Origin: Verrucomicrobiota bacterium
Lineage (GTDB): Bacteria; Verrucomicrobiota; Verrucomicrobiia; Opitutales; Opitutaceae
DNA: 64,000 nucleotides
Direction: 5' to 3'
Assembly: GCA_031387725.1 (NCBI GenBank)
Contig: JANNDM010000013.1
Location: 7,134-71,133, forward strand
Shown here: piece after piece, positions 1 to 64,000 of the stretch
Layout: the number at the start of each line of letters is the position of its first letter
Position numbering within the stretch: the first letter of the stretch is position 1
The notes under the pieces: generated by a model
Told to the model about the DNA's origin: nothing
Seen by the model: only the letters and a program-made list of their open reading frames with translations
Databases searched by the model: none
Program-made: the position numbers and the translations under genes

Positions 1-1001
1 AGGCTGCGTCCATCGGTCGTGGCATAGCTCCACCAATCCACGCCGACGTGTTCACCGAGGCACGCACAGGTAAAAAATGCTTCGAGGTTGTAGAGGGAAT
101 AACCGAGTGACTTGGTGCGCGCGAGCTCGTGGGGTTGTGAGCCATCGGGTTCGATTTGCGCGGCCAGCCGCCGGGTCAGGCCTTCGGTCAGAATCTGTTT
201 GGCCTCCACCGTCAGGCCGAGCACCAGCGCGAGGTGCGCCACCTGCGCGTCATACCAGGTGCCGTGGTTGTTATGTTCACCCTGCTCGTCCAGGCCGTTC
301 TTGCTCGTGCGCAGCCAGCCGTAGAAGGCGGCCAGCCATTCGCGCAGGGCCGCCCGGTCCGCGCCGGTCCAAGCGGGGGAACCGGTGAGCAAGGCGAGCC
401 CCTCGTTCAGGTTCATCAGCCGCCTGGACTCGATGATGCCGATGCCCCGGCCGTCGGTGATGCCCGGGATGGCCTGCGCGTGCTGGAGGTTGGGATTCAT
501 GCGTGTGGCCGGATCGAGGAACCAGACGCGGGTGAGCAGAGCGGCCTTGGCGGCATAGCGCTCGTCGTGCGTGAACCAGTAGGCGAGGCTTAGGGTTTCC
601 ACCTTGAGGCATACGTTGCTGAAAGCCGCATCGTCGGTGCCTTGGCGCGTGGCGGGATTGATGTCACCGTCGCGGCGGAGGTAGGGCAGGCCATCGGGTT
701 TCTTGGGGTCGGGCCACCAATACGGGCCGAAGCTGAAGTAGTCGTGCTTGTCCCCGCTGGCGGCGGTGAGCGGTTTGTCCATCACCGAGGGCGGTTTCAT
801 TTTCAGCGCTTCGTCGGCCTCGGCGAGCAAGGCGGCCAAGGCGGGCTGTAGCGCACGGTCTCCCCGCTCAAGGCTGGCCCGGGCGGCGACGAGGGCCGGC
901 CCGGAGAGCAGCAGGGTTTGCGGCGGCTCGGCGATGTTCGCACCGGAAAGAGCGGCAGCCGCGATACTTGATAGCAGGAAAGTGGAGCGGAGTATGGTCA
1001 T
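1..1001 (-). CDS. Alginate lyase family protein (PF05426, PL38-like), secreted; 3' end outside window
   Basis: Hand translation from ATG at 1001: signal peptide MTILRSTFLLSSIAAAALSG, then SGDKHDYFSFGPYWWPDP..GLPYLRRDG, RMNPNLQHAQ, GRGIGIIE, HNNHGTWYDAQ, QPHELARTKS. Absent from the ORF track because the stop is outside the window. Confidence 0.85.
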   Translation of the reverse strand, partial: MTILRSTFLLSSIAAAALSGANIAEPPQTLLLSGPALVAARASLERGDRALQPALAALLAEADEALKMKPPSVMDKPLTAASGDKHDYFSFGPYWWPDPKKPDGLPYLRRDGDINPATRQGTDDAAFSNVCLKVETLSLAYWFTHDERYAAKAALLTRVWFLDPATRMNPNLQHAQAIPGITDGRGIGIIESRRLMNLNEGLALLTGSPAWTGADRAALREWLAAFYGWLRTSKNGLDEQGEHNNHGTWYDAQVAHLALVLGLTVEAKQILTEGLTRRLAAQIEPDGSQPHELARTKSLGYSLYNLEAFFTCACLGEHVGVDWWSYATTDGRS

Positions 1002-1028
1002 GATGGTTGGTTCGGCTGGCGAAAGCAG

Positions 1029-2099
1029 TCAGGGTCGGACGCGGATGTATTTCCGGAGGATTCGTGGGCGCGGCTCACCGCCGTAGATGCTACCCTCGCG
1101 ATCGACCGCGGCGAACTCGGCGCCGGTGCCCTCGACCTCGCGCGGGTCACCCCACGGATACGGGATGAACTCCGACACCCAGCCGGTGCGAGCATCGCCG
1201 ATCCGGATGCCCATTTCCCAGCCGGGATTCTGCACGTTGTCCGATTCGGAGTCGGTCACATAGATCCGCCCGGTGGAGTCGAAACTAATGCCGCTCGGGC
1301 GACCGAACTGGGTCCATTGCGCGAGGAATTTCCCGTCCTGATCAAAAATCTGGATGCGGTTGTTGCCGCGGTCGGCGACGAAGACGCGGCCCGCGGGGTC
1401 GATCGCGATGGAGTGCGTCATGCGAAACTCGCCGGGAGCGTAGCCGGTTTTGCCCCACGTTTTCAGGAATATCCCTTCCGGGGAAAATTTCACGATGCGG
1501 TTGTTGCCCTCGTCGAAGCTGTGGCTGTCCGCGACGAAGATATCGCCATTGGGTGCGACGACGACATCGCTCGGGGAGTTGAAGTGGTCGGGCCCGTCGC
1601 CCGCAACGCCGGGGGTGCCGAGCGTGAGGAGCACTTTGCCCTCGGGGCTGAACTTGATGACTTGGTGACCACGTTTGCCGGCGGGAGTCTTTTTCGGGGA
1701 AACGGCGTCGGTCACCCAGACATTGCCGTCGCGGTCGACGTCGAGACCGTGCGGCCAGATGAACAGGCCGCCGCCAAAGCTGCGCACGAGGTTGCCGGCC
1801 AGATCGAACTTCAGGATCGGATCCAGCGTGGAATCGAGGCACTCGCTGCCGAAGCGGGCCGTGGGCGAGGGTGCGCAGCGGACGATGACCCAGAGGTGCT
1901 TGCCGTCGGGATCCATCGCCAGATCACCCACCGCGCCCATGGCCCGCCCCGAGGGCAGTTGGGCCCACGCTTCGACCATGCGATAGGGATTGGGAAAGGC
2001 TTGGGCGGGTGCGACCGCCGCCGCGCCCAAGAAACCGAAGGCCACGGAGAGCGCGCGCAACAAAGCGCCAAGGGGCGGAAAAAGGCGGGCGGTGGGCAT
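1029..2099 (-). CDS. NHL-repeat beta-propeller protein (peptidyl-alpha-hydroxyglycine lyase-like), secreted
   Basis: Signal peptide; NHL repeats (WPHGLDVDRDGNVWVTD, FNSPSDVVVAPNGDIFVAD, THSIAIDPAGRVFVADRGNNRIQIFD). Confidence 0.8.
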   Translation of the reverse strand: MPTARLFPPLGALLRALSVAFGFLGAAAVAPAQAFPNPYRMVEAWAQLPSGRAMGAVGDLAMDPDGKHLWVIVRCAPSPTARFGSECLDSTLDPILKFDLAGNLVRSFGGGLFIWPHGLDVDRDGNVWVTDAVSPKKTPAGKRGHQVIKFSPEGKVLLTLGTPGVAGDGPDHFNSPSDVVVAPNGDIFVADSHSFDEGNNRIVKFSPEGIFLKTWGKTGYAPGEFRMTHSIAIDPAGRVFVADRGNNRIQIFDQDGKFLAQWTQFGRPSGISFDSTGRIYVTDSESDNVQNPGWEMGIRIGDARTGWVSEFIPYPWGDPREVEGTGAEFAAVDREGSIYGGEPRPRILRKYIRVRP

Positions 2100-2111
2100 G
2101 AGGCAGATGGG

Positions 2112-2810
2112 CTACGACGCGGGAGTCGTGGGCACTCCGACGCGGAAATGACGGATCGCCAGATGCGCGCGCACGGTGCGGAAGGCGAAATAACCGGAGC
2201 GGAGCGGCGCCGGATCGCGGAAGGAAAAGACCAGTTCGCCGTCGCGCCAAAACTCAGTCGTGCCGTCGCGAACCACGATTCTGATCCGGTAGGAGTGGTT
2301 GGGCCGGAGGAGAAACGCGGGGGTGCGCAAATCGTGGACGGGGAGCAGGGGGCGCACGCTGGTGCCATCGTAGCGGCGAAAGCGGGTGGTGGTGTTTTCG
2401 TTGCCGCCGAAGCCCACGTAGTAGGTGAGCAAGTTGTCGTAGTCGGAGAATTTCCCGGTGCGCCCAGCGGGCAGGGCTCCGGCGGGCCCGGCCGGATCCT
2501 GCGCCATCCAAAAACAATTGAGGTCGGAAAGCCGGTCTTGGGGACCGTCCCGCACGACCACCTCGGCTTCATAAGATATCTCCACCGGACCGGAGAGCAG
2601 CGGGCGAAACCAAACGGTCGTGCCGCCCGCTGACACGATGTCGAGGACGCCTTCGTGCGTGCGAACCTGCCCTCCGGGCATCTGTTCGACGGACCATAAC
2701 ACCAGGCCAGCGTCGAAGCGGTCGGCGAAAAGCGTCGTGGTCTCCGGCCCGGCGCCCAGCAGCTGGGCGCCGGTCATGAGGCAGAAGCCGGTGAGGAGGC
2801 GCAGTTCCAT
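2112..2810 (-). CDS. DUF6250/YesU-like secreted protein
   Basis: Signal peptide; SDLNCFWMA, YYVGFGGNENTTTRFRRY and GYFAFRT motifs typical of this polysaccharide-locus family. Confidence 0.65.
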   Translation of the reverse strand: MELRLLTGFCLMTGAQLLGAGPETTTLFADRFDAGLVLWSVEQMPGGQVRTHEGVLDIVSAGGTTVWFRPLLSGPVEISYEAEVVVRDGPQDRLSDLNCFWMAQDPAGPAGALPAGRTGKFSDYDNLLTYYVGFGGNENTTTRFRRYDGTSVRPLLPVHDLRTPAFLLRPNHSYRIRIVVRDGTTEFWRDGELVFSFRDPAPLRSGYFAFRTVRAHLAIRHFRVGVPTTPAS

Positions 2811-2852
2811 CGAAAGGATGGCCGCCGGGGGTGGCCGACGAGCCCGGGTAGC

Positions 2853-4385
2853 TCAGGATGCGGCGGGCTTGGCGCCCTGCCAGCCTTTGCGCCACTGGGC
2901 CATCAGGCGGGAGACGAGTTCGTTATTGGCTGGATCGGCCGCGATGTTGTTGTTCTCCATCTTGTCGGTCTGGTGGTCGTAGAGTTCGATGGCGTCGATT
3001 TTGCTATGGTCCTGGCGATTGACCCAGACGGTGAAACGGTAGCGATCGGTGCGCATGGAGTAGCCCATCAGACCCTCCGGCACCTTGGTTTGCGCCTTGG
3101 TGCGGGGATACTGGCTGAAGGCGGCTGTCTTCCACGGGCGGTCCGGATTTTCCAGCAGAGGCTTCATGCTGACACCCTCGAGGTGGGCGGGGAGCGGCAG
3201 GCCGGCGAGATCGGCGAGAGTCGGGTAAATATCGACGAACTCGACGAGGGCATTGGACTTGGCGCCGGCGGTCTGCTTCAGGCCGGGCGCCGAGAGGAGG
3301 AGCGGGGCGTTGGTGTCGTTCTCGGAGGTGCTGTGCTTGCACCAGGCGTCGTGCTCGCCGAGTTTCCAGCCGTGGTCGCCCCAGAGGACGATGATGGTGT
3401 TTTCGCGCAGGCCGAGGCGGTCAAGTTCGTCCAGCACCTTGCCGAGTTGGGCGTCCATGTAACTGATCGCGGCATAGTAGCCGTGCTTGAGCTGGCGGGC
3501 GAGGGGATCGGGGATGGAGTCCACCGGGATGCCGTCGTAGTTGCGCAGCTCACCGCCGGGCAGGATGGCGTATTCCGGGGCGCCTTTCGCCCGGAATTTG
3601 TTCGGCGCGAGCTCGATCTTGGCCGGGTCGTAGAGGTCCCAATATTTCTTGGGCGCGATAAACGGCAGGTGCGGTTTGATAAAGCCGACGGCGAGAAAGA
3701 AAGGTTCCTTTTTCTGGCTCATCGCGCGCAAGGTGGCGACGGCCAGGTCGGCGACCTTGCCATCCTGGAAAGTGTCGTCGGGGACATCGGCGGCCTCGAA
3801 GGCGGGGCCGCGGGAATTGAGGCCGGTGGACGGAGGGCCATCGGCGGTTTTCTCTGCGCGAGGCGCGTTTTTCTTGCCCTTGGCTTTGGGCGCATCATCG
3901 GGCTCGGTCTCATATTGGCGCTGATCGAGGATTTGGTTTTTCTCCAAAGCATACTTGATGGCCTTGGGCGTGCCCCACGGCACGGACCAGGTTGGGGCAT
4001 CGTCCAGGCTGCCGTGATAGATCTTGCCCATGCCTTGGACGAAATAGCCGTTGTTTTTGAAATGCTGCCCGAGCGTGACGACGTTGGGCAGGGCCACGCG
4101 GAAATGGGTGACGAGGTCCCAGACCTGGGTGGTGTCGGGCCGCGTGCCCGTCATGAGGCTTGAGCGGGTCGGGGAGCAAACGGCCTGCTGGCAGTAGGCG
4201 CGGGTGAAGGTAATCCCAGACTTGGCGAGGCGGTCCAGGTTCGGGCTCTGGATGTAGCTGGCACCATAGGCCCCGAACTCAGGGCGCAAGTCGTCGACGG
4301 CGATGAAGAGCACGTTGGGTCGGTCGGCCGCATGGCCAAGAATAACACCGAGCAGGAGAAGCGGAAGGAGGAGATGGTTTTTCAT
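2853..4385 (-). CDS. Cys-type sulfatase (iduronate-2-sulfatase-like)
   Basis: NVLFIAVDDLR, CSPTRSSLMTG (CxPxR), GKIYH, KPHLPF, WGDHGWKLGEH; signal peptide. Confidence 0.9.
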   Translation of the reverse strand: MKNHLLLPLLLLGVILGHAADRPNVLFIAVDDLRPEFGAYGASYIQSPNLDRLAKSGITFTRAYCQQAVCSPTRSSLMTGTRPDTTQVWDLVTHFRVALPNVVTLGQHFKNNGYFVQGMGKIYHGSLDDAPTWSVPWGTPKAIKYALEKNQILDQRQYETEPDDAPKAKGKKNAPRAEKTADGPPSTGLNSRGPAFEAADVPDDTFQDGKVADLAVATLRAMSQKKEPFFLAVGFIKPHLPFIAPKKYWDLYDPAKIELAPNKFRAKGAPEYAILPGGELRNYDGIPVDSIPDPLARQLKHGYYAAISYMDAQLGKVLDELDRLGLRENTIIVLWGDHGWKLGEHDAWCKHSTSENDTNAPLLLSAPGLKQTAGAKSNALVEFVDIYPTLADLAGLPLPAHLEGVSMKPLLENPDRPWKTAAFSQYPRTKAQTKVPEGLMGYSMRTDRYRFTVWVNRQDHSKIDAIELYDHQTDKMENNNIAADPANNELVSRLMAQWRKGWQGAKPAAS

Positions 4386-4432
4386 GAAGGTGAGTCGGGA
4401 GATCGGGAGGGCTGCGGCGAGAAGAGCGCCGG

Positions 4433-5749
4433 CTATTTTCCGCTTTCAAAATTCTTGGCGTGGCGGCCGGAGGGATGGCCGGTGTCAACAATGCCGCCGG
4501 CGGGATTCAGCTGGGTGAGGGCGGCCTGAAGGCGGGTGCGGGCGGCGACCGCGGCCGGGTCCTTCGTATCGGCGGGCACCAGTTTCTCGGCGAAGGGCGC
4601 GTCGCTCATGTCGTAGAGTTCCCCAGCCTGGTTCAGCTTCCAGCCGGTTTCGCGGACATACCAGTTCCGGGCGAGTTGGTTGAAGGCCCAGGCGCGGGGC
4701 GAGCCCTTTTCGCCTCGCCACTGCGGAGCGAGGCTGCGGCCATCGATGATGGTTTTCTCGGGCAGCTTGGCTCCCGCGAGCTCGGCAAAGGTCGGGACGA
4801 AATCACTGGAATCGACCATGTCCTTGGAGACAGAACCGGCCGGGATCACCCCGGGCCAGCGGACGATCAACGGCTCGAGCCCGCCGCCCTCCAGCATCGA
4901 ACCCTTGGCCCCGGAGAGCCGCCGGCCACCGATGGTGGCACGGTCGGCGCGGCCGTTGGCGGTGCCATTGTCGCCCATGAACACGATCACAGTCCTCTCC
5001 CGCAGCTTGAGGCGGTCGAGCTCGGCGAGGAGCTGACCGATAAGTTTGTCCATGTAGCGCACATTGTCGCCGTAATGGTCCTGGCTGTCCGGGGTGCTGT
5101 CCGGCGTGGGCAGGATCTCGGTGTGCACGTGCGAGAGCGAGTAATAGAGATAGAACGGCTGATCCTTATGCTGGGTGATGAAATCCACCGCCATGCGGTG
5201 CATGACATCCGGCAGGTATTCCTTGTCCCGGAGGGGGACTTCCTTGCCGTCCAGCTCAAAGGTCTCGGCCTTCTTCTGGGTGTTCCAATAGGCGCCGCTG
5301 CCTTTGAACTTCAGGTAGCGGTCAAAACCGAACTCGGCCGGCCCGAGCGGCAACTGGCCCCATTTCCCAATGGCGGCGCTCACGTAGCCGGCCTGCTTGA
5401 GGACCTTCGGCATCATGGTTTCCGCGGCGGGGGTGAAGAGACCCGTGGCGTCCTGGTTCGTGGCGCCGGTGCGGAAGGGATAGCGTCCGGTCAAGATCTG
5501 CGCGCGCGACGGCCCGCACAGCGGGATCGTGTAGGCGTTGGTGTAGCGCAGCCCCTCCTGGGCCAGCTGGTCAAGGTGCGGGGTCCGGTAGTTGTCCGCC
5601 CCATAAGCGCTGACCTCGCCGACGCCGTAATCGTCGGCGAGGATGAAAATGATGTTGGGTTTTTGGCCAGGGTCGGGCGCGGCAGCCACGCTTATGCTGT
5701 GGAGCGCGAGCAGGCTGCCGACGCCCAGGACGGTGCGGAGAGTGAACAT
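4433..5749 (-). CDS. Cys-type arylsulfatase family protein
   Basis: PNIIFILADDYG, CGPSRAQILTGRY, IGKW, MGDNG; signal peptide. Confidence 0.9.
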   Translation of the reverse strand: MFTLRTVLGVGSLLALHSISVAAAPDPGQKPNIIFILADDYGVGEVSAYGADNYRTPHLDQLAQEGLRYTNAYTIPLCGPSRAQILTGRYPFRTGATNQDATGLFTPAAETMMPKVLKQAGYVSAAIGKWGQLPLGPAEFGFDRYLKFKGSGAYWNTQKKAETFELDGKEVPLRDKEYLPDVMHRMAVDFITQHKDQPFYLYYSLSHVHTEILPTPDSTPDSQDHYGDNVRYMDKLIGQLLAELDRLKLRERTVIVFMGDNGTANGRADRATIGGRRLSGAKGSMLEGGGLEPLIVRWPGVIPAGSVSKDMVDSSDFVPTFAELAGAKLPEKTIIDGRSLAPQWRGEKGSPRAWAFNQLARNWYVRETGWKLNQAGELYDMSDAPFAEKLVPADTKDPAAVAARTRLQAALTQLNPAGGIVDTGHPSGRHAKNFESGK

Positions 5750-5760
5750 GTTGCTGGGGG

Positions 5761-8511
5761 TTAGAACCGGACGGTGACGGCGAGGTCGTATTGGGCGGGC
5801 ATGACGTAAGAGTAGGTGTAGACATTGGCGCCACTGGCCATCCGCGCGAAACCAGTCTTGCGGATGCTGCCGTTCTCAAGGTCCGTCAGATTCTTGACGC
5901 CGGCGCGGAGACGCACCTGTTGGCCCCAAATCTTCTGATCCCGCATGATGTAGGCGTTAACCAGATGGGTGGACCCACCGATCATCTTCTGGCCAGTCGG
6001 GACGCCGAACAGGTAGTCGTCGCGCCAGACGCCGTTGATGCCGGTGCGGAGGCCTTTCAGCAGACCGGATTTGGGAGCGAAGGCGTAGTCCACCACCCAG
6101 CTGGCAGACCAGGGAGCCGCTCGCGAGCCGACCGCCCCGGCGGAGTTATCCAAAGTATCCAGCAGGAGCTTGGCGTCCGCCAGCAGGGTGGGGCTCTCAT
6201 CCGGGCGCAGGACCGCGGCATCATAATAGCCGCGGAAATTCTTCAGGTCCGGTTGGCTGGAAACCTTCGCCCGGCCCACGGTGAAACGCATTTGCAGCCC
6301 CTTGACCAAGTTGAGCATCAAGGTCAGGTCGGCGCCCTTGGAGCTTTCCACGGCCGTGTAGTTGCGCGAGGCGCTGGCCGTGCCCGGTTCCCGGAACTTA
6401 TAGTTCGGATCGCCCGGCAGGATGTTGTTCGGGTTCATCAGGTCCTCGGTCTGCGTGTCGGAGAAGCTGACCACGTTGTTCCAGCTCAGGACCACGTTCT
6501 CGCGGTCGATTTCGAAGACACCCAGCGTGAGGGTGGCGCGGCCGTTAAGCAGGCTGCCCTTCAGGCCGATCTCCTTGGTGACGCCGGCAATAGGTCCAAT
6601 CGTCACGCGGTCGAAGGTCCGGTTATCCTGAAAGCGGAACGACTCGGAGTAGACCCCGTAGATATTGAGATCCTTGGTCAGGGAGTAGGTGAGCCCGCCG
6701 GTATAGCTGGTGTTGGAGAGGTGCAGGTTCTGATTCTCGACGTATTCGCCCGGGAGCGCATCCTGCTTGGTCGGGGTGAAGACATCCTCGTTATACTTAC
6801 CTTCCTTGCGCGTGGCGACATACTCGTATTGACGGCCGACGTCATGGCGCGCGCCGAGCAGGGATTGCAGGCGGCCGTCGAAGTAGCGTCCGCTGGCCGA
6901 GAAGGCGGCGGCGTAGGCCTGACGCCACTCGGTGCCGTCGGCCGCGGAGTTGCCGGACGCGAAGAATCTCAGGGGCACCATGTTGACCGTGCTGGTGACC
7001 GGCAGGACGGACGGTTGCATGCGGTCGAATAAAGCGCGGGAATAAAAGGCCGGGTCGTCGAGGTAAAGCCGGAGCCGGCCGCGGTCGGCGGTCGCGTTGA
7101 TGGTGGCGGCGGTGCCGTTGTCGACCTTCAGGGTGTTGAAATACTGCCAGCGCTGGTTGAGGGCCATGTCCTCGCGGTATTCCGCGCTGGCGACGAGGAT
7201 TTGCTCCATCCAGTCGGCTTTGGCGAACTTGTAGACTGCGGTGCCGCGAAAGGCGTGCACGGCATTGGTGAAATGCTTCCGATCGAGGGAGGAGTCGATA
7301 TAGGGCCGGCCGTTGACATCGACGCTGATGGTCGAGTCGAAGTTGTTGTCATTCCTTTCCTCGGACTGGTATTGGTAGTTGTAGGCCAGTTCCGTCGCGA
7401 CCGGACCAAGCTGCTGCTCGACCGTGGCCGAAAAAGTATGGAACGGGCGGGAATGATTATCGAAGGCGCCGCGGATATTGTAGCTCTTCGGCAGGCCATT
7501 GATCCGCTTCGTGCCGACAATGGCGCCCGCCGCATTGCGCAGCTGCACATCAAAGAAGCTGCCTTCAACGAGCGAGGGTTGGCCGCCAAAGGGATTGTTG
7601 GCCGACGCGCGGTCAGCCGCCGGCAGGTTGGCTTGGACGATCCAGGCCCCGTCCGAGGTGAAATAGGTGCCGGCGGTCCCGAAGCCCAACCCGCGCGCGG
7701 ACTGTTCGCGGACAAAAATGCCCGCCAGGCCGCGGCTGTTTTGATATTTTCCATCCTCATACTCCAGCCGGACCGAAGTATTTTTGAAAGGTTGCCAGGC
7801 CAGAGCCAGGGTCACCGCCTCAAATTTATAGTCCGAGGCATCCTGGAAGGTCTGATCCATGCGGGTGACCGCATTCAGCCGGAGGGCCAGCTTGGAGTTC
7901 AGCTTGCGATTGAGATCCAGCTGGTAGCGATAGCCCCCTTCGCTGTTATATTGGAGCACGGCGGTGCCGAAATTATTCATCACCGGACGCTTGGTGAAGG
8001 AGGCGCCGTTGCCGCCCGGTTCCACCTCGCCGAAGATGAGCGAGTTTGAGCCTTTGCCGAAGTCGAGCCGCTCGACGTTGTAGGTGTCGGACGGGATATA
8101 CCACCGGAAGTAATTCCGGCTGACATTGTTGGCCTGACTGAGGCCGCGGAACGAAAAATTACCCTTCATGTTGTCGTTCTCCATGATGGGCAGCGCATAC
8201 ACGTTCGCCACAAATCCGGCCACATCGTCGGCCGAATTCAGCGCCAGGTCCTCCATGAAATCCGCCGTGATGGCGTCAATGTTCACCGGCACATCCTTCA
8301 GTTGCTGGCGCGTCCGGGTGGCGGACAGCGTTTCATTGGCGGACCAGCCGGACTCAGCCGTGACCGTGAAGGGCGAAAGGACCACGACCTCCTCGTCAGG
8401 TTTGCCGTCCGTGGCGGCGGTCTGGGCGAAGAGCAAGACGGGCGAGATGAAGAGGATGAACCATGGGGTCATCCGACGGAGACGCGATTGGCTGAGGGCG
8501 TTAGATTTCAT
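5761..8511 (-). CDS. TonB-dependent receptor
   Basis: Probable start MKSNALSQ at 8511; VVVLSPFTVT, plug motif DSYNVER-like DTYNVERLDFGKGSNSLIFG, C-terminal VTVRF. Confidence 0.85.
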   Translation of the reverse strand: MKSNALSQSRLRRMTPWFILFISPVLLFAQTAATDGKPDEEVVVLSPFTVTAESGWSANETLSATRTRQQLKDVPVNIDAITADFMEDLALNSADDVAGFVANVYALPIMENDNMKGNFSFRGLSQANNVSRNYFRWYIPSDTYNVERLDFGKGSNSLIFGEVEPGGNGASFTKRPVMNNFGTAVLQYNSEGGYRYQLDLNRKLNSKLALRLNAVTRMDQTFQDASDYKFEAVTLALAWQPFKNTSVRLEYEDGKYQNSRGLAGIFVREQSARGLGFGTAGTYFTSDGAWIVQANLPAADRASANNPFGGQPSLVEGSFFDVQLRNAAGAIVGTKRINGLPKSYNIRGAFDNHSRPFHTFSATVEQQLGPVATELAYNYQYQSEERNDNNFDSTISVDVNGRPYIDSSLDRKHFTNAVHAFRGTAVYKFAKADWMEQILVASAEYREDMALNQRWQYFNTLKVDNGTAATINATADRGRLRLYLDDPAFYSRALFDRMQPSVLPVTSTVNMVPLRFFASGNSAADGTEWRQAYAAAFSASGRYFDGRLQSLLGARHDVGRQYEYVATRKEGKYNEDVFTPTKQDALPGEYVENQNLHLSNTSYTGGLTYSLTKDLNIYGVYSESFRFQDNRTFDRVTIGPIAGVTKEIGLKGSLLNGRATLTLGVFEIDRENVVLSWNNVVSFSDTQTEDLMNPNNILPGDPNYKFREPGTASASRNYTAVESSKGADLTLMLNLVKGLQMRFTVGRAKVSSQPDLKNFRGYYDAAVLRPDESPTLLADAKLLLDTLDNSAGAVGSRAAPWSASWVVDYAFAPKSGLLKGLRTGINGVWRDDYLFGVPTGQKMIGGSTHLVNAYIMRDQKIWGQQVRLRAGVKNLTDLENGSIRKTGFARMASGANVYTYSYVMPAQYDLAVTVRF

Positions 8512-8545
8512 GGGAGGGTATGTTGACGATTGCCTGCAAAGGAGT

Positions 8546-8571
8546 GCCCGGCCCCACCCCTGGGGCCGGGC
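8546..8571. terminator. GC hairpin between two TonB receptor genes (terminator or mRNA stabiliser)
   Basis: GCCCGGCCCCA-CCCC-TGGGGCCGGGC, perfect 11-bp stem; no clear U tract. Confidence 0.45.
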
Positions 8572-8631
8572 TAGTTCATTGTCCTGACCCACCCTTGAGG
8601 TGGCAATGGATTAGAGGTGGCCGCGGTGACA

Positions 8632-11037
8632 TTAAAACAAGGAGCCTTTGTGCCCCAGGGTATAGGTGACAAAGAATGAGCGGGCGTCGCCCGTGAGGAT
8701 GCGGTTCGCGCCACCGGAGCCGGGCTTTAAATATTCCTCGTCAGTCACGTTGTTGATGTTGAGCGCGAAGGTGTGCGACAGATTGGAATTGGTCGGCAGG
8801 CGGTAGCGCAGTCCAATGCTCCAGATGGAATAGGCCGGGGCCGTGAGCTTCCATTGCTCGGTGGAGCGGGAGATCACGGTGGAGGTCGTGCTGAGGTGGG
8901 TGTCGCCCGCGATCGGATCCTCGGTCGGGGTCTCGCCGACGAAGGTCACACCGACGTTGGCGGAAAAGCCCTTAAGCATCCCGCTGGCCGGCGTATACTT
9001 CAGGCTCAGGCTGCCGTTGTAAGGCGCCACGAACTGGACTTTGCGGCCGATGGCTTGGGGATTGAAGGTGCCGAAGTCGGTGTAGATCGAGTGCACATCC
9101 CCATAACTGCCGAGGAGCGAGAGCTCGCGGGAAAGGCTCCAGGTGGCGTCGACTTCAAAGCCCCGGACCAATTGATTACCATCGCGCCGCTGGACGGAAA
9201 GGCCGGTCACCTGGTCGATGTCGGCGACCGACACATTCTCACGGTTGATATAGAAACCGCTGACAGTGTAGGTGAGGCGATTATCGAGGAGGGAGCCCTT
9301 AAACCCGAAGTCCCAGCCATCGGCGATTTCTGATTTGTAGGAAGGATTCGCGATCTCGACCGGGTTGTCCCCTTGGGCGATGAAATAACTTTCGCTGTAG
9401 TTCGCAAAGACGCGGAAGTTGTCCTTGATCTTGTAATTCACGCCCACGTTGGGCTTGAGCTCGCTGACCGTCTTCTCGATCAGGTCGCCCGGCACGTAAG
9501 CCGGGAGGAAAGAGGTGAACGAGGAGGCGGCCGTGATATAATCCCGATGGCTGAATTTGACGGAATCAAAGCGAGCGCCGGTATAGAACAGCAGTTTGCC
9601 GTCCAGCAATGCGGATTGGTGGCGGAGCAGGCCGCCGGTCGCGGTGGTATGGCGCTTCATCTTGCGGGTGGAGACGTAGCCATTCACCGGGTCGTGTTCC
9701 TTGGTGAAGTAAACCAGGGGGGCAACCGGGTTCAGGTTGGCATCCAGCGTGACCGTGCGGACCGCGTTCCAAGCGACGATGTCGGGATGGGTGGCGGCGG
9801 AGTATTGGATGGTCGGGTCCCAACGATGGTAGAGATTGTAGTCAAACGTGAGCAGGGTGCGGTGCTCGATCTTGCGGTTGTTGGTCCAGTAGTGGGCCAG
9901 CAAGTCGGCTTGGAAGGCGCCGCCGTCCTCGGTGATGCGACCCCACTGCGGGATGGAGGTGCCGCCGCCGCGCTGGGAGGTGGGGGCGGCCCCGGTCGAG
10001 CGGTTGATGTTGATCAGGCTCCAGGACTGGTTCGAGTTATAGTCATCGCGCCGGGCGGCATAGCGGTTGGCGGAGAGCTTGGCGCTGAAGACCGGGCTGA
10101 GGGTCTTCTCGTAGGTTGCGGTCAAGGAGGTGTTGCCCCGGTTGAGGCGGCTGAGCGGACCATAGGTGCTGATATTGTTCAGGTTGAGCGCGTAGCCGAT
10201 GGCGCGGTCATCGTTCTGGTCGAGCGTGCCTTTTTGGTCGACCACCACCGGGGCCGGGGCCGGGGGTGAATTGCGGATCTGGGTGAAGTCCTCCAAGGAC
10301 AGGAAAAGCTTGTCGCCGTTTTTGAACGCATGGTCAAAGGCCAGATAGTATTCCTTGTTGCGCAGCAGGGCGAAATTCACGTCGAAGTCGCGCTGATAGT
10401 CGCTGGCGGTGAGGACGAAGTTGGTCTTGCCCCAGGTGCCGGAGTAGAGGGGACCCGTGGCCTCATAGGTCATGCGCTTCGTGCCATAATCGCCGTAGTT
10501 GTAGGTGAAGGATTGGCTGGCGGTGGGCTTGGGCTGCTTGGAGATCATGTTCATCATGCCGCCGGGGGAGGAGCGGCCATAGATGGCGGCGCTGGAGCCC
10601 TTGATGATCTCGATGCGATCCACATTGCTGGAGCCGTAGCGGCCGAGGCGAAAAAACCCGTCGCGCAGTTGGTTGGAGGAGACGAAGCCGCGCAGCAGGA
10701 AATTACCGCCGACATCGAGACCGGTGAAACTGCTGATGTGCGTCACGTTGTCGGCGAGTTCAAAGAGGCCGAAATCGGAGAGGAACTCGCTGGTCAGGAC
10801 GTTGACCGTGTAGGGCAGGTCGATGATCTGGGTCTTCACCCGGCTGCCGGTCATGGATTCGGAGACGGTGTAGCCGCGATCCTCCTTGGAGGTGACTTGG
10901 AACGGCGAGAGTTCGACCGTCTCAGATGCTGGAGGCGTGGCCGCAGTCTGGGCCAGCAGGTGGGTCGAGGCAATCAACAGGCCGAGGGCGGCCGGAACGG
11001 AACGGGCGAGGGTTCGCAACATGACGGATGGGTGCAT
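8632..11037 (-). CDS. TonB-dependent receptor
   Basis: Signal peptide; TVELSPFQVT, SNVDRIEIIKGSSAAIYG plug motif; ends in F. Confidence 0.88.
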   Translation of the reverse strand: MHPSVMLRTLARSVPAALGLLIASTHLLAQTAATPPASETVELSPFQVTSKEDRGYTVSESMTGSRVKTQIIDLPYTVNVLTSEFLSDFGLFELADNVTHISSFTGLDVGGNFLLRGFVSSNQLRDGFFRLGRYGSSNVDRIEIIKGSSAAIYGRSSPGGMMNMISKQPKPTASQSFTYNYGDYGTKRMTYEATGPLYSGTWGKTNFVLTASDYQRDFDVNFALLRNKEYYLAFDHAFKNGDKLFLSLEDFTQIRNSPPAPAPVVVDQKGTLDQNDDRAIGYALNLNNISTYGPLSRLNRGNTSLTATYEKTLSPVFSAKLSANRYAARRDDYNSNQSWSLININRSTGAAPTSQRGGGTSIPQWGRITEDGGAFQADLLAHYWTNNRKIEHRTLLTFDYNLYHRWDPTIQYSAATHPDIVAWNAVRTVTLDANLNPVAPLVYFTKEHDPVNGYVSTRKMKRHTTATGGLLRHQSALLDGKLLFYTGARFDSVKFSHRDYITAASSFTSFLPAYVPGDLIEKTVSELKPNVGVNYKIKDNFRVFANYSESYFIAQGDNPVEIANPSYKSEIADGWDFGFKGSLLDNRLTYTVSGFYINRENVSVADIDQVTGLSVQRRDGNQLVRGFEVDATWSLSRELSLLGSYGDVHSIYTDFGTFNPQAIGRKVQFVAPYNGSLSLKYTPASGMLKGFSANVGVTFVGETPTEDPIAGDTHLSTTSTVISRSTEQWKLTAPAYSIWSIGLRYRLPTNSNLSHTFALNINNVTDEEYLKPGSGGANRILTGDARSFFVTYTLGHKGSLF

Positions 11038-11112
11038 GGGGTCAGACGGTTGGGTTGGTCAGGGGCAGACTAGGGGGGCACGGGCACAGAGGTGGCCGCA
11101 CTACTCGGGCTC

Positions 11113-11156
11113 ACCTTACCGATAGTCCCGGCGGACGGCTATCGGGCGTTTGTATG
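11113..11156 (-). promoter_or_regulatory. Candidate activator-dependent promoter of the TonB receptor/sulfatase operon
   Basis: Minus strand: GCCCGAT, 22 nt, then TAAGGT (11113-11118). Directly downstream of the NarL-type regulator gene. Confidence 0.4.
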
Positions 11157-11209
11157 AGTATGGGCTCCGGATCTTACCAACTAGCGATTCACCGGGGCTG
11201 GGAGCCCGC

Positions 11210-11839
11210 CTAATCATGCCCCAAGAACTTGATCACCGCTTCCGTGCGGGTCTGGACATGAAGCTTCCCATAGACCGTATGGATATGGGTGCGGACCGTG
11301 CTCATGGTAATGCCGAGTTGGTCGGCTATCTCCTTGTAAAGACAGCCTTTAGCCAACAGTCGGAGGATTTCATTTTCCCGGTTGCTCAACTGTTCCATGT
11401 CTGACGCGGCCTTTTGCATCTGGTGAAAATGGGTGACGACCTTGCGGGCGATCTGCATGGACATGGGCGCGCCCCCGGCTTGGACCTGCCGGACGGAATC
11501 CACCAACTCCTCGGCCGGCATATTTTTTAACAAATAACCGTTCGCTCCCGCCCGCAGAGAGTTGAAGATCAAATCGCTCTCCTCGTAGGTGGTCAGCATG
11601 AGCACGTGCAAATCAGGCAGGATTTTTTTCAGCGCCGCCACGCACTCGATGCCGCTCATCCCCGGGAGATTGATGTCGACGAGGGCGACCTGGGGGCGCT
11701 CCAAGGGTATGCCTCGCAGGGCTGCCTCGCCTGACTCGTAGGCGGCGAGACATTTGATGTCAGCCACCCGGCTGAACAGCTTGATCAGGCTGTCGCGGGT
11801 TCCGGCTTTGTCTTCCACGATGGTGAGCGTGACTGGCAT
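11210..11839 (-). CDS. NarL/FixJ-family response regulator (REC + LuxR HTH)
   Basis: IVEDK, LVDINLPGMSG, GANGYLLK, LSNRENEILRLLAKGCLYKEIADQL..VRTHIHTVYGKLHV; start taken at MPVTL. Confidence 0.92.
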   Translation of the reverse strand: MPVTLTIVEDKAGTRDSLIKLFSRVADIKCLAAYESGEAALRGIPLERPQVALVDINLPGMSGIECVAALKKILPDLHVLMLTTYEESDLIFNSLRAGANGYLLKNMPAEELVDSVRQVQAGGAPMSMQIARKVVTHFHQMQKAASDMEQLSNRENEILRLLAKGCLYKEIADQLGITMSTVRTHIHTVYGKLHVQTRTEAVIKFLGHD

Positions 11840-11918
11840 GTTGGGAATTCCGGCAACATACACCGGGAATCACGAAAACAAATGCAATTCCCCCGAATCA
11901 GACGAATGTATGATAACC

Positions 11919-14900
11919 CTACGCCGGGGGTTGGAGCACAATCTCCAGATGGATCCGGGTGCCGGCACCCGCTTTGCTCTCAATCCGGAATAGGCCGCCT
12001 GCGGCCTCCATGCGTTGGCGCATGTTCCTGATGCCATCGGCATGGGCATCGACCGGCCCGGTCTCGAAACCGCAGCCATCGTCCTCGATGGCAACATGCA
12101 GGGTCCGGCTGCGGAGCGACGTTTTCAGCCAGACTTTGCGCGCCCCGGAATGCCGCACCACGTTGGTGAGGGCCTCCTTCGCGGCCAGGAACACGTGATG
12201 CCTGGTTTCCGGAGTCAGCGCCCATTCGGGCGGAGCGTCCGGGAGATCAACCTCGCACGCGATGCCGGCGGCGCGCAGGAATTCCACCGTGTATTGGCCC
12301 AGATAACTCACCAGGTGCGGCAGCGTGTCGTTGCCGGGATTGATCGCCCAGATCGTCTCATCCAAAGATTTTAGCACCTGCTGGGTGGTGGTGGTGATCT
12401 GCCGGACTTGCTGCCCCACATTCTCCGGCAGGTCGCGTTCCTGCAGCGCGATCTCGCTGATCAATTTGATGTGGGCGAGGCTGCCCCCAAGGTCGTCATG
12501 GATGTCGCGGGCGATGCGGGTGCGCTCCTGAAAGAGGGCGGCCTGCTGCTCGGCCAGCCGGAGCTTGGTCTGCAGACGCCGGAACGAAATCCAGCGCACC
12601 ACCGCCGTGACCACTCCGGTGAAGGCCCCGAGGGCGCCGAGGCGGAACCACCAGGTCTGCCAATAAAACGGATGGACGATCACCGCCAGCGTGGTGCCCT
12701 TTTCATTCCACACCCCGGCATCGTTGCTCCCCATCACCCGAAACTGATATTCGCCGGCGGGCAGCTGCGAATACCGGGCGGTCCGCTCCGTGACCGGTTC
12801 AGACCAATCGTCCCCGGAGCCTTCCAGGCGGTAGCGGTAGCGCACATTTTCCGGCGCGGAAAAACTCAGGGCGTAATAGTCGATCGTCAGGCGGCGATGT
12901 TCCGGCGGCAATTCCAACCGGCTGCCTGCCGCCCCGGCATCCGCCAGTGCCGGGCCCGGATTGAGGCGCAGGGGAAAGCGGCTGTCGCGCACGGCCACGA
13001 CTTGGTCGTCCACCGTCACCCGGTCGATGGCCACCGGGGGGGCGAGGGGATTGTCCCGCAACGCCTCGGGGTGCAACGCGAGCAAGCCCAGGCTGGTCGC
13101 GAGGAGGATCGTGCCATCGCGACCCTGGCTGACGGCCGGCGAATTATCATAATGCGGGTGTGGATTTGGCAGCCCTTCCGCGCGCCCATAAAGCCGCGGG
13201 CGCAACCGCGCTTGGCGGCCCTCGGCGACTGCGACCGCCTCAAGCAAGGGCAAGCGGTATAATCCGCGGGCGCTGGCCAGCCAGAGAAAGCCCGCCTGAT
13301 CTGAGGTCAACTGCCAGACAGAGTCATCCATCAATCCTTGGGTGGTGGTCAGGCGCGCATAGCGGCCGTTCTTGAAATGCCCGAGGCCCTTGTCCGCATA
13401 GCCGATCCAAAGACTGCCATCAGGCGTGGCATGCAAGCAGCGCACCGATGAGTTTTCGATCATGGACAGGTCCGGGTCGGGCACCATCTGATCACCGGCG
13501 GCCTTGAGCACCTGACCGTCCGAGGTGCCGGCCCAGATCGTGCCCGCCGCGTCCTGGGTGATGGTGCGCACATTTCTCGCCGGGCCCGGCAAGGTGCGCA
13601 ACCGAAGGGTGTTCGCCTTGATCTGACCCACGCTGGTGGGAGTATTGGACGAAAACCAAAGCGAATCGTCCGCCGCCACGAACAAACAGCGGATGGAATT
13701 GGTCAACAGTCCGTCCTTCTGGAGCCAGTTGCGCACCGTCCCGGCGCCGAGATTGATTTCGAACAGGCCCTGACCACGCGTGCCGACCCAGAGCCGGCCT
13801 TGTCGGTCGGTGGCGACACAGGCGGCCGACCCACCTGGCCAGAGCGGGCCCAGCGGGACCATGCTCCAATGCTTGCCGTCACCCCGCACCAGATGGCCCG
13901 ACGCCGTGGCCGCCCAGTATTGGCCGTTCAGATCCTGACAAACCGACGCCATCGAAGCCGAGGGCAGCCCCGCTGGCTCGCCCATCAATTCCAGGGCGCT
14001 GGGCCGCAGGCGGTGCAAGCCACCGCCGTTGGTTCCGGCCCAGATGTTGCCTTCGCGATCCTCCAGCAAATACCCGACCTGGGGGGCGGCCACGTTGATG
14101 GGCACCACCCGCCCCTGGTCGCAGCGAAATAACCCATGGGCCATCGTGCCCACCCATACCGCGCCCTCGCGGTCTTCCAGCACAACCAAGGGCCGGGCCC
14201 CGGCCGGCAGGTTGAACATTTTGACCGGGTCCATTCCGTCCTGCATCCGATAGAGATTCGCATCGGCGCACACCCAAATGCCGCCGGCTTTCGCCGAGCC
14301 CAGTGCGCCCTCGCGGTAGTCCAGGGCGGCGCGCGGAACAAACGCGGCGGATTGGATGAGGCCAAGATGGCCGTTGGAAAAACACCAAACATTGCCCTGC
14401 GAGTCGCGGGCCAGCGTGGCGCGGGTGGGGGGAGTGGGGCCCACCGGCAAAGCGAGTTCTTGGAATTTTCCCCCCACCATCCGTCCGACCCGGCTCCCGA
14501 TGGAGAGCCAGACGGTGCCATCGGTGGCTTCGGCCAGGCCGGTCAACTGACCAGCCGGCAAACCGCTCTCGGCGGTGATGACCTGCGACGCATCGCGGCT
14601 CAACCGCACCAGCGCATCGCGATAGGCCCCCACCCAAAGATTGCCTCGTGCATCCCCGAACATGGCGCGGGCGCCGTTGCCGGTGAGGCCCTTGATGGTG
14701 TCCATGTTGAACACCTCGAAACCCAGGCCATTGAAACGGGCCAGGCCGCTGCGGGTCGCGATCCAGAGATCGCCGGCGGGTAGTTGCACCAGTCCGGTGA
14801 TCCGGTTGTCGGGTAATCCGTCATCCGCTTGCCAGGTCCGGGCCGACCAATCCGGTGTCGGTGCGCCCGAGAGCACGGTTACTCCCGCCGTGAAGGCGAG

Positions 14901-14930
14901 CAACCGAAGCCAGCCCGGGGAGTTTTGCAT
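11919..14930 (-). CDS. Sensor histidine kinase with periplasmic beta-propeller (Reg_prop/Y_Y_Y) and HisKA_3-type domain
   Basis: WQADDGLPDNRI, repeated EDREGNIWAGT, YRYRLEG..YQFRV, TM PFYWQTWWF, ERTRIARDIHDDLG, EALTNVVRHS, DDGCGF. Confidence 0.9.
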   Translation of the reverse strand: MQNSPGWLRLLAFTAGVTVLSGAPTPDWSARTWQADDGLPDNRITGLVQLPAGDLWIATRSGLARFNGLGFEVFNMDTIKGLTGNGARAMFGDARGNLWVGAYRDALVRLSRDASQVITAESGLPAGQLTGLAEATDGTVWLSIGSRVGRMVGGKFQELALPVGPTPPTRATLARDSQGNVWCFSNGHLGLIQSAAFVPRAALDYREGALGSAKAGGIWVCADANLYRMQDGMDPVKMFNLPAGARPLVVLEDREGAVWVGTMAHGLFRCDQGRVVPINVAAPQVGYLLEDREGNIWAGTNGGGLHRLRPSALELMGEPAGLPSASMASVCQDLNGQYWAATASGHLVRGDGKHWSMVPLGPLWPGGSAACVATDRQGRLWVGTRGQGLFEINLGAGTVRNWLQKDGLLTNSIRCLFVAADDSLWFSSNTPTSVGQIKANTLRLRTLPGPARNVRTITQDAAGTIWAGTSDGQVLKAAGDQMVPDPDLSMIENSSVRCLHATPDGSLWIGYADKGLGHFKNGRYARLTTTQGLMDDSVWQLTSDQAGFLWLASARGLYRLPLLEAVAVAEGRQARLRPRLYGRAEGLPNPHPHYDNSPAVSQGRDGTILLATSLGLLALHPEALRDNPLAPPVAIDRVTVDDQVVAVRDSRFPLRLNPGPALADAGAAGSRLELPPEHRRLTIDYYALSFSAPENVRYRYRLEGSGDDWSEPVTERTARYSQLPAGEYQFRVMGSNDAGVWNEKGTTLAVIVHPFYWQTWWFRLGALGAFTGVVTAVVRWISFRRLQTKLRLAEQQAALFQERTRIARDIHDDLGGSLAHIKLISEIALQERDLPENVGQQVRQITTTTQQVLKSLDETIWAINPGNDTLPHLVSYLGQYTVEFLRAAGIACEVDLPDAPPEWALTPETRHHVFLAAKEALTNVVRHSGARKVWLKTSLRSRTLHVAIEDDGCGFETGPVDAHADGIRNMRQRMEAAGGLFRIESKAGAGTRIHLEIVLQPPA

Positions 14931-15121
14931 GAGTGATCGTCAGCTTGAATCTCCCGGCGACGCAAGACCGTGGATCGGCCGCACGACCGGCCATTCACGC
15001 GGAGTTCCAGGGGAACCCCGGTCGGCGGACACCCCGGGCCTCAATCGTTTGTTCGATGGCTCTCCCGTTGCAATGCGGCGGCGCGGTGGCTTCGCTGACC
15101 GCGGCGCAATGCCAGTTTTCC

Positions 15122-18100
15122 ATGCTTTTCTTCCCCGACTTTGATCTCGCCGCCCATGAGCGGCCGCGAGTGGTGCACATCGCGGAAGCCGCGTTGGGCA
15201 CGGAACCGCGCGCCCTTACCAGCGCGCGCAATCCCCGCAGCGCCGGCGGCGCGCATGATTTCTCCTCGGAGGGTGACTATTGGTGGCCGGACCCCGCCAA
15301 CCCGAACGGTCCCTATATCCGTAAGGACGGCCTGACCAATCCCGATAATTTCACCGCCCACCGCCAGTTGATGTTCGGCCTGGCGCGGGAGGTGGGCGCG
15401 CTCGCGGCGGCCTACGACCTGACGGGCGAGGAGCGCTTTGCCGCCGCGGCGCTGCGGCATTTGCGGCGCTGGTTCATCGAACCCGCGACGCGGATGAATC
15501 CCGACCTGCAATTCGCCCAGTCCATTCAGGGCGTCTCGAAAGGCCGGGGTATCGGCATCATCGACACCTTGCATCTCGCCGAGGTGGCGCTGGCGATCGA
15601 GGTCTTGCGCGGCTCGGCGCTGCTGACCGCGGCGGACGACACGGCGCTGACGGCCTGGTTTCGCGATTACCTCCACTGGATGCGCACGCATCCCAACGGC
15701 ATCGAGGAAATGAAGGCGGACAACAACCACGGCACCTGCTGGGTGTTGCAGGTCGCCTGCTTTGCCCGGCTGACCCGGGATGAGGCGGTGCTCGCGGAAT
15801 GCCGGCAGCGTCTGCGCGAAGTGCTTTTGCCCGGGCAGATGGCGCCGGATGGCGGTTTTCCGCGCGAGCTCGCCCGCACCAAGCCCTACGCTTATTCGAT
15901 CTTCAACCTCGACGTGATGAGCGCCCTCGCGGTCGTGCTCTCGACCCCGGACGACAATCTCATGGCGCGGGCCCTGCCCGACGGCCGGAGTCTGGTCAAA
16001 GGAGTGGAGTTCCTCGCCCCGTTTCTGGCCGACAAGTCCAAGTGGACCAAACCGCCAGACGTGATGTATTGGGCCGACTGGCCGGTGCGGCAACCGGCGC
16101 TGCTTTTTGGTGCCTTGGCGTCGGGCAACGAATCGTGGCTGAAACTCTGGCAGCGATTGCCCGCCGACTCCGCCATCGAGGAGATCCAGCGCAATTTTCC
16201 CGTGCGCTTCCCCACGCTGTGGCTGCGGCATCTGCGGCCCTCCACGCGGCCGGCGCGCGTGACCGTCAATTTCAACGCCGACTGGCGTTTCACAAAATCG
16301 GATCCCGCCGGGGCGCCGGCCCCGGGCTTTGACGACGCGCCGTGGGCGACGGTCTCGGCGCCGCACACGTTCAACGACACCGACACCTTCGACAACTGGT
16401 CGCTGCCCGGCCACCGCGGCGAACAGGAGCAATGGAGCGGGCGCACGTGGTATCGGAAAACATTCACAGCCCCGGCGGCATGGGCCGGCAAGAAGGTCTT
16501 CATCGAGTTCGAGGCCGTGCGCCAGGTCGCCGAGGTCTACCTGAACGGCCAGTTGCTCGGCACGGCCAAGGGCGGGTTCACGCCCTTTGGTTTCGATCTG
16601 ACGCCGCACTTGAAAATCGGCGCGCCCAACGTTTTGGCCGTCATGGCCGACAACCGGTTCATGAAGGATCCGCTCGATCCTTCGATCGCTCAGCAGGCGG
16701 CCACGACCGCCGCCACCCACCCCAATCTCTCTCAGCTCTCCAAGCAACTCATGGAGCAGATCCCGGCGACTCTTGAGGAGTTGCAGGCCGACCAGATCCC
16801 CTGGAACAACCCGCACTGGCATCCCGCCCACGGCGGCATCTATCGGAACGTGCGGCTCATCATCACGGACGCGTTGCACCTCACGCTGCCCCTCTATAGC
16901 TTTCTCCAAACGGAAGGCCCTTACGCTTACGCTACCGAGGTGACCGAGAAATCCGCGAAGATCGGCCTCGAGATTCCCGTTCGCAACGAGCGCTCCTCTG
17001 CGGCCGACGCGGAGATTACGGCCGAATTGTTCGACGCGAACGACAAGCTTGTCGCCGCCCTCAAGTTTACCGAGAGCATCGCGGCCGGTGAAACCAAGAA
17101 AATCGGCACCAGCATCGTCATTCCGCAGCCCCGCCTCTGGGAGCCCGCCTACCCGCACCTTTACCGCGTCGTGCTCAGCCTCAATGTTCGTAATACGAAC
17201 ATTGATCGCGTCGAGATCCCGCTCGGCATCCGCTCCATCTGGTGGGACGCCCAAGCCGGTCTCTTCGTCAACGGCGCGCATTTGAAGCTCCAGGGCTGGG
17301 GCCAGAAGCCGACCAACGAGTGGCCCGGCCTCGGCGCCGCGCAGCCGGACTGGATGCATTACTACACGGCCCAACTCATGCGCGACGCCGGGGGGAATTT
17401 CATCCGCTGGGGCCACGTCCCCGGTGGTCCCGCGCAGATCATCGCCGGCGACCGGCTGGGGATCATTGCCCTGCAACCCGGCGGTGATGGCGAACACGAC
17501 ACCGTCGGCGGTGCCTGGGCGCTGCGGGTGGCGGATTTCCGCGACCTCCTCATCTACTACCGGAACAATCCGTCCATCTTCATCTGGGAAGGCGGCAACC
17601 AGAAGGTCACCCGGGACCATGCCGCCGAACTGCGCGGCCTGATGGATCGTTACGATCCGCACGGCGGCCGGGCCTTTGCCTTCCGCCGGGCCGATGCCAT
17701 CACCGCCGAGTTCATGGACGTGGGCATCGGCACCGAGGGCGGGCGGGAGATCGCGCGCCTGCCGGTGGTCGAGGGCGAATACAATCGCGAGGAATCGCCG
17801 CGCCGGGTGTGGGACGATTTTTCGCCGCCGAACTTCGGCTATCCCGAGGGCAAGGGCCAGACCTACCAGCTCACCTCCGAGCAGTTCGCCGCCAACCAGG
17901 CCGGCCATTACGTGAAGAAACTCGGGGCGGAGAGCCACGCCGGCGGCGCCAACTGGATCTTCTCCGACAGCACCAGCGGTGGTCGCGTGGCCACGGAGGT
18001 CGCCCGCGCCAGCGGCGAGGTGGACGGGGTGCGCCTGCCCAAGGAGGCCTACTATGTCGTCGCCGCGATGTTCCGCGACGACCCGCAGGTCCATATCATC

Positions 18101-19213
18101 GGCCACTGGACGTATCCCGCCGGCACGAAGAAGGATGTTTTCGTCGCCTCGAACGCGGCCGAGGTGGAGCTGTTTCTCAACGGCCGCTCGCTCGGCGCCG
18201 GTCAGGTGTCCGACCGCTATCTGTTCACCTTCCCGCAGGTCACGTGGGCGGCCGGGGAGTTGAAGGCCGTGGCGCGCACGGCGGGCCGGGTGGTGGCCGA
18301 GCAAACCAGGCATACCGTCGGCCCGGCGGTGGCGCTGCGGCTGACAGCCCGGACCGGACCGGAAGGGTGGCAGGCCGACGGCGCAGACGTGGCCTTGATC
18401 GATGTCGAGGCGGTTGACGCCCAGGGCGACCGTTGTCCGACCTTCCAGCAACGCGTGGATTTCTTTTTCACCGACCCCGGCACCTGGCGCGGCGGCTATA
18501 ACAGCGGCAAAATCGATTCGATCAACAACCCCTGGCTCGACCTTGAAGCCGGCATCAACCGCGTCATGGTCCGGGCCGGCCGCGGGCCGGGCATTTTCAC
18601 GGTCACGGCGACGAGCGGCGGCCTCCGCAGCGGCAGCCTCAGCCTAGCGGCGCGGGAATTCACCGGAGACCAGCCCGCCATGCCCCGGCCCGGTTTGCCG
18701 GCGCAAGCGCCCGCCCGCACCGTTCCCGCCCGGCCTGCCCCCGCCGCCCAGGCCGCCGGCCCGGCCATGCTCGGGCAGTTCATCCAGACCCTCAACTACA
18801 CCGCGCCGAATGCGGCCATCGTCCACGTCGAGCGCGACGCCCGCGACGGCCGGAATGCCTACGTGAACATCGACTCACCGTTCACCGCGCTGCCCGGCGC
18901 CCTCGTCGGGGCCGACTGGGTGCAGGCCGATAACCGCGACGCCCTCTACAGCGCCGTCGACCTGATGGAGCTGGCCGTCACCGGCCCCACGGTCGTCTGG
19001 ATCGCCCACGACAACCGCCTGGCCCGGCCCGCGTGGCTCACGCAGCAGTTCGAGGCGGTGAAGATGACCATCAGCGTGGCCGGGCAGAAAATGGATATCT
19101 TTCGCCGGTTCACCCGGGACAATGAAAGCCTCACGCTCGGCGCGAACACGGAGAACACCAACCTCACCGAGGGCGCGATGTATCTGGTGTTCGTGAACAC
19201 CGCGGCGCGCTAG
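15122..19213 (+). CDS. Fusion: alginate lyase family (PF05426, PL38-like) + GH2 glycosidase with C-terminal accessory domains
   Basis: N-terminal SEGDYWWPDP, RMNPDLQFAQ, GRGIGIIDT, NNHGTCW, ELARTKP; then VNFNADWRF, FEAVRQVAEVYLNG, GGFTPFGFDLT, NNPSIFIWEGGN, VHIIGHWTYP, RTFQQ-like PTFQQRVDF. Start uncertain (ORF open from 14933). Confidence 0.85.
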   Translation: MLFFPDFDLAAHERPRVVHIAEAALGTEPRALTSARNPRSAGGAHDFSSEGDYWWPDPANPNGPYIRKDGLTNPDNFTAHRQLMFGLAREVGALAAAYDLTGEERFAAAALRHLRRWFIEPATRMNPDLQFAQSIQGVSKGRGIGIIDTLHLAEVALAIEVLRGSALLTAADDTALTAWFRDYLHWMRTHPNGIEEMKADNNHGTCWVLQVACFARLTRDEAVLAECRQRLREVLLPGQMAPDGGFPRELARTKPYAYSIFNLDVMSALAVVLSTPDDNLMARALPDGRSLVKGVEFLAPFLADKSKWTKPPDVMYWADWPVRQPALLFGALASGNESWLKLWQRLPADSAIEEIQRNFPVRFPTLWLRHLRPSTRPARVTVNFNADWRFTKSDPAGAPAPGFDDAPWATVSAPHTFNDTDTFDNWSLPGHRGEQEQWSGRTWYRKTFTAPAAWAGKKVFIEFEAVRQVAEVYLNGQLLGTAKGGFTPFGFDLTPHLKIGAPNVLAVMADNRFMKDPLDPSIAQQAATTAATHPNLSQLSKQLMEQIPATLEELQADQIPWNNPHWHPAHGGIYRNVRLIITDALHLTLPLYSFLQTEGPYAYATEVTEKSAKIGLEIPVRNERSSAADAEITAELFDANDKLVAALKFTESIAAGETKKIGTSIVIPQPRLWEPAYPHLYRVVLSLNVRNTNIDRVEIPLGIRSIWWDAQAGLFVNGAHLKLQGWGQKPTNEWPGLGAAQPDWMHYYTAQLMRDAGGNFIRWGHVPGGPAQIIAGDRLGIIALQPGGDGEHDTVGGAWALRVADFRDLLIYYRNNPSIFIWEGGNQKVTRDHAAELRGLMDRYDPHGGRAFAFRRADAITAEFMDVGIGTEGGREIARLPVVEGEYNREESPRRVWDDFSPPNFGYPEGKGQTYQLTSEQFAANQAGHYVKKLGAESHAGGANWIFSDSTSGGRVATEVARASGEVDGVRLPKEAYYVVAAMFRDDPQVHIIGHWTYPAGTKKDVFVASNAAEVELFLNGRSLGAGQVSDRYLFTFPQVTWAAGELKAVARTAGRVVAEQTRHTVGPAVALRLTARTGPEGWQADGADVALIDVEAVDAQGDRCPTFQQRVDFFFTDPGTWRGGYNSGKIDSINNPWLDLEAGINRVMVRAGRGPGIFTVTATSGGLRSGSLSLAAREFTGDQPAMPRPGLPAQAPARTVPARPAPAAQAAGPAMLGQFIQTLNYTAPNAAIVHVERDARDGRNAYVNIDSPFTALPGALVGADWVQADNRDALYSAVDLMELAVTGPTVVWIAHDNRLARPAWLTQQFEAVKMTISVAGQKMDIFRRFTRDNESLTLGANTENTNLTEGAMYLVFVNTAAR

Positions 19214-20274
19214 CGGGGCGGAGCGGGCAGGAAGCCGAGCGAGCGCAACCAGGTCTGCGCAAGCTGCGGCCAGTCCGAGGTCGGGCCGAGATCTTTCCGC
19301 ACGCCGAAACCGTGCGGGCCCTTTTCGAAGAGGTGCATCTCCACCGGGATCCCGGCATTGCGCGCGGCGGTGTAGAAGGCCAGGCTGTTTTCCACCGGCA
19401 CCGATTTGTCCTCGGCGGTGTGCACGAGGAAAACGGGCGAGGTATCCTTGGTCACGTGCCGATCAGGTGAGAGCTGGGCGAGCAAAGCGGGTGAGGCATG
19501 GCCCTGCACCAGATTATTTCGCGAGCCCTCGTGCACGTGCGGGCCCTCCATCAGCATGACCGGATATTGCAGGATGAGGAAATCGGGCCGGGCGCTGACG
19601 GTGTCGAGTGCCGCGCCGGTCCGGCCATCGGGATGGTCGTAGAGCGTTCCGGCGCAGGCGGCGAGGTGTCCGCCGGCCGAGGAGCCGACGACACCGATGC
19701 GGTGCGGATCGCCCCCGAACTCGGCGGCGCGTGAGCGCACGAGCCGCACGGCGCGGAGCACATCGCGCAACGGGGCGGGGTGTCCGTATTCCTTGAGCCG
19801 GTATTTAAGGATGAAGACCGAGACACCCGCGGCGTTCAGCCACTTGGCGTGGCCGTTGCCCTCGTTGCTGATGGCGAGCCGGGTGTAGCCGCCGCCGGGA
19901 CAGAGGATGGCCAGGGTGCCGTTCGCCTTGTCCGCCGGAGCGGGCAGGTAGGTCAGCGTGGGGATCTGGACGTTGTAGACGCGGTCGTCCTGAATGTATT
20001 CCGCGCCGCCATCCGGCTGCGCGTCGGGCACGCCTTCGGGCCAAAGGGGAATGACCAAGGGCTCGGCACAGTGAGCGGCCGTGAATAACAGGCAGGTCCA
20101 GAGACAGGTCGTGGTTTTGGTCCGACACCCCGGAGCTAGTCGCCGACCGTGAGCGGAGTCGAACGGCTCCGGCTTGGTTGAGGTGTAGCCACGAGCGTGA
20201 GCGAGTGGACGAGACTCCACTCGCTCACGCTCGTGGCTACTTTGGAGAGCAAGGAAGGGGTGATGCTTGGACAT
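19210..20274 (-). CDS. Alpha/beta hydrolase, carbohydrate esterase (BD-FAE-like)
   Basis: PLWPEGVP, CPGGGY, GSSAGGH nucleophile motif, HTAEDKSV, GPHGFG. N-terminus contains a translated palindrome. Confidence 0.85.
   Translation of the reverse strand: MSKHHPFLALQSSHERERVESRPLAHARGYTSTKPEPFDSAHGRRLAPGCRTKTTTCLWTCLLFTAAHCAEPLVIPLWPEGVPDAQPDGGAEYIQDDRVYNVQIPTLTYLPAPADKANGTLAILCPGGGYTRLAISNEGNGHAKWLNAAGVSVFILKYRLKEYGHPAPLRDVLRAVRLVRSRAAEFGGDPHRIGVVGSSAGGHLAACAGTLYDHPDGRTGAALDTVSARPDFLILQYPVMLMEGPHVHEGSRNNLVQGHASPALLAQLSPDRHVTKDTSPVFLVHTAEDKSVPVENSLAFYTAARNAGIPVEMHLFEKGPHGFGVRKDLGPTSDWPQLAQTWLRSLGFLPAPPR
20130..20240. repeat. Composite REP-like palindromes
   Basis: Perfect 25-bp inverted repeat GTAGCCACGAGCGTGAGCGAGTGGA (20185-20209) / 20216-20240 with a 6-nt loop, starting with GTAG. 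Adjacent CCGGAGC..GCTCCGG element (20130-20172) encloses CCGTGAGCGGAGTCGAACGG. Confidence 0.8.
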
Positions 20275-20303
20275 GACGGGTTTATCAAATGCCCCGGGGA
20301 TGT

Positions 20304-21593
20304 TTATTTGGGGCCCGGTGTTGCGCCCGGATCATCCACCCGGCGGATTTCGCCGCCGAGCAGGAACAACGAACCGATGGCAACCGGCACGAGCAGCGCC
20401 GCCATGACGAAGACGGGGGTGTAGCTGATCTGGCTGAGCACGGGCACGAGCCAGGTGCTGAAGACGAGAACGCCGGCCACGGCGCCCATGCCGCCGATGC
20501 CGGCGACCGTGCCGACCAGGGGTCCGGCAAAGTAATCACTGGGCAGCGTCTGGATGTTGTTGATCGCCACCTGGAATCCCATGAGCACCACGGCGATGGA
20601 CAGCACGGCGACCAGTGGGCTGCCCGCGGTCACGGCGCCGATGAAACCGGGCACGGTCAGCGCACCGCCGATCAGGATGGCGCGTTTCCGAGCGCGGTCG
20701 ACCGTCCAGCCTTGGCGCAACAGATGCCCGGAATACCAGCCGCCGGCCAAGCTGCCGATGGCGGCGCCGAGGTAGGGCACCCAGCCGAAGAGCCCGATCT
20801 GCTTCACGTCGAAGCCGAAGCGCTCGGTGAGATAGATCGGCAGCCAGTTGACGAAGAGCCACCACACCGGATCGAGGAAGAAACGGGAGACGATGATCGC
20901 CCAGGTCTGGCGCAGACGGAGTGCGGCCGTCCAGGTCAGGGTCGGGGCGGCGGTGGCCGGAGCAGATGCGGTCGCGTCGCCGCCGAGGATGTGGGTGCGC
21001 TCCTCCGGTGAAATCCACGGATGTTTCTCGGGTCCGGCCCGGGCGAGAATCCACCACGGCACGATCCAGATCAGGCCGAGCCCGCCGACCGCCACAAACG
21101 TTGCGCGCCAGCCGAAAAGCAGAAACAACCAGGCAATCAACGGCGCCGATACCACCGCACCAAGTGAGGCGCCGGCGTTGAAAATGCCCTGGGCGAAAGC
21201 ACGCTCATGGCGCGGAAACCACTCGGCCACGGCCTTAGTGGCGCCGGGCCAGTTGCCGGCTTCAGCCAGGCCCAGCAGGCCGCGAAACGCGCCGAGACTC
21301 AGGGCCGAGCGGGCCGCGCCATGCAGGGCACAGGCGATCGACCAGGCCACAATCGAGGCCACAAAGCCGAGACGCGTGCCGACGCGGTCAAAAAACCGGC
21401 CGGAGATCGCCTGGCCCAGCGCATAGCAGACCATGAAAACGGAGACGATGGAGGCGTAGGCATCCTTCGAGAGGCCGGTGTCCTTGGTGATCGCCGGCCA
21501 CATGACCGCGAGCGACGTGCGGTCGACGTAGTTGATGACGGTGGCGACCGCGATGAGGCCGATGATCCACCAGCGGATATGCGAGCGCATCAT
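20304..21593 (-). CDS. MFS hexuronate transporter (ExuT-like)
   Basis: IRWWIIGLIAVATVINYVDRT, EAGNWPGATKAVAEWFP, RFFLDPVWW. Confidence 0.88.
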   Translation of the reverse strand: MMRSHIRWWIIGLIAVATVINYVDRTSLAVMWPAITKDTGLSKDAYASIVSVFMVCYALGQAISGRFFDRVGTRLGFVASIVAWSIACALHGAARSALSLGAFRGLLGLAEAGNWPGATKAVAEWFPRHERAFAQGIFNAGASLGAVVSAPLIAWLFLLFGWRATFVAVGGLGLIWIVPWWILARAGPEKHPWISPEERTHILGGDATASAPATAAPTLTWTAALRLRQTWAIIVSRFFLDPVWWLFVNWLPIYLTERFGFDVKQIGLFGWVPYLGAAIGSLAGGWYSGHLLRQGWTVDRARKRAILIGGALTVPGFIGAVTAGSPLVAVLSIAVVLMGFQVAINNIQTLPSDYFAGPLVGTVAGIGGMGAVAGVLVFSTWLVPVLSQISYTPVFVMAALLVPVAIGSLFLLGGEIRRVDDPGATPGPK

Positions 21594-21598
21594 GACGG

Positions 21599-23776
21599 TC
21601 AGTTTTTGCGCAGGGCGGCGGGGCCGTCCCAGGTGAAGTCGCCTGCGGCGGTCGCGACGGTGTGCGGGCCCGCGGGTTTGTCCCGATTGGAGATCAGCAG
21701 CGTCCAGTCGAGTCCGTTGGCGCCTTGCAGACGGACGACCGTGCCGTCGTCGGTGGCGGCCAGCACCTCGACCGAGCGGAATACCGCGGCGCCGCCGGCG
21801 GTGACTTCACGCGTGGCATCCCAGCGGCCGTGCGGTTCAATGACGGTGGCGAAGACATGATTCGCCGCGTTGACGCGCTGGATGACGGCGGTCTCGGGGC
21901 GGAGATTGAACTTGGGGTCGTTGGCGCCTACGCGCGTGTAGTAGATCTTTCCGCCGGGTGCAGTGGCGGAGACGGCGGTATAGAAACGGTCGCCGTTCAA
22001 CCACGTGAAGCTGAGCGGGCCTTTGGCGTCGGCCTCGGCCTCGACCCAGAGGTGCTGGTAGCCGTGCTTGTCGCCGAGCGGGCGGCGCGAGTTCGTGTGT
22101 GCGGTGTATTCGGTGTTTCCGGCGAGGAAATGCCCCGCGTAATGGAGCGGATAATCGTATTGATGCGGTTTCTCCGCCACGAGGCGGAAGACATCGACCA
22201 GCACCGGGTGGGCGAGCTTGGGATCGCGGATCATCGCCACGGTGCGCTGCATCGCCACGCCGGGATAGGCCGTCGTGTCGCGGGCGCTCATCACCTGGAA
22301 ATCGGGATCGGTGGCGGTGAAGTAGTGCCGGTCGGAATGGCTGGCATCGGCGGTGTCGTAATCGCCGGCGTAGTTCGAGCGGCCGTCCACCGTCACGGTG
22401 TTGTGGGCGATGGTCTGGAGGGCATAGGATTTGTTTTCGGGCAGATAGCGGCCGCCGAATTTCTGCTCGATGTTGAGAAAGCGGGCCGCGCCGTAGTCGG
22501 GGAGGATTTCACGGCCGTTGTCGGAGTAGAGCAGCGCGAGCTTGTCGTAGTGGCCGTGCTCCATGCCGAAGGCGGTGTATTTCAGCAAGGCGAGCGGGCG
22601 GCCGGAGTCGGACTCGGCGCGCAGGATGCCGATCCCGCCGTGGTCACCCGCGGGGCCGTCGCGGAATTCCACACTGGCGTAGGGGAAGGGCGGGGGCGCA
22701 GGCGTGGCGGCGAGCGCCGCCGCGGTTTGCAGCCCGGCGGAGGTGAGTGAGACGGTGTTCTGGCGCTGCGCGACGGAGAGCAGGCGCGCGTCGCTGCCGT
22801 AACGGGCGAAGACCAGGTTGAGTTGGAAGGCGACCTCGGGCGAGAGATAGGTCTTTTCCTTGAGCGAGTCATTGATGGGAAGGAACTCACCGTTGACGTA
22901 GGTCTGCTGGAGGAGCGCGTAAAAGGCCTTGCGCAGCAGCGCGTCGCGGTAGGCGTAGATTTTCAAATCGGGCTGGTTGCGCTCCACCACCTCGGCGAAG
23001 AGGAAAAAGGGCCAGAGCGCATAGCGGGCATAATAGGGGCCCTCGAGATAGTAGCCGTCGGGGGAGAAGAGGAGGTCCATCTGGCGCAGGAAACCCGCGG
23101 TGCCATCGCGCTTGGAGCCGCGCAGGGCCTTGTCGACGTGCTCGGTGTCGCCCAGGAGGTAGCCGGCGAGGCCGACGGCGGTGGCGGTCCAGGTGCCGTG
23201 GTTGTGGATACGATCAAACTCGTCGAGGCGCTCCTCGCAGAGGTAGTGCATCATCGGGCGGTAGAGGTTTTTCTCCAGCACCGCGTGTTCCTCCGCCGGG
23301 ATGGCGTCGTAGACGCAGTCGTAGGCCAGGGAGACGTGCACGAGCCACACCGCCTCATTGAGGCTCTGCCAGAAAATGCGCCCGGCCGACTGCTTGTTGG
23401 CGGCGGGGTGGCGGCCAAGGGTGGGGTAGAGCACGGCGTAGCGGTGCAGGTGTTCGCGCACGAAATCGGCGTAACGCTTTTCCCCGGTCAGCTGGTAGAA
23501 AAACCCGGCCAGCTGCATCTCGGTGTAGTTCTGCTTGTGGCGCTCGTGGGTGTAACCCGCAGCGTCCTTAGGCGGCGGCACATCGATGGGCGCGGCGAGG
23601 GCCTGGTCGACTTTCTTGCGCGCCTCGGCCAGGGCGGCGTCGAAGAGCGGGTAGCGGCCCGAGGCGGCGCGCATGGCCGCGAAGTCGTCGGCGTTGTAGA
23701 GGAGGTGCGGATGGGATTTCGCCCCGAGCGTAATGGCCGCAAAAGCTGCGCAGAGGAGGATGGTGAGCGCACGCAT
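21599..23776 (-). CDS. Oligoalginate lyase, PL17-like (alginate lyase N-domain + heparinase II/III domain)
   Basis: Signal peptide; YTHERHKQNY, GRIFWQSLNE, IHNHGTW, YYLEGPYYARY, HGHYDKL, QTIAHNTVTVD. Confidence 0.85.
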   Translation of the reverse strand: MRALTILLCAAFAAITLGAKSHPHLLYNADDFAAMRAASGRYPLFDAALAEARKKVDQALAAPIDVPPPKDAAGYTHERHKQNYTEMQLAGFFYQLTGEKRYADFVREHLHRYAVLYPTLGRHPAANKQSAGRIFWQSLNEAVWLVHVSLAYDCVYDAIPAEEHAVLEKNLYRPMMHYLCEERLDEFDRIHNHGTWTATAVGLAGYLLGDTEHVDKALRGSKRDGTAGFLRQMDLLFSPDGYYLEGPYYARYALWPFFLFAEVVERNQPDLKIYAYRDALLRKAFYALLQQTYVNGEFLPINDSLKEKTYLSPEVAFQLNLVFARYGSDARLLSVAQRQNTVSLTSAGLQTAAALAATPAPPPFPYASVEFRDGPAGDHGGIGILRAESDSGRPLALLKYTAFGMEHGHYDKLALLYSDNGREILPDYGAARFLNIEQKFGGRYLPENKSYALQTIAHNTVTVDGRSNYAGDYDTADASHSDRHYFTATDPDFQVMSARDTTAYPGVAMQRTVAMIRDPKLAHPVLVDVFRLVAEKPHQYDYPLHYAGHFLAGNTEYTAHTNSRRPLGDKHGYQHLWVEAEADAKGPLSFTWLNGDRFYTAVSATAPGGKIYYTRVGANDPKFNLRPETAVIQRVNAANHVFATVIEPHGRWDATREVTAGGAAVFRSVEVLAATDDGTVVRLQGANGLDWTLLISNRDKPAGPHTVATAAGDFTWDGPAALRKN

Positions 23777-23779
23777 GAC

Positions 23780-24535
23780 TCAGTTGAAAAAAGCGCCGCC
23801 GTTGATCTCGACGGCTTCGCCATTGATGAACGAGGCGCGGCCCGAGGCGAGATAGGCGACGAGGTCGGCGACCTCCGCCGCCTGGCCCTCGCGTCCCAGG
23901 GGGGTCGCACCGGCGACCCGTTGCCGGATCTCGGGTTTGGTGTGCGTGTCGTGGAAAGCGGTCGCGATCATGCCGGGGTTGACCGCGTTGACCCGGATGC
24001 GGCGGGGGGCAAGTTCCTTGGCGAGGGAGCGGGTGAAATTGAGCACGCCGGCCTTGGCTGCGGCATAGGCACTGGCGCCACCACCACCGCCATCGCGGGC
24101 GGCCTGCGAGGCGAGGTTCACGATGGCGCTGCCGTCGGGCATGGCGGGCAGCACGGCCTTGGTCACCAAGAACACGGTCTTGAGATTCAGGGCCATGACT
24201 TGGTCCCAGAACGCCTCGTCCATGTCGGCCACGGTCTTCCGGGCGACGATGCCCCCGGCGTTGTTGACCAGGATGTCGATCGCGCCCCCGAAGGCCGCCC
24301 GGGTCTCCGCCACCATGCGGGCAATGTCAGCGGCCCTGAGCACATCACCTTGCACGGCGATGGCCCGGCCGCCGGCGGCCGCGATGAGGCGCAGGGTCTC
24401 GTCGGCCTCGGCGCGATTGCTGCGATAATTGACGGCCACCCGGGCCCCGAGGGCGGCGAGGCGGAGCGAGATGGCGCGCCCGATGTCACGGGAACCGCCG
24501 GTGACCAGGGCAACTTTGGCATGCAAGTCAGTCAT
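23780..24535 (-). CDS. SDR oxidoreductase, probable DEH (4-deoxy-L-erythro-5-hexoseulose uronate) reductase
   Basis: KVALVTGGSRDIG, LVNNAGG, YAAAK; immediately upstream of the PL17-like lyase. Substrate inferred from context. Confidence 0.8.
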   Translation of the reverse strand: MTDLHAKVALVTGGSRDIGRAISLRLAALGARVAVNYRSNRAEADETLRLIAAAGGRAIAVQGDVLRAADIARMVAETRAAFGGAIDILVNNAGGIVARKTVADMDEAFWDQVMALNLKTVFLVTKAVLPAMPDGSAIVNLASQAARDGGGGGASAYAAAKAGVLNFTRSLAKELAPRRIRVNAVNPGMIATAFHDTHTKPEIRQRVAGATPLGREGQAAEVADLVAYLASGRASFINGEAVEINGGAFFN

Positions 24536-24601
24536 GGGAGGGGGAGGGGGAGAACAGGGACGAGACAGCCTGCGCCCGGCCAGCGGGGGAGGCAAGGCTA
24601 T

Positions 24602-24634
24602 ATTCCATAGGTGAACTAATAGTTCATATATGAA
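24602..24634. promoter_or_regulatory. Candidate IclR operator(s) upstream of SDR-PL17-MFS-esterase operon
   Basis: AT-rich patch with perfect palindrome TTCATATATGAA (24623-24634), overlapping TGAACTA-A-TAGTTCA and TTCCATAGGTGAA. Confidence 0.6.
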
Positions 24635-24688
24635 TATCGGCTTACCGCGGGCGCCCCGGGCGCAGCGTCGGAGGGGCGCCGGCGGCAC

Positions 24689-24712
24689 TTACCGCACCAC
24701 CCGGGCGCCGCC
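24689..24712 (-). other. Duplicate of the last codons of kdgK (GGARVVR*)
   Basis: GGC GGC GCC CGG GTG GTG CGG TAA versus the kdgK end GGC GGC GCC CGA GTG GTC CGT TGA, 91 nt away. Confidence 0.6.
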
Positions 24713-24723
24713 CCTTCGACCGG

Positions 24724-24753
24724 CTTCCGCCTCCGCCAAGGCTATGGCGGACA
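24724..24753 (+). repeat. Short palindromic repeat, second copy at 40249-40278
   Basis: CTTCCGCCTCCGCCAAGGCTATGGCGGACA versus reverse complement of 40249-40278, CTTCCGCCGTCGCCAAGGCTATGGCGGACA. Confidence 0.75.
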
Positions 24754-24779
24754 GGCAGGGCGGCGCGAATCTGACGAGA

Positions 24780-25874
<1,095 letters not shown>

Positions 25875-25950
25875 GGAAAGAAGTGGGGGTGAGTTTGATG
25901 GGCGGCAGCCCCGCCGTCGCCCTGTGGGCTATGGGGGGTTCGTCCAGCGG

Positions 25951-26589
25951 CTACGCCGCAGGCGAAGCGGCGGCGACGAATTGCCGGGCGCGGGCGGTGA
26001 TGGCGGGCCAGTCTTTCGCTTTCAGCGCGGCGGGCGATACGAGCGCGCTGCCGGCGGCGGTGGCGAAGGCGCCGTTCTTCAGGAACTCGGCGACGGTTTC
26101 GGGCGTGACGCCGCCGGTCGGCATGACCTGAATGTTGGGGAACGGGGCCTTGACGGACTTGATGTAGGCGGGGCCGAAGAACTCCGCGGGGAAAATCTTC
26201 ACGACATCGACGCCGAGTTCCCACGACGTGTAAACCTCTGTCGGGGTGAGCGCGCCGCCCAGGACGGCGACGCCCAGTTCCCGGCACGCGGCGATGACGG
26301 TCGGGCGCACGGCGGGCGTGACGATGAACTTCGCGCCGGCGGCAATGCCTTGCCGCGCGGTGTCGGCGTCGAGCACGGTGCCGAGGCCGAGGAGAATCTG
26401 GGGGAGCTCCCGCGTGACCTGCGCGCACAACTCGAGGGCGCCGGGCGTCGTCATGGTGAGTTCGAGGCAGTTCAGGCCGCCGGCGGAGAGGGCGCGGGCG
26501 CAGTCGACCAGGCTGTCCGGGCCGTCGGCCCGGATGAGCGCGATGACTTTCTCGGCTTTGATTTTGGCGAGGACTTCGGTCTTGGTCAT
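25951..26589 (-). CDS. eda: KDPG/KHG aldolase
   Basis: Start MTKTEVL; LELTMTTPGA, GLGTVLD, GALTPTE, VKIFPA, MPTGGV. Confidence 0.9.
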   Translation of the reverse strand: MTKTEVLAKIKAEKVIALIRADGPDSLVDCARALSAGGLNCLELTMTTPGALELCAQVTRELPQILLGLGTVLDADTARQGIAAGAKFIVTPAVRPTVIAACRELGVAVLGGALTPTEVYTSWELGVDVVKIFPAEFFGPAYIKSVKAPFPNIQVMPTGGVTPETVAEFLKNGAFATAAGSALVSPAALKAKDWPAITARARQFVAAASPAA

Positions 26590-26596
26590 GGGAAAA

Positions 26597-27892
26597 TTAT
26601 TCGCCTCCCGCCCACTTGGGCTTGGTGCGGAGATGATAAAGGCGTTCGCCGGCCTTCGGTTCGTAGAAGATGCCCTCGGCCTCCCGGTTCGCGTAGTCGT
26701 CCGGGCTGATGGTGCGCCAGTCGCGATAACCGAGGTTGATCTTCCGACAGGTGGCCTCGGGGATGCCGGTGGCAAGGGTCACGCGCACGCGCGGCGTCTC
26801 GATGCCGGCCTGCTCGTCGTAGGTGCCGATGCCGTGGACGTGGGTGGAATGGGCGAGGGTGCCCCAGGGCTCGTGCTGGTATTTGTCCCACTGCTTGAGG
26901 AAAAACTGCACGCAGTGGTAGCCGATGCGCTCGATCATCGCGCCGTGGACCAGCGAGATCTCATGGATGTGCGGGGCATAGATGATGAGTTCGCCGCCGT
27001 CGGCGACAATGGGCTCGAGCTTATACATGCACTTCCCGCCGACCCAGAGCTCGTCATACATTTTCGGCGCGCAGGAGAGCACGGTATGGAAGGGCCGGTC
27101 CTTGTAGGTGATGTGGAGTTCGCGGGAAAGTTCGCTCGCGTCGTCCCAGGCCTGTTCGGGGGTGCCGGCAAAGAGGCCGGCCAGCTCGCCCTGGCCGTGG
27201 ACGACCAGGCAGAAGCAGAGCTTGGGCACCGTGACCATCGCGCCGGCGCGGTCGACGACCTTGCGCACGGGCGTCCACTTGTTGCCGATGATCATCGGGT
27301 TGGTGACGACGGCGCCGAGCCAGTGGAAGAAATTCAGGATGCCCGGGCCGGCCACGCCGGGGAACAGGTATTTGTTGCCGCCGGAGAAGCCGACGACCTC
27401 GTGGGGAAAGACCGGGCCGCAGAGGATGATCTGGTCGTAGTCGAAGAGACGCCGGTTGATGTGCACCGGCACATCCATGGCAAAGAGACCGCCGGAGAGG
27501 TCCTTGATGTCCGCCGCCGGGATGTTCCCCAGGTCGCGGAGCGCGGCGGGATTGTCCCACTCGTGATTGATGAACGCGACGTCCTTGTAGGTGGTGGTGC
27601 GCTCGGCGGCGGTGATCTCGACGCGACGGTTGATGGCCTCCTCCGTCATCGCGGGGTGCGTGCCGAGGGCGAGCAGGACATCGAATTTCTTGGTCACGCC
27701 CGCGAGCCGGGCAAAGAGAGTCTTGAACATCAGCCCGACCGGCGCGGTGCGGGTCGCGTCGGGGATGATGAGCACGATGCGTTTGCCCCGGTAATTTTCC
27801 GCCGGGCACGCGGCGGCGACCAACGCGCGGACCTGGTCGGCGTCGAGGGAGCGGCCGGCAGGGGCGAGGGAGCGATGCGGGGCGTTGGCCAT
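26597..27892 (-). CDS. Lactate racemase (LarA) family nickel-pincer racemase/epimerase homolog
   Basis: IIPDATRT, ALGTHP, PHEVVGFSGGNKYLFPG, FFHW, GGK match the LarA motif series; substrate unknown. Confidence 0.82.
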   Translation of the reverse strand: MANAPHRSLAPAGRSLDADQVRALVAAACPAENYRGKRIVLIIPDATRTAPVGLMFKTLFARLAGVTKKFDVLLALGTHPAMTEEAINRRVEITAAERTTTYKDVAFINHEWDNPAALRDLGNIPAADIKDLSGGLFAMDVPVHINRRLFDYDQIILCGPVFPHEVVGFSGGNKYLFPGVAGPGILNFFHWLGAVVTNPMIIGNKWTPVRKVVDRAGAMVTVPKLCFCLVVHGQGELAGLFAGTPEQAWDDASELSRELHITYKDRPFHTVLSCAPKMYDELWVGGKCMYKLEPIVADGGELIIYAPHIHEISLVHGAMIERIGYHCVQFFLKQWDKYQHEPWGTLAHSTHVHGIGTYDEQAGIETPRVRVTLATGIPEATCRKINLGYRDWRTISPDDYANREAEGIFYEPKAGERLYHLRTKPKWAGGE

Positions 27893-27907
27893 GAGGCGGC
27901 GGCGAGA

Positions 27908-28786
27908 TCAGCGGTGCGCGGGGGTATAGCCCAACAGGCGCGACAGCTCGGCGGCGGCCGCCTGGACCTTGCCGGCCATCTCGGGGATCCGCTCCCTGGT
28001 GAAGCGGACGGTGGAGGCGGTGATGCCGATCGCCGCGGTCACATTGCCGTCAGAGGCGTAGACGGGAGCAGCCAGACAACGGATGCCCGGCGCAAATTCC
28101 TCATCATCGAGGCTGTAGCCGCGCTTGCGGGTCAACTCGGCCTCGCGCTTGATTTGGGCGAGGGTGGTGTGGGTGCGAGGGGTCCGCGCCGTCGCGCGTT
28201 GGGGATAGATCTCGGCGATGCGCTGGCGGTGGACGAAGGCGAGGAACGATTTGCCGGTGGAAGAACAGTGCAGTTCGGCCAAAAAACCGGGCCGGGAGGC
28301 GGCGCGCAGCGGGTGGGGGCTGTCCTGCACGGCCACGATCAGGGAACGGTCATCACAAGGGATCGCCAGGTGGGAGGTCTCGTCCGTCTGGGCGGTGAGG
28401 TTTTCCAAAACCGGCAGGGCCATGGCCCGGATCTCGGTGCCGGCGAGGGAGGCGTTGCCGAGGGAGATCAGCACCGGGCCGAGTTCATAACGGTTCTCCA
28501 TCTTGCGCGCCAAACCCTCCAATTGCAGGGTGGCCATGATGCGGAGGGTCGTGGTGACGGGGATGTGCAGCTCGCGACTGATTTCGGCGGCTTTGTAACC
28601 ATCTGGTTGGCGGCCCAGCAACTTGAGGATCCGGCAGGCGTTGCGGAGATTGGGAATGATGTAGCGCGCCAGCTTGTCCGTCTCGCTCGAGGCAGGCGAC
28701 TGAAGAGGGGGGCGGGCAGGCATGGCGGAAAGCGAAACCGCTTTGCGGGGGACGGCCAAGGGGAAAGCAGGGGGCAAGCGGGGCAT
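27908..28786 (-). CDS. IclR-family transcriptional regulator
   Basis: HTH (IPNLRNACRILKLL..IPVTTTLRIMATL), HCSSTGK, GYSLDDEEF..GIRCLAAPV. Start 28786 or 28723. Confidence 0.9.
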   Translation of the reverse strand: MPRLPPAFPLAVPRKAVSLSAMPARPPLQSPASSETDKLARYIIPNLRNACRILKLLGRQPDGYKAAEISRELHIPVTTTLRIMATLQLEGLARKMENRYELGPVLISLGNASLAGTEIRAMALPVLENLTAQTDETSHLAIPCDDRSLIVAVQDSPHPLRAASRPGFLAELHCSSTGKSFLAFVHRQRIAEIYPQRATARTPRTHTTLAQIKREAELTRKRGYSLDDEEFAPGIRCLAAPVYASDGNVTAAIGITASTVRFTRERIPEMAGKVQAAAAELSRLLGYTPAHR

Positions 28787-28816
28787 GATTTTTTTTGTTG
28801 CCCTCTGATCTAAATA

Positions 28817-28847
28817 TTCAAATATGGATGGCAAGTTCATTAGTGAA
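28817..28847. promoter_or_regulatory. Candidate IclR operators in divergent iclR / TonB receptor promoter
   Basis: TTCAAATATGGA (28817-28828) and TTCATTAGTGAA (28836-28847), same TTCA-N4-TGAA core as at 24623. Confidence 0.6.
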
Positions 28848-28891
28848 ATATTGCGCACCGGCGCAGCCCTGACCCTCAACCCCCACCGACC

Positions 28892-31800
28892 ATGCCTTCC
28901 ACCCCCGCCTGCGGGCAGCTCCTGCTGCGCCGCGTCTGCTCCCACTCCGCCCGGCTTTCCGGCCGCGGGCTTTGTGTCCTTGCCCTGACCTTGCTCTTGC
29001 CGGGCCTGCTGCCCGCCCAGACCACCGGCACCGTCACCGGCCGCATTGAAAATGCGGTCTCAGGCAGTGCGCTCAACCTCGCCCGGATTACCGCCAAGGG
29101 CACCGGCCGCGAGGTGTTCTCCAATGAATACGGTGAATACCAGTTCTCCGGTCTGACCGCCGGCGAGGTGGAATTGACGGTCACCTACACCGGCCTGGCC
29201 GCTCAGACGGCCAAGGTTACGGTCCCAGCCGGTGGCTCGGTCACCCAGGACTTCAGCGTCACTTCAAGCCGAATGACCGAGGAGATGAAGGGTGATACGG
29301 TCAAACTCGACACTTTCACGGTGTCGACCCAGCGCGACACCAACGCCGCCTCCATTGCGGCCAACGAACAGCGCTATTCCCCCAGCCTGAAGAGCGTGGT
29401 CTCGGCGGATGCGTTTGGCGACGTCACCGAGGGCAACATCGGCGAGTTCATGAAATATCTCCCGGGCGTGTCGGTGGACTATGTGGCGGCGGACGTGCGC
29501 ACCATGTCGGTGCGCGGGTTCGCGGACAACTTCACCAGTGTGTCAGTCAACGGTGCCCGCATGGCCAGTTCCTCGTCCGGCGCCGGCAGCCGCTCCTTCG
29601 AGTTCGAGCAGGTCTCCATCAACAACGTGGCGCGCATCGAGATCTCCAAGGCGCCCACCCCCAGCATGCCCGCCGATTCATTGGGCGGGGCCGTTAATCT
29701 CGTCAGCAAAAACGCCTTCGAGCGCAAAGGGGCGGAATTCAAATACAAGGCCTACCTCAGTCTCAACAGCGAGGATCTCGACTTCTTCAAAAAGACGGCG
29801 GGCCCGATGGACAAAGCGACCCGCAAGATTCTGCCGGGCTTTGATTTCGACTATACCCTGCCGATCTCGAAGACCTTCGGAATCGTGATCACCGGGCTTT
29901 CGTCCAACCAGTTCAACGAGCAGCATCGCTCCCAGAACACCTATGAGTTCGCCCGGGCCGGGGCGACCGCCGCCAATCCCTACCTGCAACAATACCAGTT
30001 CCAGGACGGACCGAAGAACACCTTCCGTGATTCGTTCAGCATCAAGGCGGACTGGAAGGTCCGGCCGAACCACGTGCTGTCCGCCAGCCTGCAGGCCAAC
30101 TATTATCTCTCGCAGTTCGGCAACCGCAACTTCGCCTACAACATCGGCACGACCGCCACGTCCAACCCGGCCGGCGGCCAGGCCCTGACCTGGACCCCCA
30201 CCTCGGTGACCGGTGCCACGGGCCGTGGCACCGTGCAGGGGCAGACTTCCTTCCGCGACAAATACGGTGCGACGACGGCCGGCAACCTCACCTGGACCTA
30301 CAAGGAAAATTCGTGGGAGGTCGACGCGAGCCTGAATGCCTCGCGCTCCCGGACCTGGTATCGTGATACCGGCCGGAACCATTTCAGTGAGGTGCGCACC
30401 GCCATGGCCGGGGTGTCCCGCATCAGCTTCGACAACATCAATCCCATCCGCCCCGGCACGATCAGCATCTACAATGCGGCGGGCGCGTTGCTCGATCCTA
30501 CGCTGCTCAGCAACTACACGATCACCTTTGGCCGCGGCAACCCGATCGACGCCTACGACCAATTCGCGGGCGGCAACGTCAACGTAAAATATAACTTGAA
30601 TCTCTCCTTCCCGGCTGCGGTCAAAGTCGGTCTCGATCAGCGCACCCAAAACCGCAACATCCGCCGCTACGATGAGTCCTGGAGCCTCGCCGGCACGGTC
30701 ACGGGCACGGACTACGTGGATCAGGGTTACCTGAACCAAGATCCCTACTGGGGGCTGCCGGCCCAGCAGTGGCCTGATGCCTACAAGTTGTTTGCCCTCT
30801 TCAAATCCAACCCGGCGGCCTTCGCGCAGACGGCGGCCCAACAACTGGCGGCGGAGCGCTTCCGCATCCAGAACTCCCAATACTTGGAGGAGACGATCTC
30901 CTCGGTCTATGGGCAAGCCGAGCTCAAGTTCATGGACGGACGCCTGGGCGTCGTGACCGGGGTGCGGTTCGAGAAAACCAAGGACACCGGTCGCGGCCCG
31001 AAGACCAAGGGCCCGATCACCACCCTGGCGCTTTTGCAGGCCAATCTGATCGAGCGCGGTTACGAGACCAGCGCGGCCTATGATGGCTACTATCCCAGTT
31101 TCCACGCCACTTACGCGATCAATCACAATATGCTCGCGCGCTTCTCCTACTCGACCGCCCTTGGGCGTCCCGACTTCGCCAACATCCTGCCGCTGGCCCG
31201 CGTCAACGACACCAGCGTCGTGCTGGATGACGGCCTGACGCCGACGATTCCGCCGCTGACCGTGATTGTCACCAACACGGCGCTCAAACCCTGGGACGGT
31301 GAGAGCTACGACTTCTCCCTGGAGTATTATTTCCCCAAGGGCGGCGTGCTTTCGGGAGGCTATTTCATCAAAAACCTGACTGATTTCTGGGGCACGGCGA
31401 GCCGGACGGTGACGGCCCAGGATATCACGGACTTTGACCTGGATGCCACCGCCCTTGGTCTCGCCTTGCAGACCACCGTTAACATCGGCGCCGCCAAGAT
31501 CACGGGCTGGGAATTCAACTTCCAGAAGTCCCTCGATTTCCTCCCTGGCATCGCGAGGGACTTCAGCGTCTTCGCCAACGCGACCAAGCTCAAGCTCTCC
31601 GGTCCCCAGAACGCTGATTTCGCCAAATTTATCGAAGAGTCCGCCAGCTGGGGTGTCACCTACAGCCGCAAGCCGGTGGTGCTCTCGCTCAAGTGGAATT
31701 ACCGCGGCCGCCAGCGGCTCGCCGCCCAGACCGGCACCGCCTTCCAGGCGGTCGGGGTCGATGCCGGATTCCGCGAATACTACGCGCCGCGCACCTTCCT

Positions 31801-31981
31801 GGATGTGAACGCCGAGTATCAATTCTCCAAGCGTTTCGCCCTATTCGCCAACGCGCGCAACATCATGAACGTGGCGCAAACCCTTGAGCGTTATAACGCC
31901 GCATCCCCGGCTTACAGCCAGAAATACCGCATCGAGGAATTCGGTATCCAGATGGCGGTCGGCGTCAAGGGCACCTTTTAA
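28892..31981 (+). CDS. TonB-dependent receptor with N-terminal carboxypeptidase-regulatory-like domain
   Basis: TGTVTGRI..GEYQFSGL..VTYTGL, VKLDTFTVST, GNIGEFMKYLPGV, RIEISKAPTP; ends KGTF. Confidence 0.9.
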   Translation: MPSTPACGQLLLRRVCSHSARLSGRGLCVLALTLLLPGLLPAQTTGTVTGRIENAVSGSALNLARITAKGTGREVFSNEYGEYQFSGLTAGEVELTVTYTGLAAQTAKVTVPAGGSVTQDFSVTSSRMTEEMKGDTVKLDTFTVSTQRDTNAASIAANEQRYSPSLKSVVSADAFGDVTEGNIGEFMKYLPGVSVDYVAADVRTMSVRGFADNFTSVSVNGARMASSSSGAGSRSFEFEQVSINNVARIEISKAPTPSMPADSLGGAVNLVSKNAFERKGAEFKYKAYLSLNSEDLDFFKKTAGPMDKATRKILPGFDFDYTLPISKTFGIVITGLSSNQFNEQHRSQNTYEFARAGATAANPYLQQYQFQDGPKNTFRDSFSIKADWKVRPNHVLSASLQANYYLSQFGNRNFAYNIGTTATSNPAGGQALTWTPTSVTGATGRGTVQGQTSFRDKYGATTAGNLTWTYKENSWEVDASLNASRSRTWYRDTGRNHFSEVRTAMAGVSRISFDNINPIRPGTISIYNAAGALLDPTLLSNYTITFGRGNPIDAYDQFAGGNVNVKYNLNLSFPAAVKVGLDQRTQNRNIRRYDESWSLAGTVTGTDYVDQGYLNQDPYWGLPAQQWPDAYKLFALFKSNPAAFAQTAAQQLAAERFRIQNSQYLEETISSVYGQAELKFMDGRLGVVTGVRFEKTKDTGRGPKTKGPITTLALLQANLIERGYETSAAYDGYYPSFHATYAINHNMLARFSYSTALGRPDFANILPLARVNDTSVVLDDGLTPTIPPLTVIVTNTALKPWDGESYDFSLEYYFPKGGVLSGGYFIKNLTDFWGTASRTVTAQDITDFDLDATALGLALQTTVNIGAAKITGWEFNFQKSLDFLPGIARDFSVFANATKLKLSGPQNADFAKFIEESASWGVTYSRKPVVLSLKWNYRGRQRLAAQTGTAFQAVGVDAGFREYYAPRTFLDVNAEYQFSKRFALFANARNIMNVAQTLERYNAASPAYSQKYRIEEFGIQMAVGVKGTF

Positions 31982-32012
31982 GCCACCCTGAATTATACCC
32001 TCCCATTTTTCC

Positions 32013-32045
32013 GCTGCCCGGGGCATCCGCCCCGGGCAGCTTTAT
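32013..32045 (+). terminator. Intrinsic terminator-like hairpin after the TonB receptor
   Basis: GCTGCCCGGGGC-ATCC-GCCCCGGGCAGC (perfect 12 bp) followed by TTTAT. Confidence 0.65.
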
Positions 32046-32092
32046 CTGGATCAGCAATGTTGCCTCACCCTCGGACCAGCTTGCCCCCTGAA

Positions 32093-32923
32093 ATGCAAAT
32101 CCCCGAAACCAGTTATTCCCGCACCGCCGCGACCCTGCCGACCGAGGCGCTCCGGGCGGAGTTTCTCGTCAGCGGACTGTTCGCCCTTGGGGCCGCGAAT
32201 TTCCGCTACTGGGAAACAGATCGCACCATCGTGGGCGGCATCACACCCGGGGCTTCCGCGCTGGACCTGCCCAACCCCGCCGAAGTGCGCAGCGGATTTT
32301 TCCTGGAGCGGCGGGAAGCCGGCGTGATCAACCTCGGCGGCCCGGGCAGCGTCACGGTGGACGGCACGGTTCATGCCCTGGAGCCGCTCGATGCGCTCTA
32401 CCTCGGGCGCGGCACCAAGGCGGTCACGTTTGCCTCGCGCTCGGCCGGGCAGCCGGCGCGGTTCTATTTCCTGTCCTATCCCGCGCACACCGCCTACCCG
32501 GGGCGGCACCTTGCGTTCAAGGACGCGAAGGGCGAACGGCTGGGGGTGCGCGAGTCAGCCAACGAGCGCACGCTCTACAAACTCATCCACCCCGGCGCTT
32601 TTCCCACCTGCCAGTTGGTGATGGGCTTTACCCGCATGGAACCGGGCAGTGTCTGGAACACAATGCCGCCGCACACCCACCTCCGGCGCTCCGAGGTCTA
32701 CTGCTATTTCAACGTGCCGCCGGCTGCCGCCGTGTTTCATTTCATGGGCGCGCCGACGGCTACCCGCCACCTTGTGGTGCGCGACCTCGAGGCCGTCCTC
32801 TCCCCGCCGTGGTCCATCCACTGCGGCGTCGGCACAGCCGCCTACGCCTTCGTCTGGGGCATGGGCGGCGAAAATCAGGAATTCGCCGACATGGATCCTG
32901 CACCGGTCGCGCAGCTCCGATGA
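32093..32923 (+). CDS. kduI: 5-keto-4-deoxyuronate isomerase
   Basis: DRTIVGG, FLERREAGVINLGG, CQLVMGFT, WNTMPPHTHLRRSEVY, SPPWSIHCGVGT. Start 32093 or 32057. Confidence 0.93.
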   Translation: MQIPETSYSRTAATLPTEALRAEFLVSGLFALGAANFRYWETDRTIVGGITPGASALDLPNPAEVRSGFFLERREAGVINLGGPGSVTVDGTVHALEPLDALYLGRGTKAVTFASRSAGQPARFYFLSYPAHTAYPGRHLAFKDAKGERLGVRESANERTLYKLIHPGAFPTCQLVMGFTRMEPGSVWNTMPPHTHLRRSEVYCYFNVPPAAAVFHFMGAPTATRHLVVRDLEAVLSPPWSIHCGVGTAAYAFVWGMGGENQEFADMDPAPVAQLR

Positions 32924-32941
32924 ATCTCCGCGTCGAAAAGG

Positions 32942-33005
32942 GTAGGGCGCACCGGCCCGGTGCGCCGCGCGTCTCGGATCGGCGGACCGGGCCGGTCCGC
33001 CCTAC
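32942..33005. repeat. GTAG-type REP doublet (REPIN-like) between kduI and kduD
   Basis: GTAGGGCGCACCGGCCCGGTGCGCC (32942-32966) and inverted copy GTAGGGCGGACCGGCCCGGTCCGCC (reverse complement of 32981-33005); each is internally palindromic. Confidence 0.8.
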
Positions 33006-33017
33006 CTGCTGATCCCC

Positions 33018-33785
33018 ATGTCCAACATCCTCGACAGCTTTCGCCTCGACGGGAAAGCAGCCATTGTCACCGGCGCCTCGCGCGGCCTGGGGGCCGCCAT
33101 GGCGCAGGCCTTGGCCGAGGCCGGCGCCGACCTCGTGCTCGTGGCGCGCGGCGACATGGGCGCCCTGCAAAAAACCATCGCGGCCACCGGCCGGCGGAGC
33201 GTGGTCGTCGCCGCCGATGTCGGCACCCCCGCCGCTGCGGCGAAGATCGTGGCCGCCGCCTATGAGAATTTCGGCCGCGCCGACATCCTCGTCAACAACG
33301 CCGGCATCATCCGCCGCGCCCCCTTGCAGGAGTTTTCCGAGGCGGATTGGAACGACGTCCTCAACGTCAACCTCACCGGCGCGTTCCGCCTCAGCCAGCG
33401 CTTCGCCGCCGAGCTGGTCACGCGCAAGTCGCCGGGCAAGATCATCAACATCGCCTCGATGCTCTCATTCCAGGGCGGCATCCGGGTCGTTTCCTACACG
33501 GCCGCCAAAAGCGCACTGGCCGGCGTCACCCGGGCCATGGCCAACGAGCTCGCGAGCCAGGGGATCAACGTTAACGCCATTGCCCCGGGCTACATGGCCA
33601 CGGACAACACGGCCGCCTTGCAAGCCGACGCCGCCCGCAACAAGTCCATCCTCGAGCGCATCCCCGCCGGCCGCTGGGGCACGCCGGCCGATCTGGCGGG
33701 AGCCGCAATCTTCCTTGCCGCCCCGGCGTCAGACTACATGCACGGCCACATCCTCGCGGTCGATGGCGGCTGGCTCGTGCGCTGA
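33018..33785 (+). CDS. kduD: 2-deoxy-D-gluconate 3-dehydrogenase
   Basis: IVTGASRGLG, NIASMLSFQGGIRVVSYTAAKS, ERIPAGRWG; follows kduI. Confidence 0.9.
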   Translation: MSNILDSFRLDGKAAIVTGASRGLGAAMAQALAEAGADLVLVARGDMGALQKTIAATGRRSVVVAADVGTPAAAAKIVAAAYENFGRADILVNNAGIIRRAPLQEFSEADWNDVLNVNLTGAFRLSQRFAAELVTRKSPGKIINIASMLSFQGGIRVVSYTAAKSALAGVTRAMANELASQGINVNAIAPGYMATDNTAALQADAARNKSILERIPAGRWGTPADLAGAAIFLAAPASDYMHGHILAVDGGWLVR

Positions 33786-33873
33786 ACCCCCATCCCGTTT
33801 GTCATTCTGAACGCAGTAAAGATACCGAGCGAAGCGACATCCTCATCCATGTGCCCGCCTATGACATCCCAGT

Positions 33874-33947
33874 GGTGGAGCGCGCTGACCCCAGCGCGCT
33901 TGCCTCGATGGCTGCCCCACAACGCACTGGGGTCAGTGCGCTCCACC
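33874..33947. repeat. GTGG-type REP doublet upstream of DUF4861 gene
   Basis: GGTGGAGCGCGCTGACCCCAGCGCGCTT and inverted GGTGGAGCGCACTGACCCCAGTGCGTT, with compensatory C/A and C/T changes keeping each hairpin paired. Confidence 0.78.
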
Positions 33948-33949
33948 CC

Positions 33950-35152
33950 ATGAAAGCACTCCTCCTCTTTCTCGCCTCGGCGCTCGCCGCCGTCGCCGCC
34001 CCTCGCCTGACGGTCACGGTGACGCACGACCTCGAGACCGCCCGACCGGCCGAGACCATCACCGTGCCGTGGCTGGAGGTTAACAAGGCGCTGCCGGGTG
34101 CGCTGCTGCAGCGCCTCGCCGTCCACGATGCCAAGGGCAACCTGCTGCCCTATCAGGTCACCAACATCGCCCCGCAGGCCAAGGATCCGCAGGGCGTCGG
34201 CCTGGCCTACGGCGAGCTCATCTTCCAGCACGATTTCGCCGCCAGCGAGAAATCCGCCGCATTCACGGTCGAAAAATCCGACACGGTGGCGCCGGTTTTT
34301 CCCGTCAAGGCCTATGCGCGCTTCGTGCCGGAGCGGCTCGAGGATTTCGCGTGGGAGAATGACAAGATCGGCCACCGCACCTACGGCCCCGCGCTCGCCG
34401 CCCCGGCCGGGCCGGGCCCGGCCAAGGAGGTGCTGGTGACCAGCGGCCTCGATGTCTGGTGCAAGCGCGTCAGTTACCCCATCGTCGACCGGTGGTATAA
34501 CAAGGGGCACGATCATTACCACAAGGACGAGGGCGAGGGGATGGATATGTATTCCGTGCAGACCAGTCGCGGCTGCGGCGGCACCGGCATTTGGGACGGC
34601 CGGCAACTGCACGTCAGCCACAATTACCAGAACTGGCGGGTGCTGGCGAACGGCCCCATCCGCGCGGTCTTCGAACTCACTTACGATACTTGGTCGGCGA
34701 ACGGGGTCTTCGTCTCCGAGGTCAAGCGCTTTACCGTCGATGCCGGCCACAACCTCGACCAGATCGAGAGCACCTTCACCGCCGCCGGCAACGTGAAGGA
34801 GCTCACCATCGGCATCGGCCTCAACAAAACCCCCGCCGACAAGGGTCAGGAGCCGCAGATCGCGCTCACGCCCGTCGCGGCGGACGGCTCCTTCACCCAG
34901 TGGATCGTGCAGCAGACCAACGGCGCGCTCGGCACCGGCGTCATCGTGCCCGACAACTTCACCGGATTTGCCGAGGACGAGCGCAACCACCTGTTGCTGG
35001 CCAAGGTCGTGTCCGGCCAGCCGCTCCGCTATTTCGCCGGGGCCGGCTGGTCCAAGGCCGGCGAGTTCACGACCCGCGAGAGCTGGAATGACTACGTCGC
35101 CGCCTTTTCTGCCCGGCTGAAATCACCGCTCAAGGTTGTTCTGACCCCATGA
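33950..35152 (+). CDS. DUF4861 family secreted protein
   Basis: Start MKALLLFL at 33950; RFVPERLEDFAWENDKIGHRTYG, DVWCKR, DEGEGMDMYSV, RGCGG, GPIRAVFELTY. Confidence 0.75.
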   Translation: MKALLLFLASALAAVAAPRLTVTVTHDLETARPAETITVPWLEVNKALPGALLQRLAVHDAKGNLLPYQVTNIAPQAKDPQGVGLAYGELIFQHDFAASEKSAAFTVEKSDTVAPVFPVKAYARFVPERLEDFAWENDKIGHRTYGPALAAPAGPGPAKEVLVTSGLDVWCKRVSYPIVDRWYNKGHDHYHKDEGEGMDMYSVQTSRGCGGTGIWDGRQLHVSHNYQNWRVLANGPIRAVFELTYDTWSANGVFVSEVKRFTVDAGHNLDQIESTFTAAGNVKELTIGIGLNKTPADKGQEPQIALTPVAADGSFTQWIVQQTNGALGTGVIVPDNFTGFAEDERNHLLLAKVVSGQPLRYFAGAGWSKAGEFTTRESWNDYVAAFSARLKSPLKVVLTP

Positions 35153-37716
35153 TCTCGTTCCGTTTCACGTTTCTGGCCGGCCTGCTACTGGCTTCCGCTG
35201 CGGCCCAGTCCCCGGTGGCAAAATTCGACGGCGCCACGCCGCTTGAGTGGTCGCGCCGTCTGGCCGACTCCGAGATAAAGCGTCTCGGCATCTCGCTCGA
35301 AGCCAGCGCTTCCAATCCTCGCGCGCGCTGGGATTATTCACCCGGGGTGTTCGCCCTTGGGCTCGTGCGTCTCGGGGAAGCGACCGGCAACGACGCCTAC
35401 ATCCAGTTCGGCACGCGGGCCGTTGCTTCCCATGTCAACGCCGACGGCACGATCCAGGGTTACAAGGAGGAAGACTACAACATCGACAACATCCCGCCGG
35501 GCAAGGTGCTCCTTGCCGCCCTGGCCCGCGGGGAAAAGAACCCGGCTTATACGAAGGCGGCACAGTCCCTCCGCGCGCAAATGGCCACGCACCCGCGCAC
35601 CAGCGAGGGCGGCTTCTGGCACAAGCGGCGTTACCCGCACCAGATGTGGCTCGACGGTCTCTACATGGCCTCGCCCTACCTCGCGCAATACGGCGGCCTG
35701 TTCAAGGAACCGGCGCTCTTCGACGACGTGGCGAAGCAGATCATTCTGATGGACCGCCACAGTTATGATCCCGCCACGGGCCTCTTCTGGCACGCTTGGG
35801 ACGAGTCCCACGCGCAGAGTTGGGCCGACCCCCAGACCGGCTTCTCCCCCAATTTCTGGAGCCGCGCCATCGGCTGGTATGGCATGGCGATCGTGGACAC
35901 GCTTGATTTTCTCCCCGTCAACCAGCCGGAGATCGACGAGATCGTGAACATCCTCAGGCGCCTCGCCGACGGCGTGGTGCAGTGGCAGGACCCGGCTTCC
36001 GGCGTCTGGTGGCAGATTCCCAACCTCGGCCGCAAGGAAGGCAACTACCTCGAGGGTTCCGGCTCCGCGATGTTCGTCTACACCCTCGCGAAGGGCGTCA
36101 ACAAGGGCTACCTGCCGCGCGAGAAATACCTGCCCGCCATCCTGAAAGGTTACGCCGGCCTGATCCACACGCTCGTCAAGACCGACGCCAACGGTGCCGT
36201 CCGTCTCACGCAAATCTGTCAGGGTGCCGGGCTCGGCTACATGATGGTCGATGGCAAGACGCCGCGCGACGGCTCCTTTAAGTATTACATCTCCGAGCCC
36301 ATCGTGGACAACGATCCCAAGGGCACCGGCCCGTTCATCCTGGCCGGGATTGAAGTCGAAAAACTACTGTCGACCACCAGCCAGCCGCTGGTCGTGCGCG
36401 GCTGGGACTCGTTGCCGACTGTGCTGGCGCTGATCAAGGCGCCGGAGTTCGCGGCCCGTGATTTCCCTATCACCGATTTTGGCGCGAAGCCCGGTTCTGA
36501 TTGCACCGGCGCCATTGCCGCCGCGATCGAGGCCTGCACCAAGGCCGGAGGCGGCCGCGTCGTCGTGCCGGCGGGTGAATGGTTGACCGGCGCCATCCGA
36601 CTCAAGAGCAACGTCAACCTGCACGTCAGCGAGGGCGCCACGCTGCGCTGGGTCTTCGACCCGGCGAAGTATCCCGTGGTGTTCACGCGCTGGGAAGGCG
36701 TCGAGTGCATGAATTATTCCGCCTTTATCTACGCCTATGGGGAGGAAAACATCGCCGTCACCGGCACCGGCACGCTCGACGGCGGCGCCGACTGGGACAC
36801 GTGGTGGAGCTGGAACGACAAGTCAAAGGAGGGACCCGTGAGACAGAAACCCGCCCGCGACCGTCTGATCGAAATGGGCGAAAAGAACGTGCCGGTGACG
36901 GAGCGGGTCTTCGGCGAGGGTGGCTTCCTGCGGCCGAACTTCATCCAGCCTTACAAGTGCACAAACATTTTGATCGAGGGCGTGACCATCCTCCGCTCCC
37001 CGATGTGGGAAATCCACCCGGTCCTGTCCTCGAACATCACCGTCCGCGGCGTGCAGATCAATTCCCACGGTCCGAACAATGACGGTTTCGACCCCGAGTC
37101 CTGCCGCGACCTCCTGGTCGAGGACACCATCTTTGACACGGGCGACGACTGCATCGCCATCAAGTCCGGCCGCAATGGCGACGGCCGCCGCGTCAACGCG
37201 CCCACCGAGAACATGGTGATCCGCCGTTGTGTGATGAAGGACGGCCACGGTGGCGTGGTGCTCGGCTCGGAGTGCACCGGCGGCATCCGCAACATCTTCG
37301 TCGAGGACTGCACGATGGACAGCCCCCACCTCGACCGCGCCTTTCGCTTCAAGAACAACGCCGTGCGCGGCGGCGTGCTGGAGAATTTCTTCGCCCGCAA
37401 CGTGCAGATCGGCCGGGTGGGGGAAGCCGTGCTCACCATTGACCTGCTCTACGAGGAGGGCGCGCAGGGCGGGTTCAAGCCGGTCGTCCGCAACATCCAG
37501 CTGGACAACATCACCAGCTCCGCCAGTCCGCGCGTCATGTATGTCCGCGGTTTCGCGGGCGCGGTCATTGATAATATCCGCGTCAGCAATTCCACTTTCA
37601 GCGGCGTGACCGAGACGGAGGTTGTGGAGCATGCCGGGACCATCACGCTGCAACACGTCACCATCACGCCGGCGAAGGCGACCAAGAGCCTGAACACCGT
37701 GCCGGCCACGAAATAG
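35149..37716 (+). CDS. Fusion: GH105 unsaturated (rhamno)galacturonyl hydrolase + GH28 polygalacturonase
   Basis: N: WDYSPG, YNIDNI, GGFWHK..QMWLDGLYM, FWSRAIGW, EGSGSAMF. C: ITDFGA, VFTRWEGVE, NNDGFDPES, GDDCIAIKSG, GHGGVVLGSE. Confidence 0.9.
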   Translation: MISFRFTFLAGLLLASAAAQSPVAKFDGATPLEWSRRLADSEIKRLGISLEASASNPRARWDYSPGVFALGLVRLGEATGNDAYIQFGTRAVASHVNADGTIQGYKEEDYNIDNIPPGKVLLAALARGEKNPAYTKAAQSLRAQMATHPRTSEGGFWHKRRYPHQMWLDGLYMASPYLAQYGGLFKEPALFDDVAKQIILMDRHSYDPATGLFWHAWDESHAQSWADPQTGFSPNFWSRAIGWYGMAIVDTLDFLPVNQPEIDEIVNILRRLADGVVQWQDPASGVWWQIPNLGRKEGNYLEGSGSAMFVYTLAKGVNKGYLPREKYLPAILKGYAGLIHTLVKTDANGAVRLTQICQGAGLGYMMVDGKTPRDGSFKYYISEPIVDNDPKGTGPFILAGIEVEKLLSTTSQPLVVRGWDSLPTVLALIKAPEFAARDFPITDFGAKPGSDCTGAIAAAIEACTKAGGGRVVVPAGEWLTGAIRLKSNVNLHVSEGATLRWVFDPAKYPVVFTRWEGVECMNYSAFIYAYGEENIAVTGTGTLDGGADWDTWWSWNDKSKEGPVRQKPARDRLIEMGEKNVPVTERVFGEGGFLRPNFIQPYKCTNILIEGVTILRSPMWEIHPVLSSNITVRGVQINSHGPNNDGFDPESCRDLLVEDTIFDTGDDCIAIKSGRNGDGRRVNAPTENMVIRRCVMKDGHGGVVLGSECTGGIRNIFVEDCTMDSPHLDRAFRFKNNAVRGGVLENFFARNVQIGRVGEAVLTIDLLYEEGAQGGFKPVVRNIQLDNITSSASPRVMYVRGFAGAVIDNIRVSNSTFSGVTETEVVEHAGTITLQHVTITPAKATKSLNTVPATK

Positions 37717-37744
37717 CCCTGCCCCCAAACCCCGGAACAACCCG

Positions 37745-39151
37745 ATGAGCAAGCTGCACGAAATCAACGAACAGGTCGGCAAATACCGCTGGACGATCTG
37801 CAGCCTGGTCTTCTTTGCCACCACCATCAATTACCTCGATCGGAATGTGCTCGGCCTGTTGAAGCCGGTCCTGTCGGCGGATGGCGTGTTCGGCCCGGAC
37901 AAGGCGGCCCAGGAGCTGAACTACTCCACCGTCGTCATCTGCTTCCAGCTGGCCTACGCCATCGGCATGGTGCTGGCCGGCCGTTTGATCGACCGGGTTG
38001 GCACCAAGTCCGGCTACGCCTACTCGCTCATCGGCTGGAGCGTCGCGGCCATCGGCCATGCCTTCGGCCACCACACCTGGAGCTTCGGCTTCTGGCGCGC
38101 GGCGCTGGGTATCACCGAGGCCGGCAACTTTCCCGCCGCCAACAAAACCACGGCGGAGTGGTTCCCGAAGAAGGAACGCGCCCTCGCCACCGGCCTCTAT
38201 AATTCCGGCGCCAACGTCGGCGCCATCATCGCCCCGCTCTGCGTGCCGCAGATCGCCGCCGCCTGGGGCTGGGAGTGGGCCTTCATCCTCACCGGCGTCG
38301 TCGGCCTGATCTGGATCTTCTTCTGGTATCGGATGTATGATTCCCCGGCCGCGAAGCTGAAGTCCGGCCAGCTCTCCCCGGCCGAGTATGACTTCATCCA
38401 CAGCGACAAGGACGAGCAGGCCGAGGCCGCGGCCGCGGCCGGTCAGCCCAAGGCGAGTTGGGGCCGCCTGCTGGGCTTCCGCCAGACCTGGGCCTTTGTC
38501 CTGGGCAAGTTCCTCACCGATCCCGTCTGGTGGTTCTACATGTTCTGGCTGCCGGCCTTCCTCAACGGCGAGAACGCCCGCAAGGTCTCCGCCTATCTGG
38601 CGGCGCATCCGGATTTCACCGGGGACAAGGCCGCCATCCCCGGGGTCATCAGCTGGACGTTTGCTGTCGCCGTCGTCTACACCATCGCCACCGGCGGCTC
38701 GATCTTTGGCGGGTGGCTGCCGAAACGCTTCGTCAACGGCGGCATGGATCCCAACCAGGCGCGCAAACTCGCCATGTTCATCTTCGCGCTGTTCCCGCTC
38801 ACTGTGCTGGCGGCGTCCCGCCTCGGCGAGATCAACACCTGGCTGGCGGTCGGCACCATCGCCATCGCCTGCTCCGCCCACCAGGCGTGGTCGGCCAACA
38901 TCTTCACCACCGTCTCCGACATGTTTCCGAAGCGCGCCGTCGCCTCGGTGACCGGCATCGGCGGCATGGCCGGCGCCGTCGGCGGCATCCTGATCGCCCG
39001 CGCGGCGGGCGTGCTGCTGGCGCACTATACCGCCCTCGGCCGGGTCGAGGTCGGCTACGGCATCCTCTTTGTCATCTGCGGCTCCGCCTACATCGTCGCG
39101 TGGGTGCTCATGCACCTGCTCGTGCCGAAGTTCAAACAGATCCAGCTCTGA
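37745..39151 (+). CDS. MFS hexuronate transporter (ExuT-like)
   Basis: YRWTICSLVFFATTINYLDR, EAGNFPAANKTTAEWFPKKER, KFLTDPVWW. Confidence 0.88.
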   Translation: MSKLHEINEQVGKYRWTICSLVFFATTINYLDRNVLGLLKPVLSADGVFGPDKAAQELNYSTVVICFQLAYAIGMVLAGRLIDRVGTKSGYAYSLIGWSVAAIGHAFGHHTWSFGFWRAALGITEAGNFPAANKTTAEWFPKKERALATGLYNSGANVGAIIAPLCVPQIAAAWGWEWAFILTGVVGLIWIFFWYRMYDSPAAKLKSGQLSPAEYDFIHSDKDEQAEAAAAAGQPKASWGRLLGFRQTWAFVLGKFLTDPVWWFYMFWLPAFLNGENARKVSAYLAAHPDFTGDKAAIPGVISWTFAVAVVYTIATGGSIFGGWLPKRFVNGGMDPNQARKLAMFIFALFPLTVLAASRLGEINTWLAVGTIAIACSAHQAWSANIFTTVSDMFPKRAVASVTGIGGMAGAVGGILIARAAGVLLAHYTALGRVEVGYGILFVICGSAYIVAWVLMHLLVPKFKQIQL

Positions 39152-39153
39152 AC

Positions 39154-40215
39154 ATGACCCCCCGCCTCCGGCTGCTCCTCGTCCTTCTCCTGACGGCCGG
39201 CGCGGCCGCCGAGGCCGCCATCAGTTGGGGCGAAATCCATCAGCAGCCGGCGGCGTGGTATGCCGGGGCCGAGGCCCGCACTCTCGCCGCCAGCATCATC
39301 CAATACCAGACCCCCGCGGGCGGGTGGCCGAAGAACACCGACATGACCGCGCCGCCGTCCGCGGCCTATCTTGCGGAGACCAAATTCGATCATCGCGCGC
39401 CCACGATCGACAATGACGCCACCTTCACCCAACTGCGCTACCTCGCGCAGGTGATCACGGCGCATGATGACCCGGAGCTGCGGACCGCCTTCAACCGCGG
39501 TTTCGATTACCTGCTCGCGGCCCAATACCCCAACGGCGGCTGGCCGCAGTATTTCCCGCTGATCAATGGCTACTACACCCACATCACCTACAACGATGAC
39601 GCCATGGTCAATGTGCTCACCCTTCTGCGCGCTGCGGCGCATGGTAAACCGCCCTACGCCTTCGTGGACGCCACCCGCCGGGCGCAGGCGTCGGCGGCGG
39701 TGGAAAAGGGCATCGCTTGCATCCTGCGCACGCAGGTGAAGCAGGACGGCTGGCTCACCGTCTGGTGCGCGCAGCACGACGAGACGACCCTCGCTCCCGC
39801 CGGAGCGCGCAACTTCGAGCCCGCGAGTTTATCGGGTGACGAGAGCGCAGGTCTTGTGCGCTTTCTGATGGAGGTGGAAAACCCCGCGCCGGAAATCATC
39901 GCCGCCATCGAGGGGGCCGTGGCGTGGTTCCGGGCGGTGGCGGTCCACGGGGTGCGCGTCGAGGAAGTTACGGATGCGGAGGGCAAGAAGGATCGCCGCG
40001 CGGTCTCCGATCCCACAGCTCCGCCAATCTGGGCCCGCTTCTATGAGTTGGGCACGAATCGGCCGGTCTTCACGGGTCGCGACAAAGTCATCCGCTACGA
40101 TTTCAACGCCATCGAACGCGAGCGGCGCGCCGGATATAATTATTTCGGCAACTGGCCCGCCCGCCTGCTGGAGAAGGACCACCCGCGCTGGCGCGCCAAA
40201 AACAAACGGCCATGA
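39154..40215 (+). CDS. Pectate lyase, PL10 (PelA/Pel-15E type)
   Basis: GGWPKN, TIDNDAT, AQYPNGGWPQ, ITYNDDAM, WCAQHD, IWARFYE, ERRAGY; start MTPRL. Confidence 0.88.
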   Translation: MTPRLRLLLVLLLTAGAAAEAAISWGEIHQQPAAWYAGAEARTLAASIIQYQTPAGGWPKNTDMTAPPSAAYLAETKFDHRAPTIDNDATFTQLRYLAQVITAHDDPELRTAFNRGFDYLLAAQYPNGGWPQYFPLINGYYTHITYNDDAMVNVLTLLRAAAHGKPPYAFVDATRRAQASAAVEKGIACILRTQVKQDGWLTVWCAQHDETTLAPAGARNFEPASLSGDESAGLVRFLMEVENPAPEIIAAIEGAVAWFRAVAVHGVRVEEVTDAEGKKDRRAVSDPTAPPIWARFYELGTNRPVFTGRDKVIRYDFNAIERERRAGYNYFGNWPARLLEKDHPRWRAKNKRP

Positions 40216-41306
40216 GCAGGCGCAGCAGAAGGTGGAGCGCGTCCGGCTTGTCCGCCATAGCCTTGGCGACGGCGGAAGGCCGCGTTCCACCCGCAATCCT
40301 GTTGCTGGCGCTGGCAATGGGCATCGCCACCACCCTGTCCGCATCCTCTCAGCCCGCCGCCAGTCCCGCCGCAACCCTCCAGCCCGACGCCATCGTCGCC
40401 GCGGACGGCAGCGGCCAATATGTTTCACTGCAGGAGGCCATCAGCGCGGCCCCGATGCAGACCGACAACACCGCGCCCCGCTGGGTCATTTTCGTCAAGG
40501 CCGGCACTTACCGGGAGCTGGTCTACGTCCAGCGTGAGCGCGGCCACATCCAGGTCATCGGGGAGGACCGGGTGAAGACGATCATCGTCTACCACCAGCA
40601 CGCCAACCTCCCGGGTCCGGACGGCAAACCCATCGGCACGTTTCGCACGCCCACCGTGCAGATTGATGGCGATGGCATGATCTGGGAAAACCTCACGATC
40701 GCCAACGACGCCGGCCGGCCCGGCCCGCGCCCCGCCGGTCCAGTTGGTCAGGCGGTCGCCCTCCGCGCCGACGGTGACCGCCTTACGTTTCGCCATTGCC
40801 GGTTCCTCGGCTGGCAGGACACTCTGCTCCTCAACCGCGGTCGGCATTACTTGGTGGACTGTTACATCGAGGGCAGCGTGGACTTCATCTTCGGCGCGGC
40901 CACGGCGTATTTCGACCGCTGCCACATTCACGCGCTGGCGGATGGCTACCTTACGGCCGCTTCCACGCCGAAGGAGAAGACCGGTGGTTTCAACTTTGCC
41001 GACTGCAAGATCACCGGGGCCGAGGGCGTGAAAACCTATCTCGGCCGCCCGTGGCGGGAGTTCGCCCAGACGGTGTTTCTCCGCACCGAGATGTCCGCCG
41101 CCGTGCGACCCGAGGGCTGGCACAACTGGAACAAGCCCGGCGCCGAGCGGACGACCTTCTACGCCGAGTTCGGCAGCACCGGTCCGGGTGCCAACGATGC
41201 CGCCCGGGTCAAGTGGGCTCAGCCGCTCACCGCCGCCGTTGCCGCCTCGCTCACGCCTGCCAAAACCCTCGCCGGCCACGACGGTTGGAATCCCGCCAAG
41301 CCATGA
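40212..41306 (+). CDS. Pectinesterase (CE8)
   Basis: VAADGSG, QAVALR, GWQDTL, IEGSVDFIFG, YLGRPW, WHNW, YAEFGSTGPGA. ATGA overlap with the PL10 stop. Confidence 0.88.
   Translation: MSRRSRRWSASGLSAIALATAEGRVPPAILLLALAMGIATTLSASSQPAASPAATLQPDAIVAADGSGQYVSLQEAISAAPMQTDNTAPRWVIFVKAGTYRELVYVQRERGHIQVIGEDRVKTIIVYHQHANLPGPDGKPIGTFRTPTVQIDGDGMIWENLTIANDAGRPGPRPAGPVGQAVALRADGDRLTFRHCRFLGWQDTLLLNRGRHYLVDCYIEGSVDFIFGAATAYFDRCHIHALADGYLTAASTPKEKTGGFNFADCKITGAEGVKTYLGRPWREFAQTVFLRTEMSAAVRPEGWHNWNKPGAERTTFYAEFGSTGPGANDAARVKWAQPLTAAVAASLTPAKTLAGHDGWNPAKP
40231..40291. repeat. GTGG-type REP-like element with internal palindrome, inside CE8 N-terminus
   Basis: GGTGGAGCGCG (40231-40241) .. CGCGTTCCACC (40281-40291) enclosing TGTCCGCCATAGCCTTGGCGACGGCGGAAG. 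Confidence 0.72.
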
Positions 41307-42901
41307 TCCGCCGGTTGCGTTGGCTGTTCCCGGCCATCTGGCCGTCACTGATTTGGGCCACCGTTTGGTCACCCGATCGCGGGGATGGCACCTATCAGAA
41401 CCCTGTCATTCATGCCGACTACTCGGATCCGGATGCGATCCGCGTAGGCGATGATTTTTGGATGACATCGTCGAGCTTCAATCACGTGCCGGGCCTGCCC
41501 ATTCTGCACTCACGCGATTTGGTGAACTGGGAGCTCGTCGCCCACGCGCTGCCGAAGCTTGGGCCGGAGGACGTGTTCCGCAGCCCGCAACACGGCAAGG
41601 GGGTGTGGGCGCCGGCCCTCCGGTTTCACGCGGGTAAATATTGGATCTATTATCCCGACCCGGATTTTGGCCTCTATGTGGTGACCGCCGCCGATCCGCG
41701 CGGCCCATGGAGCGCGCCGGTGCTGGTGAAGGGCGGCAAGGGCCTGATCGATCCGTGCCCGTTGTGGGACGACGACGGGCGCGTCTACTTGATCCACGCG
41801 TGGGCGAAAAGCCGTTCGGGCATCAACAACCGGCTCACGCTGCTCGAACTGGACCGGGATGGCACAAAAGTGCTCACCGACCTGGGCACGATCATCGATG
41901 GGGACAAGCTGCCGGGTTACACGACGCTCGAGGGCCCCAAGCTCTACCAGCGCAACGGCTGGTATTACGTCTTCGCCCCGGCGGGCGGTGTGGCCACCGG
42001 CTGGCAGTCCGTCTTCCGCTCCAAAAACATCCGCGGTCCCTATGAGGACCGCATCGTGCTCGCGCAGGGCAAGTCACCCATCAATGGCCCGCACCAGGGC
42101 GCGCTGGTCGACACCCCGTCCGGCGAGTCGTGGTTCCTCCATTTCCAAGACAAGGGTGCCCATGGCCGCGTCGTGCACCTGCAGCCGGTGAAGTGGGTTG
42201 ATGACTGGCCGCTGCTGGGCACCGGTGTCGCGACCGGCGCCGCGAAGGGTGAGCCCGTGCTCGTGCACCAGAAACCCGCGCTGCCGCCGCAACCGGTCGC
42301 CGTGCCGCCCACCAGCGACGACTTCGCCGCGCCGGCCCTCGGTCTCCAGTGGCAGTGGCAGGCCAATCCCGGGGATGGGTGGTTTTCGCTCGCCGCGAAA
42401 CCGGGCCACCTGCGGCTTTTCGCCCAGCCCGCGCCCAAGCCCGGCAACCTCTACGACGCGCCGTTCCTGCTCATGCAGAAATTCCCGGCCCCGGAGTTCA
42501 CCGTCACAACGAAATTTGAGTTCGCACCCAAGGCGGACGGCGACAGTGCGGGCCTGATGGTCTTCGGCCACGATTACGCCTGGCTCGGGCTCCGGCAGAT
42601 CGACGGCACCGCGGCGCTTGTGCGGGCCGTGCGCAAGGACGCTCCGAAAGGTGAACCGCAGGAAGTGGAAATTCTGGTCCGCGCGGTTAAAGGGCCGGTC
42701 TCCCTGCGGGTCAGCGTCGGGCCCGCCGCCGCTTGCCAGTTTTCATGGAGTCAGGACGGCGAACATTTTCTGCCGGTGGGCGGACAGTTCACCGCCACCG
42801 TCGGCCGCTGGGTCGGAGCCAAAGTCGGACTGTTCGCGAACGGGGCGGCCGGCGCGACGGCGGATTTCAATTGGTTGCGCGTCAGCCCGACCGAAAATTG
42901 A
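41303..42901 (+). CDS. GH43 glycoside hydrolase with C-terminal beta-sandwich
   Basis: NPVIHADYSDPD, GVWAP, IDPCP, EGPK, GPHQG, WQWQANP, RWVGAKVGLF. Confidence 0.88.
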   Translation: MIRRLRWLFPAIWPSLIWATVWSPDRGDGTYQNPVIHADYSDPDAIRVGDDFWMTSSSFNHVPGLPILHSRDLVNWELVAHALPKLGPEDVFRSPQHGKGVWAPALRFHAGKYWIYYPDPDFGLYVVTAADPRGPWSAPVLVKGGKGLIDPCPLWDDDGRVYLIHAWAKSRSGINNRLTLLELDRDGTKVLTDLGTIIDGDKLPGYTTLEGPKLYQRNGWYYVFAPAGGVATGWQSVFRSKNIRGPYEDRIVLAQGKSPINGPHQGALVDTPSGESWFLHFQDKGAHGRVVHLQPVKWVDDWPLLGTGVATGAAKGEPVLVHQKPALPPQPVAVPPTSDDFAAPALGLQWQWQANPGDGWFSLAAKPGHLRLFAQPAPKPGNLYDAPFLLMQKFPAPEFTVTTKFEFAPKADGDSAGLMVFGHDYAWLGLRQIDGTAALVRAVRKDAPKGEPQEVEILVRAVKGPVSLRVSVGPAAACQFSWSQDGEHFLPVGGQFTATVGRWVGAKVGLFANGAAGATADFNWLRVSPTEN

Positions 42902-42946
42902 GATACGGCCGGAGCCGGTGCGATCACGATGATTGGTCGCCCGGCT

Positions 42947-44191
42947 TCACCGCCGTGCGACCAGGGCTCGGGATTCTGTGTGCAGCTTGGCGCGATGCAA
43001 CGCCTCGAGAAAATAATAGTCGGCGTAGCTGATCGGTGTATCGATCTCGCTGTTTTTGGGCATGTTGCCGGTGCAATGCATGAGGAGGAATCCGCCATTG
43101 GTGCCGAGCTTGGCGAGATAGGCCGGCGTGGCGAGGCTGCGAAGTTGCCCTTCGGCGAAGTCGGCGTAGCGCGCGGCGGCGGCGGCGTCGCCGGTGAGAC
43201 CGGCGAGTTCGAAGAGGGCAGAGCAGATCACCGCACCCGCTGAGGCGTCGCGGGGCGTGTGGGGAATACCGGGGGCATCGAAATCCCAGTAAGGGATTTT
43301 GTCGGCGGGCAAACGCGGGTGATTCATGATGAACGCGGCGACTTTCTCGGCTTGGGCGAGGTAGCGCGGGTCGTGGGTCTCGCGATACATCATCGTGTAG
43401 CCATGGAGGGCCCAGCCTTGGCCGCGGGCCCACGAGGAATTATCGGCGGCGCCTTGGTGGGTGACTCGCTTGATGACCGTGCCCGTTTCCGGATCGTAGT
43501 CGACGACATGGAATGAGCTGTGGTCCGCCCGAAAGTGGTTTTTCAAAGTGGTGTCCGCGTGCGCCAGAGCGATTTCTCGAGCATGGGAATCACCACCGTT
43601 TCGCGCCGCCCAGAGCATCAGCTCCAGGTTCATCATGTTATCGATGATGACGGGAAAGGTGAAAGTGCCGACGCCGTGATCCCAAGATTTGAGGCAGCCG
43701 ACGATGGGATTGAAACGGGTGCTGAGCGAGGCCGCACCTTGGAGCAGCACGGGGCGATAGGCGGGGTTACCCGTCAAGCGGAGGCCATTGCCATAGCTAC
43801 AATAGAGAATGAAGCCAACGTCGTGGGTCTTCGTGTTATACTGCTCGGGGGCGAGCATCGCGGTGTAACGCTCGGCGGCGCTGCGCCACTTGGCGTCGCC
43901 CGTGGCCTCGAAGAGATACCACAGGGTGCCGGGAAAAAAGCCGCTCGTCCAGTCGCGGGTGGCGACGGCGATGAGTTTGCCCTGCTCAAAGCTGCGGGGC
44001 ATTGGATCCGCAGCGTCGGCCGGCAGGTGCGCGAGCATCCACTCGTATTGCTGGGCCGACGCTGCGACCGCCTCCTGAATGACTTTGCGCAATGGGACCG
44101 GTGCGGTCGTGGTGCAGGCCGAGGAGAGCAGCACCAGAAACAAAGCCGGCAGCAGTTGCAGGGGACGAAAGCGACCAAGGAGAGAGTTCAT
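42947..44191 (-). CDS. GH88 unsaturated glucuronyl hydrolase, probable lipoprotein
   Basis: LSSAC lipobox-like; DWTSGFFPG, THDVGF, VIIDNMMNL, WARGQGW, DASAG, YADYYFLEAL. Confidence 0.88.
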   Translation of the reverse strand: MNSLLGRFRPLQLLPALFLVLLSSACTTTAPVPLRKVIQEAVAASAQQYEWMLAHLPADAADPMPRSFEQGKLIAVATRDWTSGFFPGTLWYLFEATGDAKWRSAAERYTAMLAPEQYNTKTHDVGFILYCSYGNGLRLTGNPAYRPVLLQGAASLSTRFNPIVGCLKSWDHGVGTFTFPVIIDNMMNLELMLWAARNGGDSHAREIALAHADTTLKNHFRADHSSFHVVDYDPETGTVIKRVTHQGAADNSSWARGQGWALHGYTMMYRETHDPRYLAQAEKVAAFIMNHPRLPADKIPYWDFDAPGIPHTPRDASAGAVICSALFELAGLTGDAAAAARYADFAEGQLRSLATPAYLAKLGTNGGFLLMHCTGNMPKNSEIDTPISYADYYFLEALHRAKLHTESRALVARR

Positions 44192-44206
44192 GAGGGAAAG
44201 AAAGAA

Positions 44207-44300
44207 TCAGGAAGCGGGGGCGGCGGGACGTGTGACGCGAAAATGACGGATCGCCAGATGGGACCGCACGGTGCGGAAAGCAAAATACCCGGAGGTGAGC
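44207..44300 (-). pseudogene. Orphan 3' remnant of a DUF6250-like gene
   Basis: Reads LTSGYFAFRTVRSHLAIRHFRVTRPAAPAS* versus intact LRSGYFAFRTVRAHLAIRHFRVGVPTTPAS* (2112-2810). In-frame stop at 44330-44332 and no start codon upstream. Confidence 0.75.
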
Positions 44301-44432
44301 GCATGCTTTGCCGGTTGCGGAGTGTTTTGTCAACGGGGTTGCCGCGAAGCACGACGGCCCGGAGTGGTTCTCGTGACACCAGTGCAATCCGGATTGGCCT
44401 TCAGCGTCATCCCGGCCATCTTACCGCTCCGT

Positions 44433-46598
44433 TTGAGTTACCTCCGTCCATTTTTTCTATCCTTGGCCGGCCTGAGCCTGCTGCCCTGGCTGGCGGCGCA
44501 GACCGCCCCGGTCGCGCTGCCACCCTATGAGGTGAAGGAGCACGCCGCCGACGACCAGTATGACGCCACGGGCATGGGGACAGCGGAGGAAAGCCTGCGC
44601 AGCGCCCCGTTCGCCAACGAACTCACCAGGGTGGATCTCGCGGCCGAGGAGGGGCTCAATCTGGACCTGGCGGCTGAGCTCTCGGCCCTCAGCACAGCTT
44701 CACCGGCCGCCGCCGCCGCCGGCGAGGAGCGGCTGAACCTGCGGGGATTCCCGACGCCGACGCTGCGCAACGGCTTCATCCAGATCGGCATTCTCGAGAC
44801 ATTGAACGTCAACCGGACCGTCGTCATCCAGGGACCGTTGGTGCCGGTGCTGGGCCGCGCCGCTCCGGGTGGCATCCAGGATTTCATCACCAGCCGGCCC
44901 CTGGCGAAAAGCCGCAACCGGTTCGAAGCGGGCGCGACGACGCAGCACCAGCAAAAGGTCGGCGCCGAAACCACCGGCGTGATCCGGAAAAACCGGCTCT
45001 GGCACCGGTTGGCCGTGGATTGGGCGCGGCGGACCGGGCCGGAGGAATTCGTCCGCGAGGAGGATCTGTTCATCAGCGGCGCGCTGACGCTGAGGCACAG
45101 CCGGGCGGCCAGCAGCATGCTCAGCGTGGATTACCGGCGGCTCGACGCCCGGGTGACCCCGGGCATTCCCGAATACAAGAGCAGCGCCGGGCAGAAAATC
45201 CTCGGACCCTGGCTGCCGCTGGCCCGCTTCAATGCCAACGGGCCCGGCGCCGGCGTGCTGCGCCAGAGCCTGGTGGTGGGCGCGCAATTCGAAAGCCAGC
45301 TCAACCGAACCTGCGCGCTGCGGGCCGCCGTCGAAGGCTGGTGGCGCGCGATCGACCAGGACCGGTTCACCAGCTCGCAGCTGGTGCTCGACACCGGTTT
45401 GTTCGAGGGCACGCGGGAACCGCGGCACATCGCCCAGCGCCAGCACGCGCTGGCCACCCATCTCGAGCTCACCGCGCGTTTCCACACCGGCCGGGTCGAA
45501 CACAAGCTCCTCGGCTACGCCGGCGTGACGTGGGGCGACTATGCTCGGGGCGAGCGCGCGCTCTCGCCGGCGGACCGCAACAACCTGCCCCTCGCCGTGC
45601 GCCGCTTTGATCCCACCGCACCGGATTATTTCTTCCCGGAGTTCAACGAGGCCCTCTACTCGCGCATCCTCGCCGACCGGCAGGAGGGGGCCCGTTACGC
45701 TTCGGCCGAGGTCAGTGACCGCCTGGCGTTCGCCCAAGGGCGCACGGTCTTGACCACGGGTCTGCGCCTGGACGAGGTGGACCTGACCGTGGACGACCGG
45801 CGCGTCGCGGCCGCCTTGCCGCACATCCGCGACCGGACGGTGCACCTGAGTTTCCATTTTGGGGTCAACCACCAGCTGGTCCGCAATCGCGTGCTGGTGT
45901 TCGGGAGCGTCAGCACGGCCTTCGACCCCGCCACGCCGGTGGATGCGCGCACCGGCCGGATCCAGGACAATGAGAGCACCCTCGGTTATGAAGGCGGGGT
46001 GAAAGGGCGCAGCCGCACCGGCCGGCTGGATTACTCCGCCTCGGCCTTTCTGCTCTACAACCGGAACATCGCCCGCCGCAACCCGCTCCACGACGACCCG
46101 GTGTTTGATGCCAACCAGTCCCAGCCGCAGCTGGTGGCGGCGGGCGAGGAGCGTTTTGCGGGTTTCCGGGCGGAGGGTCGCTACAAATTGACCGAGACTT
46201 GCCACTTCGCCTTCAAGGGCGTGCACCTGGATGCCATCACGACCCAATCGCCCACGCTGGGCGCGGAAGTGGGCCGGCAACTCGCCCGTCTGCCCAAAGA
46301 CACGGCGACGGTGCAGCTGCGTTTCGCCGCGCCGAAGGGGGTGGGTTTTGGTTGGGGGGTGAGCCTGAACTACCTCGGGACCTATGTGGCCAGCCACGAG
46401 GACGCCAAGCGCGCCTATCTGGCCTATCCCGGTTATGGCCTGCTGGGGTTGAACGCCGACTATGCCTGGAAACGCGGCGCCCGGCAGTTCTTCGTGGGCC
46501 TGAAAGTGCGCAACGCCCTCGACCGCGATTTGCTTTTGACCAACGCCCGGGGCGGCGCGGGTCGCGAACTGGGACTCACCGCGCGGGTGAGTTACTAG
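44433..46598 (+). CDS. TonB-dependent receptor (divergent)
   Basis: LPPYEVKE, LNLRGF..LRNGF, VIQGP..GRAAPGGI plug motif, GRELGLTARVSY end. Start uncertain (TTG 44433 chosen; ORF open from 44271). Confidence 0.75.
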   Translation: MSYLRPFFLSLAGLSLLPWLAAQTAPVALPPYEVKEHAADDQYDATGMGTAEESLRSAPFANELTRVDLAAEEGLNLDLAAELSALSTASPAAAAAGEERLNLRGFPTPTLRNGFIQIGILETLNVNRTVVIQGPLVPVLGRAAPGGIQDFITSRPLAKSRNRFEAGATTQHQQKVGAETTGVIRKNRLWHRLAVDWARRTGPEEFVREEDLFISGALTLRHSRAASSMLSVDYRRLDARVTPGIPEYKSSAGQKILGPWLPLARFNANGPGAGVLRQSLVVGAQFESQLNRTCALRAAVEGWWRAIDQDRFTSSQLVLDTGLFEGTREPRHIAQRQHALATHLELTARFHTGRVEHKLLGYAGVTWGDYARGERALSPADRNNLPLAVRRFDPTAPDYFFPEFNEALYSRILADRQEGARYASAEVSDRLAFAQGRTVLTTGLRLDEVDLTVDDRRVAAALPHIRDRTVHLSFHFGVNHQLVRNRVLVFGSVSTAFDPATPVDARTGRIQDNESTLGYEGGVKGRSRTGRLDYSASAFLLYNRNIARRNPLHDDPVFDANQSQPQLVAAGEERFAGFRAEGRYKLTETCHFAFKGVHLDAITTQSPTLGAEVGRQLARLPKDTATVQLRFAAPKGVGFGWGVSLNYLGTYVASHEDAKRAYLAYPGYGLLGLNADYAWKRGARQFFVGLKVRNALDRDLLLTNARGGAGRELGLTARVSY

Positions 46599-46812
46599 GG
46601 CTTCGGTGGTCCACGTCAGTTTTGTCCAGACTCGAGATCATCATGAAATTGGCCGCCCGACAGGGATAGCCGCGTATGTGCAAGGGCAGGGTGGGAAAAA
46701 TGAGTAGCGTCAGTTGCACAAGGGGCAGTTGGAATTTGAGCTGGCTTGATCAAAATGCCTCGGGGCTTTGGAGATCAAGGAAGTGGTCAGCGGCGACCAG
46801 CGGCAGTCCCGT

Positions 46813-48240
46813 TCACAGCAGGGGTGACAGCGGTCGAAGCGCCGCCTCGGCAAATTTCAGGCGGAACGGTCGCCGGGCAAAGACAACGGGGTCGATTTCG
46901 CGACAGAGCGCAAAATCCTGCTCCAAGAGCTGCGCCAGTGCCGCATTGGCCTGGCGGGAATGGAAGAGCAAGTTGAGCTCAAAGTTCAGCCGGAGTGACC
47001 GGTAGTCCAGATTGGCGGAACCGACCATGGCCCACTGGCTGTCGGCCAGCGCGATCTTGGCGTGATGGATGCCGGCCGAGTATTCAAAGATGCGCACACC
47101 GGCGGCCAGCAGCTCGCCGTAATAGGACCGCCCGACGGTCAGAAGCAGCGGATGATCCGTTCGGGCGGAAATCAACAGCCGCACATCAACCCCGCGGCTG
47201 GCCGCAAGTTCAAGCGCGGCCAGCACGATGTCATCCGGCACAAAATACCCGGTGGCGATCCAGGCCCGCTCTTCCGCTTCATTGAGCAGACTGACGATGG
47301 TTTTGCTGATGGGTTCATTCCGACGGTCGGGTCCACCCAGCACGATATGCGCGAGTTCCCGGGGTGGCCCGGGATCTGCCGGGAAAAAGCGAGCTTCGGT
47401 GATCTTCTCTCCGGTGGCGAAAAACCAGTCGTCCGCAAAGACCTCCTGCAACTCGCCCGCGATGGATCCGGTGGCTTCCACCTGCACATCGCGCCAGGAG
47501 CCGAGAGCCGGCCCGGGATATTCGTGTTCGCGGCCGATGTTCATACCTCCGACAAAGGCTACCGTGCCATCGATGATCTGCAGCTTGCGGTGGTTGCGCA
47601 GATTCATGAAAAAGCGGAGTCGCCTGGGGTCCAGGCTTTGAAACCAGGAAAAATGTCCCCCGGCCTGCTGATAGTCAGCGAGCAAGTCTCCGGCCAGACC
47701 GGGTGATCCCACTCCGTCAAGGAGCAGCCGGACTATGACCCCGCGTCGAGCGGCCTCGGTCAGAAGCTGCAGAAATCTCCGGCCCGTTGGGTCGTTTTGC
47801 CAGATGTAGAATTCCAGATGGACATGATGCGTCGCCTTCCGGATCTGCTCCTCGAGGGCGGGATAAAATTCGTCTGCGTCGCGCAGAATCCGGAGCCCAG
47901 TCACGGAACTGACGGGCAGTTGGTTTATGCGGGACAGCAATTGCAGAAACTGTCGATCCCGGCCCGGCAGATCGGGCAGGAGAAGGGCGGTGGGGACATC
48001 GGTCGCGTTTGCGGGGACCTGTTGCCGTGAGATGCGGGCGGAGAAGAGATTTCGGCGCTTGAGCCGGCCCCGTTTCAACCGATCCGTGCCGATCAAGGCA
48101 TAGGCCGCCGCGCCCAGCACAGGGATGAAGAGGATCGCCCAGAGCCACGCCAGTGTGGCGGCGGGACGCTTTTTTAGCAGCAACAGGTGGGGGATAAAAC
48201 CCCACGTCGCAAAATAACAGGCGAGCCAAAGTGCTTTCAT
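46813..48240 (-). CDS. cls: Cardiolipin synthase
   Basis: N-terminal TM ATLAWLWAILFIPVLG; two HKD motifs (RNHRKLQIIDG, HAKIALAD); WRD. Confidence 0.9.
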   Translation of the reverse strand: MKALWLACYFATWGFIPHLLLLKKRPAATLAWLWAILFIPVLGAAAYALIGTDRLKRGRLKRRNLFSARISRQQVPANATDVPTALLLPDLPGRDRQFLQLLSRINQLPVSSVTGLRILRDADEFYPALEEQIRKATHHVHLEFYIWQNDPTGRRFLQLLTEAARRGVIVRLLLDGVGSPGLAGDLLADYQQAGGHFSWFQSLDPRRLRFFMNLRNHRKLQIIDGTVAFVGGMNIGREHEYPGPALGSWRDVQVEATGSIAGELQEVFADDWFFATGEKITEARFFPADPGPPRELAHIVLGGPDRRNEPISKTIVSLLNEAEERAWIATGYFVPDDIVLAALELAASRGVDVRLLISARTDHPLLLTVGRSYYGELLAAGVRIFEYSAGIHHAKIALADSQWAMVGSANLDYRSLRLNFELNLLFHSRQANAALAQLLEQDFALCREIDPVVFARRPFRLKFAEAALRPLSPLL

Positions 48241-48270
48241 GCAACCCTCGGCCTGGCCTGGGCCGTCCGT

Positions 48271-48588
48271 CTAGTCGCGTGGGGCAAGGTGCTTCGCGCC
48301 GGTGAATCTACGCGCAAGGCCGAGCAGGACCGGCGCCCATTGGACCAATCGGCCCAGCAGATGGAGTCGGGGGGCGGCTCGGCGTTGCAGCAGCAGTCCC
48401 AGGGGCACCAGGGCCAGCCCGGCGTAGGGCGAAAGTTGGCGCCAGATGCCCAAGAGGCGATCCATCCAAGCCACCGGCTGCAAGGCCCGCGCGGCCAGAT
48501 GGACGCATTGGGTGCGTTGCCAGTCGATGCGGCGGCGCATCTCGGCCTTGTGAGCGGCCAGCCTGGTCAGTTCCCGGTCCGAATGCAT
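48271..48588 (-). CDS. YqjK-like protein
   Basis: Size, position after YqjE-like gene, K..MRRRI..QR pattern; family by context. Confidence 0.55.
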   Translation of the reverse strand: MHSDRELTRLAAHKAEMRRRIDWQRTQCVHLAARALQPVAWMDRLLGIWRQLSPYAGLALVPLGLLLQRRAAPRLHLLGRLVQWAPVLLGLARRFTGAKHLAPRD

Positions 48589-48956
48589 GCGCGGTCTGCT
48601 CCAATCTCATCCAGGGTGGCGGCGAAGGGTTTGGGCTGGCGGGCAAGACTGCGGCGAAAGGCAATGATCATCGTGATCAGCGCCCCGGCATAGAACAAAG
48701 CCAGTCCGCCGAGGACCATGAGCCGGGCACTCTCCCAGAAGAGATAAACCAGCGTGAGGCTGGCAAACATGATGGTCATCATGCCCAAGAAGAGGACCGC
48801 GCTGATCCAGAAAAATATCTGGATCAGGCGGAATTTTTCTTCCTGCAGTTCAAGGGAGAACAATCCGATCCGGTCCTGCGCGCTGGCCAGTAGCCCGTCG
48901 CCCAGTGAGCGCAATGAGTCCATGATGCCGGCGGGCGGGGGAGGCGGCGTTTCCAT
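48567..48956 (-). CDS. YqjE-like (holin-superfamily) membrane protein
   Basis: RIGLFSLELQEEK, two TM helices, PFAATLDEIGAD. Confidence 0.75.
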   Translation of the reverse strand: METPPPPPAGIMDSLRSLGDGLLASAQDRIGLFSLELQEEKFRLIQIFFWISAVLFLGMMTIMFASLTLVYLFWESARLMVLGGLALFYAGALITMIIAFRRSLARQPKPFAATLDEIGADRACIRTGN

Positions 48957-48968
48957 CCGGCTAAAGGA

Positions 48969-49283
48969 TCACTGGCCGCGACGCCCGAGCAGGATGCCGA
49001 CCAGCAGGCCAACGCCGGCCGCGATGGCGAGTGATTGGTAGGGATTCTCCCGGATGGCCTCGTCCGTGCACTTGGCTCCGGCGACGACCCGTTTCTTTGC
49101 GCCATCATACATTTCACTGACCCGCTCCTGTGCGGCGTCATAGCGTGTGCGCATGGCACTGACGGCATCGGCGGTGTGCTCGGAGAGAGATTCGCTCATC
49201 ATCTTTTCGGCATCGCTGACGAGAATGTGCAGATCGTTGAGCAGGTCCTTGGGGGTTTGGGCGGTGGATTTGTTGTTTTTCAT
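48969..49283 (-). CDS. ElaB/YqjD/DUF883 ribosome-binding membrane-anchored protein
   Basis: DLHILVSDAE, AIRENPYQSLAIAAGVGLLVGILLGRR. Confidence 0.85.
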   Translation of the reverse strand: MKNNKSTAQTPKDLLNDLHILVSDAEKMMSESLSEHTADAVSAMRTRYDAAQERVSEMYDGAKKRVVAGAKCTDEAIRENPYQSLAIAAGVGLLVGILLGRRGQ

Positions 49284-49325
49284 GGTAATACGGGTTGAGG
49301 GTTGGTGGAGGAAATCGATGAGTGC

Positions 49326-49484
49326 TCAGATACGCCTGCCGCGGGCAAGCGTGGCGATGAAAAGGACGAGGAAGAGGATGAAGCAGATTTTGGCGATCAG
49401 GGCGGCAGTGCCGGCGATGACACCGAAACCGAGGATGCCGGCGATCAGCGCAATGAGGAGGAAAGTGATGGCATAGCCGAGCAC
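49326..49484 (-). CDS. DUF1328 small membrane protein
   Basis: GTG start; [35 protein letters not shown]. Confidence 0.85.
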
Positions 49485-49495
49485 GGGCGGAGGAG

Positions 49496-49702
49496 TTAGG
49501 GGGCCTTCGAGCCACGGAGCAGGCCGGCGGCGCCCACGATGGCGGCGGCGATGCCACCAAGGAGCAGCCACATGGTCTTGTCGGTCGGGTTGCCGGTGAA
49601 GAAGCGGGAGATCCCGGAGGCCGTGGAATCGGAGGCGGCCACGCCGGAGATGATGAGTATGACGCCGATGACAAGCAGGGCGAGGGAGACGGGTCTGTTC
49701 AT
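49496..49702 (-). CDS. DUF3185 small membrane protein
   Basis: [22 protein letters not shown]. Confidence 0.8.
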
Positions 49703-49799
49703 GTTATTTGGGTTTTGGGGGTTGGTTTTACTTGGGCGGCGGGAAAAGTAGCGCGGCCGCCCGAGGGGGCCGCGCGGTGGGACAGTTTCGTGCCAGCCG

Positions 49800-50531
49800 T
49801 CAGCCCTTCACGGTCATCTTGTTGGTGACGGAATTCACGCCGCGGACGTCCTTGGCGAGTTTGGTGACGAGGGATTTCTCGGCGTCGGAGGCGGCCTCAC
49901 CGGTGACGAGGACCACGCCGTCGGATGTGACAATCTTGGTCTTGAGGGCGCTGGTGGACTTGTGGGTGAGCAGGGCAAACTTGACCTGGCTGGTGATGGA
50001 GGCGTCATCGATCTTCTCGCCCAGGGTGGGCTTGTCGGTGACGACGATGTCATTCTGCACGCTTTTCACGCCGTCGATGTCCTTGGCGTAGATGGCGGTC
50101 AGTTCCTTCTGCGCGAGATTGTCCGCGGTGCCGCTCAAGGTGACATGGGCATCCTTGACCTCGACCTTGGTCGTGGCGGCGCTGACATTGCCCTTCACGA
50201 GCAGGCGTCCACGGATCTTGAAGGCCATCCAGCCGTCGGACTTCTCGGGATAGGCCGGATCGACCTTGATCTCGTTGTTGATGCGGATGACCCCCGGGAG
50301 GTTTTCCACGGTGTCGGCGGCGAGGTCCCGGTCGGCTTTGTCCTGGACCGTGCCGGTGAGGGTGACGACGCCGTCATCGGCCTTCACCTTCACATGATCC
50401 TCAAGGACGGTGCGGTAATTGTAGGAAGCCTTGGCGGCGTCCTCGATCTTGCGATCGGTGGCATGGGAAGCGAACAGCGCGAGCGGGCTGGCGATAAGTA
50501 ACAGCAGGGCGGATAGATTTTTGTTTTTCAT
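49800..50531 (-). CDS. OsmY-like protein with three BON domains
   Basis: Start MKNKNL; signal peptide; GVVTLTGTV, SDGWMAFKIRGRL, IDDASITSQVKFAL. Confidence 0.85.
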   Translation of the reverse strand: MKNKNLSALLLLIASPLALFASHATDRKIEDAAKASYNYRTVLEDHVKVKADDGVVTLTGTVQDKADRDLAADTVENLPGVIRINNEIKVDPAYPEKSDGWMAFKIRGRLLVKGNVSAATTKVEVKDAHVTLSGTADNLAQKELTAIYAKDIDGVKSVQNDIVVTDKPTLGEKIDDASITSQVKFALLTHKSTSALKTKIVTSDGVVLVTGEAASDAEKSLVTKLAKDVRGVNSVTNKMTVKG

Positions 50532-50545
50532 GGATTGAGTGACAG

Positions 50546-50589
50546 ACCATACGTGATGTTGTCCGCCGTTGATATGGGGCATTGCCCAC
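50546..50589 (-). promoter_or_regulatory. RCCCCAT-N22-(-10) promoter of BON-DUF3185-DUF1328-DUF883-YqjE-YqjK-cls operon
   Basis: GTGGGCAATGCCCCAT (50574-50589), 22 nt, TATGGT (50546-50551). Confidence 0.65.
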
Positions 50590-50666
50590 CCCCGCCGGTG
50601 ACGGCGGGGTGAGCCGTCGCACCGGCGGGGCGGTAAACGGAAAACCCCCGCCGGTGAAGGCGGGGG
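50590..50666 (-). terminator. Terminator of the autotransporter gene plus a second related hairpin
   Basis: CCCCCGCC-GGTGAA-GGCGGGGG (50645-50666) followed by TTTT on the minus strand. Second hairpin CCCCGCCGGTG..CACCGGCGGGG (50590-50630) shares the same core sequence. Confidence 0.6.
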
Positions 50667-50694
50667 GTGAAACCGATCCGGCCGAAAGCCGGGA

Positions 50695-53637
50695 TTAGAA
50701 GATGACCGATAGACCGATGTTCCATTCATCGAGCACGCGGGTCGTGCCACCGCTCTGGGTGATCACGTTGGTATAGAGCAGGGCGCTGGGTCCGAGCACG
50801 AGGTCGAGGCCGGCGCTGTAGAGCGCGGAGTCGCGCGGGGCCCGGTGGGTCCTGACGGAGTAGCTGGTGTTGCCGAACGAGGCGCCGATGCGGCGGGTGC
50901 TGTTGTAGAACTCATGGAGCCAGGCGGCGCGGACGTGCGGTTGGAACATGCCGAGCTTCACGCGAGCCTCTGCTCCGAGCTGCGAGCGCAGGGAGGTGGC
51001 GCTCTGGCGGCCGACATTGGCGGAGAACGCTCCGGCGCCTTGCTCGGTGAAGCCGTTGGCCGACCAGCGGCTGTAGAGCAGCCCGCCAAAGGGCGATACG
51101 GTTACCACGCCGGCCTTCATGTGCTGCCCGACGGTGATCCCGGTGGTCCACTGGTGGCCGCGGGTGGACGAGGTGGCGATGGCGGAGGTGCCCGGGAACA
51201 CGATGGGGCGCGTGGACTCGTAGCGGTTGAAGCCGTAGGCGAGCATCGCCTCCGCAAACATTGGACCCTTGGCCGAGCCGGCGCGCAGGCCAAAGGTCTG
51301 GTCCTTCACGGTCGTCTGGCTGCCGGCCGAACCAAGGCCGGAGGTTGTCCGACCGAAGGTAAAGAAGGCCCCGACGGTGGTGTCCGCGCTGATGGCGTGG
51401 TTTCCGCCGACCAGGCCGTAGTTGCTGGTGTAGCGGCTCGAACCGACATCCGCATCGGACCGGGACCGGCCGTGGCGTTTGCCGGCCTCGAAGTAGTATT
51501 CGTCATGTCCGGTGACCGCGCGGTCATCGCGCAGGAGGCGGTCGGCGAGGGAGGTCGAGTGCGCGAAGGCGAAGTCAGACCAGATTTGGTAGCCCTGGGG
51601 CGAAATGGCGTTGAGCGAGCTCGGGAACTGGCTGGCGAGGGGCAGGGTGTTGAGGGCCGCGGTCTGGGTCGGGGTGGCCTGCGCGGCGGCGCCGACGGCC
51701 GCTTGGTTGGGCGTCGTGGCGAAGCCGGCGAAGGGCAGCTGCGTGAAGACGAGGGTCGCACTGGTCGGGGCATACACCACGCTGACCGCGGTGGCGGCGC
51801 TGGGGGTGGCGCCGGTCAGGGTGCCGAAGGTGCCGCTGACACTGCTGGCCGTGAGGAAGGTGAAGGACTGTCCCAGCGGATTGAAGCCACCGAGGATGGA
51901 ATATTGCAAGGTGCCGGCAAGCGCGGCCGTGCCGGTCATGATGAGCCGGTCGAACGACGCGGCCGAGGCGATCTCAATGAGGAGGAGACCGGTGGAACCT
52001 TGCGTGTAGTTGCCCGTGACATTGATCGTGCCGGGCGAGGTGCCGGGGCTGACCGTGCCGTTGTTGGTGAGGAGGCCGATGACGGTGCCGGTGCCGCCGA
52101 GAGTGGCGCCGGGGGAGACGGTGGTCGCGCCGACGCCGTTGCTGAAGAAGAACGAGCCGGCCTGGACATCAATCGGTGACGTGGTCGCGGTGGTCAGGGT
52201 GAGCGTGCCCGTGCCGGTTTTCTGGACCCGGCCGCCGCCGGTGATGGCGCCGCCGAACGTGCCACTGGCGCCCTGGTTGAAGACCAGCGTGGCGACGGGG
52301 AGGATGGCGATGGGCCCGTTGGCCGGCAGGGAGGCGGTGCTGGCGATCAGCGTGCCGGAACTCACGTTGGTGCCACCCGTGTAGGTGTTGGCGCCGGTGA
52401 GGGTGGTCGTGCCGACGCCCTGCTTGGCGACCGTGCCGTTGCCGGAAATCACGCCGCCGAACGAGCCGGTCAACGGCTGGTTGAGGGTCAGGAGGCTCGA
52501 GTTGAGGGTGATGGGCCCGTTCACGGGCAGGGTCTGGCTGGTGGCAATGAGCGCACCGTTGTTCACAATGGTGCCGCCGGTGTAAGTGTTGCCGGTGCCG
52601 GTCATGGTCACGGTGGCCGTGTTGATCGTCAGAGAGGCCGGGGCCGACCCGTTCGAGGAATTGCCATCAAGGGTCAGAGTCGTGGTGGGGAGGCTCGTGC
52701 CCGGGACCAGGACCACGCCGGAGGTTCCCGTCACAAAGAGGCCGGTCGAGCTGAGAATGACGTTGCCGGTGAACACCGGGGCCGGCGGCGGCGGCGGCGG
52801 CGGCGGGATCGGCACCAGCTGGCCAAGGCCGTTATACATCAAACCGCCATCGAAGTCGCCGCCACCGGGACCGCCCAAGGGGTTGAATCCGCCGGGGGCC
52901 GGGCCGGCGAACGTGACGGCGGCCCCCGCCAAGGCTCGAACGCCGCCACCGGCCAGAGTGTTGGTGCTGCCGGTAAAGTTGATAGAGGTGCCCGCCATGT
53001 AATTGCCCAGGACCGTATTGGTGTCGCCGATCGTGATGCCCGCCGCGGCGTTCCAGAAGAGGCCGTTATCAGAGCCGCCATTGGTGCCGAGGTTGATGAA
53101 GGTGACCGTCGAATTCGCGGCGGTGGTGAGGCTGGTGCCGATATTAAAAACCCAGGCCACGCCGTTCTGAAAATTGGCGTCGAGGACGAGCGCCCCGGTC
53201 TGTTGCGCGGCGACGCCAAACGAATAAACCCCCGCTTGCAGCGGGGCCAAAGTCCCGAGATCCTGACCGGACAAAAGGTTGGCCGGGGCGCTGATCGGCA
53301 AGGCGAACAGGGCATTCCGGGCCGTGATGAGATCCAGCCCCGCCTGGCCGGTGGCGCCGCCGGTGGCGACGATCGCCGCCGGGCCGGCCGTAAGCGTCGT
53401 GCCAGAAACCGTCCCATTGGCCGGAAAGCCGACGATGTTGGTGGTGGCGGCGCTGGAGAGACCGACGTTGCCGTTAACGATCGGATTGGGACCAGGTGCG
53501 GCGATGGTGATGCCGGTGCCGCCGAGCAGCGCGTAGTTACTCGCGGTAAGCAAAACTTGGGCGGAGCCGGACACCGCGGCGAAAAGCAGCCCGGCAACAG
53601 CCAGCACCGGCAAGGGGATAAGATTATTAATTTTCAT
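50695..53637 (-). CDS. Autotransporter with N-terminal ice-binding-like (DUF3494) domain, poly-Pro linker and passenger repeats
   Basis: Start MKINNL; SNYALLGGTGIT..GNVGLS..GVYSF..LVLDA..WVFNIGTSLTTA..LFW (DUF3494-like); PPPPPPPP; GANTYTGGT repeats; barrel RAAWLHEF..GLSVIF. Confidence 0.82.
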   Translation of the reverse strand: MKINNLIPLPVLAVAGLLFAAVSGSAQVLLTASNYALLGGTGITIAAPGPNPIVNGNVGLSSAATTNIVGFPANGTVSGTTLTAGPAAIVATGGATGQAGLDLITARNALFALPISAPANLLSGQDLGTLAPLQAGVYSFGVAAQQTGALVLDANFQNGVAWVFNIGTSLTTAANSTVTFINLGTNGGSDNGLFWNAAAGITIGDTNTVLGNYMAGTSINFTGSTNTLAGGGVRALAGAAVTFAGPAPGGFNPLGGPGGGDFDGGLMYNGLGQLVPIPPPPPPPPAPVFTGNVILSSTGLFVTGTSGVVLVPGTSLPTTTLTLDGNSSNGSAPASLTINTATVTMTGTGNTYTGGTIVNNGALIATSQTLPVNGPITLNSSLLTLNQPLTGSFGGVISGNGTVAKQGVGTTTLTGANTYTGGTNVSSGTLIASTASLPANGPIAILPVATLVFNQGASGTFGGAITGGGRVQKTGTGTLTLTTATTSPIDVQAGSFFFSNGVGATTVSPGATLGGTGTVIGLLTNNGTVSPGTSPGTINVTGNYTQGSTGLLLIEIASAASFDRLIMTGTAALAGTLQYSILGGFNPLGQSFTFLTASSVSGTFGTLTGATPSAATAVSVVYAPTSATLVFTQLPFAGFATTPNQAAVGAAAQATPTQTAALNTLPLASQFPSSLNAISPQGYQIWSDFAFAHSTSLADRLLRDDRAVTGHDEYYFEAGKRHGRSRSDADVGSSRYTSNYGLVGGNHAISADTTVGAFFTFGRTTSGLGSAGSQTTVKDQTFGLRAGSAKGPMFAEAMLAYGFNRYESTRPIVFPGTSAIATSSTRGHQWTTGITVGQHMKAGVVTVSPFGGLLYSRWSANGFTEQGAGAFSANVGRQSATSLRSQLGAEARVKLGMFQPHVRAAWLHEFYNSTRRIGASFGNTSYSVRTHRAPRDSALYSAGLDLVLGPSALLYTNVITQSGGTTRVLDEWNIGLSVIF

Positions 53638-53653
53638 AGTAGGAGGTGGGGGG

Positions 53654-53697
53654 AGAATACGTGCCATGGCCTCCGGCCGATATGGGGCAAAACCCTC
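53654..53697 (-). promoter_or_regulatory. RCCCCAT-N22-(-10) promoter of the autotransporter
   Basis: GAGGGTTTTGCCCCAT (53682-53697), 22 nt, TATTCT (53654-53659). Extra GCGGGAAAAATCCCCG further upstream. Confidence 0.65.
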
Positions 53698-53794
53698 CCA
53701 TCCCAACCGGCCCCGACCGGCACCGGAATTTTCTTGCGGCGGTTGCCGAAGGGTGAACCGGGGATTTTTCCCGCAGAGTTTCCCCACTGACGGA

Positions 53795-54517
53795 CTAGCG
53801 GTGAGGCTTGGCGGTCGGCGGCCCCGGGGGGTGGTCTGGGATTTGAAAGGCCGGCTCATGCTGCCAGGCGTCCGCGCCCGCCGCGACGGGCCGGGCGGGC
53901 AGATCCGCTCTTTGCGCCCTGACGACGGCGGGATCAATTTTCAGTTCCCGATTGCGCCCGGCCACCATTGCGGGGTCCAGCTGCCCGTCGGCCGTGAAGC
54001 CCATCATCAGCTGCGGCAGGCCGAGCGGGATTTCGTCGCCGCGGTCCACCTGCCACAACGTCCAGGTTTTCCCGTAGGTGGTGACGAACATTTTCATCAG
54101 GTTCATTTCCTCCGCGGAGGAAAGGCCGGTTGCCGTCAGGAGGCCGGACATAACTTCGTAGCGGTGGCTGTGCCACAACTGTTTTTCCGCCCCGGGCAAT
54201 TGGTTGAACCGCTCCTCGCTGATGATGTATTCGACCCCGATCAGGCGGGCGTCGGGCCGGTCCGAATCGTAGACGACACATTGCATGACACCGGTGGCGG
54301 CGTGGGAGCAGTAATGCTCGACTCGCACCGCCCGCTTCATGTCGCCACTATAGAAATGGAACCCTCCCAGGTGCGCGTGAATGGAACCGAGGGGTCCGGT
54401 CGCGGCCAGCGGGGTGGTCCCGGGATCGGGGGTGACATGACCGCCGGGCGGGGTTTGCGCGCCCAGTGAGAGGGAGAGCAATCCTGCGCCGAGCAGGCTT
54501 TTCAGAAACGTGGTCAT
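53795..54517 (-). CDS. OBAP/DUF1264 family protein, secreted
   Basis: Signal peptide; HYCSH, QCVVYDSD, RLIGVEYIISE, WHSHRYEV, TYGKTW. Confidence 0.82.
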   Translation of the reverse strand: MTTFLKSLLGAGLLSLSLGAQTPPGGHVTPDPGTTPLAATGPLGSIHAHLGGFHFYSGDMKRAVRVEHYCSHAATGVMQCVVYDSDRPDARLIGVEYIISEERFNQLPGAEKQLWHSHRYEVMSGLLTATGLSSAEEMNLMKMFVTTYGKTWTLWQVDRGDEIPLGLPQLMMGFTADGQLDPAMVAGRNRELKIDPAVVRAQRADLPARPVAAGADAWQHEPAFQIPDHPPGPPTAKPHR

Positions 54518-54623
54518 GAGGAGATTGTTATCGGGAGGTGAGGTGATCAGAGCGATGACCCGACCGCCAACCTCATGACCGCGGGCGGCGACCAGGGTTC
54601 AGCCCAATGAGTGAATGCCTGCA

Positions 54624-54667
54624 CCCTTGAACACCCCATAGCCGGACAACGGCACACCCTGCAATCT
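54624..54667 (+). promoter_or_regulatory. RCCCCAT-N22-(-10) promoter of the diheme cytochrome
   Basis: ACCCCAT (CCCCAT 54634-54639), 22 nt, CAATCT (54662-54667), ATG 6 nt later. Upstream CAGGGTTCAGCCCAAT at 54593-54608. Confidence 0.5.
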
Positions 54668-54673
54668 TGGGGC

Positions 54674-56080
54674 ATGTCTCGCTTCATTGCCCCGCCCGTG
54701 GTTTGCCTCTTGGCTTTGTTGCTCCCGGCCGAGCCTGGCCTGCACGCTCAGCCGGCAGCCGACCCGGCGCTGCCGGCCGCTAGTTACATGACCGTCAACA
54801 GCGCCGAGCCGCTCGCTGTCGTCCGGCAACGCATGGAGCAGGCGAAGCCGGCGATCATGCAGGCGCACCGGGAATTTCTGGCGGAGCGCTATGACCTGGC
54901 CGACCGGCCGGTGGCCGGCGTGACGATGTCCCGCGGCAAGGCCGTGCAGCAGGGCGTTCGCGCCCGGCTCAAGCCGGGCATCAGCTGGGAGATGCTGGCG
55001 GCCTTGTCTTCCGACGAGATCCGGACGCGGGATCTTTGGCCGGCCGGGTTCCAGCCCCTGCCACACCCCAATCACGCGGAAGGCGGCATGGTGTTTCCAC
55101 AGTTTGTCCTCGATGAACTCAAACGACAGGAGCAGCGCGACCTGACGCGGTTCGATCTCGATTATGACCTGCCGGATCATTTTTTGCCGGAGTTTCCCGG
55201 GGCCATCTTCCTGACCACGCGCCCCGACCTCGGCGACGTGTCGCAGGGCCGGGTCGTGACCCTCGACAATTACTTCGGGCTCTTCAACGGCGTCCTGAAT
55301 CCCAAGCAGCTCGAGGGCCTGCGGCTGCTGCTCACGCCCTTTCCGCAGCAGCAGTTCAACAGCACGGACGACCGTCGCTCCGCCCGCGCCAGCCGCGGCG
55401 TCGCCTGCCTCGACTGCCACACCAACGGCCACACCAACGCCGGGACCCACCTTGCGGGCGACGCCCGGCCGCAGGCGTTCCGGCATCGAATCGACACACC
55501 CAGTCTGCGCGGGGTGAACATCCAGCAGCTCTTCGGCTCGCAGCGCGCGCTGAAGAGCGTGGAGGACTTCACGGAGTTTGAGCAGCGCGGCGCCTATTTC
55601 GACGGCGACACCGTGATCGCCGTGAAGAAGGGCGCCAACGTCCTCGACCGCGGCAGCCAGGTGCACGCGATGGCCGAGATGCAGGCGTTGTTCGATTTCC
55701 CCCCGGCGCCGAAGCTGAATGTATTCGGCAAACTGGATCCCGCCCGGGCCACGCCGCCCGAACTGCGCGGGCAGGAATTGTTTTTCGGCAAGGCCCGGTG
55801 CGTCTCCTGCCATGTGCCGCCTTACTACACGGACAATTCCATGCACGACCTGCAAACCGGCCGCTTTTTCGCCCCAAGGATGATCCGCGGCGCCAGGTTG
55901 ACGGCCGACGGCCCGATCAAGACCTTCCCTTTGCGCGGCCTCAAGGAGTCGCCGCCCTATCTCCACGACGGGCGGCTGCTCACGCTCGCCGACACCATTG
56001 AATTCTTCAACCTGATCCTGGGGACGCGGCTCACGATGGAAGAGAAAGCGGAGCTGGAGGCGTTTCTCCGCGTGCTCTGA
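54674..56080 (+). CDS. Diheme cytochrome c, bCcP/MauG superfamily
   Basis: Signal peptide; CLDCH and CVSCH; DTPSLRG; KTFPLRGL..PPYLHDG. Confidence 0.82.
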   Translation: MSRFIAPPVVCLLALLLPAEPGLHAQPAADPALPAASYMTVNSAEPLAVVRQRMEQAKPAIMQAHREFLAERYDLADRPVAGVTMSRGKAVQQGVRARLKPGISWEMLAALSSDEIRTRDLWPAGFQPLPHPNHAEGGMVFPQFVLDELKRQEQRDLTRFDLDYDLPDHFLPEFPGAIFLTTRPDLGDVSQGRVVTLDNYFGLFNGVLNPKQLEGLRLLLTPFPQQQFNSTDDRRSARASRGVACLDCHTNGHTNAGTHLAGDARPQAFRHRIDTPSLRGVNIQQLFGSQRALKSVEDFTEFEQRGAYFDGDTVIAVKKGANVLDRGSQVHAMAEMQALFDFPPAPKLNVFGKLDPARATPPELRGQELFFGKARCVSCHVPPYYTDNSMHDLQTGRFFAPRMIRGARLTADGPIKTFPLRGLKESPPYLHDGRLLTLADTIEFFNLILGTRLTMEEKAELEAFLRVL

Positions 56081-56137
56081 GCGGAGCCGTCTGGCTTCAG
56101 TGCGGCCTGGGGTGGGGCCAGGTTTCCGCGTCGTCCT

Positions 56138-56181
56138 ACCCACAACACCCCATTGAGGCCGCCGCCCGGGTCCTCTATCAT
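56138..56181 (+). promoter_or_regulatory. RCCCCAT-N22-(-10) promoter of lipoprotein/outer-membrane pair
   Basis: ACCCACAACACCCCAT (56138-56153), 22 nt, TATCAT (56176-56181). Confidence 0.6.
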
Positions 56182-56240
56182 CCTGAAGTGACAGCTCGGA
56201 ATCATCCGGACCGTCATCCAGGAAAACACAAGAATCCATC

Positions 56241-56549
56241 ATGAACCTTCAGAAAAAACTTGGCGCAGGGCTGCTCGCGTTGGTGATCGGACTGGCGCTG
56301 ACCGCCGCCGGCTGCGGCGAGGGCGAAAAGGAAATCACCCTCAAATTCGCCGACTGTCCTGCGGCCGTGCAGAAGACGATTCTGGACTTCGCGGGCGGCG
56401 TCCAATTCCCCGAAGTCGACCGGGAGACCAAGAAGAGCGGCCGCGTTGTCTACGAAGCCAAGGGCAAGAAGGCCGACGGCAAGAAGATCGAAATCAAGGT
56501 CGCGGCTGACGGGAGCTTGGTCGGACTCGAAAACGAGTTTGAAAATTGA
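56241..56549 (+). CDS. Small lipoprotein, PepSY/BLIP-like fold
   Basis: Lipobox TAAGC; CPAAVQKTI..VVYEA..IEIKVAADG pattern. Confidence 0.65.
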   Translation: MNLQKKLGAGLLALVIGLALTAAGCGEGEKEITLKFADCPAAVQKTILDFAGGVQFPEVDRETKKSGRVVYEAKGKKADGKKIEIKVAADGSLVGLENEFEN

Positions 56550-57568
56550 GCATGGACCGCACCACGAACGGATCGGTTGGCTGGAAACGGTTGGCGAGGG
56601 TGGCCGGACGATGGCACCGGGCCGGGGCAAACCTGGCTGTGATGGGCTTCGCCTTGCTGGCGGCCGGCAGCGGCCTGGCCGCCGCGATTGGCAACCGGGT
56701 TCCGCCCAACACCGGTGCGGCGGTCAAGCCCGCCGCCGCTCCCTCTGTCCTTGGGGATGACGAGTTGATCATCGAGGAGGTCTTTACCAGCCATCTGCCA
56801 GCCACCTTGCAGAAGTATCGCTTCCGGCTTTCGGTCAATCCGCACCTGGGTGACTGGCAGAGGAAGGAACATATGCGCCTGACCACCAGCCTGCGCTACG
56901 GTCTCACGGAGAATTTCGAGCTCAGCGCCAGCAGCCACCTGTTTTTCAGCCACGGGCATGGCGCCATCCGGGCTTTCGATGACTATGGGGCGGCGAATCT
57001 AAAACTCGGCGTAAAAGTTAATCTCGGGCAGCCCCTGTTCGCCGGCTGGGAAACCGGCGTCGGCGTCAACTACGAATTCCCGGTCGGCCGGCCGCCGCCG
57101 GAATTGACCGACGGGCTGCGCCACCTCCGCCCCTACGTCACCTTCTCCCACCGGCTGGAGTCGCGCCCGGCGGTGCGGATTTTCGTGGGCTTCCGGCTTG
57201 ATAGCGTGACAAAAACCACCTTGCCGGGAGAGTTTGGGAAAAATGCGTTCCGGCAGAGCTCCACGGGGATCACCGGGGGCTGGGTGATTGATCGCGGCAA
57301 TCTGCACTACACCTTCGAGGCTTCGTTCGACAGCACCCGGTTGCTCAGCCGAACCGAGGAGGACGTCTACTCCATCCGGCCCGGTGTGCTCTGGGAAATA
57401 CCCACGCGCCGCAACCGCGAGATCCTGAGCCACTGGGTGGTCGGCTTTGCCTTGAACAACACTTTTGGCCCGGGTGGCAACAGTCTCGGCGCTTCATTCA
57501 AACTTCGCTACAGCCGCGACCTGAAACTCCGTTTGCACCGCCACCGGCCAAACGCCGCGCGGGATTAG
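56546..57568 (+). CDS. Hypothetical, probable outer-membrane beta-barrel protein
   Basis: ATGA overlap with the previous gene; hydrophobic leader; alternating beta-strand pattern (LRYGLTENFELS, GVGVNYEFP, YTFEASF). Confidence 0.55.
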   Translation: MSMDRTTNGSVGWKRLARVAGRWHRAGANLAVMGFALLAAGSGLAAAIGNRVPPNTGAAVKPAAAPSVLGDDELIIEEVFTSHLPATLQKYRFRLSVNPHLGDWQRKEHMRLTTSLRYGLTENFELSASSHLFFSHGHGAIRAFDDYGAANLKLGVKVNLGQPLFAGWETGVGVNYEFPVGRPPPELTDGLRHLRPYVTFSHRLESRPAVRIFVGFRLDSVTKTTLPGEFGKNAFRQSSTGITGGWVIDRGNLHYTFEASFDSTRLLSRTEEDVYSIRPGVLWEIPTRRNREILSHWVVGFALNNTFGPGGNSLGASFKLRYSRDLKLRLHRHRPNAARD

Positions 57569-57608
57569 TCCGGGACCGCCCGCGCGGGGAGCCGCGGGCC
57601 TTCCGACT

Positions 57609-58583
57609 TCAGGCGGCGTGAACGAGGACGGTGGGACGCAGGGATTTGCGGTTCACACCCTGCAGCCGGGCGCGATAGCGGACCGGTGCTTCACCCACGA
57701 CCCGGCGGAACACGCGGTTGAATTGGGACAGCGACTGGAAACCCGCCGCGTAGGCCGCTTCGCTGATGCGGATCTGGGGATTGAGCAGCTTCTGCTTCAC
57801 CACTTCGACGCGTTCGCGCGCGACATATCGGGTGAAGGTGAGGCCGGTCGCTTCCCGGAAAATCCGGCAGAAATAACAAGCGCTCATGTTCACCGTGCGC
57901 GCCACGTCACTCAGCAGCAGTTTTTCGCTGGAATGCTCGGCGATGAACGTGCGCACTTTGACGACCGCCGCCGGTTCGGTGGTGGCGGCGCTCAGCAGCA
58001 GCTGGTTGCTGACCGCCGAGAGATGCCGGGCAAAAATGGCGAGGAGCCGGATGATCGAGTCATACTGTTTTCTGGCGAGCACCGGAGTCCGGAAATACGC
58101 GGCCGCCAGCTCGCTCGGACCGGCCTGGGCCGCCGGAACTGCGCGGGTCGCTTCCTTGAGGAGCTTCCGGGAGGGCGCGCGGAGGAACACCTGCCCCGTC
58201 TGGAGGTAGCCGAGGACCGTATCGCCGAGTCGCACCGGCACGGCGGATTCGCTCAAGCCGGCATAGCACTCCATGGTTTTTGGCCCAAGCATCGCCGCTT
58301 GCTCCAGGCGTTGCTGCAAACGCAGGCAGGCGGCACAGGTCTGGTTGCCGAGAATCATCAGGGTGCAAAAAGAATTCGCCCGGCGGGAGCCTTGCAGCGG
58401 CGTCCGGAAAGATCCCGCTTCCCGCAGCACCAAGGGCAAGCCCGTGGTGCCTTCAAACGCCTCCTGAAACTCGCGGAAGAGTTCGGATTGCCGCAGTCGC
58501 GCCACCATCGTGGCGGCCGGCCTCCCCCCGGCCGAGGCCGGGGGGACGGAAGCGATCGCAAAGGGGAGGTCCGGGTAGATCAT
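57609..58583 (-). CDS. AraC-family regulator with N-terminal PocR sensor domain
   Basis: FEGTTGLPL, FCTLM..C, ECYAGLSESAVPV..LGYLQTGQV; AraC HTHs (VNMSACYFCRIF, AAYAAGFQSLSQFNRVF). Confidence 0.88.
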   Translation of the reverse strand: MIYPDLPFAIASVPPASAGGRPAATMVARLRQSELFREFQEAFEGTTGLPLVLREAGSFRTPLQGSRRANSFCTLMILGNQTCAACLRLQQRLEQAAMLGPKTMECYAGLSESAVPVRLGDTVLGYLQTGQVFLRAPSRKLLKEATRAVPAAQAGPSELAAAYFRTPVLARKQYDSIIRLLAIFARHLSAVSNQLLLSAATTEPAAVVKVRTFIAEHSSEKLLLSDVARTVNMSACYFCRIFREATGLTFTRYVARERVEVVKQKLLNPQIRISEAAYAAGFQSLSQFNRVFRRVVGEAPVRYRARLQGVNRKSLRPTVLVHAA

Positions 58584-58662
58584 GCGGGATACTGCTTCAG
58601 GAGATGCACGAGAGGCCGTTCGCGGCGGCGTTCGGTCGAATGCGCCACGGGATGTGGCATAC

Positions 58663-59703
58663 CTACTCGTTTGTCAGGATTACTTTCAATGCGCGTTCCC
58701 GGCCGGCGTGGCCGAAGGTGTCGTAGGCTTTCATGATTTCCCCGAGTTGGAAGTGATGCGTGACGAGTTGCTTCGGCTTGAGCTTGCCCGCCATGACGGT
58801 CTTGAGCAGCAGCGGCGTTGTCACCGCATCGACCAGACGCGTCGTGAGAGTGATGTTGTGCGACCAAAGTTTTTCGAGTCGCAACGACACGCTCGCTCCG
58901 TGCACGCCGATGTTGGCGATATGGCCGCCGGCCGCCACGATCTGCTGACAGATCTCAAACGTGGCGGCCATGCCGACCGCCTCGATGGCGACATCGACTC
59001 CCTGGCCGGCCGTCAGGGCCAGGACTTTGTCGACGGCATTGCCGTCGGTGCTGTTGATCACCTCGGTCGCGCCGAACTGCTGGGCGACCTCGAGCCGGTT
59101 GTCATCGAGATCGATGGCGATCAGGCGGGCGGGCGCATAGAATTGGGCCGTCAGCAGCGCGGAGAGGCCCACGGGGCCGGCCCCGACGATGGCCACGGTG
59201 TCTCCGGGTTGGACCGCGCCCTTGAGCACGCCGCATTCAAAGCCGGTCGGCAGAATATCGCTGAGCATGACCATCGCATCCTCATCCGCGCCGTCGGGAA
59301 TCGCATGGAGACTCGTGTCGGCAAAGGGAATCCGGACGAACCCGGCCTGGGTGCCGTCAATCGTGTTGCCGAGGATCCAGCCGCCCTGCTCGCAGTGCGA
59401 CGGCATGCCGCGCCGGCAGTTCCCGCACTTGCCGCAGGCGGTGATGCACGAGATCAGGACGCGTTCGCCCTGGCGAAAACGTGTCACACCGGCGCCGGCC
59501 TCGTCGATGATACCGATGCCTTCGTGGCCCAGGATGCGGCCGACCGCGACGGTGGGCACGTCGCCTTTCAAAATGTGCAGATCGGTGCCACAGATCGTGG
59601 TCTTGGTGACGCGCACGATGGCGTCGGTCGCGTCGCGCAACGCGGGCTTCGGCGCTTCCGCAAAGTCTTTCTTGCCGGGGCCGAGATAGATGAGGGCTTT
59701 CAT
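58663..59703 (-). CDS. Zinc-dependent alcohol dehydrogenase (MDR family)
   Basis: ICGTDLHI, GHEG, CGKCGNC..C, LSDILPTG, GAGPVG. Confidence 0.92.
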   Translation of the reverse strand: MKALIYLGPGKKDFAEAPKPALRDATDAIVRVTKTTICGTDLHILKGDVPTVAVGRILGHEGIGIIDEAGAGVTRFRQGERVLISCITACGKCGNCRRGMPSHCEQGGWILGNTIDGTQAGFVRIPFADTSLHAIPDGADEDAMVMLSDILPTGFECGVLKGAVQPGDTVAIVGAGPVGLSALLTAQFYAPARLIAIDLDDNRLEVAQQFGATEVINSTDGNAVDKVLALTAGQGVDVAIEAVGMAATFEICQQIVAAGGHIANIGVHGASVSLRLEKLWSHNITLTTRLVDAVTTPLLLKTVMAGKLKPKQLVTHHFQLGEIMKAYDTFGHAGRERALKVILTNE

Positions 59704-59837
59704 GAGGGGAGGATGGGCAGACAGTCGGGGCGGTAAAGTAGACCGGAGCCTGGCTCGGGGTGCCCGGCGGCGCGAAGTGGGTTCCGGTGGACGGCCAAGA
59801 TATTCATCGTTCCGGTTGGCCGGTTCAGGCCAACGGT

Positions 59838-60011
59838 TTAGTCGGGCGACAGCTCTCTTTTGGCCTGTTCCCAGTGCGCCTTCGACACATCCAGGGCGGA
59901 ACCACCACCGGCGACAGCCAGTTCCACGGCGCGCTCGCGCAGCAGCTTCCGCGTGACCGGATCGTGGTAATGCTCCGGGATGGCGCCTTGGGTGGGAGGG
60001 AAGTCGTCCAT
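59838..60011 (-). CDS. DUF2934-like small protein
   Basis: LRERAVELA..HWEQAKREL resembles the DUF2934 pattern. Confidence 0.5.
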   Translation of the reverse strand: MDDFPPTQGAIPEHYHDPVTRKLLRERAVELAVAGGGSALDVSKAHWEQAKRELSPD

Positions 60012-60062
60012 TGGATTACCGGGCAAGACGAGGAGGGCGCGGCCGAGTCCAGTCCGGGCGTT

Positions 60063-60758
60063 CTACGCGGCCGGTTTGGCCACGGCGTGCTCCGCCGTGT
60101 GTTGAATGGTCGCTTTGGAAAGATTTACATAAACCGTCGAGTCGGGATAGCTGATGCGCTCCACGTCGCCCGACGAGATCAGGATTTCCTTGCCGGAATA
60201 CCAATGCCCGGACTCGACCGTCAGTTGACTGATGGCCCAGTTGGTGTCGTCCACCATGAATCCCGTCACCGTGCCGAGATCCCCGTCGACGGCGTGGATG
60301 GCGTAGCCGGTCACGGCGCGCGTGCTTTGGAGATGCTTGTCATCGCGATGGTGAAACATGTGCTGCGTCGCCGAGTCAGCCTTGGCCGGTGGCATGACTC
60401 GCGGATAGCCGCTCAGGCCCCACATCCCTTTCCCCTCCCAGTAGGCGGGCCAGCCGTAGTAGCGGTAGTATTCGACCTCATATTGACGCGAAACGGGCTT
60501 GTGGGATTCGATCGAGGGACTGTGCTCCACCTGCTTTTTGTCCAGTTTGACGCGCAAGGACTTTTCCTGCCGGTCCCAGGCGCCAAAGGCGTGGGGGGTG
60601 AGCAAGATCAGGCGTCCGGCCAGCCAGCTGGCGGTATCGGCGACCAGATAACGGATCACCCAGGTTTTATCATCAAAGTAAAAGTCCTTGATCTGGCCGA
60701 TCTCGCCATCGGTGGCCGCCAGTTTGTGGCCGTAGAGCTCTGAGGTATTGTGGAGCAT
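60063..60758 (-). CDS. Tandem PRC-barrel protein
   Basis: Start MLHNTSEL; ATDGEIGQIKDFYFDDKTWVIRYLVADT; second barrel AVDGDLGTVTGFMVDD. Confidence 0.85.
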   Translation of the reverse strand: MLHNTSELYGHKLAATDGEIGQIKDFYFDDKTWVIRYLVADTASWLAGRLILLTPHAFGAWDRQEKSLRVKLDKKQVEHSPSIESHKPVSRQYEVEYYRYYGWPAYWEGKGMWGLSGYPRVMPPAKADSATQHMFHHRDDKHLQSTRAVTGYAIHAVDGDLGTVTGFMVDDTNWAISQLTVESGHWYSGKEILISSGDVERISYPDSTVYVNLSKATIQHTAEHAVAKPAA

Positions 60759-60792
60759 GAAGGGAAGGTGGCTGCGGGGTGTATTGCGGCGC

Positions 60793-60993
60793 TTAGGCCT
60801 TGACCGAAACCGCAGTAAACTGCGATCGATGTCCGGTGGGATTCGTGCGCAGGAACGCCGCGGCTTCGAACCAGTGGGCAAGATCGTTGCCCGACTGGCA
60901 GTTGCCCTGTTCGTAGAGATGATAGGCGTAACTGCGGATATCATCCTCGCTGATCGTCGGCGGAGCGGGCAAACGGGGAGAATGGCTTTTCAT
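60793..60993 (-). CDS. DUF2934 protein
   Basis: IRSYAYHLYEQ..G.DLAHWFEA. Confidence 0.75.
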   Translation of the reverse strand: MKSHSPRLPAPPTISEDDIRSYAYHLYEQGNCQSGNDLAHWFEAAAFLRTNPTGHRSQFTAVSVKA

Positions 60994-61046
60994 GGGTGAT
61001 CCGGGCAGGTGGAAACAGGCCCCGCCTCCCGTGGGGGTGCGGCGGG

Positions 61047-61379
61047 TTACCTGACGATCAGGTTGTTCTTCACTTCCTTGACACCCTTGACCGCCGAAGC
61101 GGCTTTCCCGGCGGCCGACTTCTGCGCCGCCGTGTCCACAAAGCCGCTGAGCTGAACCACGCCCAAGACCGTCTCGACACTGACGGCGAATGACTTCACG
61201 TCATCATTGCCCAGCAGGGCGCTCTTCACCTTGGTCGTGACGACCGCATCGTCCACGTATTCACCGGTGCTGGTGCTCGTGGAGGTGGAAGCGCAGCCGC
61301 CCGTGAGGACGCCAAGCGAGAGAACGCCGGCCACTGCGAGCAGTGAGGCCAGTCGGGAGATTTGGAGGAATGTTTTCAT
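61047..61379 (-). CDS. BON-domain lipoprotein
   Basis: Lipobox LTGGC; TGEYVDDAVVTTKVK, VQLSGFVD, VKEVKNNL. Confidence 0.88.
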   Translation of the reverse strand: MKTFLQISRLASLLAVAGVLSLGVLTGGCASTSTSTSTGEYVDDAVVTTKVKSALLGNDDVKSFAVSVETVLGVVQLSGFVDTAAQKSAAGKAASAVKGVKEVKNNLIVR

Positions 61380-61452
61380 GGTAGGGGGTTGAATTTAATT
61401 TCTGCGTGCTTGCTTGATTTGTTTTTGAGGCTGACGGGTTTCGTCTCAGCGG

Positions 61453-61496
61453 AATGTAAGCGAAAGGGCGCACAGGCAATATGGGGTGTAACCCGC
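61453..61496 (-). promoter_or_regulatory. RCCCCAT-N22-(-10) promoter of BON-DUF2934-PRC operon
   Basis: GCGGGTTACACCCCAT (61481-61496), 22 nt, TACATT (61453-61458). Confidence 0.65.
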
Positions 61497-61565
61497 CGGG
61501 CTTAGTCCGGCATGTCGCTCGCGCGGCGGCCTGTGGCTTCGAGGGTCCGAAAGAGGGGCTGCAGC

Positions 61566-61639
61566 GCGGGAGCCCACCCATCAGAGTTTCGAGTGTGGGT
61601 GAATGCCCCATGGGAACGGTTGCCGCAGCATGCTACCTT
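61566..61639 (+). promoter_or_regulatory. RCCCCAT-N22-(-10) promoter of DUF3309 gene with tandem upstream site
   Basis: GCGGGAGCCCACCCAT (61566-61581); TGGGTGAATGCCCCAT (61596-61611), 22 nt, TACCTT (61634-61639), ATG 6 nt later. Confidence 0.62.
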
Positions 61640-61645
61640 GCGGCC

Positions 61646-61801
61646 ATGAATCCACTCCTTCTCATCATTGTCCTGTTGCTATTGTTTGGTGGCGGCGGGT
61701 TCTACGTAGGCGGTCCTGCGTATGGCGGCGGCGGGCTGGGCCTGATCGTCCTGATCTGTCTCGTCGTCTATCTGATGGGCGGCATGCGCCCGAAAAAATG
61801 A
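61646..61801 (+). CDS. DUF3309-like small membrane protein
   Basis: MNPLLLIIVLLLLFGGGGFY..GGGGLGLIVLICLVVYLMG. Confidence 0.75.
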   Translation: MNPLLLIIVLLLLFGGGGFYVGGPAYGGGGLGLIVLICLVVYLMGGMRPKK

Positions 61802-61808
61802 CCGCCGG

Positions 61809-62360
61809 CTAGCGTGACGGGGCCGGTGAAAACGCCTTGAGGTAGCGCCTCATCCCAAGCTGGAAGGGCGAGAAGCCGTAGTCATCCGCCTCCGCGAGGG
61901 CGCGTTCCACCGTCCAGTGGTCATGCTGCCGGCGATAGCACGCGACAATCGTCCCGGTGCGGTCTGCGCCGTGCTCGCAGTGCACGAACACCGGTGGCGG
62001 CATCCAGCCGATGAGCGCCAGCACCTTCGCCACTTGCGCCTCGGTCGGCGCCCCCATGCCTTGTAACGGCACGGAGACATAGCCCATGCCCTGGGCGCGC
62101 GCCGCCGCTTCCTCGCCGGACCAGGTGTCGTTGCGCAGGCGCAGGTTGATGATCGTCCGCACGCCGAGCCGCCGGAGATGCGCGATGCCCGCCTCGTCCG
62201 GCTGTGCGCCGCGAAACAAAGCCTCATTCACCCGGCCAAAATTTTGAATACCCCCGGATGCTGGCACGCCGCGCGACCCGCTCCCGCAGCCGGCCAAAGC
62301 CAGCCCGAGGAGCAGGGCTCCCCACAGCGCGGCGAGACGGGCGTGAGGTGAAGCGGTCAT
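61809..62360 (-). CDS. Protein-tyrosine/dual-specificity phosphatase family lipoprotein
   Basis: Lipobox LALAGC; NFGRV..LFRGAQP; P-loop VHCEHGADRTG. Confidence 0.82.
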   Translation of the reverse strand: MTASPHARLAALWGALLLGLALAGCGSGSRGVPASGGIQNFGRVNEALFRGAQPDEAGIAHLRRLGVRTIINLRLRNDTWSGEEAAARAQGMGYVSVPLQGMGAPTEAQVAKVLALIGWMPPPVFVHCEHGADRTGTIVACYRRQHDHWTVERALAEADDYGFSPFQLGMRRYLKAFSPAPSR

Positions 62361-62399
62361 GGGGTGGGCGGGGTGGTTGCGAATCAAGGCGGGATCACA

Positions 62400-64000
62400 C
62401 TAAAGGGGAGTTTGCTCCGGCTGGCCCGCGATGGCCACGCTCCACTTCCACTTCCGGATTTCCGGCAGATCCTCGCCGTGCTTCGCGATGTGGCGCTTGT
62501 GTTCGCCCAGCTTGGCCTTGAGCAGCAGCTGCAAGCCCAAGCCGGCCTCGCCGGTTTGCGGCAGGCGATCGATGGTGTCCATCACGAGGTGAAAACGATC
62601 GAGATCGTTGAGGACCGTCATGTCGAACGGGGTCGTGACCGTGCCCTCTTCCTTGTAACCCCGCACGTGGATATTGTGGTGGTTGGTGCGGCGGTAAGTC
62701 AGCCGGTGGATCAGCCACGGATAACCGTGAAACGCAAAAATCACCGGCTTGTCCGTCGTGAAGAGTGCGTCGAAATCGCGGTCGCTCAACCCATGGGGGT
62801 GTTCGCGTTCCGGCTGCAGCTTCATGAGATCGACGACGTTGACCACGCGGATGCTCAAGGCGGGCAGGTGCTCGCGCAGGATCGAAAAGGCGGCGAGCGT
62901 CTCCAGGGTCGGCACATCGCCGCAGCACGCCATGACCACGTCGGGCGAAGCGCCCTCGTCGTTGCTGGCCCAGTGCCAGATGCCGATGCCTTTGGTGCAG
63001 TGGCTGGCGGCGGCGGCCATCGTCAGCCATTGCGGCGCCGGGTGTTTGCCGGCGATCACGACGTTGACGTAGTGCCGGCTGCGCAAGCAATGGTCCATGA
63101 CCGAGAGCAGGCAGTTCGCATCCGGCGGCAGATAGACGCGCACGACCGCCGCCTTCTTGTTCACGACGTGGTCGATGAAGCCGGGGTCCTGGTGGGTGAA
63201 GCCGTTGTGATCCTGGCGCCAGACGTGCGAGGCCAGCAGGTAGTTCAGCGACGCGATTTTGGGCCGCCACGACAGCTGGGACGAGACCTTCAACCACTTC
63301 GCGTGCTGGTTGAACATTGAATCGACGATGTGGATGAACGCCTCGTAGCAATTGAAGAGCCCGTGCCGGCCGGTGAGCAGGTAGCCTTCCAACCAGCCTT
63401 CGCACTGGTGCTCGCTGAGCATCTCCAGCACGCGGCCGGAGGGTGCGAGCCGTTCGTCCGTCGGCTCGGTCCCGGCGTTCCATTGGCGTTTCGTGACTTC
63501 AAAGAGTGCTTCGAGTCCGTTCGAGAGCGTCTCATCCGGGCCGAAGACCCGGAAATTTCTCTGCTCCTCGTTGAGCTTCGCCACATCGCGCAGGAAGGGC
63601 CCCAACACATGGGTGTCGCCGATGCCGGGGGTGCCGGGCGCGGGCACGTCGGCGGCGTAGTCGCGGAAATCCGGCATCCGCAGATCGCGCAGTAACAGGC
63701 CGCCATTGGCGTGGGGATTCGCCCCCATCCGGCGTTCGCCCTTCGGCGCGAGTTCGGCCAGCTCCGGTATCAGTCGGCCCGACGCAGCAAAGAGTTCCTC
63801 CGGCCGGTAGCTCCGCAGCCACTCTTCCAGCAGCCCGAGGTGCCCGGGATGGGCGGCCGGGTGCAGCGGCACCTGGTGCGAGCGGAAGGCGCCTTCCACC
63901 GGCCGGCCGTCGACCACCTTGGGTCCGGTCCAGCCTTTGGGTGACACGAGGATGATCATCGGCCAGTGCGGGCGTTGGGCGTGGCCGCGCCGGCGGGCGT
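62400..64000 (-). CDS. xfp: Xylulose-5-P/fructose-6-P phosphoketolase, 5' end outside window
   Basis: [66 protein letters not shown]. Confidence 0.93.

Follow-up and report, generated by a model that had tools for sequence, protein, structure and literature searches.

The question raised by this locus is which acid a LarA-type protein would act on when its gene is placed among genes for sugar-acid breakdown, and how it would do so in a host where no genes for the synthesis of the NPN cofactor are found. The gene, larAH, lies in a 64-kb stretch of DNA from an Opitutaceae bacterium (hereafter the window), and an initial annotation had proposed that its product is a LarA-family sugar-acid epimerase that could invert C5 of free uronates, a step missing from the standard alginate and pectin pathways, or epimerise an aldonate that feeds KDG. 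A probable sugar-acid epimerase of the LarA family is what its homology, its fold, its signature residues and the neighbouring genes all point to; the uronate part of the proposal fared differently, as shown below.

Organization of the larAH locus

The genes iclR, larAH, eda and kdgK follow one another on the same strand (Table 1), with 15 nt between the stop codon of iclR and the ATG of larAH and 7 nt between the stop codon of larAH and the ATG of eda, the 7-15 nt gaps of the initial annotation being thus recovered, and with 76 nt between eda and the gene of the PfkB kinase that ends the unit. The best NCBIfam matches of this kinase are models for KDG/KDGal kinases, all below their cut-offs. 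The IclR homolog in a relative (locus L047) has 270 aa. Among the other Opitutaceae orthologs examined the pairing of iclR with larAH is kept in 23 of 33. As to the tree and neighbourhood comparisons that the initial annotation had looked to, the tree places larAH with its group-19 references (see below), and the full iclR-larAH-eda-kdgK arrangement is kept in 8 of those 33.

Table 1. Features at and around larAH (positions in the window)
Feature	Position	Strand	Basis
larAH, 431-aa LarA-superfamily protein, group 19 (GntE1 type), putative D-mannonate/D-gluconate 2-epimerase	26597..27892	-	Lar_N, identity, clade, fold
Active-site loop P163-H164-E165-V166-V-G-F-S-G-G-N-K174	27371..27406	-	alignment to 4NAR and 5HUQ
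Codon of H190, equivalent of the LarA nickel-ligand His200 (FFHW)	27323..27325	-	alignment, orthologs
IclR-family regulator gene	27908..28723	-	Pfam IclR_C and HTH_IclR; inferred start, M75 of the long ORF
eda, KDPG/KHG aldolase	25951..26589	-	Pfam Aldolase; TIGR01182 189 bits, cut-off 156
kdgK-like PfkB kinase, last gene of the iclR-larAH-eda-kdgK unit	24780..25874	-	Pfam PfkB
SDR, DEH-reductase-like	23780..24535	-	part of downstream unit 19210..24535
PL17-like oligoalginate lyase	21599..23776	-	part of downstream unit 19210..24535
MFS transporter	20304..21593	-	part of downstream unit 19210..24535
Esterase	19210..20274	-	part of downstream unit 19210..24535
kduI and kduD	32057..33785	+	NCBIfam equivalogs above cut-off

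The alginate unit is separate from iclR-larAH-eda-kdgK: a 244-nt AT-rich intergenic region parts kdgK from the SDR gene, and the unit has no counterpart downstream of kdgK in L047 or in a 20-kb stretch of Opitutus sp. GAS368, so that it is not conserved beside the ortholog in the relatives read. Next to the operon the window also encodes a fusion protein that includes an alginate-lyase domain. Opitutus sp. GAS368, whose genome is closed, has kdgK-eda-larAH-iclR, kduI-kduD and SDR-uxaE within 12 kb, with kduI-kduD beside iclR in the same arrangement as here.

Family membership and active-site residues

The larAH product scores 76.8 bits with the Pfam Lar_N model (PF09861), whose cut-off is 23.3, and the Pfam LarA_C model gives no match to it. 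By sequence (phmmer) its best match in the PDB is 4NAR, which is GntE2/LarAH20 (TM0442) of Thermotoga maritima (E = 1.7e-63, residues 36-422), and the same structure is the top Foldseek match (TM 0.80/0.82) of its AF2 model (pLDDT 89.5), all 19 of the PDB matches at E<=1e-3 being LarA-family structures. Identity to four group-19 references amounts to 48, 42, 41 and 40%, the extremes being Trad_0660 and GntE1/LarAH19 of Corynebacterium glutamicum, compared with 35% to GntE2, which belongs to group 20, carries ES in place of EV in its loop and sits on a long branch of the tree. Phylogenetic analysis joined larAH and the group-19 references in one clade (SH-aLRT 90). The lactate racemase LarA of Lactiplantibacillus plantarum (5HUQ) has the same fold (TM about 0.65), but identity is only about 17% and the substrate pocket differs, larAH having EV and W where LarA has FF and Y-Q. 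The best NCBIfam match, NF052594 (group 18, putative hexonate epimerase), has in common with larAH the EV loop and the tryptophan of alpha-11, and was rejected as an assignment: larAH scores 178.4 bits, far short of the cut-off of 500, and Psta_1048 of this group is only 27% identical and falls outside the clade.

The motif series listed in the initial annotation is retained in full, with PDATRT (D45, R48), LGTH (H79), PHEVVGFSGGNK (H164...K174), FFHW (H190) and WVGGK (K287) aligning with their equivalents in GntE2 and LarA. The catalytic D72, H108, H174 and K298 of LarA correspond to D45, H79, H164 and K287, and its NPN-binding R75, K184 and H200 to R48, K174 and H190. The loop from P163 to K174 holds the second catalytic histidine, the EV of the hexonate-type loop (a signature described in PMC7583248) and the lysine that tethers NPN in LarA, residues that are invariant in 34 orthologs; in total 12 key residues are invariant across these orthologs. 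Group 19 ('G2E2') and larAH have in common D, R, H, H, the E-V loop, K, H, V, W...K and G-L-A-x-S-T-H, and 17 of the 20 positions of the group signature (D R H H E V K H V W T A K G L/I A S T H R/K) are identical by our own mapping, the V209 position having been read from the protein sequence and its invariance taken from the ortholog comparison. The three mismatches are V for T (Q295 equivalent), G for A (V297 equivalent) and H for R/K (I362 equivalent), the first two being nearly invariant in the verrucomicrobial clade, and the alpha-11 motif accordingly reads WVGGK instead of the WTAAK/WTGAK of group 19. Within the LarA superfamily larAH is best placed in group 19, the GntE1 type, and not taken for a new kind of enzyme.

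The open reading frame is intact in all 59 genomes with an ortholog, from 12 genera, and the median dN/dS is 0.21, including pairs that lack LarC. These values indicate purifying selection on larAH, in which all predicted cofactor ligands are intact.

A putative role in the conversion of mannonate to gluconate

Genes for a gluconokinase (gntK), a mannonate-oxidoreductase-like SDR, uxaE and uxaC are located on the same contig as larAH, 0.4-6 kb before the window; the gluconokinase passes the curated GntK/IdnK cut-off, and gnd is present in the genome. Searches of the host genome with E. coli UxuA and UxaA gave no match at E<=1e-5 (for UxuA none at E<=1e-3), and an Opitutaceae UxuA gave none either. 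A mannonate dehydratase could nevertheless be hidden among four paralogs of the enolase superfamily, whose identity to RspA is 21-26%. The Edd query had a single match, on contig C84 (31% identity), which is most likely IlvD.

The same partners recur in other genomes. In one relative SDR-uxaE-uxaC are divergent from the ortholog, in another (L045) an FGGY kinase, an MFS transporter, uxaC, uxaE and the SDR adjoin it, and a tblastn survey, whose query set held no alginate genes, found a related SDR directly upstream of the ortholog in 44 of 80 Verrucomicrobiota loci. Among the flanks read, alginate genes adjoin the gene only in this window, the relatives having none beside the ortholog. The conserved partners of larAH across Verrucomicrobiota are the mannonate-oxidoreductase-like SDR, uxaE, uxaC and gluconokinase and, in the flanks read, not alginate genes.

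Because uxaC, uxaE, the SDR, gntK and gnd are present and uxuA and uxaA are missing, we take the likely role of larAH to be the step from mannonate to gluconate, rather than C5 epimerisation of uronates. We give a probability of roughly 0.6 to the larAH product being a C2 hexonate epimerase that interconverts D-mannonate and D-gluconate in a hexuronate route devoid of UxuA, in which the substrate, the flux direction and the dependence on NPN are what we infer. Galacturonate and glucuronate would be converted to fructuronate through UxaC and UxaE, the SDR would reduce fructuronate to D-mannonate, and the epimerase would turn D-mannonate into gluconate in place of the missing UxuA, after which gluconate would be phosphorylated by GntK and then enter the pentose-phosphate pathway by way of Gnd. 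The gap that larAH is proposed to fill is therefore that of the missing UxuA, and not the missing step that the initial annotation had seen in the alginate and pectin pathways. The gene is predicted to be co-transcribed with the IclR-type regulator gene, eda and kdgK, and KdgK and Eda would clear the KDG that arises from unsaturated uronates through KduI/KduD and the alginate branch. The reaction expected by homology is proton-coupled hydride transfer to bound NPN, with H79 and H164 as acid/base and K174, H190 and R48 holding the cofactor.

Gene context thus supports a putative D-mannonate/D-gluconate 2-epimerase activity, and there are precedents for it. For GntE2 the role proposed is the same, namely conversion of mannonate to gluconate before GntK in a uxaC/uxaE hexuronate route, and GntE together with GntK connects the isomerase route to 6-phosphogluconate (PMC7583248). 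Desguin et al. 2020 (PMC7583248) had earlier tied group 19 to uronic-acid metabolism from its gene context, and the same link is made here for larAH, whose operon with iclR, eda and kdgK sets it apart from GntE1.

Alternative substrates and functions

Several observations argue against the mannonate reading. A flux to KDG would suit the presence of eda and kdgK in the operon better than one to 6-phosphogluconate, and the possible hidden mannonate dehydratase, the alpha-11 residues of the substrate region, which are unlike those of group 19, and the very high Km of GntE1 for mannonate (120 mM), on account of which its authors suspected another native substrate (PMC7583248), could each weaken it. 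The last two points would also suit an enzyme with the same chemistry and another acid, whether 6-phospho-D-mannonate/6-phosphogluconate, altronate/allonate, gulonate/idonate or an aldarate (glucarate/mannarate), as would the variety of the nearby kinases, which are GntK here, FGGY in L045 and PfkB in the operon. Epimerisation of 6-phospho-D-mannonate and 6-phosphogluconate is an orphan activity of Lactobacillus suebicus, but the paper on that organism pointed to an unrelated candidate gene, the host gluconokinase scores above the curated GntK/IdnK cut-off, and aldarate genes were not seen; another acid is in our view unlikely, if the most serious competitor for the substrate.

Interconversion of free D-mannuronate and L-guluronate, or of D-glucuronate and L-iduronate, in the service of the alginate and pectin genes nearby has in its favour that a PL17-like lyase, an alginate-lyase-domain fusion and an SDR adjoin the operon in the window. 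It was also suggested that group 19 might naturally act on uronic or aldaric acids (Desguin 2020, PMC7583248). By our own reasoning, C5 of mannuronate and guluronate also matches C2 of mannonate and gluconate in stereochemistry, because reduction of L-guluronate gives D-gluconate, so that one active site could plausibly accept uronates as well as hexonates. Lyase products, however, are unsaturated monomers in which the C5 centre is already gone, and in a pyranose uronate O5 is the ring oxygen, leaving no free 2-hydroxyl. The AT-rich spacer sets the alginate unit apart from kdgK, that unit is not beside the ortholog in L047 or GAS368, the two relatives read beyond kdgK, and the recurrent partner over 80 loci is the mannonate-oxidoreductase-like SDR. 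To our knowledge, no uronate C5 epimerase is known within the LarA family. Its nearest relatives being the characterised D-mannonate/D-gluconate 2-epimerases, we consider the uronate role given to larAH by the initial annotation highly improbable.

A third reading takes the protein of hosts without larBCE for an inactive apo-enzyme, left over from a recent loss of the cofactor pathway or else kept for a non-catalytic role, for example to bind a ligand together with the IclR regulator. In its favour, larBCE are absent, and at least three changes of LarC state on the gene tree fit repeated loss. Set against this are the frames intact in every one of the 59 genomes, a dN/dS that stays at 0.21 among LarC-less pairs, and catalytic and cofactor residues that are all invariant, a single peripheral column (A380) being the sole one that separates LarC-less from LarC-carrying orthologs. 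Without larAH, moreover, mannonate would have no recognisable outlet in the host genome, unless an enolase paralog is a mannonate dehydratase. An inactive protein seems to us very unlikely.

Absence of the genes for NPN synthesis

The odd point is that the host and most relatives with larAH carry no genes for NPN synthesis. The initial annotation had found no larB, larC or larE in the window, which holds for the whole 3.73-Mb assembly (93.8% complete), where none scores over cut-off and tblastn with same-family LarB, LarC and LarE gives nothing. LarC is absent from 46 of the 59 Opitutaceae genomes with an ortholog (36 of 46 among those of high quality); Opitutus sp. GAS368, with its closed genome, is one of those without it. 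Loss of larBCE in assembly gaps was rejected as an explanation, LarC being absent from all 20 sampled genomes of the host genus, two of them single-contig. By contrast, in our control searches C. glutamicum scores for LarB and LarC, and T. maritima for LarB, LarC and LarE, which is why we take it to make NPN.

Presence of the ortholog is not associated with that of LarC (13/59 vs 65/342, Fisher p 0.59), and 70 of 96 Opitutaceae genomes with either of two LarA-type genes have no larC, the second being a canonical LarA-like family with heterogeneous gene contexts. Where present in Opitutaceae, larBCE adjoin AKR-type NPN clients instead. No LarB, LarC or LarE was found within 10 kb of the ortholog in the 80 loci, nor was a conserved transporter gene seen beside it, and LarC-less orthologs showed no adaptive signature beyond column A380. 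A protein-database search with the LarC of genome G014 gave named top matches from Acidobacteriota and Methylacidiphilales, at no more than about 55% identity, with GAS368, Oleiharenicola and Lacunisphaera not among them.

A lack of NPN genes in the genome had been named in advance as evidence against the epimerase, and they are lacking; we nonetheless keep the probable epimerase function because of the purifying selection and the intact cofactor ligands, the NPN mechanism being putative in this host. Characterised LarA homologs are treated as NPN-dependent throughout the literature examined (including PMC7583248), and genome surveys there stress larBCE without larA, the opposite of the case met here. 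We lean, by a small degree, toward both the larAH enzyme and the second, canonical LarA-like family being active in hosts unable to make NPN. Such hosts may take up NPN or a precursor (P2CMN, P2TMN) from neighbours as a shared 'vitamin'; alternatively, they may have an unrecognised route of NPN biosynthesis, or the two-histidine active site may epimerise a sugar acid without NPN.

Significance for Verrucomicrobiota and the LarA family

As an enzyme, larAH would be one more GntE-type epimerase. As a pathway step, a branch of hexuronate catabolism from mannonate to gluconate without UxuA, putative in function, appears widespread in Verrucomicrobiota, where at least 596 related loci exist and which as a phylum matter for the turnover of polysaccharides. 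If LarA homologs work in larC-less hosts, microbes must either pass NPN to one another or have an alternative or cofactor-independent mode, a question directly testable in the cultured isolates with closed genomes Opitutus sp. GAS368 and Oleiharenicola sp. Vm1, both of which carry the ortholog and lack larC. Either answer, if true, would alter the annotation of LarA homologs and the inference of nickel dependence from genomes.

Identity of the LarA homolog

Every motif of the LarA series claimed in the initial annotation was found in the 431-aa product of larAH, the LarA-superfamily gene studied here, and its placement between iclR and eda, with gaps of 15 and 7 nt, was confirmed (see table; the iclR start was set at M75 of a long ORF, matching the 270-aa homolog in locus L047). 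The G+C content of the window is 60-69%, and the names on close homologs (Lacunisphaera, Didemnitutus, Opitutaceae) place it in Opitutaceae, Verrucomicrobiota. Among NCBIfam models the protein came closest to the group-18 'putative hexonate epimerase', scoring 178 bits where 500 are required, and the best solved structure by sequence was 4NAR, the T. maritima GntE2 (E 1.7e-63, residues 36-422). Against the labelled sequences supplied with Desguin et al. 2020 (PMC7583248) as supplementary data, larAH was 48% (Trad_0660), 42%, 41% and 40% (GntE1 of C. glutamicum) identical to members of group 19, 35% to GntE2 (group 20) and 27% to group 18. The maximum-likelihood tree united the Opitutaceae family copies of larAH (hereafter the ortholog) and the group-19 references in one clade (SH-aLRT 90), with GntE2 and group 18 falling outside it. 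At the 20 signature positions defined by the same authors larAH reads D R H H E V K H V W V G K G L A S T H H, matching the group 19 signature (D R H H E V K H V W T A K G L/I A S T H R/K) at 17 of 20, and two of the three mismatches lie in helix alpha-11, which those authors assigned to substrate recognition (PMC7583248). The fold predicted by AlphaFold2 (pLDDT 89.5, pTM 0.86) likewise had its best match in 4NAR (TM 0.80/0.82), the remaining matches being LarA-family structures only. GntE1 and GntE2 were shown by experiment to be D-mannonate/D-gluconate 2-epimerases needing the nickel-pincer nucleotide, NPN (PMC7583248), and because larAH is related to them it belongs to an already described group. 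Judged by its sequence, larAH is a true gene for a GntE1-type sugar-acid epimerase.

Features of the window and of the other loci discussed
Feature	Position	Strand	Description
larAH	26597..27892	-	431-aa ORF, Lar_N domain
IclR-type regulator	27908..28723	-	271 aa; stop 15 nt upstream of larAH ATG
eda	25951..26589	-	ATG 7 nt past larAH stop
kdgK	24780..25874	-	PfkB kinase, KDG-kinase type; 76 nt after eda
Spacer	24536-24779		244 nt, AT-rich, between kdgK and SDR gene; palindrome TTCATATATGAA ... TTAGTTCACCTATGGAATATAG
Sulfatase region	1029-14930		two sulfatases, DUF6250, NHL-repeat protein, two TonB-dependent receptors, LuxR-type response regulator, Reg_prop/Y_Y_Y hybrid sensor kinase
Alginate-lyase/GH2 fusion	14933-19213	+	1426 aa; alginate-lyase domain and full GH2 glycosidase (Glyco_hydro_2_N, GH2, DUF4982, C5 domain)
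GH88-GH28 fusion	35149-37716	+	855 aa; GH88 (unsaturated glucuronyl hydrolase) and GH28 (polygalacturonase-like)
ORF	44271-46598	+	775 aa; gene-like codon bias (GC3 0.84)
UxaE-like gene	G000:C114:3269-5242 (L144)		657 aa, called from TTG
Second LarA-like family	G080:C32 (L057:7006-8274)
Second LarA-like family	G017:C8 (L056:7002-8318)
Second LarA-like family	G126:C1 (L055:6950-8332)		last gene of a UxuA-SDR-RraA-like operon
G014 LarC	L052:2182-3627		within larB-larC-larE on G014:C4
G014 aldo/keto reductases	L052:97-933, L052:4512-5504		one on each side of larB-larC-larE

Polysaccharide-utilisation surroundings

The window is a polysaccharide-utilisation region. Beyond the spacer after kdgK, which is AT-rich although the genome has ~66% G+C, lie genes for an SDR, a PL17-like oligoalginate lyase, an MFS transporter and an esterase; the spacer is probably the operator and promoter of this unit, and a sigma-70 scan gave no match. 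The other flank carries a TonB-dependent receptor, kduI, kduD, DUF4861, the GH88-GH28 fusion (whose gene overlaps the DUF4861 gene ahead by 4 nt), an MFS transporter and a pectinesterase. Outside the window but on its contig, 0.4-6 kb ahead of the start, we found uxaC and a UxaE-like gene, together with genes for a gluconokinase (GntK/IdnK, scoring above cut-off) and for an SDR that fits the 'D-mannonate oxidoreductase' model best.

The UxaE-like protein is 82% identical to an Opitutaceae gene with only a weak PF16257 match and had no match to NCBIfam models at E<=1e-10; curated models give only thin coverage of the Verrucomicrobiota tagaturonate/fructuronate epimerase. The combination in the alginate-lyase/GH2 fusion appears unusual. 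The genes at the start of the window suggest that the region also targets sulfated polysaccharide, and the 775-aa ORF matched nothing in Pfam.

A predicted role in hexuronate metabolism

E. coli UxuA, UxaA and long-chain UxuB found no match in the genome at E<=1e-5, nor did E. coli UxuA at E<=1e-3 or an Opitutaceae UxuA query, and the four enolase-superfamily paralogs are just 21-26% identical to RspA, so that mannonate is left without a recognisable dehydratase. The sole Edd-like match, at 31% identity, is probably IlvD. UxaC, UxaE and the SDR would yield mannonate, larAH would epimerise it to gluconate, and GntK followed by Gnd (both gnd and zwf are present) would provide the evident mannonate outlet, a route proposed earlier for T. 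maritima and backed by GntE assays (PMC7583248). larAH thus most likely acts on mannonate/gluconate in a hexuronate route lacking UxuA. The direction of flux given here is tentative: UxuA is present in some relatives, and the operon partners eda and kdgK point towards KDG.

The gene neighbourhoods in relatives agree with the mannonate/gluconate reading. A related SDR lies directly upstream of the ortholog in 44 of 80 loci from many verrucomicrobial orders (orthologs 61-91% identical); the ortholog is divergent from SDR-uxaE-uxaC in one locus (L043) and adjoins an FGGY kinase, MFS, uxaC, uxaE and SDR in two others (L045/L046). In Opitutus sp. GAS368, whose genome is closed, kdgK-eda-larAH-iclR, kduI-kduD and SDR-uxaE all fall inside 12 kb, and our tblastn queries, alginate genes not among them, matched nothing further in the 20-kb stretch. 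Pairing with iclR recurs in 23 of 33 other Opitutaceae loci and pairing with eda-kdgK in eight of the 33. The initial annotation had proposed a uronate C5 epimerase, which is not far-fetched as chemistry because reduction converts L-guluronate to D-gluconate and D-mannuronate to D-mannonate, leaving the same stereocentre; comparative support for it is nevertheless absent, as the alginate unit is not conserved beside the ortholog (L047, GAS368).

A predicted NPN-type enzyme in genomes without known NPN biosynthesis genes

The initial annotation called for a genome search for the NPN biosynthesis genes and regarded their absence as grounds for rejection. No larB, larC or larE was found in the assembly (3.73 Mb, 93.8% complete), which carries a single Lar_N gene, and tblastn with LarB, LarC and LarE from two same-family genomes gave no match at E<=1e-3; formally this outcome counts as the stated refutation, but it does not do away with the enzyme. 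An assembly gap as its cause was ruled out by a LarC survey of 401 Opitutaceae genomes (one sample searched three times). LarC occurred in 13 of 59 ortholog carriers and 65 of 342 genomes without the ortholog (78/401 overall), giving an odds ratio of 1.2 (Fisher p 0.59, phylogeny uncorrected). Among high-quality genomes it was missing in 36 of 46 carriers, and all 20 genomes sampled from the window's own genus, two of them single-contig, lacked it. Two of the LarC-less carriers are in culture, Opitutus sp. GAS368 (4.15 Mb) and Oleiharenicola sp. Vm1. Where all three genes were sought (eleven genomes), LarB and LarE tracked LarC, and the trio was contiguous wherever complete.

A second, canonical LarA-like family (Lar_N and LarA_C; motifs DxTR, GTH, EPHFFAGFSGGPK, NHG, YQGVKG) keeps all NPN-binding and catalytic residues and a lactate-racemase-type FF loop, and LarC is missing in 48 of the 69 genomes (of 401) that carry it. 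Given that ortholog and LarC are not associated, that 70 of 96 carriers of either family lack LarC, and that neither family occurs in 52 of the 78 genomes with LarC, the NPN pathway and LarA homologs are inherited independently in Opitutaceae.

In genome G014 the two aldo/keto reductases flanking larB-larC-larE have apparent Tat-type (RR) signal peptides and resemble the NPN-dependent AKR (NphT), a newly described class of NPN client published in 2026. The nearest relatives of G014 LarC in a large protein collection are at most 65% identical, those with names being Acidobacteriota and Methylacidiphilales, which hints at horizontal gain of larBCE in Opitutaceae.

How an enzyme of this type persists without cofactor genes could be explained by its being an apo relic, against which argue both the purifying selection on larAH and the absence of another mannonate outlet. 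The ortholog ORF is intact in all 59 carriers, and no variation was seen among 34 orthologs at twelve residues with catalytic, cofactor-binding or signature roles. Median NG86 dN/dS was 0.21 for LarC-less, 0.19 for mixed and 0.16 for LarC-carrying pairs; a single peripheral column tells LarC-less from LarC-carrying orthologs, and LarC state changes at least three times on the gene tree. A functional enzyme could obtain NPN or a precursor by uptake, depend on an unrecognised route of NPN synthesis, or catalyse the reaction independently of NPN through its two-histidine site. Because two unrelated LarA-type families both retain the NPN ligands, comparison of the sequences would favour a cofactor that comes from outside or from an unrecognised source, rather than a mechanism altered in one family alone.

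The literature examined, which did not extend to the 2014 survey, holds no discussion of genomes with LarA homologs and no larBCE. Mannonate/gluconate epimerisation is itself not novel, and the link of group 19 to uronic-acid metabolism has already been published (PMC7583248). What sets larAH above the ordinary is that most hosts of this ligand-intact and strongly conserved LarA homolog lack NPN biosynthesis, an absence that is well supported and raises a cofactor question that can be tested in available isolates.

Follow-up and report, generated by a model that had tools for sequence, protein, structure and literature searches.

A fixed-spacing promoter element ahead of general-stress genes in the PVC superphylum and its candidate two-component regulator

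Related regulatory systems and how the element compares

DosR/DevR of Mycobacterium tuberculosis, which acts with the kinases DosS and DosT, is a NarL-family response regulator with GGG...CCC-type inverted repeats, a promoter-proximal site overlapping -35, and a multi-locus survival or dormancy gene set in a host with many leaderless mRNAs. The same features are seen or predicted for the promoters described here, which come from a 64,000-nucleotide stretch of an Opitutaceae MAG (the window), although the likeness is at the family level only and the regulators are not orthologous. In the DosR box, TTSGGGACTWWAGTCCCSAA, the GGG and CCC triplets lie 8 nt apart, whereas here they are 5-6 nt apart in an asymmetric site. 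The regulons also differ, with USP, hspX and nitroreductases there and BON, CsbD, OsmC and ice-binding-like genes here, as do the sensors, GAF-haem in the one and a kinase with PAS domains and a KaiBC link in the other.

The site of NreC is TAGGG-N4-CCCTA, which is close to the TAGGG-N5-CCCTA variants found here, where the spacer is one base longer; our dominant site, with its ACCCCAT, is asymmetric. NreBC serves nitrate respiration in a different phylum, while the genes here are of the general-stress type, and its Fe-S PAS oxygen sensor is not evident in our system. In Staphylococcus, NreC is a NarL-family activator reported to recognise a GC-rich palindrome that lies upstream of the promoters it controls (PMC5694512, PMC8139620). 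NarL itself shares C-rich heptamer half-sites (TACYYMT) and a HisKA_3-type cognate kinase with the system described here. The initial annotation had drawn attention to this resemblance, and in both registers 5 of the 7 positions of ACCCCAT do agree; the half-sites, however, are arranged differently, since those of NarL 7-2-7 sites face each other across a 2-bp spacer, whereas ours face away (ATGGGGT...ACCCCAT) across 3-4 bp, at a position fixed relative to the -10.

Class II promoters of CRP/FNR share a site ending at -35, the lack of a -35 hexamer, the need for a good -10 and fixed spacing, but the protein family differs (here a candidate LuxR-type HTH response regulator) and their sites are centred at -41.5 rather than near -43. 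The stress regulons of sigma-B (Bacillus), sigma-S (E. coli) and PhyR-NepR-EcfG (Alphaproteobacteria) have in common with ours the effectors CsbD, YflT, OsmC, OsmY/BON, YciF/DUF892, PRC and dodecin, KaiC-like and REC proteins in the circuit, and regulatory genes inside the regulon. They differ in that the promoter geometry here is unlike a sigma -35/-10 pair, the regulator conserved alongside the motif belongs to a two-component system, and an ECF sigma is a target, in Opitutaceae only.

A promoter class with a 22-bp spacing

The initial annotation described six look-alike promoters, each at the head of a transcription unit. All six were recovered at the positions and on the strands it gave, and each marks the start of a gene or operon; five match RCCCCAT-N22-TANNNT exactly, the exception being 54631-54667 (+), with the -10 CAATCT. 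Promoter 1 (50546..50591, - strand; operator GGGGTGGGCAATGCCCCAT, N22, -10 TATGGT at 50546-50551; position weight matrix (PWM) score 28.4) lies with its -10 14 nt ahead of the ATG of a triple-BON-domain protein (49800..50531, -), the first gene of a unit that continues with DUF3185 (49496-49702), small membrane ORFs and a PLD-type cardiolipin-synthase-like gene (46813-48240). Promoter 2 (53654..53699, -; GGGAGGGTTTTGCCCCAT, N22, TATTCT; PWM 31.5) precedes a 980-aa fusion of an ice-binding-like passenger domain to an autotransporter beta-domain (50695..53637, -). At promoter 3 (54618..54667, +; CACCCTTGAACACCCCAT, N22, CAATCT at 54662-54667; PWM 23.9) the ATG at 54674 is 6 nt past the -10, so a leaderless transcript is predicted. 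The gene that follows (54674..56080, +) had been labelled a di-haem cytochrome, for which we found weak MauG/cytochrome-c-peroxidase-like matches only and, in a Pfam search, zero matches. Promoter 4 (56134..56181, +; CCTACCCACAACACCCCAT, N22, TATCAT; PWM 28.2) has a 59-nt leader before a lipoprotein gene (56241-56549, +) that is overlapped by a 340-aa ORF (56546-57568, +), with no family match for either.

Promoters 5 and 6 are divergent. Promoter 5 (61453..61498, -; CGGCGGGTTACACCCCAT, N22, TACATT; PWM 35.7), whose operator is the nearest to the PVC consensus within the window, stands ahead of genes for a BON lipoprotein (61047-61379, -) and a PRC-barrel protein (60063-60944, -), the pair spanning 60063..61379. 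Promoter 6 (61593..61639, +; GTGTGGGTGAATGCCCCAT, N22, TACCTT; PWM 24.8) is also predicted to give a leaderless transcript, since the ATG at 61646 is 6 nt past the -10. Its gene encodes a 51-aa glycine-rich membrane peptide (61646..61801, +) that was first read as DUF3309-like; a Pfam search of this ORF returned zero matches, although DUF3309 genes do carry the motif in relatives. The labels BON, ice-binding-like autotransporter, PLD-type cls, PRC and PocR-AraC held, and the local PocR-AraC gene is not implicated as the regulator.

The promoter class is confirmed as real. RCCCCAT-N22-TAnnnT occurs 6 times in the window where dinucleotide shuffles predict 0.04; the remaining exact match, at 34653, is within coding sequence and under the PWM threshold, and is probably due to chance. 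CCCCAT on its own shows no enrichment in the window (28 versus 48 expected), so the signal lies in the combination and the spacing. Across the 3.7-Mb genome there are 18 matches at a spacing of 22, against 0-5 at each of the other spacings tested from 14 to 30. With sites picked by the upstream element alone, AnnnT stands at the identical offset in 24 of the 36 sites in this genome and in 168 of the 229 in relatives, and at adjacent offsets in at most 14. A PWM fit yields about 30 sites genome-wide. The start codon lies 5-10 nt past the -10 in about a third of these, which makes it probable that many of the transcripts lack a leader; at 35% of 149 sites, compared with 9.7% of random positions, a start codon is found 4-10 nt past the -10. 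Extra motif copies further upstream had also been reported, but upstream of -52 the motif is not enriched at any position, so they are not a recurrent feature.

The operator is 18-21 bp long and centred near -43, and its 3′ end, ACCCCAT, occupies -41 to -35, where the element stops. In this genome its left half is degenerate and its distance to the TAnnnT -10 is exactly 22 bp. A -35 hexamer is absent from the motif promoters; tRNA genes of this genome, by contrast, are preceded by a clear TTGAC -35 placed some 17 bp from the -10, as is normal. An element ending at -35, the missing -35 hexamer and a partial dyad together fit a class II activator, the geometry that the initial annotation had proposed. 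The -10 conserves T-12, A-11 and T-7, which are contacted by regions 1.2 and 2 of group 1/2 sigmas and not by ECF sigmas. Transcription is predicted to start 7 nt past the -10, often at the A of the start codon; C is favoured at -1 and A at +1, and leaders tend to be rich in A.

The palindrome first described as GNGGG-N6-CCCAT survives as a partial dyad centred near -43, but is better written (T)AGGGT-N3-ACCCCA; the left arm best fits the reverse complement of ACCCCAT with a 3-bp spacer. Perfect ATGGGGT-N4-ACCCCAT palindromes are present in other lineages, arm spacings of N3 and N4 both occur, and variant sites read TAGGGC-AAG-GCCCTA and TAGGGT-TGC-ACCCTA. Judged by their sequence, these partial and perfect dyads suggest that the protein binding them is a dimer. 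In its dominant form, GGTAGGGTWAC-ACCCCAT, the operator is asymmetric, and the bases that break the symmetry (G-51, A-49, A-43 and C-42) are themselves conserved; a site for a simple homodimer would not usually look like this, and a second reader could be involved.

Regulon content across the PVC superphylum

The genes behind the own-genome sites make up a classic general-stress set (BON, PRC, CsbD, OsmC, dodecin, ice-binding-like, KaiC, phosphoketolase and acetate kinase), and signalling genes among the targets include KaiC, REC proteins and one ECF sigma. The initial annotation proposed a single regulon, and this is supported by the recurrence of the same families behind the motif in relatives and in PVC phyla. 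Motif-bearing families in Opitutaceae relatives are sigma (30), BON (29), Ice_binding (12), PRC (7), DUF3309 (4) and KaiC (3), and PVC-wide they are BON (15), PRC (5), CsbD (4), Ice_binding (4), OsmC (2), DUF892 (2) and YflT (2). When 185,579 species genomes were scanned for the exact pattern, 66 of the first 80 loci carried a PVC label, and positions left unspecified in the search pattern were 79-95% conserved. The consensus, GGTAGGGTWACACCCCAT-N22/23-TAnnnT, stands ahead of the same gene families, and by these matches the element is conserved throughout the Planctomycetes-Verrucomicrobia-Lentisphaerae group (PVC superphylum). The signature is therefore more widespread than first reported, with about 30 promoters in its own genome and a reach over the whole PVC group, and the regulon is a signature of the superphylum rather than a local peculiarity. 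We found no published description of the motif in the searchable literature.

A candidate response regulator and competing readings

The initial annotation likened the half-site to those of NarL/FixJ-family regulators and saw no identifiable regulator in the window. Judging from gene neighbourhoods, the only regulator that consistently adjoins the motif superphylum-wide is a NarL/VraR/DevR-family response regulator with a HisKA_3 kinase, encoded here on contig C85 (5423-6106) with the kinase gene directly upstream. Its PDB hits include DevR. Both genes come after KaiC-KaiB on the same strand, and we infer that they are co-transcribed as one operon. Of 120 motif loci, each 8 kb long, 10-12 contain a full-length orthologue (52-63% identity), against a chance expectation that we estimate at about 0.2; no paralogue in its own genome exceeds 38% identity. 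When every ORF in these 120 loci was clustered without bias, the HisKA_3 kinase (13 loci), a multi-BON protein (13) and the regulator (9) came out on top, with no sigma factor among the recurrent families. Near Opitutaceae orthologues of the regulator the motif reaches 10.5 per 100 kb, versus about 0.9 genome-wide. For orthologues in the Kiritimatiellae, the Lentisphaerae and other Verrucomicrobia, we counted 89 nearby copies of ACCCCAT-N22-TAnnnT and 48 of the N23 form, compared with 1-6 for each other spacing, and one or more N22 sites are present in 54 of 79 non-Opitutaceae regulator loci. The kinase gene immediately precedes that of the regulator in 64 of 80 and 72 of 79 loci. Across phyla the HTH recognition helix, IKTVEKHR, does not vary, just as the operator does not, and we count this toward the link.

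Our preferred reading, which we hold to be reasonably likely, is that all six promoters belong to a general-stress regulon driven by the C85 response regulator as a class II activator. Phosphorylated by the kinase encoded upstream of it, a regulator dimer would bind the operator, stand in for the absent -35 contact and recruit RNA polymerase with RpoD or an RpoS-like group-2 sigma, which would read the -10. The targets would be envelope and desiccation/osmotic-type protectants (BON, PRC, CsbD, OsmC, dodecin, ice-binding-like), together with phosphoketolase, acetate kinase and signalling genes (KaiC, REC proteins, ECF sigma). The two-component regulator probably switches the stress promoters on, and the main interpretation of the initial annotation is supported by the genome comparisons. 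Invariance over a superphylum and a rigid distance to the -10 are, however, met more typically in sigma-factor promoters than in the binding sites of transcription factors, which counts against a regulator, and its co-localisation with the motif would also be expected if it were only a conserved member of a stress island.

It is unlikely, though worth weighing, that the element is instead the promoter of a PVC-conserved alternative sigma, such as the RpoS-like group-2 sigma at C65:~28530-29140, in which ACCCCAT, or the full 20-bp element, would serve as an unusual "-35" lying far upstream, TAnnnT as the -10 and the response regulator as a regulon member only. The asymmetry, rigid spacing and invariance of the element suit such a sigma, as does the control of the same families by sigma-B, sigma-S and EcfG elsewhere, and the RpoS-like gene, although truncated, is present in this genome. 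Against it, ACCCCAT lies 22-23 bp from the -10 and the element centre about 27 bp from A-11, about 6 bp farther than region 4 can reach in known sigma-70-family holoenzymes, while housekeeping tRNA promoters here keep the ordinary geometry; the dyads suggest a dimeric protein, and it is the kinase-regulator pair, not sigma genes, that recurs in motif loci. We give slightly less credence to a different DNA-binding protein reading the operator, with the pair as a conserved target or neighbour, or upstream in a cascade. In its favour, what ties the regulator to the motif is co-localisation, the gene directly downstream of the regulator regularly carries the motif, which places the regulator inside the regulon, and the asymmetric operator could be a composite site. 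No other regulator family was recurrent in the clustering of the 120 loci, however, the recognition helix is as invariant as the operator, and GC-rich inverted repeats are known targets of NarL-family proteins, NreC among them.

Autoregulation by the Opitutaceae ECF sigma factor (C110:15305-16039), in the manner of EcfG and its promoter, is disfavoured and strikes us as highly improbable. Its own gene does carry the motif, with a leaderless ATG 6 nt past the -10, an arrangement of motif and nearby start codon kept ahead of the orthologue in about 25 Opitutaceae genomes, and in 17 of the 80 Opitutaceae loci it is a neighbour of the response regulator gene. Yet it is missing near the regulator outside Opitutaceae (0 of 79 loci) although the motif is PVC-wide, and it occurs in 2 of 120 motif loci, both from Opitutaceae. 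ECF sigmas, moreover, are without region 1.2 for reading T-7, and a 22-bp spacing is incompatible with ECF -35/-10 geometry. As for the response regulator that we prefer, its own gene has the motif directly upstream in a few genomes only, which counts against it.

The promoter signature in the window

The promoter signature in the window is real. The initial annotation had described six promoters between 50546 and 61639, each carrying RCCCCAT 22 nt upstream of a -10 box, and all six were found at the same coordinates and on the same strands, including the one at 54631-54667 (+), which uses CAATCT as its -10. The pattern RCCCCAT-N22-TANNNT has six matches in the window compared with 0.04 expected from dinucleotide shuffles, and five of these are annotated sites. 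The remaining match, at 34653 (+), falls within a coding sequence and short of the PWM threshold, and is probably due to chance. CCCCAT alone is not enriched in the window (28 occurrences, 48 expected), so the signal is the combination of the motif with its spacing. Across the 3.73-Mb assembly (64% G+C, 218 contigs), the 22-nt spacing stands out with 18 matches, against 0 to 5 at each of the other spacings compared (14 to 30). An iterated PWM yielded ~30 convincing sites, which group on four contigs of this genome: C114, whose positions 7134-71133 are the window (nine sites, three of them just outside it), C73 (seven), C85 (five) and C110 (two).

To keep selection bias out of the logo, sites were picked by ACCCCAT and the -10 only; in this genome and its relatives together, 148 distinct ones qualified, and they give G-51 T A G G G T/C W A C A C C C C A T-35 R G C-32, followed by T-12 A-11 nnn T-7. 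When sites were instead selected by the upstream element alone, AnnnT fell at the identical offset in 24/36 sites of this genome and 168/229 sites of relatives, with neighbouring offsets reaching at most 14, showing that the spacing is rigid. At 35% of 149 sites, a real ORF begins with a start codon 4-10 nt past the -10, with a peak at 5-6 nt, as opposed to 9.7% of random positions. This fixes the direction of the promoter, puts the operator between about -52 and -35, and predicts that many of the mRNAs are leaderless. In Akkermansia, another verrucomicrobium, ~10% of starts were leaderless by Cappable-seq (PMC4782308). Sigma-32 and sigma-54 look-alikes, with CCCCAT as a -10 or TGGCAC, were rejected: neither their orientation nor their spacing fits, and the direction is set by the start codons. 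The additional operator copies that had been noted further upstream showed no positional enrichment as a feature.

Target genes and conservation across the PVC superphylum

Genes downstream of the promoters were identified with Pfam and NCBIfam. In the window, promoter 1 heads a unit that starts with BON and DUF3185 and also has small membrane ORFs and a PLD-type cls; promoter 5 heads BON and PRC. Genome-wide, the motif precedes genes for three BON proteins, one PRC+BON protein, a PLDc_N small membrane protein, dodecin, CsbD, OsmC, KaiC, acetate kinase, an ECF sigma, a single-domain receiver protein, a REC-histidine kinase hybrid and two ice-binding-like proteins, one of which is the 980-aa autotransporter of the window. 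Judged by domain content, this repertoire is that of a general stress response and is consistent with the stress programme proposed from the six window promoters.

Several genes of the region stand apart from the motif. The PocR-sensor AraC-family regulator (57609-58583, -), named earlier as a local candidate for the activator, lies inside the stress island but carries no motif, and nothing ties it to the motif; the Zn-dependent dehydrogenase of the same island (58663-59703, -) also has no motif. The DUF1264 gene between promoters 2 and 3 (53795-54517, -) has no recognisable stress operator. A phosphoketolase gene occupies 62400-64000 (-) and runs on to C114:71926. The stretch beyond it, C114:73807-75811 included, holds CsbD and two motif-bearing genes, OsmC and an acetate kinase with a leaderless GTG. 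With phosphoketolase and acetate kinase genes both in this region, a phosphoketolase-acetate kinase ATP route appears to be part of the stress island.

The signature extends well beyond this family, and the finding is larger than the initial annotation described. An exact pattern, GTAG-N4-ACACCCCAT-N22-TANNNT, was scanned over 185,579 species with one genome each and matched at least 120 loci. PVC (Planctomycetes-Verrucomicrobia-Lentisphaerae) lineages account for 66 of the first 80 titles among the matches listed, and include Opitutia, Limisphaerales, Pedosphaera, Verrucomicrobiales, Akkermansiaceae, Lentisphaerae/Victivallales, Kiritimatiellae, Pirellulales, Phycisphaerae and Sedimentisphaerales. 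About 10 of the first 80 listed are full-consensus sites in metagenome-assembled genomes (MAGs) with non-PVC labels, which are probably binning or labelling errors, and ~4 look like chance matches (Bacillus, Rickettsia, Bacteroidaceae and Colivivens). Positions that the pattern left unspecified are conserved among the matches listed (G-47 0.95, G-46 0.85, T-45 0.79, G-33 0.82), and the PVC consensus drawn from them is cGGTAGGGTWACACCCCATRGC, followed by C at -1, A at +1 and A-rich leaders. The genes behind the listed PVC sites encode BON (15), PRC (5), REC (5), Ice_binding (4), CsbD (4), DUF5670 (4), OsmC (2), DUF892 (2) and YflT (2) proteins, plus phosphoketolase, SOD and Hsp70/GrpE. The recurrence of the motif across PVC lineages, again with a stress gene set, indicates that the signature is a general-stress promoter of the whole superphylum.

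The complete PVC operator is present in MAGs labelled Acidobacteriota, Solirubrobacteraceae or Bifidobacteriaceae (loci L178, L190, L204, L208, L213, L233, L240, L325 and L357), some of which also have an orthologue of the regulator discussed below. Their labels are probably errors, which would let the signature act as a marker of PVC genomes. Outside Opitutaceae (regulator loci L281-L359; Kiritimatiellae, Lentisphaerae and other Verrucomicrobia), the operator lies 22 bp from the -10 at 89 sites and 23 bp at 48, while the present genome uses the 22-bp spacing only (18 sites versus 1 at 23).

Operator geometry and the candidate regulator

The class II activator position assigned to the motif in the initial annotation holds: the operator covers -52 to -35, with its centre near -43, and keeps the exact offset to TAnnnT in the 168 of 229 sites. 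These coordinates count from predicted transcription starts, for which start codons located 5-7 nt past the -10 were used. The stress promoters have no -35 hexamer, with little information content between -34 and -30, and differ in this from the genome's tRNA promoters, which combine an A-rich stretch upstream with a clear TTGAC/TTGC -35. Compared with the reverse complement of ACCCCAT, the left arm matches best at a 3-bp spacer (mean 2.98/7 matches, 24 sites with at least 5/7, other spacers no more than 9 sites). This genome has two perfectly dyad-symmetric sites (TAGGGC-AAG-GCCCTA and TAGGGT-TGC-ACCCTA), and other PVC lineages have perfect 7-4-7 palindromes, ATGGGGT-N4-ACCCCAT, at an equal distance from the -10. 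Together, the partial and perfect dyads point to a dimeric HTH protein. The dominant operator is nevertheless asymmetric, with its symmetry-breaking bases conserved, and the fully conserved left half GGTAGGGT may reflect a second reader or an unusual non-symmetric dimer of the regulator. The perfect 18-bp palindromes are a minority of sites (L222, L252, L304, L334, L357 and others); in the majority form, GGTAGGGT-TAC-ACCCCAT, the arms are one base closer, so that two geometries occur at one promoter position.

A candidate regulator of the NarL/FixJ family, whose heptamers the initial annotation had compared with the half-site, is encoded outside the window at C85:5423-6106. The encoded protein has an N-terminal receiver and a C-terminal GerE/LuxR-type HTH, full-length NCBIfam matches to MctR/UvrY/NarL-type models, and VraR, NarL, DesR and DevR as its best PDB relatives; its paralogues in this genome reach at most 38% identity. 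A kinase with the H-box 'EEERKKISRELHDD' (HisKA_3 type) ends where the regulator gene starts, and a kinase orthologue immediately precedes the regulator in 64/80 Opitutaceae loci and 72/79 loci elsewhere. A search for a fixed partner gene on the other side was unsuccessful: the gene after the regulator is regularly a motif target, yet its family varies, and the 104-aa protein found there is limited to Opitutaceae.

Motif and regulator co-localise in both directions. Starting from the motif, 10-12 of the 120 listed PVC loci (8 kb each) encode a full-length protein 52-63% identical to the regulator, where we estimate ~0.2 by chance. Unbiased clustering of all ORFs in these 120 loci placed a HisKA_3 kinase (13 loci), a multi-BON protein (13) and the regulator (9) at the top, with no sigma factor among the top families. 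Starting from the regulator, motif density around 80 Opitutaceae orthologues is 10.5 per 100 kb, compared with ~0.9 genome-wide. Around 79 non-Opitutaceae orthologues, fetched with a Kiritimatiellae protein as query, ACCCCAT-N22-TAnnnT occurs 89 times and the N23 form 48 times, with 1-6 occurrences at other spacings; one or more N22 sites are present in 54/79 of these loci, and the left half, which the pattern did not specify, again reads GGTAGGGTT. Across phyla the HTH of the regulator does not vary, its recognition helix IKTVEKHR included.

We consider it likely that this NarL-family protein is the class II activator of these promoters. A regulator dimer at the operator would contact polymerase in place of the -35 contact, acting as a substitute of fixed geometry. 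Our confidence goes no higher because of the asymmetric operator, its two arm spacings, the sigma-like invariance of the element and the chance that co-localisation reflects mere membership of the island. The two-component system could simply be a conserved member of the island, with a different DNA-binding protein at the operator, and the asymmetry could mean a second reader; we regard such a different protein as improbable, slightly more so than the unusual sigma considered next.

In group 1/2 sigmas, region 2 reads the conserved A-11 and region 1.2 the conserved T-7; ECF sigmas lack region 1.2. The genome's sigma inventory (by tblastn) comprises RpoD, split over the ends of contigs C24 and C202, ~nine ECF sigmas and one RpoS-like group-2 sigma (C65:~28530-29140, cut off by the contig end), which is the one alternative sigma outside the ECF group that turned up and might read the TAnnnT -10. 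That an unusual sigma reads the whole element is unlikely in our judgement, even though such invariance across a whole superphylum would be more usual for sigma promoters: the element lies 22-23 bp from the -10, compared with 12-18 bp in the -35/-10 pairs of ECF and group 3 sigmas, and the dyads indicate a dimeric HTH protein. The centre of the upstream element, ~27 bp from A-11, is roughly 6 bp beyond the reach of region 4 in any known sigma-70-family holoenzyme. The motif-bearing ECF sigma (C110:15305-16039) was initially favoured as the reader, as GGTAGCACAACACCCCAT-N22-TAnnCT with a start codon close behind is kept before its orthologues in ~25 Opitutaceae genomes. It was dropped, and we now view it as very improbable, because the motif is PVC-wide while the sigma is confined to Opitutaceae neighbourhoods, and the geometry is wrong. 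Relatives of this sigma place the present genome in the Opitutaceae (Verrucomicrobiota), near Lacunisphaera. The sigma gene carries the motif only in Opitutaceae, and its presence near the regulator in 17/80 Opitutaceae loci and 0/79 elsewhere suggests a lineage-specific target. This sigma has 244 aa with N- and C-terminal extensions and no adjacent anti-sigma gene; a 50%-identical paralogue (C43:860-2214) has both an anti-sigma gene and a divergent NarL-type regulator alongside.

Extending the NarL-type activator to the superphylum is more tentative. It is quite possible that Verrucomicrobiota, Lentisphaerota, Kiritimatiellota and Planctomycetota control general stress through one ancient HisKA_3 kinase and NarL-type regulator and not through an alternative sigma, that a KaiBC timer feeds this system in some lineages, and that the 18-21-bp operator and its 22/23-bp distance have stayed near invariant since the phyla diverged.

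Known systems and the Kai locus

The PVC system resembles DosR/DevR in its NarL-family regulator, GGG/CCC repeats, proximal site at -35 and survival regulon. However, DevR is a match at family level only (E 3.7e-27, behind VraR and NarL), and the DosR box differs in operator sequence and arm spacing. NreC sites have the form TAGGG-N4-CCCTA. The likeness here is that NreC too binds a GC-rich palindrome (PMC5694512, PMC8139620). Since orthology, operator and regulon content differ, the PVC system is a member of neither. Nor does it follow NarL 7-2-7 sites (TACYYMT): the half-site agrees at 5/7 positions, and its arms point outwards with 3-4 bp between them, where NarL heptamers face each other across 2 bp. 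With the sigma-B, sigma-S and EcfG regulons it shares effectors but not promoter logic.

The searchable literature, with subscription journals not covered, returned no description of the motif, literal motif strings included, and no description of general stress control in PVC bacteria was found in the searchable literature. Judged from genome sequence, the regulon and its operator are new, the type of mechanism is known, the depth of conservation is unusual and the candidate regulator is testable. If the proposal is correct, sigma-B, sigma-S, EcfG and DosR are joined by another solution to the same problem, in which a two-component system works through a class II operator of unusually deep conservation. 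The PVC bacteria include abundant soil, freshwater and gut lineages, and the DNA signature predicts a stress regulon in any PVC genome or MAG, together with a named candidate master regulator, its kinase and predicted transcription starts. As a compact stress-inducible promoter, it could also serve PVC genetics.

The candidate regulator is one of seven genes on one strand at C85:5423-16233, in the order KaiC, KaiB, HisKA_3 kinase, CheB-like, CheR/CheB-PAS fusion, PAS-HisKA_3 kinase and NarL-type regulator. Among these seven, only the KaiC promoter has the stress operator, and the best-scoring motif site of the genome lies directly downstream of the regulator. KaiC itself has a long coiled-coil C-terminal extension. 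This run of genes is possibly a non-cyanobacterial Kai output pathway, and the KaiBC link would make such a pathway testable. KaiC (C85:14437-16221) is 88-91% identical to KaiC of distant verrucomicrobial lineages (L311, L337, L342 and L349), whereas the response regulators encoded beside it in loci of that set share only ~57-62% identity with the C85 regulator; the gap suggests either extreme constraint on KaiC or recent transfer.

Follow-up and report, generated by a model that had tools for sequence, protein, structure and literature searches.

To our knowledge, MpIBP is the only bacterial ice adhesin established to date, with a single candidate, SfIBP_1, proposed among DUF3494 proteins. 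The former, a 1.5-MDa RTX ice adhesin from Marinomonas primoryensis, carries its ice-binding solenoid at the far end of a long stalk anchored in the outer membrane (PMC5550230). The latter, from Shewanella frigidimarina (6BG8), is a proposed cell-surface ice adhesin in which DUF3494 is joined to extender domains (Vance et al., 2018, cited in PMC11645318). DUF3494 proteins can also be found in non-freezing habitats, where their function is unknown, including caves, groundwater and hot springs, and some of them possibly bind mineral surfaces (Raymond, 2024, PMC11645318). An IBP-like three-faced beta-solenoid is moreover present in choice-of-anchor A (CAA) domains (pAdhesive_15, PF20597) such as those of diatom Trailins, where it gives surface or extracellular proteins an adhesive function in non-icy habitats (bioRxiv 10.1101/2023.03.06.531300). 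Regarding the association of DUF3494 with an autotransporter, the combination pfam11999_pfam03797 has been tabulated in Central Arctic Ocean metagenomes under the label 'Autotransporter beta-domain - secretion', at 0.30% of IBP abundance (Winder et al., 2023, PMC9957290); this entry has the same two domains as the protein described below, without taxon, structure, regulation or function.

Such a combination is encoded in the 64,000-nucleotide stretch of Opitutaceae DNA analyzed here (the window), by an intact minus-strand ORF (50695-53637, with its stop codon at 50695-50697) specifying a type Va autotransporter of 980 aa. The elements that the first-pass annotation had read from the letters, namely a signal peptide, a beta-solenoid with DUF3494-like motifs, a poly-Pro stretch, GANTYTGGT passenger repeats and a Phe-terminated barrel, can all be found, and all are on the minus strand. 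The Sec signal peptide (residues 1-26, MKINNLIPLPVLAVAGLLFAAVSGSAQ; 53560-53637) was assigned by inspection from K2, a hydrophobic core and SGSAQ; its n, h and c regions, including the MKINN start and the ..SGSAQ end, are kept in the aligned homologues, and the full-length AF2 model (pLDDT 85.3) gives it a pLDDT below 50. It is followed by a DUF3494 domain of the IBP-1 fold (residues 27-276; 52810-53559) and a flexible Pro-rich linker of low pLDDT (residues 277-290; 52768-52809), where the poly-Pro run occupies residues 278-285 and pLDDT falls to 47 at residues 280-286. The poly-Pro run was rejected as a defining feature, since a run of at least five consecutive Pro was seen in just 6 of 91 inspected homologues; the linker consensus is still Pro-rich but variable in length and composition. 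The passenger stalk (residues 291-633; 51739-52767) is a PATR beta-helix matched by PF12951 (36.6 bits, two stretches, GTGNTYTGGT and GANTYTGGT; Pfam) and, in agreement, by TIGR02601 (34.8 bits; NCBIfam), and the model shows it as short strands in a regular array, at pLDDT values above 90. A helical linker region delimited by DSSP on the same model (residues 636-701; 51535-51732) ends in a helix, 680-701, directly before the beta-barrel (residues 713-980; 50698-51501), the first strand of which begins at 713.

The barrel matches PF03797, as the first-pass annotation had anticipated (144.2 bits, residues 721-957; Pfam), and ends in ..GLSVIF. With the translocator unit as query, Foldseek retrieved EstA (3kvn, 4e-14) and NalP (TM 0.84), followed by EspP, Hbp, AIDA-I and BrkA. 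The PF03797 barrel and C-terminal Phe are shared with EstA 3KVN, NalP 1UYN, EspP 2QOM, AIDA-I 4MEE and BrkA 3QQ2, and the pre-barrel helix, PATR repeats and signal peptide are those of classical type Va autotransporters with beta-helical passengers; however, these proteobacterial proteins have esterase, protease or adhesin passengers and no DUF3494. The same architecture is common to approximately 80 protein clusters in Opitutaceae; a type Va autotransporter with a distal DUF3494 domain is a real, family-conserved design. As the first-pass annotation had stated, no characterized example from Verrucomicrobiota is known, yet the architecture is widespread in Opitutaceae databases; considering these clusters together with the Arctic survey entry, it is uncharacterized rather than unseen.

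From this architecture, the protein would be exported by Sec, its C-terminal barrel would enter the outer membrane, and the passenger would be threaded out, so that the DUF3494 beta-solenoid would form the distal tip of a PATR stalk of approximately 340 residues, joined to it by the flexible Pro-rich hinge. The claim, made from the letters, that the domain is displayed through a type V autotransporter is supported by both profile and fold, surface exposure itself being expected from the design. Compared with known ice adhesins, the likeness to MpIBP would be functional only: the MpIBP solenoid is an unrelated, Ca2+-dependent RTX-like structure rather than DUF3494, and the adhesin, a type I secretion substrate of far greater size, has additional sugar- and peptide-binding domains (PMC5550230). 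No RTX or T1SS family was detected in Pfam and NCBIfam scans of the autotransporter. The DUF3494 domain of SfIBP_1 matches the present one in Foldseek with an E of 5.7e-08. The SfIBP_1 extension is reportedly made of tandem Ig-like beta-sandwiches and its anchor is said to be N-terminal and of the lipoprotein type, whereas the present protein has a PATR beta-helix extension and a C-terminal type Va barrel anchor.

In many type Va autotransporters, for example the SPATEs and NalP, auto- or trans-proteolysis sets the passenger free. If the present passenger were likewise cleaved after export, the autotransporter would be a secretion device only and the DUF3494 domain a secreted ice-binding or antifreeze protein, in line with the best-characterized bacterial DUF3494 ice-binding proteins, which are secreted; in the model, the Pro-rich hinge at 277-290 would offer a plausible protease-accessible site. 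We consider this very improbable, as Pfam and NCBIfam searches revealed neither a SPATE-type intrabarrel cleavage motif nor a protease domain, and a PATR stalk of such length and conservation would serve no purpose if the protein were simply secreted.

Regarding the tip itself, the first-pass annotation had let the assignment depend on a match to PF11999 (Ice_binding), and this match is strong: 83.9 bits with an E of 1.6e-23 over residues 38-243, spanning profile positions 2-202 of 208 (Pfam; cut-off 28.7), or 88.8 bits in the genome scan. While phmmer with the whole protein retrieved no match among PDB sequences, so that a family profile was needed for this search, the DUF3494 family profile retrieved 7bwx (9e-25) and 17 further ice-binding proteins. 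As judged at the profile level, the domain is a true member of PF11999, apart from the divergent adhesive family PF20597, a different Pfam family that has no sequence similarity to PF11999. The AF2 model of the domain (pLDDT 89.5, pTM 0.90) has the flanking alpha-helix of the solenoid at residues 94-111 (domain residues 68-85), and all 31 Foldseek matches in the PDB at E<=0.001 are DUF3494 ice-binding proteins, from which a discontinuous solenoid of triangular cross-section is predicted. The solved type 1 IBPs AnpIBP 7BWX, EfcIBP 6EIO, IBPv 5UYT, FfIBP 4NU2, ColAFP 3WP9, LeIBP 3UYU and TisAFP 3VN3 belong to the same PF11999 family and share this helix-braced discontinuous beta-solenoid (TM 0.7-0.83, normalized to target), with a sequence identity to the present domain of only 20-27%. 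These IBPs are secreted as free proteins of one or two domains; the present domain instead sits at the tip of an autotransporter of 980 aa. The Opitutaceae family further differs from them in having four inserted residues (NLGxNGGxDxGLFWN) and, at the C-terminus, a conserved extension rich in Gly and Asp (GGPGGGDxDGGL).

The ice-binding site of AnpIBP has been defined by mutation (PMC7277481), and the corresponding B face was mapped here by homology through the HMM alignment. Its in-positions are I/V/L/F, as expected, and its out-positions are T/S/A/G in 81% of cases in the present protein vs 50% for the whole domain. Across 27 family representatives, these homology-mapped out-positions are 86% T/S/A/G, 4% charged and 0.1% aromatic, the mean T/S/A/G content over 87 homologues being 89%, and they include a near-invariant Thr/Ser ladder (T41, T44, T168, T171, T202 and T/S242). 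The putative face would be Thr-rich and nearly uncharged, resembling ice-binding sites; the non-ice adhesive CAA domain of diatoms has been reported without a flat Thr-rich face (bioRxiv 10.1101/2023.03.06.531300). The strict FfIBP motif T-A/G-X-T/N was regarded as weak and discarded as evidence: it has 5 copies vs 1.8 expected, but a single copy, on one strand, is in register with the B face. Ice binding by the DUF3494 tip can be regarded as plausible but unproven.

Upstream of the autotransporter gene, a promoter-like motif, GCCCCAT (53688-53682)-N22-TATTCT (53659-53654), occupies 53654-53688 on the minus strand, 16 nt before the ATG, and is preceded by GGGTTT. A sigma-70 consensus scan of the region found no promoter, and the motif therefore is not a housekeeping promoter. 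Downstream, a GC-rich terminator-like hairpin with 8 G-C pairs, CCCCCGCC-ttcacc-GGCGGGGG, is followed by the T tail TTTTCCGTTT (50645-50666, minus strand). Genome-wide, the form RCCCCAT-N22-TAnnnT has 18 matches at a spacing of 22 vs 0-5 at other spacings, and a relaxed form has 24 vs 1-6. Matches lie upstream of BON, PRC/BON and CsbD genes, of an ECF sigma gene and of DUF883/DUF1328/DUF3185 genes. They also precede each of the three DUF3494 genes that the genome has, namely the autotransporter and two paralogues, although in one of the three the match includes one mismatch. The first-pass annotation, which had given the gene a CCCCAT stress promoter and a terminator of its own, is supported on both points, the promoter being one shared with stress-type genes. 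A pattern CCCCAT-N16-19-CACGTA, with three genome matches, all in the window, was dropped as over-fitted to two sites.

The autotransporter gene and the ECF sigma gene, located at C110:15305-16036 of the same genome, have the fixed-spacing motif in common, and the ECF sigma gene carries it upstream in two genomes; the ECF-type sigma factor is probably the reader of this promoter. In other species, the motif precedes DUF3494 orthologues or paralogues in 19 of 41, or 24 of 41 with the relaxed form. Among DUF3494 carriers, it is enriched in G029 (20 matches vs 0 in the control) and in G004 (19 vs 7), whereas no enrichment is seen in the same-genus genome G043, which has no DUF3494 (3 vs 4), nor in G048, although an orthologue with a degenerate motif is present there; that enrichment tracks DUF3494 across other genomes is suggestive only. 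Co-distribution with the sigma factor was abandoned as an argument: its orthologues (~53-66% identity) are present in ~35-40 of 61 genomes vs 13 of 61 for DUF3494, and their presence in 8 of the 13 carriers amounts to no clear association.

In Proteobacteria, BON/OsmY-like, CsbD, PRC-BON and DUF883/DUF1328/DUF3185 genes are typical of osmotic stress, desiccation or stationary phase, and no specifically cold-related member was found in the regulon. Transcription of the autotransporter gene would start from this non-sigma-70 promoter, which would also drive the BON/OsmY-like, PRC-BON, CsbD and small membrane-protein genes, the other two DUF3494 paralogues and the ECF-type sigma gene; as the promoter is shared with a general-stress-like regulon, DUF3494 modules would therefore reach the surface when that regulon fires. 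Downstream of the autotransporter gene lies a minus-strand gene (49800-50531) for a periplasmic, OsmY-like protein that has three BON domains (PF04972, 147.9 bits, 3 stretches), itself preceded by a second motif copy, GCCCCAT-N22-TATGGT (50546-50580, minus strand), 14 nt before the gene; upstream lies a DUF1264 gene (53795-54517, minus strand; PF06884, 215 bits). The order autotransporter-BON-DUF3185 is conserved, recurring in Opitutus sp. GAS368 and in an Oleiharenicola MAG, and the DUF1264 neighbor is kept in GAS368.

With all three DUF3494 genes in a regulon with these stress-type genes, and with regulon and DUF3494 genes kept in ice-free habitats, the modules could instead form a protective, water-ordering coat against desiccation or osmotic stress that binds no external solid; the three differently anchored paralogues would all contribute to it, the autotransporter being one anchoring solution. 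DUF3494 is not known to act in this way anywhere else, and the long stalk and hinge, which would hold the domain far from the membrane, fit the reaching of an external surface better; this explanation is improbable.

DUF3494 is accessory and patchy in the family, being present in 13 of 61 genera and missing from the same-genus genome. The closest relatives are MAGs, with isolate codes (GFS_, GL90) suggesting glacier-fed streams and others suggesting lakes. Codes of the type 'ant_bin' also occur among them. The host would be a Verrucomicrobium of soil/freshwater type, and family members come from Opitutaceae of soil, freshwater and gut. Two orthologues are from cultivated strains: that of Opitutus sp. 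GAS368 has the promoter architecture with a degenerate CCCC core, and that of Geminisphaera colitermitum TAV2 has the exact motif and a B face with a T/S/A/G fraction of 0.89. Orthologues with the same face and promoter are also present in Opitutaceae TAV4 and in MAGs coded NC_groundwater and CSBr16. TAV2 and TAV4 are termite-gut isolates. Since termite-gut and groundwater orthologues keep both face and promoter, the selected ligand need not be ice.

A different reading retains this architecture and regulation but has the DUF3494 tip act as a general module for adhesion or aggregation. The target of its flat face would be a surface other than ice, namely mineral, exopolysaccharide or other cells (Ag43-like autoaggregation), and under stress or in stationary phase the cells would then attach, or aggregate into a protected biofilm. 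Adhesins make up most of the PATR autotransporters that have a beta-helix passenger. Besides the TAV2 orthologue, relatives in MAGs coded groundwater and soda-lake are consistent with this reading, as are the reported cave, groundwater and hot-spring DUF3494 proteins with their possible mineral binding (PMC11645318) and the use of the IBP-like CAA fold as an underwater adhesive by temperate diatoms (bioRxiv 10.1101/2023.03.06.531300). In addition, one of the two paralogues ends in a PEP-CTERM-like signal, a feature linked to EPS-producing bacteria (PMC9957290). On the other hand, the profile match is to proven ice binders and not to PF20597, the homology-mapped B face is Thr-rich and uncharged as in ice-binding sites, and the gene neighbors point to no candidate non-ice ligand. 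We regard a general adhesin as a serious possibility, though one well short of an even chance.

The reading that we tentatively favor, while holding it somewhat less than evenly probable, is the stress-induced surface display of a DUF3494 tip by a type Va autotransporter, with ice as the likely ligand. The working surface would be the flat, uncharged, Thr/Ser/Ala/Gly-rich B face, and the most likely ligand ice itself or the water layer ordered upon it, these two being the least certain steps. The outcome would be adhesion of the cell surface to ice and/or local inhibition of recrystallization during freezing and thawing, when osmotic stress also occurs. A function in adhering to ice or in protecting against freezing would be compatible with the conserved Thr/Ser/Ala face and with the glacier-fed-stream and lake isolate codes, and is weakened by the termite-gut isolate and groundwater MAG orthologues.

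More broadly, Opitutaceae DUF3494 proteins as a class, including the autotransporter-anchored, PEP-CTERM-like and post-COAP-1-linked forms, might form the surface-exposed part of an ECF-sigma general-stress regulon (RCCCCAT-N22-TAnnnT) that is conserved and autoregulated, a link that would hold even in lineages never meeting ice, such as termite-gut Geminisphaera. This generalization is possible, if rather doubtful. If it is true, DUF3494 would in general give non-icy bacteria a surface adhesion or hydration function that is switched on by stress, with ice binding as a special case, and a tractable, cultivable model for DUF3494 function outside the cryosphere would be available. An autotransporter-displayed DUF3494 domain would, for its part, be a third means, with a mechanism of its own, of keeping an ice-binding fold at the cell surface, in a phylum and in habitats (soil, streams and lakes) where ice-binding proteins have hardly been studied. 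The more useful result is the fixed link of all DUF3494 genes to a stress-type promoter, conserved across genera, which, together with the cultivated GAS368 and TAV2, makes the function of DUF3494 in non-freezing habitats experimentally accessible.

The autotransporter gene occupies window 50695-53637 on the minus strand. The ORF as called spans 50695..53937, but the start of the 980-aa product is assigned to 53637 (MKINN...), because the homologous proteins start at this point too, sharing a signal peptide that ends in ..SGSAQ, and because a promoter-like -10 box sits between this ATG and an in-frame ATG further upstream. The signal peptide had been proposed in the first-pass annotation, as had the modules that follow it, and all of them are present. 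Pfam places an Ice_binding domain (PF11999) at residues 38-243 (83.9 bits, cut-off 28.7, profile positions 2-202 of 208), in agreement with the DUF3494-like domain read from the sequence; a poly-Pro stalk is present at P278-P285, the passenger repeats are matched twice as PATR (PF12951) and also by NCBIfam, and the autotransporter barrel (PF03797, residues 721-957, 144.2 bits) is Phe-terminated as described, ending in ..GLSVIF.

A whole-protein phmmer search against the PDB found no relative. With a family profile built from residues 27-276 of 27 representatives, 18 solved DUF3494 ice-binding proteins were matched along full length, the best being AnpIBP (7bwx, 9e-25), EfcIBP (6eio, 1e-22), and IBPv (5uyt, 3e-22), followed by FfIBP, LeIBP, TisAFP, SfIBP_1, and Cryosericum proteins. 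The AF2 model made from the same alignment (pLDDT 89.5, pTM 0.90) includes the long helix that characterises this fold. Foldseek matched it to 31 PDB entries at E<=0.001, every one a DUF3494 ice-binding protein (target-normalised TM 0.66-0.83), with no significant match outside them. The domain's place in the DUF3494 family and fold is settled. Two conserved features set the family apart from canonical ice-binding proteins: an insertion of 4 residues that yields NLGxNGGxDxGLFWN at residues 181-196 (window about 53050-53097, minus), and a Gly/Asp-rich tail past the solenoid, LGGPGGGDxDGGL, at residues 255-266 (window about 52840-52875, minus). Such a composition could fit a loop that binds metal or caps the solenoid.

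In the full-length AF2 model (40 sequences, pLDDT 85.3), the signal peptide is disordered; after the DUF3494 domain, confidence is low at the Pro hinge (residues 280-286) and then exceeds pLDDT 90 in a regular beta-solenoid (291-633). Next come helices (636-701), the last immediately N-terminal to the barrel, and the barrel itself (713-979). Foldseek aligned the C-terminal unit with EstA, AaaA, NalP (TM 0.84), EspP, Hbp, AIDA-I, and BrkA. As modelled, the protein is a classical type Va autotransporter with the DUF3494 domain as its predicted functional tip. With high confidence, the gene is regulated and its product displays a stalked DUF3494 binding module at the outer membrane; release of the passenger in place of display is considered very improbable.

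The ice-binding site of AnpIBP was set on the B face of its solenoid by mutagenesis (Yamauchi et al., PMC7277481). When the strands of this face are transferred by homology, through the HMM alignment to PDB proteins, the corresponding segments are T41-G-i-T-i-A (beta1), the loop T66-N-i-V, V142-A-a-Q-q-T (beta2), T168-S-l-T-t-A (beta3), A199-G-i-T-i-G (beta4), T217-S-i-N-f-T (beta5), and A239-A-v-T-f-A (beta6). The register is supported by the inward positions, which are I/V/L/F/A as predicted, with the exceptions of T172 and Q146. Outward positions are 81% T/S/A/G, vs 50% over the whole domain; the corresponding values among the 27 representatives are 86% T/S/A/G, 4% charged, and 0.1% aromatic, and the T/S/A/G mean over 87 homologues is 89%. 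Residue type is nearly invariant in the family at T41, T44, T168, T171, T202, and S/T242, while the strict FfIBP tetrapeptide occurs in B-face register once only. The mapped face looks like an ice-binding site, a likeness that is not by itself proof of ice binding, and it differs from the non-ice adhesive CAA domain, which is reported without a Thr-rich face. Adhesion to something other than ice, or aggregation, is a credible role for the tip, at well below an even chance.

The first-pass annotation had also given the gene its own stress-type promoter and terminator, a claim well supported as sequence evidence by motif spacing, conservation, and a strong terminator directly 3' of the gene. The element GCCCCATATC-N15-CACGTAT, common to the autotransporter gene and the downstream BON gene (OsmY-like), was generalised to RCCCCAT-N22-TAnnnT. 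In the own genome this motif has 18 matches at spacing 22, vs 0-5 at spacings 14-29 (24 vs 1-6 at other spacings when R is dropped), often with GGGTTA just ahead; within it, GGGT-N3-ACCC makes up a short inverted repeat, a candidate site for a regulator. Sites in the window lie at 50546-50580(-), 53654-53688(-), 56147-56181(+), 61453-61487(-), and 61605-61639(+). Genes directly downstream include three BON, one PRC+BON, CsbD, a PLDc_N mini-protein, several lipoproteins, the autotransporter, and a small Gly-rich membrane protein, earlier called DUF3309, which has no Pfam match. All three DUF3494 genes of the genome carry the motif, two exactly and one with a single mismatch: besides the autotransporter, a 355-aa paralogue (C38:2653-3204(-)) with a 278-nt leader and a C-terminal post-COAP-1 domain (NF041523, 70.9 bits), and a third gene (C85:4001-4825(+)) with ACCCTAT-N22-TAGACT, whose product ends in a PEP-CTERM-like IPEP, a TM segment, and an RR tail.

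Many genes of the regulon have their start codon only 6-16 nt past the -10 box and lack a Shine-Dalgarno sequence (e.g., window 50546-50531, 61634-61646; CCTCCT ahead of the autotransporter ATG is an example), so that transcripts would be leaderless or nearly so. A HisKA_3 histidine kinase and NarL/GerE-type response regulator pair repeatedly adjoins DUF3494 genes in several genera (C85:5417-6834(-) in the own genome; related loci L022:3438-5287, L002 upstream of 1501, and L021:1-274). Next to the DUF1264 gene and divergent to it, a 489-aa secreted-looking protein (window 54611-56080, +) without a Pfam family at E<=0.001 has the CxxCH haem-binding motifs CLDCH and CVSCH, and a near-motif, ACCCCAT-N22-CAATCT, overlaps its start.

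An ECF-type sigma gene (C110:15305-16036; TIGR02937, 75.9 bits vs cut-off 42.9) has TCCCCAT-N22-TAGTCT six nt ahead of its ATG, and its orthologue in an Oleiharenicola MAG is likewise motif-led. Autoregulated ECF sigma factors typically show such a motif ahead of their own gene, so this sigma factor is the likely reader. The pattern suggests that Opitutaceae have a general-stress-like ECF regulon under autoregulation, of which a literature search found no description; from sequence we infer both the inducing stress and sigma dependence. Elsewhere, exact CCCCAT-N22-TAnnnT lies within 110 nt of the start at 19 of 41 DUF3494 loci of other species with usable upstream DNA, and a relaxed form at 5 more; Geminisphaera colitermitum TAV2 is among the carriers. 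At three loci, that of Opitutus sp. GAS368 among them, the CCCC core is degenerate, with GGGTTAG, spacing, and TAnnnT retained. The gene order (DUF1264)-autotransporter-BON-DUF3185 is conserved.

The PF11999+PF03797 architecture comprises about 80 clusters in the protein search (46-84% identity), the named ones all Opitutaceae or Verrucomicrobia, including Opitutus sp. GAS368 (76%), Didemnitutus and Lacunisphaera MAGs, Geminisphaera colitermitum, and Opitutaceae TAV4; their sole annotation is "autotransporter domain-containing protein". With one Opitutaceae genome per genus, DUF3494 is found in 13/61 and a full-length autotransporter form in about five. A 99%-complete genome of the same genus has neither; its ECF sigma is only a 48%-identical paralogue and the motif is not enriched (3 matches vs 4 in control). 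The autotransporter is therefore a patchy accessory gene, and even within the genus the DUF3494/motif/sigma module as a whole may be dispensable in this accessory sense.

Habitats of 46 related loci were inferred from isolate codes in record titles. GFS_ and GL90 were read as glacier-fed streams ("GFS" has this meaning in PMC9021309), LacPavin, RH, and ZE as lakes, and others as groundwater, soil, pond, or soda-lake brine; the code "ant_bin" was assigned to no habitat. One related locus belongs to an isolate from termite gut. That the tip binds ice is a tentative reading, somewhat short of an even chance. It is favored by true PF11999 membership near ice binders of proven activity, by a Thr/Ser/Ala face that is conserved and uncharged, by the many relatives with suggested cold or seasonally frozen habitats, by the patchy distribution, and by shared regulation with osmotic- and desiccation-type genes, given that solutes become concentrated on freezing. 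However, orthologues in groundwater MAGs and in the termite-gut isolate keep the same face and promoter, and DUF3494 is known from non-freezing habitats, where its function is not known (PMC11645318). A hydration or protective coat is an unlikely role.

Both halves of the protein are known families and their combination is already recorded in databases and in one table of an Arctic Ocean survey (pfam11999_pfam03797; PMC9957290), so the pairing is not categorically new. The first reading knew of no characterised Verrucomicrobiota example, and the literature search likewise found no characterised DUF3494-autotransporter. What is new is the description of this family across Opitutaceae, together with the mapping of a face resembling an ice-binding site and the conserved association of every DUF3494 gene with a single putative ECF-type stress promoter.
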